Below, piece after piece: positions 1 to 64,000 of a stretch of 64,000 bases of DNA (the first letter of the stretch is position 1; every line of letters begins with the position of its first letter). Both the position numbers and the translations under genes were made by a program. A model generated the notes under the pieces. It had not been told where the DNA came from and made no database searches. It worked only from the letters and a program-made list of their open reading frames with translations. This DNA comes from Macrostomum lignano (Eukaryota): assembly GCA_002269645.1 (NCBI GenBank), contig NIVC01000290.1:16286-80285 (forward strand), given 5' to 3'.

Positions 1-472
1 GCTCGTAGAACTCGCGGCTGCTGCAATTTCCTCCGTCGTTGAACTGACAACTGAACACCAGGGTCTCCGGCCAGATGCCCAGGTACTGCTTGAACTTGTC
101 CCGGCCTACCGTGTGCACGGCGGCCTCGATGTTGATTGAGCTGGCCGAGCCGGGCTGCACCGCGCTGTACTGCGCGATGTACTGCACCAGGTGCTGCATA
201 AATGAAGTCATGCCCAGAGCGGCGCTGGTGAAGCTGATGGGGACATTGTTGCACAGCACCAGCTCCGGAAACGTGACGCTGTCGGAGTTCTTTATAGTTA
301 CCACCGTGGGATTGGCCAGGTATTCGTTAACACTGATTGTCACCTGGTAGGAGGTGACGGCCAGCAGCGAGGCGCACATCAGCAGCGCCAGGCCCTGCAG
401 GAAGCTCGGCTTGTCGGCGAAGGGCAGGGGAAACGCGGCGGGGCCAGTCGCTGACTTCTCTGTCGGTTCCAT
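1..472 (-). CDS. DEG/ENaC (amiloride-sensitive sodium channel family) protein, N-terminal part; continues past window start
   Basis: Hand translation from ATG 472 (not in ORF track): MEPTEK...TM1 FLQGLALLMCASLLAVTSY...YLANPTVVTI...VTFPELVLCNN (FPxxTxCN motif)...ETLVFSCQFNDGGNCSSREF. Open to the window edge. Confidence 0.85.
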   Translation of the reverse strand, partial: MEPTEKSATGPAAFPLPFADKPSFLQGLALLMCASLLAVTSYQVTISVNEYLANPTVVTIKNSDSVTFPELVLCNNVPISFTSAALGMTSFMQHLVQYIAQYSAVQPGSASSINIEAAVHTVGRDKFKQYLGIWPETLVFSCQFNDGGNCSSREFYE

Positions 473-1613
473 TTCTGCTGACAATATGAGGCTGAGAAGA
501 TGAGGCTTGGCTACTGCAGTATGTCAGGTGGCAGACAGAGCTTTTCTACTCACTTCGTCTCAACCGCCGCCTGTTCCTGCAAACTTTGCAATTTGTAGGT
601 TTTTGGCACCCGTTGCCATTGGCAACGCTGATTGATTGACCAAAGGTTGCAAGGCTGGCATGTATGATTCCAGGCAGTTGTTTATTTGCCTTATTAGACT
701 ATAGGTAGGTAGCAAAAGTTTCATGGACAGGATAGATGAAGCTGTCCGGGAAAAGGGCAGAATTGCATTGTTCCCGAAGCGCATTGTCCGGAGCGTTGCA
801 ACTTCCAGGTGCTTTAGCGTGCCCGTGTGGGCTTTATAGTTGCTTGCCGTACTAATTAAGTTACCGATTCGCGTGTTTGGCCATTGCCTCAGTGACCACT
901 TGAGCACCTGTACTGAGACAGGCAGCTTGATTCTCCTAGCACAACATCAATCCGTGTAACCCAGGGAGCAGGCAATGTCACCTGAACTGTTTATTCCAGT
1001 ATCTGCTACAAACACATCCAGATGCTGCATATACTACTGCTGCACAAAATTCGCTGGAACTTCATCCAGCTTGCCAATTGTGCGAAGAGATGGCAATTTT
1101 GAATGCGACCTGAAATACTTTGGGATATTGGGAATACACGAGTGACTGCACTGAGAGCACAGTTTTATTGCCCAACTGCCAATACAGCTGAGTGCGTCAA
1201 TTTATTAACAATTGCACTGAACTGCACGTTGCCATGGAGACGCTGCTGTCAAGCCGGAGGGCTTTGAGTTCACAATAAAGCGCTTCCAACCCCCGCAGCT
1301 GCGCACTTCCGGGGCAGTGAGGTGACGGACTGCGCCGGCGCGCGCTGCCTCAATTAGTGCGATAAGGGCGGCACGGATCCACCTTGGCGTCAGGCATCCG
1401 TTGCACTTTACCCATCTGGAAAGTTTTTCTAGCAGTAGGTAGAGACAAAATATTTCTATCCTTAATTTCGCGCAGCCAATCGGTTGTAGCTAATGGCGGA
1501 ATTACCATGGCAACCGCACACTAACCATTGAGAACTCCAGTAGATTAGAGATCTTCCTAGCCGGCAGAGGTGCAGTCCGTCAGATAGTTTATTTTCATTC
1601 ACGGCTTGAAGCA

Positions 1614-3433
1614 ATGCAGGCAGTGCAGGACCAAGTCGTTGCGATGCCATCAACTACAATGACTGAGACCCCCAGCACCGGAGCGCTGGTGACGCAGGTC
1701 CTGGCCGCGGCTGCCAGCGAGACCACAGCCCACGGGCTCAGCAGGCTAGCGGGCCAGAGGCCGCTCTACATCAAGCTCTGCTGGCTGCTGGCCTTCCTGG
1801 CCTTGCTCGCTGTGTTCACCTTCAGCATGCACGGCTTCACAAGCAAGCTCGTCAGAGGCGAAGTTAGCACTTCCTACGAGGCGGAGGCTGTGGACTTCCA
1901 GTTTCCCGATGTGTACTTCTGCAACAATGTCCAGGTGTCGGGCACCTACTCCATTACGCTCGCCAGCGAGGTCGTCGCCGAGATCAACGCCAAGATGACC
2001 GCCTCGTTCGCCACCTTCGATTCGGCGCTGCAACGGCTGCTCAAATCGTCGCTCACGAACGCCACCGAGTCTCAGATCGAGCAGATGAAGCTGCACAGAC
2101 TGAAGTCCGCCATCCAGTCAATGCCGTACAGCTTGCTGGTGGACCATCTCGCTCACAAGGAACAGCAGACGGTACTGAAGAATGACAGCAAGTCGGGCGT
2201 CTCCCTCAGACCCTTCTACCACCGAATCACCTCAAGTGTCTCAAGGTCGAGCTGACCGAGCAGAGACTCGCTGAGCTGAGCAAGGTCAACTTGGAGATCA
2301 GCTTCCAGTTCATTCTGGATCCGTACTTCACCGACTTTTATGTCGCATTGAAGATCTGGACGTATTCGCAGGTAATGAGCGTGACCGTCGCGCTGTACAG
2401 AAACCTGACTGCATACCAGGTCGACTGGGACCTGGACTCGCCCTACGAGATCGACAGGCCGATGGGAATGAGGCTGTACCTGGCTCCTCGAGGCGAGTAC
2501 CCGAGCAGGTTCGTGACCAACTTCCTGCTCGCTCCCGGCAGGTCCTACAGCATCGGGCTCAGCATGCAGAGCATCAAGAAGGAGCCCGAGGCGTACGGCG
2601 GACGCTGCCTGACGGAGGCTCCCGACGTGCAGTTCGTCAATCCGTACGACGGCTCGGCGTACGCGTTCGGCTACAGCAACAGCTTCTGCTACTTCTCAGA
2701 GTTCGCTCGGCAGCTGTCTGTGAACGGTAGCTGCAGTCCGTACGTGAACCCGCTGCCGTGGCAGTTCAGGCACCTGCGCTTCTGCCTGAATGCGAGCGGC
2801 CTGAACGAGTCTCAGATCGAGTCGAACCTCCTGCAGGCGTTCACAGCTGACACGGCCGCGCTGAGCGACTTCCAGCAGCTGTGCCAGAGCAGGCAGCTGT
2901 GCGTGTCACGAAAGTACGAGACCAGCACCTCCAGCGCGAACTGGCCCAACGAGAACGGGCAGATCCGGCTTGTCACGGACATCATGAAGCCCATCTTGGA
3001 TGGCTCTCCCAATGTATCGAGACCCGCTTGGAGTGCAATATATTCCAACATAATTTATTACCTTACAATAGGAGAGCCTGACATCTCTGCTGCAGAAGCT
3101 CTGGCCAGCAAGTTCTTCTCCCGCTCGGGCCTGGAGGTGACGCTGCGCAGTCAGCAGTCGCGCAGCTCGCAGATCCGGCTGTCGCCCGGCTACTCTCTGC
3201 AGACGTTCATCGCCGACATGGGCGGCACTGCGGGCATCTACCTCGGCTGCAGCCTGCTGAGCCTGTGCGAGCTCGTCGAGCTGCTGTACAACCTGATCGC
3301 CAAGACCCGAGGGCAGCGAAGCTCCAGCAACATCGTCCGCGTGAGGCCCGCGCCACCGACGGCCAGCAGCTCGGGCACGCCGGACTGCAGCGAGGTGGAG
3401 CTGGGCGACAAGACGGCCGAAAAGGCAGCTTGA
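1614..3433 (+). CDS. DEG/ENaC channel subunit, apparently single exon, one frameshift at ~2222
   Basis: ORF 1614..2255 has pre-TM1 TTAHG, TM1 and FPDVYFCNN. ORF 2291..3433 has the Cys-rich thumb and TM2 YSLQTFIADMGGTAGIYLGCSLLSLCE. Adding one C at 2222-2223 joins them as PFYHPNHLKC, matching the FxHPxYGNC motif. Confidence 0.9.
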
Positions 3434-3974
3434 GGACTCGCCTCGGCTGACAATTCTTGGATTTGACAACCTGATCTCCAACTGTTTACGATCTTTTTCC
3501 GCGAGTATTGACTTTCCTGACGTTTATTTCATCTTTTCATTATTTCTTTATTTCATCGTAGAGCTCTCATCAGTCTCCTGTTTGCGAATATTTTATGCAG
3601 TTTAAGCTATCACTATATCAAATATTTCTTGTTTTGAATAGTTCCTCTCTTTCCGTTGTCTATTCTTCTTTGAGTTTGGATGAGTTTTTATCAGCTTCTG
3701 TCAGTGTCTTTAAAGCTGCTGTAGCTAGGGCGAACCGTCTGGCAGCTTCAGTGCCTGAGCCCTTCGGTTCGTGCCGCGCAATCTGCTGAGCGAGCGAGTA
3801 GTGCTGAGCCATCTGGCGCGGGCGGGCAGCTATCTGCTCCGTTTTCCCGCTCCTTGCGATTTGGCTCTTCGTTTGCCCCTTGGGGTAAGGGACAGGCGCA
3901 GACTCTGTCCAACTCTGTTTGTGAATCGCATGTGAAGGTGCGAAAACTTCACCTCCCATTAGGCGACTGGGTCA

Positions 3975-4235
3975 CTTAGGACTAGACTCGCTTAGGACTA
4001 GACTCGCTTAGGACTAGACTCGCTTGGGACTAGACTCGCTTAGGACTAGACTCGCTTGGGACTAGACTCGCTTAGGACTAGACTCGCTTGGGACTAGACT
4101 CGCTTAGGACTAGACTCGCTTAGGACTAGACTCGCTTAGGACTAGACTCGCTTAGGACTAGACTCGCTTAGGACTAGACTCGCTTAGGACTAGACTCGCT
4201 TAGGACTAGACTCGCTTAGGACTAGACTCGCTTAG
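3975..4235. repeat. 16-bp minisatellite (CTTAGGACTAGACTCG)n, ~16 copies
   Basis: Unit read directly. Confidence 0.95.
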
Positions 4236-4915
4236 CAGTGGATCTCTTACCTTCTTGGTACAATGTACATCAGCGCAGAGGGCCAAGCTCTGGTGCAGAC
4301 GTCTGCAGACTGTTTTTCTCTTAGGGCTCTCTTTGCCAGGGCAGTAGACGTTGTAGCGTGACTGCTTCTCTCTGTCCAGCGAGGTGTACCTCATTTGGAT
4401 CCTGTACGCCTCGCAGAGGAAGGCATGGATGTTGCTGAGCAAACTCATTCCCCTTTGCCTGACCGAGTTTCAGCTACTGAGAGTAGCCAGCGTGGCAACC
4501 TACGAGTAATTCTCGGCGGGTGGAAGAGGCATGGACTTCGGTGCCAGTGTGGACTGTGAGTGTGAGGGTTGCACATCCCTTTAAAATAAGCGCAGCCTAC
4601 AGTAAGCCAAGGCAGAGTGCCTGTAGGCAATTTGATGTAAGCCGCTGGCCTCTGAGTGCAATCAGGTATCTGACTCCTCATCCTCTCTGTTGCCGCATGA
4701 GACGGCTTTTCAGGGCACATTAACTCGGTTTCTGACTGGATCAACACCTGTCAAGACTCAGGCAAAAGAGCTTGAGCAGCGCAGGGAGTCTAGCGGGGCG
4801 CCTGGCTGCAGGTACGTCGCTGGTCCGTGGCTGGCTCAGTGGCTTCGACCTCAGTCTTTACCCAGCATGTTACTAACCTCAGTAGTTTGTTCCGCAAAGG
4901 TTACAACGCGTCTCT

Positions 4916-5331
4916 GGGGAGATTAGTGTGCGTCTCAGGGGAGATTAGTGCGCATCTCAGGGAGATTAGTGTGCATCTCAGGGAGATTAGTGTGCATCTC
5001 AGGGGAGATTAGTGTGCATCTCAGGGAGATTAGTGTGCATCTCAGGGAGATTAGTGTGCATCTCAGGGGGATTAGTGTGCATCTCAGGGGGATTAGTGTG
5101 CATCTCAGGGGAGATTAGTGTGCATCTCAGGGAGATTAGTGTGCATCTCAGGGAGATTAGTGTGCATCTCAGGGAGATTAGTGTGCATCTCAGGGGAGAT
5201 TAGTGTGCATCTTAGGGGAGATTAGTGTGCATCTCAGGGAGATTAGTGTGCATCTCAGGGAGATTAGTGCGAGTCTCAAGGGAGATTAGTATGCATCTCA
5301 GGGAGATTAATGTGCGTCTCTGGGGAGATTG
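4916..5331. repeat. 21-22-bp minisatellite (GGGAGATTAGTGTGCATCTCA)n
   Basis: Unit read directly; length varies in the G run. Confidence 0.95.
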
Positions 5332-5872
5332 GTGAGCGTCCAGCTCTCTTTTGCCGGCGTGAAGGCGCCGAGAACCTGCATTGGAAATCTCATTACCAGA
5401 TTATGCGAGAATAGAAACTAAGAAACCCCATCCCGCAGACGGATCTGCAGAGCCAGGACACACGTGAAGAGGTTGTTGTCCCTGAATAGAGACAAGATGC
5501 GTGGGACTGCATAATCGAGCAGACTGTGGGAGACAATGGATGCTGGGAATTCAGTTTTAAGGGGGACTTGATGCTAAGCTAGGATTCCTCATTTCTTGAA
5601 GGGCTTGAGCTCTTCCTGATCCACGTGCAATACAAATGCCTTTGAATGGCTGAAGTTAGCCTAAACTGAAGCTGCGAGTAAAACAAGGACTTGAAATTTT
5701 CATAGAAACACTTCAACCCAGTCTCGCCGTCGAGATCGATAGCTTGGGCGCGACAGGAAGGAGTTTCGCTCCGCATCGGTGAGCAGCCGCCAGCCTCCCG
5801 GCCAGCGCCAACCCCCAAGCCTTCATAACCCGTGCCTGGAGCCTCTCACTTGCTGCAGGTTTCTCACCCAGC

Positions 5873-8096
5873 ATGCTGCCAGGCTCTGTCGCAGTGCTGC
5901 TCCTCGGCTGCTGCAGCCTCGCAGCCGGTCAGGCAATTTTTCGATCGAGGATTCTGTGCAGCACCGACTGCTTCAACATCAGCGTGACGAGCCAGGCAGC
6001 GGCCTACTCTGCCAGCGTCTGCCACGGCCTCGGAATGCAGCAGCTGGGTCAGGACAGCCTCGAGCTGTTCGTTCAGCACCTCCCACAGCTAACAAGGTTG
6101 GAGTGACATTTGAACGTGAACATTTACACCCACGCGATGAAGGATTAGAATTACTTTTGCTTCATAGTAATCTTAAGCTGAATTCCGCGTTTCAAATGAA
6201 TTTGTCCGGGCACTCCTAGACACCCCCTCGTAGTTCCATTTGGCTCCGAGCGCAGGTTGAGCCAGAGAGGCCAAGTTGGGGCAGTGCGAGCCAGGGGAAT
6301 CTGATACTAAAATCTCCCAAGTTTTTACCCCCAGCCAGGCCGGACTCCAATGATTTGCTTGCATCCGGCCTTTTCTCCCTAAATCCCTTCGGTGCAATTC
6401 TGACATTTCCTTTGTTTATCTCGGCGTTTTTTTGTGTCGCGATCGACTTTGACCAGACCGTCTGCGCTGTAAAATATTTCACTTGGCGGTCAGCTGCAGG
6501 GGCTTCTGGCCGCAAGCCGATGGGCGCTTTACTGCCGCTTGGAAGTGCGGCCAGAGGGCACGTGCGGTCTGCTAGTTGTTTAAGTACCATCTACCGGTAC
6601 TTGCAGGGCAGTGTACCTCAAAGCTATTCGGGATTTAGTTAAAGGCCCAGCGTTACTAAAAAGAGCATTAGCTGATTTACCAGGTAGAAACTTTGTAGAA
6701 TGCATGACATCGAATTGGGTTTTATCTAAGTCTCCAGCGTAGTTCTTCAACTTCAAAACTGATGAGCTAACTCAGACCTTATAATTTTGGAAGTGTCAAA
6801 GCTTCATCGGAGCCGTACAAGTGACTGTGATCGCATCGAACTCTTCCCCACTTCTCACCCTATGCTCCTTGAACCCCGCAGCGGCCTCAGCCAGTCCCTT
6901 GTACTGGACTGACGCCACGATGGCTCCGCGGGCGTCGCCGGCGGATCGCGTGTTCGTGTGGCGCAACCAGACCAGCCAGCTCTACGTCTCCCCGGCCGCC
7001 GTGCTGACCGGATCCAAGTCCTTCAGCGATCCGGACTCATCCCGACAGTGGCTGTGATAACCAAGAACACGAAAAACAGCAGAGACTGGCAAGTGAAGAA
7101 AGTGACCAAAGGCGAGGGGCTGCCCATCTGCATGTGCACCTGCCCAAATCCGGCAGCGGCCTGCTGCAACCAGGTGTCGGCGTACTTCTGCAGCAGCGCG
7201 AGCGGAACAAATTTCTGCTTCCGCGTGATAGTCGACACTGCGAGGCCGTACCTGGAGGTCGCGTCCTGGTGTGGCAGGATAGCAGGAGAGATCCCGCTGG
7301 ACCTGAGCGAGGACGGATCGGTCGAAGCCTTCAGCAAGTAGGAGCTCTTTAGTTTTAAGCAGCTTGGCATGTCCCTTTGTCCCTTTTAAATAATTGCACC
7401 GATTCACATTCGATTCCAACTGGAATTTGCAGCGTGTTCGACTCGCTCATCGATCCGTGCCATCCTTGCGTGCTTGCCTATGAGGAGTCGCCCTATCGCT
7501 TCAACGGCGGCCACGGTGCCAAGCTACAGATCAAGACTATGAGCCTGGTGGACGGCTACCTGCAGAAGAAAGTCTCTGAGTCCAAATGGGGCATCGTTGC
7601 GGTCCGAGACTCGGCTACGCTCGCCTTCTCCGGCCTGCAGGAGGTGGACACCTCGGCTAGTAGTGCTCAATTTGTCTGCGCCATTCCGGCTGAGCCAGAA
7701 ACGACAACCACAACGCTATTAGCAACAACGCCCTCAGTGACTGTAGAGTCCACAGCAGCCACCTTAACAACTTCAATATCCTCAACAACAGGAACTTTGA
7801 CGACACCAGCTGCAACAACATCTACAACACCTTCAATAAGATCTTTAACAGCACAAACAACTGCACAATCGACAGACAGGATGACAGCATCCACGGAAGA
7901 GTCCGTAACTACCCCAGGTACGCAGCCGGCTCCAGCCACTCAGAAGTCCCAAGAAGAATTGATCGCTAAGAATATTCAAACTTACGAGAGTTCAAAACAG
8001 AAAGCCATTGTCTATCTCCTACCAGCTCTGTTTATGGTCCTAGCACTGCTTGTGATTTACTACTTCGGAAATCTGGCATTCACTCAAGGTGTCTGA
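5873..8096 (+). CDS. Type I membrane protein: signal peptide, probable divergent C-type-lectin-like domains, Thr/Ser mucin stalk, C-terminal TM; exons ~5873-6096, 6882-7337, 7433-8096
   Basis: Signal peptide MLPGSVAVLLLGCCSLAAG; GT-AG introns 6097..6881 and 7338..7432; Cys/Trp pattern (YWTDA, W..PICMC, FCFRV..SWC, QFVC); T-rich stalk; TM AIVYLLPALFMVLALLVIYYF. Needs a 1-bp deletion at ~6899 and a 1-bp insertion at ~7032. The lectin assignment is tentative. Confidence 0.65.
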
Positions 8097-9210
8097 GTCG
8101 CATTGCATGAAAAGTCCCAGAGGAACAATGACTCTTTCTGGAGCTGCTTAACACTAGTGTATGAAAATCTTTGAGATACTTCCAACTTTTTTGAAGCTCA
8201 GTAGATTTTCTGAAACAATTATACCAGCTTTGCAGATCTGTCAATTCACTCAGCCATCTGGCTGGCGGTTTGAAATGCAGTTTGTCAAGCTGCCTGTTCA
8301 TTGTCTGCCTGTCTGTCTCAATGCTATTCAGCACACAGCACTGTTCAATTGGCTATATAAGCGTATACTGACGGCTCAAGACTATCACTTGGCAGCCACT
8401 ATTACGCTGGATCGATATTCAGTCCAGGCAAGGGCAGGGCCGATCCTCACCAGTCTTGAAATGCTTGCGGTGCCGAACCAGACTTTTCGCTTGCGATCCC
8501 AGAGAGCTTATGCAAGTTTTTTTTAATCCTGCAGTACCACAGAAAGAAATCAAATTTTAACACAGAAATTGGACAAAAGCAGCGATGATTAACATGGCTG
8601 AGGCTGCGAATTGTGCAGCCAATCGATGCTAGAAAGCGGTTTTATTCTGTGGCATTTCCGACACTCAATTTGTAAACACAGCGCGCAGGAAGGCGCTTAT
8701 TAAAAAAATTGTTTGCTGTTTAGAAGCCGGCTGCGGTCGATGCGCTGACATTTCTCTCAGGTCCGGGGCAGTAAAGTTGGCGCAGAAACTGGCTGTTAAA
8801 TCGGGATTACACCGGAATCAACCTTCATAAGTCGGACAGAACCAACACGACTGAACTAGAAGAACCATCCTATGATTGATGCAGAGACCAAAGCAAGTTG
8901 TCAAATCAGTCCTATAGATGAGACCTAAGAGTAAGCAGGATAAAGCATTTCAAAGCGCGAACTCGAAAGGGATTAAATCTCTTTGAAAAAATTCGAATGG
9001 GATACAAGATGAAGCTGGAAACTCGTGGGAGGGTGCGAGCTCTGGTCTAATAGCAAAGTAGGCGCTTTGAAACTATTCGTATCAATATAAATATCAGGCA
9101 GTTCAATCCTGGCCTGTTGTACGGACAGCTTAAGATAAGGCGCTTGCAGTTACATGCAGAATAAAAAAGCCAATGGCGAAGGTAAAAAGCTTGTTAATAT
9201 GCCGGACAGT

Positions 9211-12200
9211 CTAGAAAACATTGGACTTCTTTCTTGGCTGCAGCAGCACCGCTGTCATCTGCTCCAGAACCTCCCGTTGTTGTCGCAGCTCCTCGCCCTG
9301 ATCGTCCAGCCAGTTTGCTGCGGCCTCCTGGCGCCGAATTACCTCGGCCAGCTGCTGCTGCATAGCCGCGCCCTCCTGGCTGAAGTCCTCCGGTTCCAGA
9401 CCGACACCGTCTAGCTTAGGTCGCAGCTTGCGCAGCGTCACGGACTGGTAGAACAGATAGAACAGGTATACAAAGTTCCGCTGGTTCTGCACCAGCACTT
9501 CGATCAAGGAGCGGCGACCGCTGCGGCGGCGGCAGCAGGAGAGGCGAGACAGAAGCCACATCAGAAAGTTGCGGGTCTCCAGCAGAATATTTAGCGGGGC
9601 TGGCAGGGCGGAGCGCTTGAAGAACTCCTGGTTGAGGTCGTATCGCTCAAACAGCCACAAAGACTTTGACTCTGAGTCCACCATGTCGATGGTTTTGCTA
9701 AACATGGCCACGATGACGTTCAGAAGAAGAACCTGCACAATAACGATGTAGGCCACCATCAGTACGTACGGCACCAGCACGTTTCCGGGCGACTCCACGC
9801 ACTTCTCCACTGAGTCCTCGGGCTCACCGTTTGTCTCATTTCTCTTGCACACGTTCTGCATATCGTCGAGGCCGTATTCGCCTGCATGGAAGGCAAAATG
9901 CAGTTTAACTTAATATTAACACCAACTACCATTCAATTACAAACGCAAAATTTATCTGAATTTTTTTCGAAGGTTACAAGAAACGTCCTAAAGCCAATAA
10001 TGAATGATTTAACTGACATGTAGACAAACTGTAACAAAAATCCTGGTACCTAGTTCAGCATACCCTGCATGTGCATGTAGATACGTCATCGAAATTGATT
10101 CTGGCTGGCCCACTAAACTCACCGACGATCGTATAGAAGGTTCGATGGAACATTTCGATGAGGATATCATAGGCGGGAAGCTGGATAGCCTTCCCGTTAC
10201 TGCCGATGTATTGACCGTTCGGCCAGAGCAGGGCATGGAATGCGATGCCAAAGCCCAGCATGATGACGAAAAGGATGTATAAAAAGGGAATGAAGTCTTT
10301 CTTGATCATCAGCGACAGCATCTTCAGTTTGACGCCCACCGACTCCAGCACAATCGAGATAAACAATATGCGTATCCAGAAGATCAGAGTGGTAACGACA
10401 ATTAAGATGTAGCACATGTCCTGTGCAGCCTTGCCGTGGCCAATGACGTACGTGGACAGGCGAGATGCGGGGCTGAACTGCCTGGTGACGAAAGCCAGGA
10501 AGCCACATGATATGGCTACCAGGTCGATAGCGTTCCATCCGTCTGATATGTAGACTAGCAGCGTCTCCTCCTCGCAAGCTGCAATCATCTCTCGCAACTC
10601 TTCAACGAAGATTCCAAGCAGGGCAAAGTAGCAGAAAATCTCCGTGCTACTGGCGGTGCCTTGGAAGTCGTGCAGGATCATGGAGGACAGCAGGCTCACA
10701 AATACAAAGTAAAATATGGCGTGCAGGCGGAACTTCACGCAGGGAGTTCTGTAGAACAGCAGCATCTCCTTCATGTAGTCCACGGCACGCACCATCAGGC
10801 CATTGTGGCGGTGTGGCCTGTGGACTTCGTCCTCTTCGGTTGTCAGCTTGTTATTTTTACCAGAAACTGGCAGCAGTTGCACGAGCTCCTGTGCCTTCTC
10901 TTGAGCTTCCGTGTCGTTCTGTAAAATAGCAGCATGGCAGACAGTGTCAGTTGGGTCATTGAGAACCGTCTCGAGGAAGCTGCGCGTGCCGGGGCGCCGA
11001 TAGCGTTTGATGAGGCGTGGCAGAAGCAGCATGAACGGAGGCAAGAAGCCGGACACAATGACCAGCTCGCGCGTGAGGACGCTGCTAAAATCGAAAAAGT
11101 CGCCGTACCAATTTTTGTCCGTAGCCAACTCCACGATGTCCAGCTTGATGAATTCGCTTGCGCAGCCTCGGGCCGAGAGATCCAGGATGTTATAGCCGGC
11201 ATAGTTCGGCAATGGTAGGCTGACGTAGCTAATGGTAAGACTGTTGTTTGGCGAGTTGTCCACTTCCTTGACCTCTTTAATGACCTGGATGGCCATGCCC
11301 TCGCAGATTTCCGCTACTCGACCGGCTTTGTCGACGAAGACGTCCTCGATGTCACGCCGATGGCTGAGTGAGCGCAGTACGGTCGTGGCGAGCAGAGCTA
11401 GCGGTACCAGATCGAACTCCTCTTGGCGAAGCAGAGTCGGCACGAGTCTCAGGCGCCCAGTGAGGATGGCCCACATTACGAGCGATTGTAGCGGGTCTCG
11501 CATTGGTCGCTTATGGCAGCTACTGTCCGGGTTGTCGCTACAGCTGTCTTGCATGTCAAACATGAGGGGACGCTTGCTGAAGGACCAATAGGATGTGATT
11601 CTAGCCAGAAACTTGTTCATCTTGACAAAGTCGATTTTCACACCGCTCTCGTCGGTGCAGTTACGACGCAGCAGCTCGCGCACTCCAGCCTTCATTTTGC
11701 GCAGCGCCTTGGCATAGAGATGGTCGATGCTTAACTCGATGTGGCGAGACAGAGATGACCAGAGGCTGCGATTTGCTACAAGGCGCTGCAAAAGTGGCTC
11801 ATTCTGTGGGAACAGTACCAGCTGCACCACCTTCCAGGCGGCGCGACAAAGTATTCCTGAGCTCTCCAGATCCGCGCGAAGCCCAGCATTGAAAGCCTCC
11901 TGCAGCTCGCGAATCAAACGGTCGGCATCCACTTTTCTCTTGGTGATGACGGACTCCAGCATCTCCAGTTGCATGCACCGATCCGCTTCTCTGATCTGCG
12001 CGGCCAACTTTGAGCTGCAGAGACCGTCAATGTGCAGCAAGTGGTCCAGGTAAGCGCCACCTTCGCGGGAGCTGACAATCTGAGCCATGTTCTCTGCGTT
12101 GACAAAGTGACGCAGGTCGCGGATGATCTGCCGGCCGAGGCAATCAATGCCGGAAGTGTCGCCAGTCTCAGTCAGAAGGTCGATAGCTGTTTTTCCGTTG

Positions 12201-12790
12201 GCATCCATCACATTGAAGTCGGCCCCGTGCCGCAGCAGCAGCGCCAGCAGTTCCGGATTCTCGCACAGGGCGGCAATGTGGAGCGGCGTGTTGCCACTTG
12301 CATTTTGCTTGTTGACGAACTCCGGGCCAGCCTTCACAACAAGTCGCGCCGCGTGACAGTCCTCAGCAAAGCAGGCCACGTGGAGCGCCAGATCACCGTA
12401 GGCATCCTCGAGGCTGCAGTCGGCATCGTGGCTCAGAAGCTCACGAACTATTTCCAGCTGCTTGGCTGCCACCGCCAGGTGCAGAGGCGTCTCCTTGGCC
12501 TGGTTGGTGGCGTTAACGTCGGCGCCGCGGTCCAGCAGCAGGCGCAGACAAGCAAGTTTATCGCTACGCGCGCACACGTGCAGCACCGAGTCCCCGTTGC
12601 GCGTCCGAGCTCCGATTTCAGCCCCAGCGTCCAGGAGCCGGCCCAGCGCGTCCAGAGAGCCTTCGGCGGCAGCAGCGTGAATCAGGCGACGACCGTTGGT
12701 GGCGTCGGCCAGGCCGTTTGGCGTTACTCCCGGTGATGCCATGAAGTCCGCCAGGGTGACCGTCGGCTCGTTCACTGCAAGATGGTCCAT
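9211..12790 (-). CDS. Ankyrin-repeat TRPM-like cation channel; exons 12790-10123 and 9881-9211, 1112 aa
   Basis: About 5.5 ankyrin repeats (ETPLHLA, GNTPLHIA); TRPM MHR4-like segment (LVMWAILTGR...NWYG); six TMs; pore FYTIVGEYG formed across phase-1 intron 9882..10122; LLLNVIVAMF; TRP box LWLFERY..LPAPLNIL; C-terminal coiled coil. Spliced length 3339 nt. Confidence 0.9.
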
Positions 12791-14973
12791 GGCTGCACTT
12801 TATCTCTGCGTGTCAGCCTGTGCTGCGGCTAAATCAGTTTTAATTTATAAACTAATTGCAGGTCTTCGAGTGTCTCTTCTGCTATTAGACTTCAGGCACT
12901 GGCTATCGGGCGTTTCCACCAGCGAACCCTCCAACTTGCCTGCCAATGGCCAGCCAGATCAGCCCGGGTTTCCTCCAAGTCCCGGGGATTGGCGGCCTTG
13001 CGTATGGCTGCCTGCACTCCGCAATGCTCCTCTGTCCGGGAGCAGGCCAGCAGGCAAGGCACTGCCTGCAGAGGGAATCTGGAGGGGAAGGCAGCGACCA
13101 GTCGGGCCAGAGCTGAACGCGAAATCGATAGTGCAAAGACAAGGGGGCGCTGCGAAGCTGCCTGGCCAGGGCGCGCTAGTGTTAAAACTGTCCGTGAATG
13201 ATGGAGCACGCAAGAGGCTGGTCCTGGGGATCCCGGGACCCCGCCGCACTCCCAGTCCCATCCATTCCCCCCAGGTGGGATGAAGGTGAAAAAACTTCGA
13301 GCTTCAAATTGCCCGAGGGCAAGAAGCTGTGCAGACGATGCAGCAGACAGCAAAAATCCTCTGCGCAATGGGGGGGAAACTCCCCTGTTTCTGGTTGCCT
13401 TGCCTCGTACCACAGCAGATGACAAAAGTGCCTCGGTTGACCTTTGCGAGATTTTATTGAGATTGAATTTTTGCTGGAAGATGGCGAATTCGAAATTCAG
13501 TTGTTCTAAAGACTCACTGAAATATTAAACTAGATTGTCCCAATGCTATTAACAATTCGAATACAAATTACTTTAAGATGTCGACCAAGATTCTAAGAAA
13601 AGAACGCCTTGTTGGGGTCGCTCATAACAATGGCGAATCAAGGAGCCATTGGGAACCATGGTCCGTCTCAAATTAAATATGGCCAAAAAGTTGCGCCACT
13701 CATTTTTTCCTTGTTGCTGCCTCCATTATATTTGGTTTTAATCGCTTGGTGTAGCTTGACAAAGGTTAGAATACACTTTATATTGCCTGACAGTTTATTA
13801 GTCCAAACTGCCTACTGACAGTAGATGACATAGTGTGTTATATAAGCTCCAGCGTCTCCGAAAATTATTAAAATTTCATAACAAGTGCAGTGTAATTTAT
13901 GGGCCTACCACTTTTGACCATGGACTACTCAAGTAGAAGGACGGTCGGAACTGCGTTTCTTGTAACATTTTAGGAGGCAGGTTTTTTCCGAAAAAAATAC
14001 ACTACGGAGATGGAAAGTTTTCTGCACAAAAATTGTTAATGCTTTTGATAGGAAGCAGACCCAATGTTCATCTTTTGATATGTTGTGCCTCTCTTATAGC
14101 TCTATTGACATTTGTAAAGCTTTTCGTTTCAAAAAATTAGGATTCTTTGTTAATTTTGTATTCTAAGTACATTCCCTGTACCTAAAAATCATGAAAATGC
14201 ATGGCACAACTCGACTCTTGGCTTTATGAATCCATTTTATCATCTCTGGTAGGCATGTTTTTACAGTCAGCTGAGGCTAATAAAATGGATTCAGAAAACA
14301 AATGAGCCATGCCATTTCAATGGTTTCTAGACACAGGACAGGTACAATTAATTGTACGTAGGATAATAAAAATCAGAATCAAAATTTTCCCAGAACGTGC
14401 ATGCAGTTTCCCGTCCTGCTTGAGTAGCCCAATTGCTTTTGACTACCAGACTTTGACTGAAAAATTGACTGCCAACCCTAATCCTAGGCCCTAACTGTAA
14501 CCCTAAACTAAACCCCAACCTAAATTCCAATGGAAAGGCTATGCCGCCCCTTCCACGATCATACTAAGCTGACGCCCTCTTTTCCGGCGACTGCTTTGAG
14601 TTCTGACAATTCTATAAATATTTTTAGACGCTTAAAAACTACGTTACACTATCCAACCTTCCTACTGTCAGTAGGAAATCTTGGCTATCAAACTGTCAGA
14701 CATAAAAATTCTGTTCCTATAAACTCTATTGACCAACACACGTGACACTGCAAAAGTGCAAAAACACTGGAGCCGCGGGGGTGTGCAGCTCCATACAGTC
14801 GGCTCCCTGCAGACGTGCACTTTTGCGAGTTGCAATCTCGCGAGCTGCAGCCCCCCCCCAAAGCAAACTTTAAACTTCAACGGCCCCGCAATAGAAAAAA
14901 ATCGCGCACTTGCAGCAGTAAGGAGGGTATGTTAATACATGAAAACTTAGGCTATAAAGCTATAAGCTCTTAG

Positions 14974-15174
14974 CAGCGGTGAAGCCAAGGTGGGGCAAGG
15001 CGGGCAGTGCCCCCTCAATAGACTGGCAAACAAGAAACAATTATGGTGCCCCTTTGGCGCTAATGGTCCTGGTGCTGGCGCCCCTGGTGTTGGCGCCCCT
15101 GGTGTTGGCGCCCCTGGTGTTGGCGCCCCTGGTGCTGGCGCCCCTCCCAATAGAAAGTTTTAGCAACGCCACTG
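14974..15174. mobile_element. Possible degenerate hAT-type MITE with internal 15-bp tandem repeat (GGTGTTGGCGCCCCT)
   Basis: Imperfect TIRs CAGCGGTGAAGCCA / CAGTGGCGTTGCTA; flanking 8-mers GCTCTTAG / GCTCAAGT match only partly. Confidence 0.35.
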
Positions 15175-16956
15175 GCTCAAGTCATAGCATAGGGCATGTA
15201 TTTTATATTATTTAGCATTTAAGCATCGCGGCTGCAAGTAAAAAAACGCTAGCCCTACTACTTATTTATGCAATATATGCGGGGGCAGGCTGGCACTTCG
15301 GGCCAAGGCCGGCCTCAAGTTCACTCTGTGGGTCACATGCCTGCCCAGCTGTACACTGTGTGGGTGGCCTGGTACGAGAGGCAGCTGTACACTCCGCCCC
15401 GCCTGTGCACGCGGTACAGTGGATCGCCTGCAGAAAGCTGGGGAAACAGAAATTTCTAGAGTGGAGACGAGACAGCAGTGAGCAGTCCCTGCGAGCACCG
15501 CGGGCGATAGACAGACAGGCCTTGCATAAACACTGAGCAGTCAGCAGACAGAATTTGCTTCTAAATGTTTTATCTTTGCAAACCCGATGGCAAGCTAATG
15601 TGTAGCCATATGTTAAACAAAGCAATGACTAATTGCATATGCATGTTGCATTTGAACAGATTTGAGTCAGCGCACTGAGTTATCCTTCCTGCTACAGCAA
15701 ATGACACTCGTGGCATTATGCTTCTGCGACCCATATTATTTCCCAGACTCCCAAGAATGTGAAGCAACTTCTTTCTGCACGCAAGCTCTGCTAGATTGGT
15801 TGGATCGAGATGTTGCAAAAGTTACCCAAGTCGAGATTTCCAGGAAGCTGAGGCGCCGCGTACAAAACTGCTGGATGGGGGGAGGGGCAGGGGGGGGGAA
15901 GTGTGTTGTACTTTTAGTTTCAGCCCAAGAAAACAACTGTGAACCCAGGGAGGGGTATGAATGAGGCCACAGGGTTTTATTCCAGCGGATAGCTTCCCGC
16001 TGTTTATAGCAAAACTGTTGGGTCGAGTGTGGGGTGGGGTAGGACTGTTTACGCCAGTCCAGGGCCGCCTGAGTCAGAGCCCGTACAGGGGACAGGGACG
16101 CTGCTGTTGCTAAAAATAGCGCAACGAAAAACAAGCCTCCAAAGCCTTGGGTTAAAAGTACAACCGGGCAATGTTTTGAGATGAAGAGTAAAAGTGAGCG
16201 TTGCAGTTTCTTTGCTGGGCCACAGGTGATAATTACTGATTACTTCATAATCATATTGAAGATTACTCCGTAATCTTAGCCATCGATCAAGAGCTGCTTG
16301 GCGTAGAGCAGCCCGATTAAGAATTAAAGATTTACTCATTTGCCCAGGTCACGAGTTTCTGGCCGCTTCATTCAGTCTTTGCCCGACCCGCCTGCGCAAA
16401 GCGAACCAACGAAGATTGCAGATCAGATAAGAAGGCAATGGCATCGCATCTGTCATTTCGTGTACTTTTCAATGTGAGCTCGAGAGTTCAACAGTTTAAG
16501 TTGCTTGTGTGTAACTGTCATTATCGAGCTGAGCTTCAGTGAAATAAAAAGTGCTCAGTAATCAGTTCAAGTATATCGCAGCATGGCTTGCGACTGCAAT
16601 AAAAACATGTTTTGATTTTGACCCTCAGCAGCGCAATCGGGCTTGAGCCTCGACTTCTCAAGAAGCTAAAATTTTTTTTGCTGTTTATTATGCGATGCAG
16701 GGACGGGCTGGGTTACCATTCTCTCCTGTGAGTCACTGTGAGCTCTGCTAGGCTCACTGCTCACTCCGTTTTTAATAATGAACTCACATTGTTTACAAAC
16801 ACCCAATTTTGCCTGCTGCAGATACAGAGAGACGCATTAGTTAATTCCAGTAAGGTTTGTTTGTCTTCCATCCAGATTGCTTAGGCTGTATTCGAACTTA
16901 GATGGCAGAGGATCACTGACCTCCAGATGACGGGGGGCGGGGCGGAAGCGTCCAAC

Positions 16957-17630
16957 TGAAGAACAGGGGCAGGTCTCAGGAGCCGCCTGAAGAACAGGGG
17001 CAGGTCTCAGGAGCCGCCTGAAGAACAGGGGCAGGTCTCAGGAGCCGCCTGAAGAACAGGGGCAGGACTCAGGAGCCGCCTGAAGAACAGGGGCAGGTCT
17101 CAGGAGCCGCCTGAAGAACAGGGGCAGGACTCAGGAGCCGCCTGAAGAACAGGGGCAGGTCTCAGGAGCCACCTGAAGAACAGATGCAGGACTCAGGAGC
17201 CGCCTGAAGAACAGATGCAGGACTCAGGAGCCACCTGAAGAACAGATGCAGGACTCAGGAGCCGCCTGAAGAACAGGGGCCAGGACTCAGGAGCCGCCTG
17301 AAGAACAGGGGCCAGGACTCAGGAGCCGCCTGAAGAACAGGGGCCAGGACTCAGGAGCCACCTGAAAAACAGGGGCCAGGACTCAGGAGCCACCTGAAGA
17401 ACAGGGGCCAGGACTCAGGAGCCACCTGAAGAACAGGGGCAGGTCTCAGGAGCCGCCTGAAGAACAGGGGCAGGTCTCAGAAGCCACCTGAAGAACAGGG
17501 GCAGGACTCAGGAGCCGCCTGAAGAACAGGGGCAGGACTCAGGAGCCGCCTGAAGAACAGGGGCAGGTCTCAGGAGCCGTCTGAAGAACAGGGGCAGGTC
17601 TCAGAAGCCACCTGAAGAACAGGGGCAGGA
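16957..17630. repeat. 31-bp minisatellite (TGAAGAACAGGGGCAGGTCTCAGGAGCCGCC)n, ~22 copies
   Basis: Unit read directly; variant blocks are clustered. Confidence 0.95.
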
Positions 17631-19284
17631 CAGGTTACCTTAAAGAACATGCAAGGGACAGCGGTGCCAGCGGCCAGCTAAAAATAACAGGGCCCATCTA
17701 AATAACAGGGGACAGTGGCCACATGATGAACAGGGAGAGCATGGAAACAGCGGAACTCATAAAATTAAAACTAGTTACTATGCTTAAGCAGACTGAACTC
17801 CTCACCAAATGCTAGCTAGAACTCACTAAAAGTCCTTGAATGGCCAGATTTAACAGATCTGTATGACCCGAAGCCCCTATCAGGTCGCACCCTGATACGG
17901 ACCGGCCGGGCTGTCAAAGCATGTTTGCTCGATACAGAATAAGAAACTGTGACACCCAAACCGTGAATGATAACAGGTGTTTATGCAAGACAGCTATTTA
18001 TAGCCACAGCAGGTGGCCTACGGATAAACAAAAGAAAGCAATGGAAAAACAAGCGGTTGAATTTAGAGCGCAAATGAAAAGCTGTGGCAGCCAGGGGGCC
18101 ATTGCTTTGTTATTTATCTTGAATAGCCAAAGCAGTCTACATAAATATCTAAATAGAAATTTATAAATATTAATTGTTGTGCATTTGTGCAGAAATCTAC
18201 ACGCCTCAAAAGCGCCGAGAAGAAACAAAATAGAGCAGAATTATCAACTAGAGTTAAACACGGGGTCAGATGGGGCCAGACTGTGGGGATTACAATGGAG
18301 CTGGATGAAATAAACACGGTGAGGTGACAGCAGGCGGCATGTCAGATTGGGCGCCCCCCTCCCGGTAATCACAAGCCAGCAGCAGTTCAACCAATCCACC
18401 AGTTTGCCTTGGCAACGGGGGCAGTCGGTCCTGGATACGGGTGCAAATAGTCAGCTGAAAAAATCTAAGCAAAACAGAACTTCCCGATGAGGTCAGTGAG
18501 AACAATGACCTGCAGGCGAGTTTTACAGGTGAAATTGAAAAGACTTCATTAATTAGCAGTGAGCTGGTAACGAAATTTTTAAAACGCAACCGCCGCAAAA
18601 TAAACAAAAATGACGCCGCAGAGAAGCCGGTAAACAAAACAGCCTGGGAAGGGGCGGGACAATTGGTGAATGCCTATCTGCTTGCTCAATGCTAGCTCTC
18701 TAAGGCGCAACAGTGTGATCTCTCAAGTTCTCGAAGCAATTATCTTCTTGGAGTTGCAGAAATTTTTGTTGTAAAGAAAAAAAATCTAGTACAATCACAT
18801 CTTCTAATAAACTTCCTCTACGGCCAGGCAATTGGGGAGCATCGAAAATAAAGTATGATTTCTGAGGAAAAAACTGGGGAAAGCGGCGACTCTGCAATGC
18901 GGGAGCTCTGTGGGAAACTCTGCAACAGACAAAAATCACCAGGACTCAAAAAATGGCCTATGCTTGATGACGCTAATGGCTCAATGATCAATAATGTACA
19001 GCGGAGACGGCGGTATAGGAGGCTGGGGTAGCCGGAAAAATACAAATTTCGGAGCAGATGAAGAATGAAGACGAAATTATTGTTTATAAAAACAGGTGCA
19101 TGTTAAGGTGGCGGGTTGAAGGTCATGATGATATTGGTTACTGCAGAGACGGGCCAGATGACACAAGCAGTACAGGGCTTCATAGTTGCAACAGCCCAAC
19201 CTAACCTACTAATGGACTAATCAAGTCAGGTCATAACCGTAATAACTAAAAAATCCCACTCGACAACCACTGACCGAGCCGGCA

Positions 19285-21941
19285 TCACATCCAGCCATTG
19301 ACTCCGCCGTCTGCGGGCAGCACGGGGTCCTCGCTATGGGACTTGGACTTGGGCAGCAGGTCCAGGCCGTCCAGGTCCAGGCCGAATAGGAACTGGCGCT
19401 GCTCGGACTGCGGCTGCTGTTTCTGCTGCTGCTGCCGGTGGTGCTGCGCCACCGAGTGCGCGTCCACCGAGTAGCGCCGGTCGGCCATCAGCTGCATCGG
19501 CGGCGGCGGCACCGAGGTTGGCGGAAGGCCGCCGAAGAGAACGCCGTCCCACACGGCTGGAGGCGGACCGCCCTCTTGCCAGAGCCGCTTCAACTCGGCC
19601 AGCGACTTCGCATCGGCGGAGGCGGCAGCGGCGGCGCCTTCATCAGCGGTCTGTTGGGAGAGCGCGGTTGCTATGGTGACGCTGGCCGGCGCGGAGCCGC
19701 GGCGCTGCGTGTCTTCGGCCTGTCTGCGCGCATGGAACTCGTGAACCAGCCGAGCGGCCTCTGGCGACGGCTCCAACTCGGGGTCCAGCCACAGGCCCTG
19801 GCAGCGCAGGCTGACATACTCGCAGATGAGCTGCTTGGCAAAGCGAACCCGCTCTCTGGTGCCGCAGATTGTGAAATGCGTCTGCGGCGACGGCAGGCCC
19901 GGGATCGATTCCTGCTTGCGCGGCGTGGCGATGTGCGTGTCAGACAGCTGCTGCACCCAGCGGATGGTCTGGCCAGAGGCGCCAACGATTAGGCCGACCT
20001 TGTCCTGCTCCACATACAGCCGGTCCTCGGTGCGGTTGGGCTCGATGCGGCTCAGGCGCTCCTGCTGCACCTTGCTGAAGTGCTCGCTCATCTGCAGGAT
20101 GATGCGCTTGGCCTGCAGTGGTGCGGGATGGACACGTCAGAGTAGGTCAGCATGAAGGGTGGCAAAGCAACAGCTAATGGCTACTAAGCAATTCACTGCA
20201 ACATACCTCGCCAAGTTTCTCAGGCATTCCAGTAATCTCAAACACTGGCAACTCGTCACGAGCTGGCGTCTTCACCCACACCTTGAGCTGCTCACGCAGG
20301 TGCCTGATTCTCTGGCCTAGAAGTGGCAAATAGAATAGGGTAGGATGAAAATGTAATTGATGAATGTTACATATCGATTCCAATGAATTAAAACATATTT
20401 TATTTCATTGGAATAAAAAAATGATGCATTGAAATTTAGATTTTTAAGTATGACTAGAGCTATCTTAGCAATAGACAGGGGCATAAGGAGGGGGGATAGG
20501 GGGATGCATCCCCCCAAAGAGCCTGACCAAAACTTTTTTGTTGCCCTTTGTTGCTATACATGCTACCATGTGACTGTCATAGCACTTACCTTGGTGTAAC
20601 CCCCCATAAAAATTCACCTTGGTGTATCCCCCTATAGTAAATTCCTGGCTATGCCTCTGGCAATAGATTATTATTTAGCTAGACAACGCTAGTAAATAAT
20701 AAAATCAAAATTAGACACATTTGCTTTAAAACTTATCAAACAAAAAGTTTACCATCAATTTAACTTCTTGCAATTTTTTGCAATATATAAATTGTTTTAA
20801 ATAAGATATATTGGCATATGTAAGTGTATATCATAACTTAGAAATTTTAAATATTTAGTATAGTATAATAAGCTTTTCTTAGTTAAAAAATCTATTTAGT
20901 TGCCTTTGTTAAACAGATATTTTATATTTTATCAAATCAATAATTCTAATAATCGATTAGGCTTTTAGAATAATAAATATATATATTACATAATTATAAA
21001 AAATATACCAGGTCTAAATATAGATAGTAGTGCAACTAGACTAAAGCATAGAGTATTAGAAGTAAATTCAATCATGTATTAAAAATATGGCTAAATCACA
21101 AATTTAAATATTTTAAAATTTAAATTATACTAATATTAATTAAACTATCAATATCATACATCTATATTTTTATAAATTATAACATAAGATCTATAAAATT
21201 TCAAGATAGAAAGTACTTACCATTCTTGCCAACAATCTCAGCAACATGATCTGATGAGGGTACTTGGATTCTTTCCGTCATAGTTAGTTTTGGTTCTTTA
21301 TTCTCTCCAATAGCAGAAGGGCTAATTGTAGCTGCCATTCTTTTTAAGAAATCTGATTGCATTTCTTCATCTTGCAATCCAAGTTTCATTTGCTCATCAA
21401 ATCGTCTTGTTAGCTCAGACATGGCGCATTGGTCCTTACTCTGTTGAGTTGGCTGAACTTTCTGGTCTAGGATAGAAGCAGATTGAATACAGTCAGCATT
21501 TCTTCCAGTGGCAGAAAACGAGAGTTCATTATCTAAGCGATTAGACAACAGTGAACGCGGCTTCTGCTTTTGATCAAATGCTTCGCCAGTCTTGAAAGTG
21601 GGACTGCCATTAGACAGCGAGCCCAATAACCACTGGCACTGATCTTTCCCAATGCCTGATCCATTGGTATTGTAGCACGACTTGAGCTCAGAAATAAACG
21701 CAGCTTGATCGGATCCACTTCCACTATTTGAGCGACGTGAAACCGACAATACGGAAGTTAAAGCGTCAGAATTTGACTCCGTCTTGGGCAAATCTGTTGT
21801 TTGCAATGCACTAAAAAAGTCGTCGGCCAACGAATATCTGCAATTCGACGACACAGGTGTGTTTGGTGAAAACGATGATAGACAACCATTGACAGAACCA
21901 GATGGGAACTTGAATGTGCTCTCAAGCACGGACTCAGACAT
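19285..21941 (-). CDS. mex3: MEX3-like RNA-binding protein with two KH domains, no RING; exons 21941-21221, 20316-20207, 20112-19285; 552 aa
   Basis: KH1 MTERIQVPSSDHVAEIVGKNG|GQRIRHLREQLKVWVKTPARDELPVFEITG closely follows MEX3 (VPSSEHVAEIVG..KTP..EPVF); KH2 KVGLIVGASGQTIRWVQQ. Intron phases are compatible; spliced length 1659 nt. Confidence 0.88.
20476..20659. mobile_element. hAT-type MITE (184 bp) in mex3 intron 1
   Basis: TIRs CAGGGGCATA / CAGAGGCATA; perfect 8-bp TSD GCAATAGA at 20468-20475 and 20660-20667. Confidence 0.85.
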
Positions 21942-23035
21942 AGCTGTCAGTTGAAACAAATGAAAAGCACTAGCATTAAAGGCAAAGCCTTTAAGATATG
22001 AATGAGTTACGAAAACGCAAATCGTGCAAGACACGCATGTCTAGCGCGTGCAAAATGAATGCGTTATATTGAACAAAATATTCTTAGATAAACTGTTTTA
22101 ACAAAATTTAGATAAATTAGACTTTTTATAACGTAATAGCAAAAACGTTTTTCGCTCTAAAAAGCCTTTTTATTTTATCCTTACAATATTTTTATTTTCT
22201 TTTAAATAAATTAAACTACTCTCGGAACAAAATGAACTGAATATTTTGTTAGAAACAGTTCTTCACAGTTTCATAGAAACATAGAAACAGTTTCAGTTTC
22301 ACCTACACCTTACCTTAACCTACTGGCTACTTTAGACTCGAGAACTACTCCAAGTTGTTCAATGTTATTCAATCAATGATGCAAATGTTTACAAGTAAAA
22401 TTCAAATCGCACTTTACCATAAAGTTTTAGGTGATTTTATTTTGATCTTTTTAAATGTGAGCTAAAATAAATCTAGCCTAGGCTATAAATATAGGCTAGG
22501 CTAGATCTGATCTGTTATTTTAACCTTTGATTTAATTCAAATTTTACCTGCCTTTTTAGTGCTATTGTGCACTAGTGCTTTAGCTATGCATCAGCATTTG
22601 TCAAGGGCAGTGACTACTCGTCCAGTATCGGATAAATAACATAACTATTATTTGTCTGGTATACCAGATAAATAATTAATAACAGTGAAGTTTTTCATCC
22701 GGCACAGTACGGACGTGGATATATAATAAAAACTTGCAAAATACAGGGAATACTAAAAAAAGTAGTATATAGTTCACTTTTAGGCTAGAAAGCAGAAAAT
22801 ATTTGTTATGATTAGATAGTGCTGTTTCTCATGCTATCCAGTATTAACCAGATAAATAGGGAAACATGGCTATTATCCAGTAACCAGACAAATAACCAAC
22901 CATATTGCTATTTGTCTGGTTACTGGACAAATAACAACTGCCTTAGATTTATTCTTCATTTAGAATTTTTGAGTTTGTTATTTTCAAGCTGCTATCTCAA
23001 ATGGCTATCTAATTTGACTTTGTCTTTATTTTGAT

Positions 23036-24834
<1,799 letters not shown>

Positions 24835-25533
24835 TATTTTAATATCATAAATGAAACCATCAAAATGCCTTTTTTGAATGATCTCAGTAAAATATATATT
24901 TTTGTCAAATTTATAATTATAGTTTTATAAACTTATAATATTAAAAGGATAAAGGCAAAAAAGACCAATTTGTTATCTTATGCTACAGTGTATGTATTTT
25001 GAAACATAAGCAATGTTGTTTAACTATATTGGTAACAAATTTATTATCAAATGAAAAATGCCTACATAGAAAAGTCAGTTATAGACTGTTGCTCAGAGTC
25101 ATTCGTTGATTTTTTCAGGCTCAGCCTCAATTACTGATTCGCTGTGCTCTGCGTAGCAGCAGCCTCACATCCAGCAGGCCTCCGAGCAGCTCCAGACACT
25201 GGCTAGACCCCATCGGGGCTGGCCGCCAGTGCTGGACTGTCAGGCGTGGGGTGGAAGGTCCGTTGGCCACGGACACGAAAGCTGGAATTCCGGCCCCTCT
25301 GCTGGGGTTGACCCTGGTGGACCTGGTGGCAGGCTCACCGACATGCCCTCTGCACACTCACGCGGCGACGCGGTGGTGCAAGGCCCCTGTCCTATGGTGA
25401 GCGGGGCATTGACGGCTGGCTGTGCCATGTTGCAGTCAGACCGTTCCCGTAGGCCCATTGACCAGGTGACCCAGCGGGGCCGGCATCAACAACAACAACA
25501 ACAGCTGCAGCAGCAGCTCCAGTTTCTCTTGCA

Positions 25534-26773
25534 ATGCTGATGCACCAGAGTGCATTACCACGCATTGCCCCTGTTGCTATGGCAACCATGCACCGCCGCT
25601 TTGGCATCTCGGCCGCCCTGCTGAAGGCCAAGAAGAAGACCCAGCAACAGAAGCAGGCAGCTTCTGCTCCCGCCGCTGCTGCCACCGAGATTGTCAGCAA
25701 CCCGGAACTGCTGGAGCGGCTGGAGTTGGACAAGCTGACGGCCAGAGGGCAGGCCGAGCTGGCCAGCTTCAAGGAGCTGCTGTTCCGCAACCTGCGGCTG
25801 CAGATCACCGCGGATGTCCTGCATGACATTGAGGTGGGCTGTTGAAATTTCGTTTCTTGGAAAATATTTTGAAGGCTGGCTTCGCGCGAAAAATATTGCA
25901 TGTGAATATCCCTGTTCTTCACACGGCCTGATGCCAATTTTGTCAGGAAATTAATCCCTGTTCTTCACACGGCCTGATGCCAATTTTGTCAGGAAATTAA
26001 TCCCTGTTCTTCACACGGCCTGATGCCAATTTTGTCAGGAAATTAATCCCTGTTCTTCACACGGCCTGATGCCAATTTTAAATTTGAATTTGCGTCCCCG
26101 CACTGAAGCCGCGCGAGTTCCCCCTGCTTCCTGTAAATAAACAGTTGTCGCTGTTTTGAAAATGAAAACTGCAGCTCCCATATTCTACAGCGTATTTTTG
26201 CATAAAGTCAGTCTTCAGATTTTTTAAGAAGCGAGAGTTCTCTTCACTATTCAATCCGTCTTGCTACATCTCCGATAGAGGCTGAGGCAGTTAATCCGCC
26301 AACCCGATCGCCCCTCCCAGGTGAGCACCGGCAGCGGCCGGGTGCCTCTCGGCAGTCTGGCCGACGTCTATCAGAAGTCCTCGGACACTGTAGTCCTTGA
26401 CCTGACAGCCAACCGGTCCGCAGTGCCGGCCGTCAGACAGGCCCTGGCGTTGAAGGGCTTCAACGGCCGGGAGCAGGCGGCCGACGCCGACTGCCTGACT
26501 GTGAGCCTCCCGCGCGTCACTGGCGAGCACCGGCGCCGTCTGGCGACCAACGGGCGCGAGCTGCTGCACCGCGCCAAGCTCGCCACCAAGCGGCTGCACG
26601 ACAGCGCTACCAAGCGGCTGAAGGAGGCGGAACGGGTCGGGCACTACTCCAAAGATGACCTGCGCGCCTGCCAGCAGCTGCTGGTGGCTGAAATCAAGCG
26701 GGCCAACGCGCAGCTGGACTCCGCCTGGGCTGCCAAGGAGAAGGAGCTGCTCGGCACCGGCACCAGCGACTGA
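25534..26773 (+). CDS. MRRF: Mitochondrial ribosome recycling factor; exons 25534-25833 and 26321-26773, ~250 aa
   Basis: Basic, Ala-rich presequence-like N-terminus; LRLQITADVLHDIE|V..VPLGSLADV; LTVSLPRVTGEHRRRL; YSKDD..QQL; AAKEKELL. All are RRF-family motifs; phase-0 GT-AG intron. The start codon choice is uncertain. Confidence 0.88.
25908..26078. repeat. 46-bp tandem repeat, ~3.7 copies, in the MRRF intron
   Basis: ATCCCTGTTCTTCACACGGCCTGATGCCAATTTTGTCAGGAAATTA starting at 25908, 25954, 26000 and 26046 (partial). Confidence 0.92.
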
Positions 26774-26813
26774 AGTTAAATGCTTTGTGACCGGCTCGGC
26801 CCGTTCACTGCCT

Positions 26814-27365
26814 GCTTCCCGACTGGTAGCTTCCCGATTGGTAGCTTCCCGACTGGTGGCTTCCCGATTGGTAGCTTCCCGACTGGTAGCTTCCCGATTG
26901 GTGGCTTCCCGATTGGTAGCTTCCCGACTGGTAGCTTCCCGACTGGTAGCTTCCCGATTGGTAGCTTCCCGACTGGTAGCTTCCCGATTGGTGGCTTCCC
27001 GATTGGTGGCTTCCCGATTGGTAGCTTCCCGATTGGTAGCTTCCCGAGTAGTACCTTCGGGACTGGTAGCTTTCTAATGACTGGTAGCTTCCTAATGACG
27101 GGTAGCTTCCCAATGACTGGTCTCTTCCCAATGACTTGTAGCTTCCCAATGACTGGTCTCTTCCCAATGACTGGTCTCTTCCCAATGACTGGTCTCTTCC
27201 CAATGACTGGTCTCTTCCCAATGACTGGTCTCTTCCCAATGACTTGTAGCTTCCCAATGACTGGTCTCTTTCCAATGACTGGTCTCTTCCCAATGACTGG
27301 TCTCTTCCCAATGACTGGTCTCTTCCCAATGACTTGTAGCTTCCCAATGACTGGTAGCTTCCTAT
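26814..27365. repeat. Compound minisatellite: 15-mer (GGTAGCTTCCCGA[C/T]T) grading into 18-mer (ATGACTGGTCTCTTCCCA)
   Basis: Read directly, just after the MRRF stop codon. Confidence 0.93.
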
Positions 27366-28003
27366 TGACGAGCTCCGTGTTTGCCTAGTTGCTTGTCAGT
27401 CAATTATGTGCTTAACAAGATGCCTACATGTAGTTACGTGTCTATCTTATCTTTTTCACTCATCTGCTTGTTACAGTAGAAATAAAAGAATACTTTGAAT
27501 AACCGCTCTGAAGGCTGTTAGTAGTATGCCTCCGTTCGCGGTGCATTTTTTAGGACAGAAAATTCTATTGCGAAATGCTTACTGTTAATCGCTGAGTCTC
27601 TTGAGTAAAAAATTAATCGTTAATTGATTGCGCCAAGGCTTCGAAAGAATTTTGTTTGAATTTTAGCAAACTTGGCACTAGCAAAAATCAATCTGGAGAT
27701 TTCACGGGCAGCACATCGCTATTTATATTTGAACAGAGCGGAATAGGCGAAGTCTGGAACAGAGCAAATGTGGGTACAGTAATGTGCAAAATGCATGAGC
27801 TCCTTTGCTAAGAGATGAGTAGATAACTAAACAGATAAAACATTCAACCGTGCGGGTAGTACCTGTACTTCGAGTATACCAAATGGTAAAATGATTTAAT
27901 TACATGCACAAAGCGCTTGGCTAAAAATATTCCGGGTCAGTTTTAATCAAACTCGAATTTCATGTAGCTGTGCTCGCTAAGCTCATTAGCTACTGACTGC
28001 ATA

Positions 28004-29514
28004 CTACTGTTCAACAGCATTGGCAGTAGTATGCAGCAGTTTCTGTTTGCTTTGCCGACGCTGCCGGTGCCCGATCGCTGAATCCGCGGCGCCGTAGTAG
28101 GCCTCGGCCACGTGATCTCGCAGGCTGTCCAGAGCGCGAGCCGCCTCGGCCGGCCGCCAGACGGGCTCGGCGACTCCCTGGCCGCAGCCACCGCTGGCCG
28201 AGCCGCAGCGCCGGGTGTACAACTTCAGCCAGATCTGCCCAGTGTTCGTGGCGTCGTTCTTGTAGATCCAGAAAACCGCGTGGCCGGTGGCCTTCGAGCT
28301 GTTGCCGCAGGTCTGCAACGATTTACGAGCGTAAATTTAATTTGCTGTGTATACTACTCTTCAATTATTAGTAGTAGCTAATACATTGTGTGCGTAAATT
28401 CCTTATTTTGTCAGAGCTATGCTTAGAAATCGACTTGGAGAATTTTAATTGCGCAATGGCACGCAATATTGGAAGCTGTGGTGCTGAAAATTCGCTAAAA
28501 TGCAGAACCACCCTCCACCCCCTTCGGTCATACATGCGCAACCTCTCCCTGATTTACACCGGCCGTGCGACTTAATTTTTGACCAAAAATGCGACAATTG
28601 ACTATAGAGGAATTAACGTAATTTTTGGTAAACGGCAAGAGTAACTATAATAACTGCATTACTAACCCTAAATGCCTTGATATCTAATTAGTATTTTTGC
28701 GACTTACCTTGGCTAGACCTCTCGCCAATCGGCCGGGTCGTGTATGCCCTTGGGTCTTTACGCTGGAGAATCCCCCCCCTCAACAAATTTCTGGTGGGCC
28801 GGACTGACTCGCAAAAGGCACTCTATAACGTTATGCCCGCTAGAAAGTGGGCGATTGAATGCGGTAAGATCTGAGCAAGTTGATCAGCGCGGGTTGTCAA
28901 CTCACCCTGCAGACGAACTGCACATCAGCCGATTGGTCCTGCCTGTAGCGCCACACGTTCCTGGCCACGCCGCTGTTGTGCAGGTCCGGCGGCTCCGACA
29001 CGATCTGCAGGTGCCAGGAGCCGCTGGAGAAGCTGCTGAATGCTGTCAGGAATTTGTCTCGCCAGGCTGCCAAATCTAACTGCGGCTGCTGCGGCATGAC
29101 TGCCGGTGTGGCTGGGTAGGCTGCCTGCTGGAACTGTGGCGGGTGCTGCAGCACCGGCGAGTATTGCAGCTGGTACTGCGGCGGGTACTGCAGTGGCGAG
29201 TACTGCGGTGGCGAGTACTGCAGCTGGTAGTGCTGGGGCTGGTAGGGGCTCGGCTGCTGGTAGATTGCGGGTGGTGCGCTGCTGGCGCTGCCAGGCGGAG
29301 AGCTGCCAGGATAAGAGCCCGAGGCGTCGCTGTCGTAGCCTCTGTCAAATCGGCCGGACGAATTCGGCGATATCATCACCGGGGTGAACTGCAGGAAGCC
29401 TGCTGGGGCTCGGCTGGACTCAAATGATGCAGTTGATGGCGCCATCTGCTGACAGTTAACGAATAGCTGTTGTTGTGGCGGTAGGTGCGCTAGCATTTTG
29501 CCTGTATTGTGCAT
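28004..29514 (-). CDS. 3CxxC-type (ZAR1/RTP-like) zinc-finger protein with Q/P/Y-rich low-complexity N-terminus; exons 29514-28906 and 28312-28004; 305 aa
   Basis: Spliced VWRYRQDQSADVQFVCR|TCGN..AVFW..GQIWLKLYTRRC..CG..EPVW..ALDSLRDHVAEAYYG follows the zf-3CxxC pattern. The CxxC motif forms exactly across the phase-0 intron 28313..28905. Confidence 0.75.
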
Positions 29515-31221
29515 TGGAATTGAAACAGCTTTGAATGCGAAGTCAGATTATAAATTCTTGCTTGGACCTGCTTTGTTTAGATCGCGGCGTCTCCCACGTT
29601 CTCGTATTTATACTGGCTAGCAACTTGGAACGAAAGGAGGGGGAATCCATGGTATATCCAACGGCCGCCTGCCCCTTGCAAGCAACGTATTACCGACGCA
29701 ATGGGAGATCCATGACTCACAGCTAAAAATAGATCAGTCCGGCGCGGCCTCAACACGCTGAAAAGCCTTCCCCCCGAGGTTTTGTACGCGTGTTCTAAAA
29801 ATAGCCCGGCTGAACAGAATGAGGGCCAATGTACATTTATCATCATTTATCTGTCTAACCGCCGACGCGAATGCCACGCTGGCGGGGCCCAGTTAGTCAG
29901 CCATGAATGAATGTGACGAAATAGTAATACGTGGCCCAACGAGTGAAATGCAACTGCATGCAGAGCTCACTGGCGCAATTTGAACTTTGCTTGATAAACG
30001 GCAATCAAAATCCAAATTCCAAACTCCACACGGTGCAGCAGCCAAAAGTTTGTCTAATCTAATGTTCAATTTAATGTCATTATTCAGCTAGTTACGTGCC
30101 AAATGTGCCATTGTAAAAAATAGTTCCGTATTTTGTCCACATGTGACAGACAGACAGAGTGTCGTCATTTCCTTGTTTTCCACAGGCAGTACCGCAAATA
30201 GAAACGCAGAAAAAGCTTATTTTGCTTTGACATCAAATGAAAGTTCCGCGTGTTTCGTAAATTCCGAGTAATTTAACTTGCCTATAGCTGATTAGGAGTT
30301 TTTGGAACGGAGCCAAGTTTTAGGCTTTTAGCCAAGGGAATAGTTTAGCATCGCAAAGCGTTTTGTTTTCAAAATTGTCGATGCATTTTTTTTGGGGGGG
30401 GGGCTTCATAGGACCGAAATTTCACAACACCGAAAATTCTGCACGGTCCAATTGTTGTATTAAATTTTCTACGATGTGAACTTTCGGTCTTATAAAAGCG
30501 ACCCAATTTCGGTAGTAGAGTATTCCAATATACAGTGTACCAATTACCTGCTGCCAACAATTTCAGTCAGTCAATCGGTCCAAATAGATTTCAGCAGATT
30601 AATTGAGGTCTGTAAGTAATTTGTCAAATTTCCTGACTATTTCTAAAGCAATATTATTTATTGTCGACCAAAAAACGCATGAAGCAGATGTGCTCCGCTC
30701 TACTAAGAGTAGGGCAAATCGGTTTTGACTAACTAAGTGCAGTTGTAAAATTGGAGATGTTGCTTCTCAATTACTCGCCACATGCAGCTGAATGTCAATG
30801 GGGAAATGTGCCGCAGCAGCAGTATTTTAACAAACTATAAGTTATTTTTTTAATCGTCTCGTTTCTATAGGAACTAATTTTTTGAGTTGCGAAAGGTTAA
30901 ACTGTTTCAATTATGTCTTCAACACTACGACAAGATCGGTGCTGCGAAATAAAAGCATTAAATGTAAATGCGTACTAAAGATAGAATGTGCCTAAGTACA
31001 TGCATGCCGTCAGTACAGTCAGTTCATTTTGTGTTTTGTTCGGTCGTCCAGACTCCAAACCGCCAGCCCAGACCGCAGACGTACGGACAGGCGTCTGTCA
31101 GTAGCAGTAGCGGCGGCAACAGGAGGACCGACACGACTGACAGGAGGAGAGCTGCATGCATGACTCCGTCTGATCGAGGCGGAAGTGCACGACTTTTTTG
31201 AGGGCTTTACAGGGTTCGCTG

Positions 31222-32368
31222 AGTCACTGGGTGCTCTTTATTGGCTCACTGGGTGTTCCTTATTGGCTCACTGAGTGTTCCCTATTGGGTCACTGGGTGT
31301 TCCCTATTGGGTCACTGAGTGTTCCCTATTGGCTCACTGGGTGTTCCTTATTGAGTCAATGGGTGTTCCTTATTGGGTCACTGCGTGTTCCTTATTGGGT
31401 CACTGCGTGTTCCTTATTGGGTCACTGAGTGTTCCCTATTGGGTCACTGAGTGTTCCCTATTGGGTCACTGGGTGTTCCCTATTGGGTCACTGAGTGTTC
31501 CCTATTGGCTCACTGGGTGTTCCTTATTGAGTCAATGGGTGTTCCTTATTGGGTCACTGCGTGTTCCTTATTGGGTCACTGCGTGTTCCTTATTGGGTCA
31601 CTGAGTGTTCCCTATTGGCTCACTGGGTGTTCCTTATTGAGTCAATGGGTGTTCCTTATTGGGTCACTGCGTGTTCCTTATTGGGTCACTGCGTGTTCCT
31701 TATTGGGTCACTGAGTGTTCCCTATTGGGTCACTGAGTGTTCCCTATTGGCTCACTGGGTGTTCCTTATTGAGTCAATGGGTGTTCCTTATTGGGTCACT
31801 GCGTGTTCCTTATTGGGTCACTGCGTGTTCCTTATTGGGTCACTGAGTGTTCCCTATTGGCTCACTGGGTGTTCCTTATTGAGTCAATGGGTGTTCCTTA
31901 TTGGGTCACTGCGTGTTCCTTATTGGGTCACTGCGTGTTCCTTATTGGGTCACTGGGTGTTGCTTATTGGGTCACTGGGTGTTCCTTATTGGGTCACTGG
32001 GTGTTCCTTATTGAGTCAATGGGTGTTCCTTATTGGGTCACTGCGTGTTCCTTATTGGGTCACTGGGTGTTCCTTATTGGGTCACTGGGTGTTCCTTATT
32101 GAGTCAATGGGTGTTCCTTATTGGGTCACTGCGTGTTCCCTATTGGGTCACTGGGTGTTCCCTATTGGGTCACTGGGTGTTCCCTATTGGGTCACTGGGT
32201 GTTCCCTATTGGGTCACTGGGTGTTCCCTATTGAGTCACTGGGTATTTCTTATTGGGTCACTGGGTGTTCCCTATTGGGTCACTGGGTGTTCCCTATTGG
32301 GTCACTGGGTATTTCTTATTGGGTCACTGCGTGTTCCTTATTGGGTCACTGGGTTCCTTATTGGGTCA
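31222..32368. repeat. 22-bp minisatellite (GGTCACTGGGTGTTCCCTATTG)n
   Basis: Read directly; variant units recur in higher-order blocks. Confidence 0.95.
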
Positions 32369-32999
32369 TTCTTAGAAAAGCTTTCATACTCAGCAATTTG
32401 CCTGTCAGGCAAAGAATTTTGTTCTGTTATTGTGAAAACTAAATCAATTCCAAGTTCCATTTTTTCGGAAAATGTCCTGATTTAATACTTTTACCAGTAT
32501 GAGCACATTTGGTGCGGCAATATCCTCGGGTAAGCTGCAAGTAGTGTGTTGCGCTTAGAGAGCGCGTGACTGCTAAATTTATTTTCAGGCAAAGCAAAAA
32601 TGCGAGCAGCCGGCTGTGAGGCGGGGCTGATGGCTCATGGAATTTGGGCAGGCGTGCGTGTCGGTGAACATCAAAGACTCCGCATCTGCAGAGGGCTGAA
32701 GTCACTCGCGTGCGGCAATTCCATTATTCGTTTAGGGGCCTAGAAAGAGATCACGTGACCTCCGCTAAAAAAACAATCGCTAATCAAAGCAGAGGCTAAA
32801 AGCTGCTATTTACTGCTAAAAAGTTGAGGCGATTTGGTTAAGAACTCACAACCTGCTGGGCCCGTCAGCTCTGCATGGCCTCCACGTGCCCGTCGCAAAA
32901 TCAAGGCGACCCAGCGAGCAGGCCAGCCATTCCCCTGACCCTGAACAGGCGCTCACACAGGGTGTACAGTGACCCTGACTTTCTCATAGTTGGTCAACC

Positions 33000-33378
33000 G
33001 TGTACACACACTGTACACTGTACACACTGTGCACTGTACACACACTGTGCACTGTACACACACTGTGCACTGTACACACACTGTGCACTGTACACACTGT
33101 GCACTGTACACACACTGTGCACTGTACACACACTGTGCACTGTACACACTGTGCACTGTACACACACTGTGCACTGTACACACACTGTGCACTGTACAAA
33201 CACTGTGCACTGTACAAACACTGTGCACTGTACACACACTGTGCACTGTACACACACTGTGCACTGTACACACACTGTGCACTGTACACACACTGTGCAC
33301 TGTACACACACTGTGCACTGTACAAACACTGTGCACTGTACACACACTGTGCACTGTACACATACTGTGCACTGAGCA
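33000..33378. repeat. 16-18-bp minisatellite (CACTGTGCACTGTACACA)n containing GTGCAC and TGTACA palindromes
   Basis: Read directly. Confidence 0.95.
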
Positions 33379-33736
33379 CACCAAACCAGTGGGCCGCGCA
33401 CCCGGAATCGAACCTTGGGTAAATTCGATAGCTTGAGAATCGGCCCTTGATTTTGGTCCCGCAGGGATACAATTTGTCCTGTTTGCTTTCATCTCAGAAA
33501 GGTGCACAAAGTTGATGATAAAAAAGAAGAAACGATTCGGACCGTGCGTATTTGGAAACATCTACATGTATGCCTGTTAATTTATACGGTTGGGAAAGTA
33601 GCGAAAATGGATAACTCTGTGGTGCATGGGCTGTAGGTGTGAAATATTCATTGTGGCTGGGCTGGCCTGATTCTCGGAATTCCCGGCAGTCAGGGAATCC
33701 ACTCAAGTCTATAAATAGAAACGGAGCTTGGGATTT

Positions 33737-36700
33737 TCAGCTGCCCGCATTCTGCGGCCGCCTCCGCCGGCGTCGCCGCCTCCGCAGCAGCCGGGCGATG
33801 GCGTGCCGGAAGTCCTGATTGAAGACGGTGTACAGCACCGGGTTCAGCGCGCTGTTCGCGTAGCCCAGCCAGATGGCCAAGAACTGGACAGCCTCCAGCA
33901 CCGCAGACGGCGGCTGGTCGCCGCCCGACGATTCGTTGCTGGTGACGCCGCGGACTAGGTACATCAGCGTGAAGGGCATCCAGCAGACGATAAACACCAC
34001 GACGATGGCCAGCATGCGCTGGGTAGCCCGCTGCTCCCGGAGGTCCGCTCGGCGAGGTCCCCGACGGTTAAGCGATAGCGGCTCGGCTGCCGTGGCGGCC
34101 TCGTGCGCCTCCTCCTCCAGCTGTGGCGCCACCGCCGCCGCCGCCGCCGCCGTGGGGTTCTCCAGAACGCAGGGCTCGTCGCCGGCCTCCGCGGCAGCTT
34201 CGCCATCGTCGTCAGCGACTGCTTCCTCGGTGGCGCTGCGGTTGTCGGCGATGGTTGGCGCCGGCAGCACCGTGGCCAGGTCGAGCTCGCGGTCGAACCA
34301 GACGCCGCTGGGCTGGTTCAGCTGCCGGTGCTGCTGCAGTCGGCGCTTGCGCAGGCAGCGAGCCCGCCGGCGCAGCAGGTGGAAGATCCGGGCGTACAGC
34401 ACAACTAGGATGAGCAGCGGCAGGATGAAGCTGCCAGTTGCCGAGTAGATCACGTAGTTCGTCTCCTTAAACAGGTCGCAGGTGACGCGGCCGTCCCAGC
34501 TGGAGTTGGCGGCTCGCACCGGCACCAGAGAGCGGCCGAGCTTGGCCGCCGGGTCAACGAACTCGCGGCCGTCCCAGCCGATGAGTGGCGGCAGGCAGAT
34601 GAGGCAGCTCAGCAGCCACACCAGAACCGAGTAGGCGACCGCCCGGCAGCGGTGCTGCTTCTCGCGGTACCACAGCGGGCAGACGGTGGCTGTAAACCGG
34701 TCGAAGGCGATGGCCACGAGGCTCCACACGGAGGCGGTGCAGTAGAGCACATCCAGGCTGAGCCACAGGTTGCACAGCACCGGGCCGAACTGCCAGTGGC
34801 CTGCGGTGGGCAATGCGGAGTGACGTCACTTTCGGTGAGGAATGCGGAATGACGTCACTTTCGGTGAGGAATGCGGAATGACGTCACTTTCGATGAGGAA
34901 TGCGGAATGACGTCATCACTTTCGGTGAGGAATGCGGAGTGACGTCACTTTGGGTCAGGAATGCGGAATGACGCCACTGGGTGAGAAGTGCATAGCGTCG
35001 AGAAATACAAAGCAATTCACATTGACGTCCATTGACGGTTAGGTTAGGAATTTTTGTGCCATGACTGCTGCCGAAGCATACATAGTGACATCACTACAGG
35101 TGAACTCCATCTCGCTCCTTTCCCTTTCGTTTATTCAACACCGTAGAGTTTCAGCTTAACAGTTGCAGTCCCGTGAATATGGCTGGCTGCCTCAGCTTGC
35201 GAAAATCTTCCTATTATCTCTTTGCACTTTTATGGGACTATTCTTTGAGTAAACCACTTTGAGTAAAGCCGCTCATTTGCATTCCAGTTTCTGATTGGAT
35301 TCTGCCATAGTTTGTGTTTTATCCCGTTTTATCCCAAATCTGCATTTCCTAAAAGTTGTGAAAGTGCGACGCTTTGGGTCTGCGCCTGCCCTCCTTTGAT
35401 GCATATGCGATCCCCACCCGGACACTGTCCCACCGACAGTTGCTCCCCCACCCGGACACTGTCCCACCGACAGTTGCTCCCCCACCCGGACACTTTCCCA
35501 CCGGCACTGATCCCCACCCGGACACTGTCCCACCGGCATTGATTTCCACCCGGACACTGTCCCACCGGCACTGATCCCCACCCGGACACTGTCCCACAGG
35601 CACTGATCCCCACCCGGACACTGTCCCACCGGCACTAATCCCCACCCGGACACTGTCCCACAGGCACTGATCCCCACCCGGACACTGTCCCACCGGCACT
35701 GATCCCCACCCGGACACTGCCCCACCGGCACTGATCCCCACCCGGACACTGTCCCACCGGCACTGATCCCCACCCGGACACTGTCCCACCGGCACTGATC
35801 CCCACCCGGACACTGTCCCAACGGCACTGATCCCCACCCGGACACTGTCCTTCCGGCACTGATCCCCACCCGGACACTGTCCCACAGGCACTGATCCCCA
35901 CCCGGACACTGTCCCACCGGCACTGATCCCCACCCGGACACTGTCCCACAGGCACTGATCCCCACCCGGACACTGTCCCACCGGCACTAATCCCCACCCG
36001 GACACTGTCCCACAGGCACTGATCCCCACCCGGACACTGTCCCACCGGCACTGATCCCCACCCGGACACTGCCCCACAGGCACTGATCCCCACCCGGACA
36101 CTGTCCCACCGGCACTGATCCCCACCCGGACACTGTCCCACCGGCACTGATCCCCACCCGGACACTGTCCCAACGGCACTGATCCCCACCCGGACACTGT
36201 CCTTCCGGCACTGATCCCCACCCGGACACTGTCCCAACGGCACTGATCCCCACCCGGACACTGTCCTTCCGGCACTGATCCCCACCCGGACACTGTCCCA
36301 CCGGCACTGATCCCCACCCGGACACTGTCCCACAGGCACTGATCCCCACCCGGACACTGTCCCACCGGCACTGATCCCCACCCGGACACTGTCCCACCGG
36401 CACTGATCCCCACCCGGACACTGTCCCACAGGCACTGATCCCCACCCGGACACTGTCCCACCGGCACTGATCCCCACCCGGACACTGTCCCACCGACAGT
36501 TGCTCCCCCACCCGGACACTGTCTCACCGGCACTGATCCCCACCCGGACACTGTCCCACCGGCACTGATCCCCACCCGGACACTGTCCCACCGGCACTGA
36601 TCCCCACCCGGACACTGCCCCACAGGCACTGATCCCCACCCGGACACTGTCCCACCGGCACTGATCCCCACCCGGACACTGTCCCACCGGCACTGATCCC

Positions 36701-39700
36701 CACCCGGACACTGTCCCAACGGCACTGATCCCCACCCGGACACTGTCCTTCCGGCACTGATCCCCACCCGGACACTGTCCCAACGGCACTGATCCCCACC
36801 CGGACACTGTCCTTCCGGCACTGATCCCCACCCGGACACTGTCCCACCGGCACTGATCCCCACCCGGACACTGTCCCACAGGCACTGATCCCCACCCGGA
36901 CACTGTCCCACCGGCACTGATCCCCACCCGGACACTGTCCCACCGGCACTGATCCCCACCCGGACACTGTCCCACAGGCACTGATCCCCACCCGGACACT
37001 GTCCCACCGGCACTGATCCCCACCCGGACACTGTCCCACCGACAGTTGCTCCCCCACCCGGACACTGTCTCACCGGCACTGATCCCCACCCGGACACTGT
37101 CCCACCGGCACTGATCCCCACCCGGACACTGTCCCACAGGCACTGATCCCCACCCGGACACTGTCCCACCGGCACTGATCCCCACCCGGACACTTTCCCA
37201 CCGGCACTGATCCCCACCCGGACACAATCATCCCCGCACAGAAAGGCGGCCCTTCAGGCCTTGCAGCGGCCGGACAGGAGCTGAAAAGCCCGCAGCAGCC
37301 TCTCCCGCCGCACAGGGCAGGTCAGCGGGCCGCCCCAGCTGAGCAGTCTCAGACCGCAATTGACTGTGACAGTTTTATTGCCCCACCCACCGCCTCGTCT
37401 GGCCAGCCTCATCTTCGCGGCTCCATCAACTTGGCCAGCATCCTCGCAGCTACGAATTTCAAGTCTTTCTGCATCTTCCCAGCATCCCACCGGCCTCATC
37501 CCCGGTTGCGGATTCGCACAGCTCTGGGGAGGACTTTAATCGCAAGAGCTGCTGCAGAAAAGATTGATGACCGCCGGGTCAGATCAGGCTGAGCTCGAGA
37601 GTCCTGAGAATTTGCATTTTATTTAGAGATGAAAAATGAGCGAGATGGAAAGTTTTCAAATTTCGCAGGAAGCAGTGCTGGAAATGCTATTTTTGTCCCA
37701 CGGCAGAATTATTTTTTGTTTGAGAGAAAATGTGACATAATTCGTATTGAAATCATCCGAATAAATAATAACCGAACATTCCCGAACGCTAAAATTACCC
37801 AAATCAAATAATTCCCCAAGCCAAAAATTCCTCTTCGAATGCTGTCCCCTTCGAATGCTGTCCCCTTCGAATGCTATCCCCTTCGAATGCTGTCCCCTTC
37901 GAATGCTGTCCCCTTCGAATGCTGTCCCCTTCGAATGCTATCCCCTTCGAATGCTGTCCCCTTCGAATGCTGTCCCCTTCGAATGCTATCCCCTTCGAAT
38001 GCTGTCCCCTTCGAATGCTGTTCCCTTCGAATGCTGTTCCCTTCGAATGCTGTCCCCTTCGAATGCTGTCCCCTTCGAATGCTGTTCCCTTCGAATGCTG
38101 TTCCCTTCGAATGCTGTCCCTTAAGTGCCGTCTGACATCCCGGCCAGGAATCCCAGCCACTCGCCCCCGGCCCAATTTGCATAAGTCCGTTGGGCAGCGC
38201 TCCCACGGGGAGCCGGGAGGTGAGGGCGGCAGCTGGGGGGGGGGCAATCAGGCGGGTCAGCGCGGGTCGGAGGGCCGCCAGCCGTGGGGAACACAAAATC
38301 TGCGGCCATCCGGCCAGCCCGGACACTTTCCCCGGCCACTTCTTTAACTCGGCCTTCTGTGGTCAAAATATCCCGAGCATTGGCGCGACCGCTTCCAACC
38401 AATTTGGGCCGCCTATTTCTGGCCAGCCCTCTGAACAACTTCGAATTTGAGCAGCTCTGCTTTTGGGACATGTTTTACCGAAGTGGCGCTTCCGGTTCTC
38501 GGAGGGCTCCGCCATCTCGGCTGAGCAAACTCACAGCAAGGATTAGCGGCGCTGGGATCAGACTGGGGATGAGCGAAATGGCCTCACAAACTTTTATTGC
38601 TCATCATCTACTCAGCTGCAGACTGGCAGCTGCGGACTCAGCTGATCGCTGCTCACGCCTGATCCGGACTTTGATGGGGCTCCTCAGGATCACTGAGTCC
38701 CCACCTCATCTCTGCTCAGCTTACTTTCTGTCTGGCTCACCCTCCTCTCCATCTACTCTCTGCCTGTCTCACCCTCCTCTCTATCTACTCTCTGCCTGTC
38801 TCACCCTCCTCTCCATCTACTCTCTGCCTGTCTCACCCTCCTCTCTATCTACTCTCTGCCTGTCTCACCCTTTTCTCCATCTATTCTCTGCCTGTCTCAC
38901 CCTCCTCTCCATCTACTCTCTGCCTGTCTCCACCTCCTCTCCATCTACTCTCTACCTGTCTCACCCTCCTCTCCATCTACTCTCTACCTGTCTCATCCTC
39001 CTCTCCATCTACTCTAATTTCTGCCTGTCTCACCCTCCTCTCCATCTACTCTACTTTCTGCCTGTCTCACCCTCCTCTCCATCTACTCTCTACCTGTCTC
39101 ACCCTCCTCTCCATCTACTCTCTACCTGTCTCATCCTCCTCTTCATCTAATCTCTGCCTGTCTCACCCTTTTCTCCATCTATTCTCTGCCTGTCTCACCC
39201 TCCTCTCCATCTACTCTCTGTCTGTCTCACCCACCCCGCGATCTACTCTCCGCTTGTCTCATATCTCACTCCCTTCAATATACTCTGTTCTAATCTTCTC
39301 GTCTCCTTCACCCACCCTCTCCCTGTCTCACCCACTACTCCATCCACGCACACAATCCAGTCTGGTTCATTTCAGGTCAAACCGATTGCCGCAGGCGGTG
39401 TTTGCTCAGGCGGCTGCGCACTTCTTTGAGTGGGCGGAAATACGACTCAGGGAATGTTCTTGGTGTAAGGAACGAGATTCGAAGACGGCGCTGGGTCTTA
39501 GAGACATCGAAATGTTTTATAGTACAGTGCTACATTTGAATAATTTGTCAAAGTACGACAGCTGGGTGTGGAATTCACGATGGCCCTGAGCACTCACTCA
39601 CTCACACACTCACTCATTCACTCAGTCACTCATTCACTCACTCACTCATTCACTCACTCACCCATCACGGCATTCACAGAGGACAATGGCAGCACAGTGA

Positions 39701-39902
39701 GCGCCAGCAGGAAGTCGCTGATCGCCAGGTTGCCAATCAGCAGGTTGGGGGCGCTGCGCAGCTGCCGGTAGCTCAGCAGCGCCAGCAGCACGAGGCCGTT
39801 GCCAAGCAGAGTCCAGAGAGTCAGGCAGCTCAGCAGAGCGGACAGCAGCAGCTTGAGGGCCAGCGGCCAGGAGTCGTTGGGCACCGCAGAGTCCTCGGTC
39901 AT
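33737..39902 (-). CDS. Rhodopsin-family biogenic-amine GPCR (tyramine/octopamine/alpha2-like); exons 39902-39662 and 34800-33737; 434 aa
   Basis: TM1 LLGNGLV; TM2 NLAISDFLL; TM3 WLSLDVLYCTASVWSLVAIAFDRF (Asp3.32); TM5 YSATGSFILPL; TM6 CWMPF; TM7 WLGYANSALNPVLYT. Phase-1 intron 34801..39661. The ligand cannot be determined by eye. Confidence 0.92.
34811..34977. repeat. 29-bp tandem repeat carrying TGACGTCA, ~6 copies
   Basis: TGACGTCA at 34821, 34850, 34879, 34908 and 34940; variant TGACGCCA at 34969. Confidence 0.93.
35409..37225. repeat. 32-bp minisatellite (CCCCACCCGGACACTGTCCCACCGGCACTGAT)n, ~56 copies, with higher-order duplication
   Basis: Read directly; variant blocks recur at ~540-bp spacing. 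Confidence 0.96.
37834..38121. repeat. 16-bp minisatellite (CTTCGAATGCTGTCCC)n
   Basis: Read directly. Confidence 0.95.
38720..39235. repeat. ~30-bp pyrimidine-rich minisatellite (CTCTGCCTGTCTCACCCTCCTCTCCATCTA)n
   Basis: Read directly. Confidence 0.9.
39592..39661. repeat. (CACT)n / (GTGA)n microsatellite starting at the GPCR exon-1 donor
   Basis: Minus strand reads G|GTGAGTGAGTGAATGAGTGAGT... Confidence 0.92.
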
Positions 39903-40399
39903 CCTGCTGTACTGGACTTTGGGCTCCGTCTCCGCAAGCAGATCGCCCGGCCACTGGTGCGGCCTGCTGCCCTTTTCAACGCTTCTAGAAGTCCGGTAGA
40001 GTTGTTGCTGCGGGGCGTTGCTGGGTGACGGACGCGCCCGAATACTAATAGCCGGCCTGTCTTGCCTGGCTGCCCGCAGCTCCGCTTTCCTCCGACACTG
40101 AATGGATTGCGGTTTCTACTAGGGTGCAGCAACTACACAAATTGCACAAGCTGTGCAGCAACTGTGAGCGAAGCAGGAAATACCGACGGAGGAGGGCGCG
40201 CTTCCATCTTCGTTCTGGCCGGGTCCGGCTTGAGAGCCTGCGGCGGAGAGCCGCCTGAAATTTGGCGGCAGGCGGGGTGGCCGCCCGAATTCCGGAGCCC
40301 CCATTGGGCGGAGCAGAAACTGGGGTGGCGCCTCTCACCGCCTCTGCACTGCTTTTCTGCCGGTGTGTCTGCATTTCTGTCCATAACAGCATGCCTTCC

Positions 40400-40698
<299 letters not shown>

Positions 40699-41286
40699 TG
40701 CTGCAGGGCGCTAGACAAAATTTTATCTCATCATTTGCTTCATTTTGCAAGAAATCAAAATCCCGCGGACTTCTCGGTTCAAAAATTTTAATTAACAATA
40801 AGAACTACTCATTTTTTATACTCAGAGTCACTGAAATTGAAAAAAAACACGATCCTGAGCTCCAATTAAGGTATCCAAAAAGTCTCTGCAAGCTTAAAAG
40901 GAAAAAATTTAAATTGAGGCGCGGAAGCCCGCAGCTCTCGGGCGCTTCGGATCGGCTGGTCATCCTCAGATTAGCAAATTCCAGCTGCTCCTCATTAAGG
41001 TGAGTGCATTACAGGTGAGGCCACATTACAGGTGAGTGCAGCGGTTCTTGTGAGCTGCACTGATATTATCGCTATTTTTTCAATTGTCTACTCTTAGTAG
41101 GATTGATAAGGAGCAATCGGTTTATATTTGCTGTCTCGTGCAAGCAACTGTTTAAAATTCTTTGAAATATATTTATTCCATCGCTAAATTCAATCTGCAT
41201 CTGATTTTAATGTGCGAAAAGCAAGCGGAGAGTGCGAAGTGCTGATGTAAAATTCAGGGTGCAGTGGAGCTGGTATGCAGAACAGG

Positions 41287-42240
<954 letters not shown>

Positions 42241-42244
42241 GGTG

Positions 42245-49258
<7,014 letters not shown>

Positions 49259-50063
49259 GGCTGCTCGCTCCGTGAGTCCCGACTTCCCCGCCCTGGACTC
49301 AGCTTTGAGCTGGAGATGCTTCAGCTCGTGACTTGAGCACAGGTTTGTGCTCACTGGTCAGACTGAATTGGCTGCTGGCTGAGCCCAATGAGAACTCGCC
49401 GCCGGGTCCCAGCGAGTTGTCTCGCGCAAGCTCTCCAGATCTCTCGAGAATCCGGCGCAAGCCAGCCGGATCTTCGTTAATTGCGCTTGCGTCTCCTTCA
49501 TAGCCGCAAGAGCCTCTGGATAAGTTCGGCATGCAATTAGCTTGGAATTGTAACAATGCTCGTCTGCAAGGCATTTTGAGCATGCCTTACAAATGATTGG
49601 GCTAATTATGATGGGGGGTTGCTGAGCCGGTACACTGTAGAATAATAAGTTGCTGATTACAGGAAACTCTGCATTTCCAGTTCAATTCTGCATAATTACG
49701 AGCTACAGGTATCTGATAGCTGCATAAGACTGCGTCTGACTGTAAGAGAAAATTATAGCTTAATTTTCCTCTGCTGCTGGGCTGCATTTTGTACACTCGC
49801 ATGTACAGCAGTTGTATATAGTCATGGGCCTAGCAAGACTCCAGTTGCATGAAAAAATGGAAATGAAAAATGGCTGGAAAGGGCAGAGCCGCTCAGCGGT
49901 CCATGATCGAGGGCCAACCCGCAAAGGCACAGAAAGTGTACATTCGGTACGATTATAACGTCGGCTCCGCTGTACACACTGTGGTTGTACAACCTGCGAG
50001 CCTGCGAGTGTTTTAACCCCACCCTCCCCTGCGCCCTCCTCTCCTCCAAGCCTTGGCGCTGCC

Positions 50064-51415
50064 ATGTCAACAACCATGGAAAGCGCACGCGCACTAACAG
50101 CCAGACAGCTCAGAGCAGAGCTGACCAAGCGCGGTCTACCAAAAACAGGCTGCAGACAGCAGCTCTACGAATGGCTATGTGCCGCCACTTGCAGTCTGAA
50201 GCTCCTGCAGCCGACTCTGACAGCTCCGGCGCGACTCTTGATGCAGGAGTCATCGGTGATCAGTCAGCAGGTGGGCACAAAGGGACGAGGGGCGGCTGGC
50301 GACCTGGTTGCTCTACGGAAACAGGTCGAAGAGCGCAGGTGCGCAGGTGTCGAGAGCGGTCAGTCGGCCAGCAAGCGCAGCCGGGCCGACCTGATCCGAG
50401 ACTTTGTCAATCCCAACGCCAGTCAGTCAAGCGATAGTCTTACCGCCTGCATGGAGAACGGCAACTTGGTGTTCAAGAGCAGCCGCCAAGCCTAAGCAAG
50501 ATTTCCACCGGCCAATGGATCTATGGCAATGCTCAAATCCTACAGCGCCTGATCTTCTGGGGCTACCTGCTGTACTCCCAGAAGATCGGCGAACTCCTTG
50601 ACGCCAACTACAGCCCAAACGTTGTGTGGGAGTTTGACGAAAACTACAGGAAGCTGGTGGCCGAGTCGGACCTGCATCAGTGGGGTGCGAACCCACGCAG
50701 CTGTACCATCGCCACCTGAACGCTCCACGCAATCTGAAGGTCACTTTGAACCGACCCGGTATCTCGCAGCCGCAGGCGCCCGTTTGTTTGCCTGAGCTTC
50801 AACTCACCAGCCGGCTGTCAACGGTCCAGCTGCAGGTACCGGCACGTCTGCAAGCTGCCTGGCTGCGGCAAGCCGCATCCCGCCCAGCTGCATTGTCAGA
50901 GCAGCGATGTGGCGGAGGGGTCAAAAAACTAGATTTATTTAGCCACCATGCTTTTATCTCCCACCCGCCCTCATCCCATTGTTTGCATCCCCTACCCCTG
51001 CCCGCCACCCCGACCCGCCTCCCCACCGCATCGGGTGCTGTCTTCTGACATGAACCTGGCTTCTTGAAATATTCTGCTCCACATTGGTCCAGACGAGAGA
51101 TTCCTCCGAAACGGCCTTCATAACGGCTTCGGCCTCATCAACAAGCCTCCGCCTGCCTTCACGCATTCTGCCAACTACCGTTCTGCTACTGACCATGACA
51201 GCAGGTCACAAGCAACTCTCCGAAGAGCTCCGCTAGCGCACGCGTCATGGTGAATGCTATCGACGCGATTCTCAAGTCTGACGGCAGCGTTCGGTTCATT
51301 CACGATCTGTCCAGTCATTTCGGCTCTTCGGTCAACGACAGCTATGAGCAGGAGCGGAGTCTGAGATTCTACTACGTGCAGGATCTGCTGCGTCACATCC
51401 GGCCCGGCTCGCTCA
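50064..51415 (+). mobile_element. Truncated DIRS-order (Ngaro-like) retrotransposon: frameshifted ORF1 (SAP-like N-terminus, gag-like core, CCCH/CCHC fingers) and RT N-terminus
   Basis: SAP-like LTARQLRAELTKRGLPKTG; ISTGQWIYGNAQIL..YSQKIGELL..VWEFDENYRKL..WG; CLSFNSPAGCQRSSCRYRHVCKLPGCGKPHPAQLHC ending at TAG ~50931; RT start ERFLRNGLHNGF..NYRSA and AILKSDGSVRFIHDLS..SVND. No recombinase ORF or terminal repeats were seen. Confidence 0.78.
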
Positions 51416-52080
51416 TCGTCCTATCGTCCCATCGTCCCATTGTCCCATTGTCCCATCGTCCCATCGTCCCATCGTTCCATCGTCCCATCGTCCCTTCGTC
51501 CCATCGTCCCATCGTCCCATCGTCCCATTATCCCATCGTCCCATCGTCCCATCGTCCCATCGTCCCATCGTCCCATCGTCCCATCGTCCCATCGTCCCTT
51601 CGTCCCTTCGTCTCATCGTCCCGTTATCCCATCGTCCCATCGTCCCGTTATCCCATCGTCCCATCGTCCCATCGTCCTATCGTCCCATCGTCCCATTGTC
51701 CCATCGTCCCATCGTCCCATCGTCCTATCGTCCCTTCGTCCCATCGTCTCATCGTCCCATCGTCCCATTATCCCATCGTCCCATCGTCCCATCGTCCCAT
51801 CGTCCAATTATCCCATCGCCCCATCGTCCCATCGTCCCATCGCCTCATCGTCCCATCGTCCCGTTATCCCATCGTCCCATCGTCCTATCGTCCCTTCGTC
51901 CCATCGTCTCATCGTCCCATCGTCCCATTATCCCATCGTCCCATCGTCCCATCGTCCCATCGTCCAATTATCCCATCGCCCCATCGTCCCATCGTCCCAT
52001 CGCCTCATCGTCCCATCGTCCCATTATCCCATCGTCCCATCGCCCCATTGTCCCATCGTCCGCGAAAATTGTCCCATCGG
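51415..52080. repeat. 8-bp repeat (CATCGTCC)n
   Basis: Read directly; begins where the DIRS-like RT stops. Confidence 0.94.
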
Positions 52081-53664
52081 TGGCGTCCGCCCATTCTGCT
52101 GACTCCTGGGGACACACAAGCGCACCAAAACTATACGGAGGCACGCACTCATACACGCGCTCACACAGGGTGCATATAGCGGCCTTGAATTTCTAATCGT
52201 CTCTCTGTGCCTTGGGAGCTGACCCTCATAGGTGTGACTGCACGACACCCCAACAAGCCCCAAATGAATGCACGGGGCCACGCATGTTTATGAGCTGCTC
52301 TGCCCGTACAAACATCAAATATAATGTCAGTTTGTCCACGATGCTTCTTAAAAAATCATCTGTGAACAAGATGAAAAAAATTGATGAGAGGCATCGTGTA
52401 CGCTTCAAAAAGTGCAGATCATAGGTCGGCTGCCATCCGGTAAGAAAAAAACATCTCCTAATACTAAAACTGACGCGATGTTTGTCTGTCTGTATGTTGT
52501 AAGTGAACGCCTACTATACTGCGAAGTCAGCGTCGAAACTTATATGGGAAAACTGCAAATTTTCCGGATCAGGCTTTAGGCTATTTTAATTTTTAATTTT
52601 CACATTTTAACATCCAGAAAAGCAGAAAAGCAGAAGCTACAAAAGCTACAAAAGCCGCAGAAGCTGCAGAAAACTGCTTTTTAACCCCCAATAACCTTCT
52701 TTGCCACTCTGTCTGGGGCTGCAGCCAGTTTGTAAAAAAAACCACCCCAACCTCCGCCCGCGAATTGCTGTGTATTAGGGGGGGGGGGGGTTCTGCGTTC
52801 AATGCAAATAAACCCCCCCCGCGTGTTGGGGGTTGAGTTAAATTTAATGATTCCCCGGAACGGGGGGGGGGGGTTGGGCTTGGGCTGAGTGTACATAGCA
52901 GTTGTACAGTGTAAACAGATAGATGGAACTGTGCCGAGATTCAATTGGTTTTATTATCGGCCCTGTGTATGGTGAAATAATTACAGTAGCCAGAGTTGAA
53001 TAGCTGGGCACTGGCAGTGAAATTCAATGAACAAACTTGCGAAGTTGCGAGCCTCTCAGGCAAGCAGTCAAGAAATTGGGAAATTTCAAACGCTAATTGT
53101 TCCTTGAGTTTTAAGCCTTCAGAGGAGAGACTTATATTGCTGGAAAGAGCTTGCAACGCTGAGTTCGGGGATATAAGTTTCTTGCTTTAAACATGAAAAC
53201 TAAAAGCACAGGATTCAAGAAAACATCATTCTTTAAATTTTCTGACACGTGTTCTGCGTACAATTCAATTAAAATCCCCGTGTTGGGGTGGCGGCGATAG
53301 GGTTCAGTGAACGCAGTGAAGATAGCAATGAAATGAAAGAAGTATGAAATAATTGTAACCCTAACCCTAACTCTAACCCTAACCACTGACGCCTAGACGT
53401 AGAGACGTAGAGGCGCAGAGGCGCCTCTAACTTGAATATTTTTAAGTATGGAAAGCATCTTTTGGATCCCTATATAGCAGTCTTGATGGACTGCAATTTC
53501 ATGGAGATGTCGGGTATTATTTGATGAAGTTCTGTTTCACGGAGACGATTTTGATGGCTTTCAGTTTCTCAAAGAAAAATTTTGATAGATTTCTGTTTCA
53601 CAGAGAGAATTTTTATGGATTTCTGTTTGACGGAGAGGATTTCGATGGATTTGGCACCTTGAGT

Positions 53665-54390
53665 CAGTCAGAGAAAAGAGAAAAGAGATGATAGAAAAGA
53701 GAGTAGATATGAGAGAGGAGAGATTAGAGATGACATATAGGAGAGAATAGGAGAGTAAGGCGAGAATGAAGAGGGAGAGAGAAGAGAAGAGGAGAGAGGA
53801 GATGAGAGGGGAGATATAAGATAGCAGAGAGAGAGAGACAGGAGAGATGTGAGGAGAAAAGAGAGGAGGGATAAGAGCGTATAGAGGAAATAGAAGAGAG
53901 TAGAGAGTAGAGGAGAAAGAAGAGTGAGATGAAGGATGAGAGATGAGAGAGGAGAGGAGAGAGGAGAGAGAAGATATGAGAAAAGAGGGGAGAAAAGATA
54001 CAGGAGAGAGTAGAGACGAAAGACCAGGGAAAAGAGATAAATGAGGGAGTAGAGATGAGAGGAGAGAGAGGAGAGAGATGAAGATCAGACATGAGAGAAA
54101 TGAAAGAGTAGAAAGGAGAAATTATTGAGGAGAAAGAAGAGGGTAAAGATGAGAGTGCAGAGAGGAGAGATGAGAGATGCAATGAGAAAAAAGATGAGTG
54201 AGAAAATAAGAGAGAGAGATTTGAGAAGATAGGGGAGAAGATGAGAGGAGAAAGGAAAGGAGAGAAAAGAGAATGGAGAGGAGAGAAAAGAGAGGAGACA
54301 GGAGACGTTAGAAAGGAGGGCAGAAAGATGGGAGATAAGAAAGGAGAGGGTGATATGAGAGATATGAGATATGAGAGCAGAGACATGAGA
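53665..54390. repeat. GA-rich low-complexity tract
   Basis: Nearly pure A/G on the plus strand. Confidence 0.9.
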
Positions 54391-56588
54391 GTCCGAGTCT
54401 AGACAATGCCAGTGAGTTTTTGCAAACAGGGAAAACAAGAAATCCGGTATTTAAAATGCATTGTAGAGGATTTGGAGATGATTTGGAAGATGGGATTCAA
54501 GTCATGGAATTTTAGCTGATGGGAGTTCTTCCCCTTCAGAATTCCGGTGATGGGAGTTCTTCCCCTTTCTCCTCCAGAGGAGGAGTTCCACTCGTTTAAC
54601 TAACTAATGTTTTAGAGTTAGGGCCAAACGTGCCAACCTCAGAGTACTCTGAGCGGGGGCATCAAACCCGAGATATCAAATATGTCGACTTTACACTAGG
54701 CCTGCTCCGTGGGCCTAAGTGTGTTAACCCCACCCCTCCCACTTCGCCCACCTCTCCTCCGCCCCCCCTCCGCCGCGTGCTGGGGGTTCTTAAACCCAGC
54801 TTTTCTGGCTTGGCCGTCTGCCTGCGTGCAACTGCTCCGATTTATTATTTTTTTAATTTTTCTTGTTTATTCTCCCCGGTTTTATCGATCAATTTTGAAT
54901 TCGACGTACGCACGTACATGTAAATTGTGCAAAATAAATACCTAATACGAAAGGGTCACCTTCCCTACCTCGTCGCTGCTGTGTGCTCGCTGCCTTCCTT
55001 TTGTTGCTTGTGGGGTTGCGAGTAAACCCGAAATATCACAAACCCGAAATACCACAAACCCGAAATAAAAAACATTCGGGTTTATGTTGGCAACCCCGTG
55101 CCGTCACGCTCAACTCCCTTGCTTGCCAATTACTGTAAGTAATATTTCTAAAGTCAACACAAAGGTTGGTGAACACTGGTAGAATTTGTCAGTCATCATA
55201 TGCATACAGCTTTTCTATAGCAGATTGATGTATATGTACATGTAGCATTCTTCAAGGCAACGATGATTGACTTCAAAATCAGTCTCTGTACCATTCGTCG
55301 TGTTCTGAATGTCCCAGTTAATCGCACTTAAGCCAATGGCGCCAGGTCCCTGTGATCGGAACACGCCCGTCACGAAAGAAAGTCGCAGCTACATAGATCA
55401 AGAATATACACACCACGTGCTCTTTTGCAACGCACCAGACTGGACGCATTTGACTTCAGTCTGGACGCACCAGACTTTGACTGTTTCAAAAAGGTACAGT
55501 GTATATATTTAGAGTTGCCTCAATAATTTTAATATTACTAACGATTGTACAGCTATGAATACTCTAATTACGCATTGTGCATTTTTTCATTCTCAAAGCA
55601 AACTTTCAACCAAGTTGAAAGCCGCATAAATCTTTTGAGGCACGTTTTGAAGGCAAACCCATGTGTAGCTACCCATGTGAAGAGACATGTGTAGCTCTTC
55701 TTTAATTTAATATTCGTTAAGTTGATACTTTCGTTCAGAAAATAAGGATTCTGTAAGATTGTAAGATTTTCTACGTGGATAATGCGAAGGCATTGTCAAC
55801 TTACTATTTTTAACATTTTGTTAGCACACATAATTAACAATCTTTTTGGCACTTGTTTAGCGCCGGTACATGCAGGCGAGATTTTAGCGTCACGAATTAA
55901 GTCGCAATTTCGCGGCTTTGTTCTTCTGTAGCTGTCCCGAAAACTTCGATCGGCCCTTTTTAGCGCTCCGTCAGCAAAATTGCAAGGTTAACTGGATACT
56001 GTACAAAATGATTAATTCTCTTTCTTGTTTTTTCCGTACTCGTAGCAGTCGAAGCAGCTATAATTCCTCCTAAATTTTTTATGAATAAGGAAAACAACCA
56101 AACAATTGTTTTTTTACACTAGCCACGTATGCATGCTTATTGACGACAGGGCTTAAAATGTATACATGTAAAATTTCGTGCCTTTGAATTTATGCAGGGA
56201 GTTCCATGATTATCCAAATACAGATGTCCATACAGCACATACATGCACACGAATACTAATCATTTCGAGATACTCTGTAATACAATGTTATGCTTCGGAA
56301 AAAAGATCTTTTTTGTTTAAAATTTTATTTGTAATATTGTGGCGATCACGCCACTCGCGCGTGCGCGCTCCGGCAGCAACCCCAACCCCGGCCGGGAAGG
56401 CCGGCTCTATGTGGACGGACGCTGTGCGTTGACTGGCTGCCCAGTGTACACCGCTGGCCTATATAATTTAGAACTTTGTCTCGCGCACCTCCACCCTGCT
56501 ACTTAAAAATAAACTTTACGTGGCTCAACTCGCCACAATATGCAATTGTACTAGCTACTTTATCTAATTGGAAGATTCCGACTTATAC

Positions 56589-57009
56589 TGTAACGGTTTG
56601 GAAATTCTGTAATTCAAATCTAGTTTATTAACATGGTGTATTTTAACTTTATTCAAATCCTTAGCTGTTTAGATTACGTGCGTAATTATTCTAGGGTTTT
56701 AATATTACGTATTTTGTTAATTTGGTTTCCGTTTCCAAGAAATGCGACTCATAATTTTAACATGTAAGTTCTAGTCTTTTTCTGTAAGCGTGTGGCAGCC
56801 TGGGACGTAGATCAACCTAGCATGTACGTGAGATACAATAATTATAATCAGAGCCGATCACCAGTGTACGCATTCGTACTAAGACAGTAAGATTTCTTAT
56901 GCTCCGAGTATAGTAAATCGTCCCGGACTGACAGACATATCTGCTGAACCATATACGTTGCTAATACTCTCTCTTCGCTAGTAATATTAAATATACCGGA
57001 CTCGTTACA
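56589..57009 (+). repeat. Putative 5' LTR (421 bp)
   Basis: Starts TGTAACG and ends CGTTACA (7-bp inverted termini, TG..CA), followed by a PBS. No second copy is in the window to confirm it. Confidence 0.75.
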
Positions 57010-57015
57010 TCAATT

Positions 57016-57028
57016 TGGAGGTCCCACC
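57016..57028 (+). promoter_or_regulatory. Primer-binding site, probably tRNA-Gln
   Basis: TGGAGGTCCCACC is complementary to the 3' end of eukaryotic tRNA-Gln as I recall it (GGTGGGACCTCCA); it lies 6 nt after the LTR end. Confidence 0.75.
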
Positions 57029-57635
57029 ACCGAACTCTTCATATCAGTCATCATCATCAGGCGTCCGTCAGCATTCAGGCTCCCATCCTCATCAGGCACT
57101 GCGACACGAGAATTTTAGCCGGGTACACAATAGCCATCTGCAACCGCAACCAGGTCCTACACTACAGTATTGCGGCGAGGCTGAGGCAGCACAATTCAAC
57201 TTGTCTAAAACCGCGTGAGTCAGCTCTACATCTAGACCCAAGGCCAAGCGAAAACAGTCAATACGCTCGTAGCTACGGCGCGTCAAAACCCCAGCCGGTC
57301 AACTCAGCGTAAACAACACTCAACTGTTCTGAGGTCCGTATAAGCTGCCGACTGAACCGCGAGACCACCACCCCAGCGGCAGCCACCCCTAAAGGCCACA
57401 GCCAATCCGGTCCAAGCGGCAGTACGGCAGGACGGCAGTCTGTACATTGTACTCCACGGCCAATAACCTCCAAGAGTTTCATCACAGTTGTGAGTGTGGT
57501 TGCTTCATTTTGGGCTGTTTAGCTGAGCTTACCTGACTGTTCAAAGGTGTGTACGCGTGTAGGTTTTTTTTCTTCCTTTCCTCTCTGTAATCGTAGTCTT
57601 CACTTTGCACTGGCACACCTCTTTTTTCTCTCAAT

Positions 57636-60600
57636 ATGTCTGTAGAGCAATCAGCCACTGGAACTCAAGGCGCACCTCTGGTGGGTGAACCCATAAAGCT
57701 GCCTGAGACTGAGAAGGCTCAAAATGAAGCCGAGTTAAACCTAATTGCTACTGAGAGTAGCGTGGGTGCTATTTTAGGAAGTCTTGACAGAACGCTGGGC
57801 AACTTGGATGCTAAGCTTGACTATGCGAGAGTGCCTGAGGCAAAGCTGAAAGCCCCACCTTGCTACCACCCTAAAATCAGATTTGAGCTCTGGGAGACAC
57901 AACTCCGGGCCTATTTAAGCGTTAACAGAGTTCAGCGGGAGCACTGTGGCGGTGTTATTTTCTCTCTACTATCGCCAGAAGTCCAAGAGTTTTACTACAA
58001 TAGCAAACTACAGGATCTAGCTTTTCCAGCAGCATTAGAAGCTCTCCGCGAGCGGTACACGGACTCTAGCAGTGCCGATAAATTTTACATTGAGCTGACA
58101 GTTGCCCACCAAGCTGATGGCGAAGGAATTCAAGAATTCTGTGACCGTCTTGTAGCCCTAGCCACCGCAGCTAAAATTTCTGCTCCACACAGCGATCCAT
58201 TGGTTCGGTCACGTTTTTGTTATGGAGTTCTAGACAAAAATCTAGCTGAGAAACTAATTACAATGACCCAGGAGTCACCCAAAGCAACCCTTCAAGACCT
58301 CCTGAAGAAAGCCAAAAGTTTTCTAGACATTCAGAAGCTGCTGAAACCGACTGAGACAAGCAAGATCCGGCAGTTAGAAGTAGACGAGATAAGCCGACTC
58401 AAAAACAGGATCCAAGAACTTGAGACAGAAGCCAAGCAGAGGGGCAAGTTCGAACACGAATTTAATAGCCAGCCTACTGGGGGATTTAGACCACAGGCTT
58501 TGCACACTGCCACTGATAAACCACCGAGGTACAATGCGCCTATCACGGGCAGGCACGCAGGCAAGCGGCACTGCTTCAGGTGCGGTTCAGCTGATCACCT
58601 GGTAGCAGAGTGCCCTGGCTCAGGTGCACCTGAAAACGGTAAATTTTCATGGCGCCACCCGAGGCAGCCCACACAGAAAGGCTCAGCTAAAGTGGAAAAA
58701 GAGCTGGGTAGAATTTCCTACTGGTCAAATGCCTACGGATTCATCCAGTCTCTGCCTCTGGGAGATTCTGTTTTCGTACACTTCTCGCAGCTCAGCAGCG
58801 AGTTAAAGGATCTTGTCCCCGCCCATCAGATTGTCGGAGCGCCCGTAGAGTTTATCCGGCTAGCCGACAAGGGCAAGAAAAACGACCGTGCTGTTGATGT
58901 TGTGTGTAGTAACCAGGATGTCCGGTGCAGCCAAACCGTGTCTAGGGCAGAATCCTCCAGCTCCGGGTACTACCTGCAGGCCACTGTGGGAGACATTAAG
59001 CTGATTGGGTGTCTAGATAGTGGTTCAAATGCGTCCATCATCAGCCCAGAAATTCGGGACAAACTGTTAGCAGCCGATCCTATCAATAATCGCTTCACGG
59101 CCGCAACTACAGTGCAGTCAGCTTCGGGATTCAATGGTGCCTCCAGTCGAATCCTTGGCAAGTTAGTTTGCGAGGTTCAAGTAGCGAATGAGACAAAGCC
59201 GCACGTTTTCCTAGTCATAGAACACTCGATCTCCGACACTCTCTTTGGGATCGACTTCATGCGGAATTTCCAGATTAATTTATTGGTGGCAGAGGGTCGA
59301 GCGACGGCTGGAGGTGAGCTTATTCCTGTCATCGAAGGGGACAGTAGCATCTTCCAAGTCAAGAGAGTGCTGCGGCTTGCAATGTCGAACTCCCGCCCAG
59401 GTCGGAGACTCTAATCCCTGGGAGGGTGATAGACAGTCAGCCTAACACCTGCGGCTCCGTGGGTGGCAAGATTTTTGCGAACGACTCGAGCCTCTTAATG
59501 GCACACTCGGTAGACCAAGTAAACAGTTCCAATCACATCTTGCTGCGGGTCTAAACACCAGTGAAGAACCAGTATCACTCAGAAGAGAAGATGAAATAGG
59601 ATCCTTCCAGCAGTTGGGGCCAAACGAGACAATCAGTAAAACTTCAATTTCTGAAAAAGACTTTAAAATCGAAAACACTGATCAGCTCCTTAGAAAACTC
59701 AATCAGCTGCCTAGTCCAGATGAAGGTACAGCGAAGTGGCTATCAAACCAGTTTCGCCTAACGGAGTCCAAACTCAGCGAGGAACAGTTGGGAACTACAC
59801 TGAAAATGCTTAACTATTTCTTAAGTCAAATCTCTCGTAGTGAGCACGATATCTCGAGAACCCAATTGCATGAACTAGCTATCGAACTGAAAGACCCTAG
59901 CTGTAGGCCGATCACGCAGCCATCACGCCGCACCACCCCGGCTCAAAAAGATTTCCTTGACAAATATATAGAACAGCTAGTGGAGCAGGGCATAGTAGAA
60001 GAGTGTGATTCCGAGTGGGCCTCACCAATTGTCTTAGTCAAAAAGAAGGACCAGTCTTACAGAATGTGTGTTGACTACAGAGCGGTCAACAAGCTAATAA
60101 AGCCGTGTAGCTTTCCGCTCCCATTAATGGATGAAACGTTTGATAGCCTTGCCGACTCTACCATCTTTTCAACACTAGATTTAACAAGTGCATACTGGCA
60201 GGTAGGAATTAGAGAGCAAGACCGAGACATTACGGCTTTTTCTTGCCCCCAGGGCACATTCCGTTGGCGAGTTGTGCCATACGGTATCAAAACGGCACCA
60301 TCTAACTTTGCTAAGCTGATGCACCGTGTGCTCAAACCCTTGCTGATGAGAGTTAGCCTCGTCTATCTTGACGACGTCATTATCAAAGCTCGAACTAGTA
60401 GCGAAATGATAACAAACCTAGCGCTGGTGTTTTGGCAACTACAAAAGGCAAACCTAAAAATTAAGCCAGCTAAATGCGAGCTTTTCAGGGAAAAACTAAA
60501 GTTTTTAGGATTTGTAGTATCGGCGGATGGAATCGAGACGGACCCCAGCAAAACAGAGGCCGTCCAGAGTTGGTGTAGGCCAAAGACAGGGAAACAACTC

Positions 60601-63035
60601 TTGTCATTCTTAAATTTTGCCAACTATTACCGTAAATTTGTGCCAAAATTCTCGATCATAGCAGCTCCACTGTACGCTATCGCTAACTCCGATAGGTTTC
60701 ACTGGGAAGAAAAGCACGAAGAAGCTTTCAAACAGTTAAAGGACAGTCTCTGCAATCCTCCAACTCTGGCGTACCCGGATATGCGTCCAGAAGCCGGCCC
60801 CTTCGTGCTAGACTGTGACAGCTCTGGCCTGGGGTGGGAGGAGTCCTGTCCCAAGTTGGCAAAACTGGTAAAGAGCATGTGATAGCATTCGCTTCGAAGA
60901 AGTTCAACAATGCACAAAGAAATTATTGTGCAACAATGCGCGAGCTGCTCGGTTTGATTATCATGCTAGAGCAGTTCCGCACTTACCTCTTAGACAGGCC
61001 TTTCGTCGTCCGAACTGACGCCGTGGCGCTTAAATGGCTTCATTCCAAAAAACACGCTACGGGAATGCTAGCCCAGTGGCTTGTGATCCTAGAGCCTTAC
61101 AACTTTAGCGTTGAGCAGACGCCGCTGGAACGCTTGGCAGACTTTGACTTCTCCGTGGAACATAGGCCTGGGGAGAGCCACATTAATGCCGACATTCTCA
61201 GTCGCAATCCCAAATTCCGTCCGGACCATTTCGACTGCCCATCTTGCTCTCGTATTCCAGAGTTTCAGGCCAGGTTCGGATGCCAAAGTAGCGCCGTTAG
61301 AGCCGTTAAAATAGGCTGTGCTAAATTAGAAAAGCACGAGGCTTCGACTCAAACCGAAGGTACACACTTTTTAGATCAACCAACCATGTGTGAACCCACT
61401 AGGAATGATGACCACGGCAATGAGAGCCGGCTTGATAGTTGTCACTCAGTTAGCCAAGCGATCCAGACTGATCCATCAGGCACAAACCATAAAGAAACCT
61501 CTGAAGATAGCCAAATTCAAGTGACAAAACCTAAGGTTCAGGTGGCTAAAATTGCAACTAATTCTAACAATGACCAAAGTGCGAAGAGTGACAGAACGAG
61601 CGGTAGTCATTCCTTCCACATTGGAACCAGCCTAGCGAATCAAGCCGCTGATGATGCAAGCGAATTAAGCCTACCACAGAGTGAGGCTGATGAGAGAGTA
61701 GATGTGGATTGGGTGACGCTGGCACAAGAGTCAAACGTAGATCTGCTGAGAATCAAGCAATCCGTAGCTGGCTCCGAACCGAAACTTAGCAAACAGGATA
61801 TTCAAGATTGCAGTCGAGAAATTAAAACTCTCTGGGCTCTGTATAACGAACTGTCAGTTGAAAATGGCTTGCTCTACCGCACAAAGCCAGCGAGGAAGGG
61901 CAAACCGAGTGTTAAGCAGTTGATAATTCCCTCGTCTGCAAATTTAGATGAACTAGTAATCAAGTACCATAGAGCGTGCAACCATTCAGGAGCCAATAAA
62001 ACCACGGCGGCATTGAAGGCACGTTTCTTGATCTTTGATCTGGAAAATTACGTAAGAAGTATCGTTGCCGAATGCGAAACTTGCGCCAGAGTTAAGAAAG
62101 GTACAAAGAAGATTAGAGCCCCCCGCAGCCTACCTTGGCAGGGTATCCCAATCAGGTGGTACACGTTGACCATTGTGGATTTTCCTGAATCTAATGGTAT
62201 GCGGTATCTTCTGGTGCTGATTGATCGTTTCACCAGCTTCGTCGAGATTGTCCCGGTGCCTGATGTCTCAGCAGGAACTACGGCGCTAGCCATCCTCACT
62301 GAATGGGTGGTAAGGTATGGGACGATGGAACAGATTGTCTCAGATAACGCACTGCATTCATTAACGCTACGGTTGCCGAGTTGACTCGAATACTCGAAAT
62401 CGACATGGTTAGAATCACAGCGAGAAGACCACAGGCCAATGGCAAGGCCGAACGAGCTATCCAAACGATCAAAACCAAAGTTCGGGCAGTGTGTGCTGAT
62501 CGTAGAATAGGGTGGCCTTTGGCTGCTAAGCTTGTGGGTTGTCGATCCGGACGACCGAATCCGAGTCTACCGGCTTCACGCCAGCAAAGTTTTCTTCGGG
62601 AGAGAACTCGACATCCCCTTGGACCTCCAGTACAACCCACCACCAAGAGAATACTATGATCCGGAATCTTACGCACACACCCTGCACAAAGCCCTGGTCG
62701 AAACATCGGCTACGGCTCGCGCTTTGCGGGGAAAGGCCCAGAGAAGACAAAAGCGCTACTATGACAGAGCCGTTTTTAAACCTAACTTTGAAGTAGGTGA
62801 GCTGGTCTGGGTTCGAAACCCGGATCACAGAGGCCTTGACCCAGCAGTTTGGTTGGGACCATACCGCGTAGTTCAGCAAATATCCGAGCGCAACTATCGG
62901 CTCCTGCCCGAATTTATTAGAGAAAATCCATTCATTCGAACTCCTAACCCGAGCCACAACATTTATAATGTAGACAGAATCAAAAAATGCATACGCAAGC
63001 CGAACTATCAGACACCATTGACCGTTTCGGTCTAA
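57636..63035 (+). CDS. Gag-Pol polyprotein (gag, CCHC knuckle, cold-shock-like domain, protease, RT, RNase H, integrase), split by single-base indels
   Basis: CFRCGSADHLVAEC (58572-58613); LDSGS (59013-59027); RT WASPIVLVKKKD..RMCVDYR, LDLTSAYWQ, YLDDV; RNase H LDCDS, YCATMRELL, VRTD; integrase H..H..CETC, VDH/SDN/QANGKAER, WLGPYRV; stop at 63035. Confidence 0.92.
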
Positions 63036-63163
63036 AAATAACTGCACGGTTGCCGGAATCTCGGTGAAATTGTGACGAGGACTCGCCAGCCTCGGATTCC
63101 AGCTCGGACTCCGACATGGAAGAGCGTGGATTACCTTACTTCCCAGTTGCAGGCTGGATCGAA

Positions 63164-63330
63164 CAGGTGCAGTCCAGTGAGAACCAGGTGCAGTCCAGTG
63201 AGAACCAGGTGCAGTCCAGTGAGACCAGGTGCAGTCCAGTGAGAACCAGGTGCAGTCCAGTAAGAACCTGGTGCAGCCTGGTGAGAACCAGGTGCAGTCC
63301 GGCGAGAACCAGGTGCAGTCCAGTGAGAAA
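63164..63330. repeat. 21-bp tandem repeat (CAGGTGCAGTCCAGTGAGAAC)n in the 3' region of the LTR element
   Basis: Read directly. Confidence 0.9.
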
Positions 63331-64000
63331 CGGTTGCAGCCGGTGAGACTTCGGTGTGTACAGGTGGAACCCAAGGACAACCGGTTGAGGACCTTGGTCA
63401 GCCAGTTTTGGACCTGTTGCAACCCAGAACAGAGTCTGGAGATTTTGTGCAGGAGCCAGATTTTTAAGTGAAAAACACACTCAACACCGTGTGCCTGAAG
63501 TAGGTGGTAATAGTAGCACGAATCGACTCGAACAAGTCGAGGATGGCCAGGTTCCTTCAATCGGTGCGGAGGTAGAGATAGTGGGAGATAGAACGCGTGA
63601 GTTGCCTGGAACCGCCAGCCAAGGACAGAGGACGGAGCCAGCTGGCCAGCGTGAAACAGTGGAACCAGACCCATCGTTATCAGACAGAGTCAGTACTCGG
63701 GTAGCATTTACACCACTCGAAGTGGCAGGGCGGTTCGGCCGCCAACCAGATTTTTGCAGGTGCTTGCCGGGTTTTGCCACCGCTCCAATTCCAACAGTCT
63801 TTGATTTCCTTCTCTTTCCCTCCATTCGTTGTGTTGTCTGCTTTGTTCTCTTCTTCCTTTTCTGTTCTTTGTTTTCCGTGCCAGTGCCAAGTTAGCCCTG
63901 AGTCTGCCGGTTGCGTTGCCGCCGGTGGGTTGTGTGTGTGTGGGGCGGCGTCCCGTCCGTGTGTTGGCTGGGTGAGCTCTGCTGCGCAGTTCGAATTGAA

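What the first reader, a model, noticed from the sequence alone, without database searches (positions are those of the whole stretch)
58572..59030. Ty3/Gypsy Gag-Pol carrying a cold-shock domain between the CCHC knuckle and the protease
Seen: within one uninterrupted ORF, ~58701-58910 encodes ELGRISYWSNAYGFIQSLPLGDSVFVHFSQLSSELKDLVPAHQIVGAPVEFIRLADKGKKNDRAVDV. It has RNP1-like AYGFI and RNP2-like VFVHFS at cold-shock-domain spacing, followed by G..VEF....GK..A..V. The pattern resembles the CSDs of CSDE1/UNR, Lin28 and Y-box proteins. It lies 30 aa after CFRCGSADHLVAEC and ~35 aa before LDSGS. Established: CSDs are single-stranded nucleic-acid chaperones, and CSD plus CCHC knuckle is the Lin28 module, here in reverse order. 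I know of no LTR retrotransposon with this domain. Inference: a captured host domain aids tRNA annealing, strand transfer, packaging or translation, or interferes with small-RNA silencing.
Basis: partly seen in the sequence, partly recalled or inferred. Interest (0 to 1): 0.88.

Follow-up and report, generated by a model that had tools for sequence, protein, structure and literature searches.

The report
Cold-shock domain inside a retrotransposon Gag
A family of Ty3/Gypsy jumping genes, otherwise found only in the flatworm Macrostomum lignano and one unidentified sequencing run, carries a genuine, conserved cold-shock RNA-binding domain in its capsid protein, an add-on I found no report of, although the copy in this window is itself dead.

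Summary
Residues 355-423 of the Gag-protease ORF (nt 58698-58904) form a real cold-shock domain (CSD). It matches Pfam PF00313 at about the curated cut-off (27.4 bits against 27). A family profile hits only CSDs in the PDB. AlphaFold gives a five-stranded barrel (pLDDT 91.6) whose best structural match is CSD1 of Drosophila UNR (TM 0.77-0.81).

It is not a one-off. Two Macrostomum lignano families, one with 100%-identical LTRs and an almost uninterrupted gag-pro-pol ORF, carry the same domain at the same site. So does a fourth element from a Logan assembly (SRR31628435). Across families the CSD is as conserved as the Gag core and protease (43-51% identity), while both flanking linkers have drifted (12-26%). 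Thirty-nine more distant Gag or protease relatives lack it.

The nearest cellular relatives are UNR/CSDE1 CSDs, CSD1 best. Lin28 did not appear.

The window copy is decayed: pol has about five frame breaks and the 3' LTR lies beyond the window.

The most likely function is inferred, not shown: an extra single-strand nucleic-acid chaperone or packaging module in the nucleocapsid region. No paper describing a CSD in an LTR-retrotransposon Gag turned up. I rate it a new variant of a known kind, of moderate to high specialist interest.

The parts
56960..57009 (+). 3' end of the 5' LTR (...CTCGTTACA). The LTR start was not determined, because the 3' LTR lies beyond the window end.
   Evidence: Aligns with the end of the 629-bp LTR of the M. 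lignano element L001 (...TTCGTCACA). No LTR pair was found in the window.
57016..57028 (+). Primer-binding site TGGAGGTCCCACC
   Evidence: The same motif, TGGARGTCCCACC, sits at the equivalent place in L001 (5269) and L002 (574). It occurs once in the window.
57636..59414 (+). Gag-CCHC-CSD-protease ORF, 592 aa. The C-terminal ~12 aa and the stop codon result from a frameshift.
   Evidence: About 40% identical over aa 67-586 to M. lignano P0001 and P0002.
57882..58355 (+). Gag core (capsid-like), aa 83-240
   Evidence: 43% identity to each M. lignano family (52% between the two). Weak Gag-like hits across animals.
58569..58616 (+). Single CCHC zinc knuckle (nucleocapsid), aa 312-327
   Evidence: Pfam zf-CCHC E=0.003, which is below the curated cut-off, but the CX2CX4HX4C pattern is invariant in all relatives.
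58698..58904 (+). Cold-shock domain, aa 355-423. Predicted strands: b1 355-364, b2 367-372 (RNP1 YGFI), b3 378-382 (RNP2 VFVHF), short helix 388-393, b4 403-409, b5 418-424.
   Evidence: Pfam PF00313; PDB profile hits; AF2 pLDDT 91.6; Foldseek to UNR CSD1, TM 0.77/0.81; motif alignment with Csp, YB-1 and UNR.
58974..59369 (+). Aspartic protease, aa 447-578, with DSG at 59016-59024
   Evidence: Pfam Asp_protease 26.6 bits (cut-off 26). 45-48% identity to the M. lignano relatives.
59372..59551 (+). PR-RT linker, read in a different frame (two frame breaks, near 59385 and near 59500)
   Evidence: tblastn of the near-full-length M. lignano polyprotein P0042, and three-frame translation.
59479..60834 (+). 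Reverse transcriptase and the start of RNase H, in a third frame
   Evidence: Pfam RVT_1 E=3.8e-35. 63% identity to P0042. Best PDB relative is Ty3 RT 4ol8, E=2e-58.
60831..63011 (+). RNase H, a variable spacer and integrase. A frame break at about 60832 precedes it. Within the integrase core the reading moves into another frame between about 62375 and 62540, and the original frame carries two in-frame stops there.
   Evidence: Pfam RT_RNaseH, Integrase_H2C2 and rve.
63164..63348 (+). 21-bp tandem repeat (about 9 copies) in the region downstream of pol

Best explanation
The window holds a decayed copy of a Ty3/Gypsy (Metaviridae) LTR retrotransposon. Its lineage was otherwise found only in the flatworm Macrostomum lignano and in one unidentified sequencing run.

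Before its four known families diverged, this lineage acquired a single cold-shock domain. The domain is most like CSD1 of the cellular RNA-binding protein UNR/CSDE1. It sits in the Gag polyprotein between the one CCHC zinc knuckle and the protease, and it has been kept under purifying selection.

Shown: the domain is real, it folds as a CSD barrel, it keeps the RNP1 ([YF]GFI) and RNP2 ([VL]F[VF]H) nucleic-acid-binding motifs, and it is conserved like the essential Gag and protease domains.

Inferred: after protease processing it is part of, or next to, the nucleocapsid protein. There it would act as a second single-strand RNA/DNA-binding chaperone alongside the knuckle. It could help select or package genomic RNA, anneal the tRNA primer to the PBS, melt RNA structure and support strand transfer during reverse transcription. 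This would parallel the CSD-plus-knuckle pairing in Lin28 and in plant CSD proteins.

In the window copy itself the domain is a relic, because pol is broken.
For: Domain identity:
- Pfam CSD at or above the cut-off in the window's isolated segment, and matched by all three members scanned at E<=1, best 4.1e-9.
- PDB profile hits are essentially all CSDs (one sub-threshold exception), led by UNR CSD1 at 5e-7 and 1.6e-6.
- AF2 pLDDT 91.6; Foldseek best 4qqb_X, TM 0.77/0.81.
- Signature residues are invariant across the transposon, UNR, Csp and YB-1 domains.

Lineage conservation:
- Present at the same site in P0001 and P0002 (M. lignano) and in L002 (Logan assembly).
- CSD identity is 43-51%, against 12-26% in the adjacent linkers.
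- pN is 0.34-0.45 in the CSD, compared with 0.35-0.46 in Gag core and PR and 0.51-0.65 in the linkers.

Recent activity of CSD-bearing elements:
- L001 LTRs are 100% identical and L003 LTRs 99.4% identical, each with a long ORF that includes the CSD.

Acquisition rather than ancestral Gag:
- Thirty-nine more distant Gag or PR relatives have no CSD.
- No reverse-transcribing virus protein matches the fold in BFVD.

Element class.
Against: - No functional data of any kind. RNA binding, protease cleavage sites and the mature protein that carries the CSD are all unknown.
- Synonymous sites are saturated (pS about 0.8), so selection is inferred from regional contrast, not from a proper dN/dS.
- The structure model rests on a 3-sequence alignment; the single-sequence model was poor (pLDDT 38).
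- Only four families are known, so the breadth and age of the lineage are poorly sampled.
- UNR CSD1 also mediates protein-RNA regulatory complexes, so a regulatory role rather than a chaperone role is not excluded.
Confidence: 0.6

Rival explanations
1. Host-factor mimicry or translational control. The UNR-CSD1-like domain acts not as a general chaperone but as a specific regulator. It would bind purine-rich elements in the element's own or host mRNAs, or compete with or recruit partners of host UNR/CSDE1, to drive translation or stabilise the transposon RNA.
For: The closest relatives are specifically UNR/CSDE1 CSDs, CSD1 best in both fly and human. From established knowledge, UNR CSD1 is the main RNA-recognition domain in the SXL-UNR-msl2 complex, and CSDE1 is an IRES trans-acting factor. 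The lineage uses one gag-pro-pol ORF, so it might benefit from unusual translational control.
Against: The location inside Gag next to the knuckle and before PR fits a virion or nucleocapsid component. There is only one CSD, whereas UNR works through many. The margin of UNR CSD1 over other CSDs is modest (about 6-12 bits). No partner-binding surface was tested.
Confidence: 0.15
2. Counter-defence. The CSD sequesters or remodels small-RNA precursors or targets, or shields transposon RNA, to blunt piRNA or siRNA silencing.
For: Only the general precedent that Lin28-type CSDs bind small-RNA precursors, and that flatworm Gypsy elements such as Burro capture host regulatory domains (PMC6431247).
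Against: No Lin28 chain appears among the PDB hits at E<=1. Nothing in the sequence points to small-RNA pathways. Purely speculative.
Confidence: 0.05
3. Domesticated gene. The intact 592-aa Gag-CSD-PR ORF in the window is a host-co-opted Gag-like gene, and the broken pol is irrelevant.
For: Gag-PR is open while pol has about five frame breaks.
Against: The ORF's end is itself a frameshift artefact. The PBS and the LTR end are still recognisable directly upstream. Pol remains 47-63% identical to active relatives and is contiguous. No orthologous solo Gag gene was found in the 1.84-billion-protein search. A 1.8-kb ORF surviving in a young dead copy is unremarkable.
Confidence: 0.04
4. Not a real feature: a chance RNP-like motif, or an exon picked up by one copy or an assembly chimera.
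For: In the whole-ORF context the Pfam score (21.8) is below the cut-off. The single-sequence AF2 model was poor.
Against: Four independent families from three sources carry the domain in the same place. Profile, fold and motif evidence all agree.
Confidence: 0.01

Closest known systems
UNR / CSDE1 cold-shock domains, especially CSD1 (PDB 4qqb, 6y6m, 1wfq)
   Same: Best sequence match (E=5e-7 and 1.6e-6) and best structural match (TM 0.77-0.81, 31-32% identity). Shares the E-x-G-x-I ... YGFIQ ... LF[FV]H-SQ pattern and the short b1-b2 loop, which distinguish UNR CSDs from Csp and Y-box domains.
   Different: One domain rather than five canonical plus four non-canonical CSDs. It is embedded in a retrotransposon polyprotein. 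It has a 5-residue longer b3-b4 connection and keeps a Trp or Phe at the end of b1, as bacterial Csps do.
Lin28 and plant CSD-zinc-knuckle proteins (e.g. AtGRP2/CSP)
   Same: A CSD combined with retroviral-type CCHC knuckle(s) in one nucleic-acid-binding or chaperone protein. The AtGRP2 CSD is a weak profile hit (E=0.002).
   Different: The order is reversed (knuckle, then CSD). There is a single knuckle and a ~29-aa linker. No Lin28 chain matched at E<=1. The resemblance is architectural, not evidence of descent.
Ty3/Gypsy elements with captured accessory domains: chromoviruses (chromodomain), orchid AlkB-Gypsy (PMC9289625), planarian Burro (PMC6431247)
   Same: An LTR retrotransposon lineage that fixed a host-type domain and kept it through diversification. 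Burro shows that flatworm Gypsy polyproteins accept in-frame host domains.
   Different: The domain here is a CSD in the nucleocapsid region of Gag. It does not appear in the text of either paper. The element is of ordinary size (about 9 kb in M. lignano) with no extra ORF.
Canonical Ty3 / retroviral nucleocapsid (CCHC knuckle chaperone)
   Same: Same position in Gag, and the same expected job: RNA packaging, primer annealing and strand transfer.
   Different: Ordinary nucleocapsid proteins rely on one or two knuckles plus basic residues. None is known to me to contain an OB-fold or CSD.

Membership tests
Cold-shock domain (Pfam PF00313, CSD/OB-fold) | Profile match at or above the curated threshold | tested here: met
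   27.4-27.5 bits against a cut-off of 27 on the isolated domain. Relatives reach E=4.1e-9. In the whole-ORF context the score is 21.8 bits, below the cut-off.
Cold-shock domain (Pfam PF00313, CSD/OB-fold) | Five-stranded antiparallel beta-barrel | tested here: met
   AF2 pLDDT 91.6 with five strands. Foldseek TM 0.64-0.81 to about 50 solved CSDs. This is a prediction, not an experiment.
Cold-shock domain (Pfam PF00313, CSD/OB-fold) | RNP1 (K/x-G-F/Y-G-F-I) on b2 and RNP2 (V-F-V-H-F) on b3 with exposed aromatics | tested here: met
   AYGFI and VFVHF in the window. [YF]GFI and F-x-H are invariant in all four families and aligned with Csp, YB-1 and UNR.
Cold-shock domain (Pfam PF00313, CSD/OB-fold) | Binds single-stranded RNA or DNA | not testable with these tools
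   Needs EMSA, anisotropy or NMR with recombinant protein.
Ty3/Gypsy LTR retrotransposon (Metaviridae) | Pol order PR-RT-RNase H-integrase, with the RT closest to Ty3-type RTs | tested here: met
   Pfam order. The PDB best hit is Ty3 RT 4ol8 at E=2e-58, against caulimovirus at 3e-40 and retroviruses at about 1e-30. The clade within Ty3/Gypsy was not determined, because no RT phylogeny was run.
Ty3/Gypsy LTR retrotransposon (Metaviridae) | Flanking LTRs, PBS and Gag with a CCHC knuckle | tested here: inconclusive
   In the window only the 5' LTR end and the PBS are visible, and the 3' LTR is off the end. The relatives L001 and L003 have full LTR pairs at 100% and 99.4% identity. The CCHC knuckle is present.
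UNR / CSDE1 protein family | Tandem array of multiple CSDs (five canonical plus non-canonical) in a cellular protein | tested here: not met
   A single CSD inside a Gag-Pol polyprotein. The relationship is at domain level only.
Lin28 family | N-terminal CSD followed by two CCHC knuckles, with a Lin28-type CSD sequence | tested here: not met
   Reversed order and one knuckle. No Lin28 chain among the PDB hits at E<=1. Pfam Lin-28A-like knuckle E=0.18.

The most novel reading that the evidence does not exclude
The CSD is a captured copy of host UNR/CSDE1 CSD1 that the element uses as a molecular mimic. It would recognise the same purine-rich RNA signals or partners as host UNR, in order to commandeer translation or mRNA stability, or to escape RNA-based silencing. 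That would make it a retrotransposon-encoded regulator of host post-transcriptional control rather than a simple nucleocapsid helper.
Probability: 0.12. Interest if true: 0.85.

Novelty: new variant of a known kind. Interest (0 to 1): 0.62.

Why it matters
Stable gain of a host protein domain by an LTR retrotransposon is considered rare (PMC9289625). Each known case, such as the chromodomain or AlkB, has revealed a step of the replication cycle or of host-element conflict.

A CSD next to the nucleocapsid knuckle would be an independent, natural re-invention of the 'CSD + CCHC knuckle' RNA-chaperone module seen in Lin28 and in plant CSPs. That gives a direct test of what limits RNA packaging or reverse transcription in a cold-blooded host.

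The system is tractable. M. lignano has young, apparently intact copies, transgenesis is available (PMC5730564), and its LTR elements respond to stress (PMC12801592).

The case also shows that automated annotation misses the domain. Precomputed Pfam hits for the M. lignano proteins list no CSD, so similar captures may be under-counted.

Tried and rejected
- The search for homologous proteins returned nothing in all three searches: whole Gag-PR, the Gag-PR alignment and the CSD alignment. Yet P0001 and P0002 are in the collection, so this is a limit of the word index, not evidence of absence.
- Scans of metagenome contigs (two) and of IMG/VR (one) found no relatives.
- The single-sequence AlphaFold model was uninformative (pLDDT 38).
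- Searches for the 3' LTR, or any LTR pair, in the window failed. Insertion age could therefore not be estimated.
- Exact look-ups of four host-type window ORFs found nothing, so the source species stays unidentified. It is an animal, and a Macrostomum-like flatworm is a guess from the element's relatives and the repeat-rich DNA.
- P0001 has no DNA on record.
- Nei-Gojobori counts are saturated at synonymous sites, so only regional contrasts are used.
- A Lin28 origin, chance similarity, a single-copy chimera and a domesticated gene were considered and rejected, or rated low, for the reasons given under the rival explanations.
- Seven literature searches and text searches within four papers found no prior report. 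Repbase, Dfam and GyDB could not be consulted.

Full report
**1. The observation**

ORF 57636-59414 (+) encodes 592 aa. It contains the quoted peptide, a CCHC knuckle (aa 313-326) and an aspartic protease with DSG at aa 461-463.

- Pfam finds Asp_protease, zf-CCHC and CSD (PF00313) in this ORF. The downstream ORFs carry RVT_1, RT_RNaseH, Integrase_H2C2 and rve.
- On the isolated 78-aa segment the CSD score is 27.4 bits (E=3e-6; curated cut-off 27). Within the whole ORF it is 21.8 bits.
- phmmer against all PDB sequences returns only cold-shock proteins. Drosophila UNR CSD1 (4qqb) is best at E=0.0018.

**2. Relatives**

An exhaustive phmmer search of 1.84 billion representative proteins gave only two strong relatives:

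- P0001, E=2e-111.
- P0002, E=4e-98.

Each aligned in one stretch across aa 67-586, which includes the CSD. Both are Macrostomum lignano proteins: A0A1I8FZ33, and PAA72364.1 with six sequences at least 90% identical to it. Both keep the CSD at the same position.

A weak fragment hit, P0018, led to a Logan contig (SRR31628435, locus L002). It encodes a fourth, about 42%-identical Gag-CCHC-CSD-PR-RT element.

The other 39 hits are Gag-only or PR-only relatives from oyster, Caenorhabditis and unnamed assemblies. A family HMM finds no CSD in any of them. Metagenome and IMG/VR scans found nothing further.

**3. Is it a true CSD?**

- All three first-found members match PF00313, best E=4.1e-9.
- A four-sequence profile against the PDB gives UNR CSD1 of fly (5e-7) and of human (1.6e-6), then other UNR/CSDE1 CSDs. 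After those come AtGRP2, bacterial Csps and Y-box proteins at about 2e-3 to 1e-2. No Lin28 chain appears.
- AlphaFold2 with the three-sequence alignment gives pLDDT 91.6 and pTM 0.81, with the order b1-b2-b3-short helix-b4-b5. The single-sequence run was poor but had the same strand order.
- Foldseek against the PDB returns CSDs almost exclusively. Best is 4qqb_X (E=1.8e-6, TM 0.77/0.81, 31% identity), and human UNR CSD1 reaches TM 0.78.
- In the viral structure library only phage Csps and giant-virus S1/eIF2-alpha folds match, and no reverse-transcribing virus.
- An alignment with CspA, CspB, YB-1 and UNR CSD1 shows invariant G (b1), G-F-I (RNP1), F-x-H (RNP2) and G-x-x-V-x-F (b4). The aromatic before the RNP1 G-F-I (Y or F) and the b5 A-x-x-V are kept wherever the sequences extend that far.

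**4. Conservation**

| Region | Identity between families | Non-synonymous differences per site, pN |
|---|---|---|
| CSD | 43-51% | 0.34-0.45 |
| Gag core | 43-52% | 0.36-0.46 |
| Protease | 45-63% | 0.35-0.37 |
| Linkers directly flanking the CSD | 12-26% | 0.51-0.65 |

- The CSD is therefore conserved like the Gag core and protease, while both flanking linkers have drifted.
- Synonymous sites are saturated (about 0.8). This is a regional contrast, not a formal dN/dS.

**5. Activity of the lineage and state of the window copy**

- In M. lignano, L001 has 629-bp LTRs that are 100% identical and a gag-pro-pol ORF of 1791 aa with one late frameshift.
- L003 has LTRs 99.4% identical and a 1767-aa ORF that includes the CSD.
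- CSD-bearing elements were therefore active very recently.

The window copy, by contrast, is broken:

- The Gag-PR ORF ends through a frameshift.
- The PR-RT linker, the RT and the RNase H-integrase part lie in three different frames.
- The integrase core makes another frame excursion, and the original frame has two in-frame stops there.
- The 5' LTR end and a PBS (TGGAGGTCCCACC, 57016-57028) are recognisable and are shared with L001 and L002.
- The 3' LTR lies beyond the window.

The RT's best solved relative is yeast Ty3 RT at E=2e-58, which confirms the superfamily.

**6. Mechanism**

- Shown: a conserved CSD with intact nucleic-acid-binding motifs lies in Gag, downstream of the only zinc knuckle and upstream of the protease.
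- Inferred from established CSD and nucleocapsid biology: it provides an added single-strand RNA/DNA-binding chaperone or packaging activity in the nucleocapsid region. I put this at about 0.6.
- Alternatives: UNR-like regulatory mimicry (about 0.15), counter-silencing (about 0.05), a domesticated Gag gene (about 0.04) and an artefact (about 0.01).

**7. Comparison with known systems, and novelty**

- The domain belongs to the CSD family. All testable features are met.
- The protein is not a UNR/CSDE1 or Lin28 family member. The array and order features are not met.
- The element is a Ty3/Gypsy member with an accessory domain, comparable in kind to chromoviruses, AlkB-Gypsy (PMC9289625) and planarian Burro (PMC6431247).
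- Neither paper's text contains 'cold' or 'CSD'.
- The M. lignano LTR-retrotransposon study does not mention the domain (PMC12801592).
- Full-text searches found no report.
- Repbase, Dfam and GyDB could not be checked.
- Verdict: a real, conserved and apparently undescribed variant of a known kind.

**8. Host context**

- The window is animal DNA, with DEG/ENaC, ankyrin-TRP, KH and GPCR ORFs.
- It is full of minisatellites.
- Its species could not be identified.

Noticed in passing
window 3975-52061 (e.g. 35409-37225, 23359-24457, 31223-32368, 45481-46703, 51414-52061): The window is unusually dense in long, well-preserved mini- and microsatellite arrays. TRF reports 40 rows with score >=200, for example a 32-bp unit x56, CTGT x274, a 22-bp unit x52 and a 19-bp unit x64. 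Several create long spurious ORFs, such as 35349-37217 with odd Pfam hits.
   Followed up: partly
window 2291-3433 (+), 10055-12790 (-), 19285-20091 (-), 33737-34813 (-): Host-type animal ORFs: a DEG/ENaC (ASC) channel fragment, a 911-aa ankyrin-repeat TRP-like ion channel in a single ORF, a KH-domain protein and a rhodopsin-type GPCR. Exact look-ups of the two that were tried (the TRP-like channel and the KH protein), plus two other window ORFs, found no identical protein in the public collection, so the species is unidentified.
   Followed up: partly
window 57016-57028; L001 5269-5281; L002 574-586: All three elements with DNA in hand share the primer-binding site TGGARGTCCCACC a few bases after the LTR end, although Gag identity between them is only about 40%. 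The cognate tRNA was not identified.
   Followed up: partly
L002 (Logan SRR31628435), about 3200-3215: In this fourth CSD-bearing element the protease active-site triplet reads D-P-G instead of D-S-G, and gag has a frameshift near 2045-2106. This copy is probably also defective. The source organism of the run is unknown.
   Followed up: no
window 63164-63348; L001 5318-5812: Tandem repeats lie inside the elements' untranslated regions: a 21-bp unit x9 downstream of pol in the window, and a repeat array in the 5' leader of the M. lignano element.
   Followed up: no
window 60834-62384 (aa ~120-370 of that ORF); P0002 aa ~1240-1440: A long (~250 aa), poorly conserved, low-complexity spacer lies between the RNase H end (...YRPG..H..AD.LSR) and the integrase zinc finger in all family members. 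Its function is unknown.
   Followed up: no
L001 and L003 gene tables: Precomputed Pfam annotation of the M. lignano polyproteins lists protease, RT, RNase H and integrase but no CSD. Routine annotation therefore misses this domain, because it scores below threshold in whole-protein context.
   Followed up: yes
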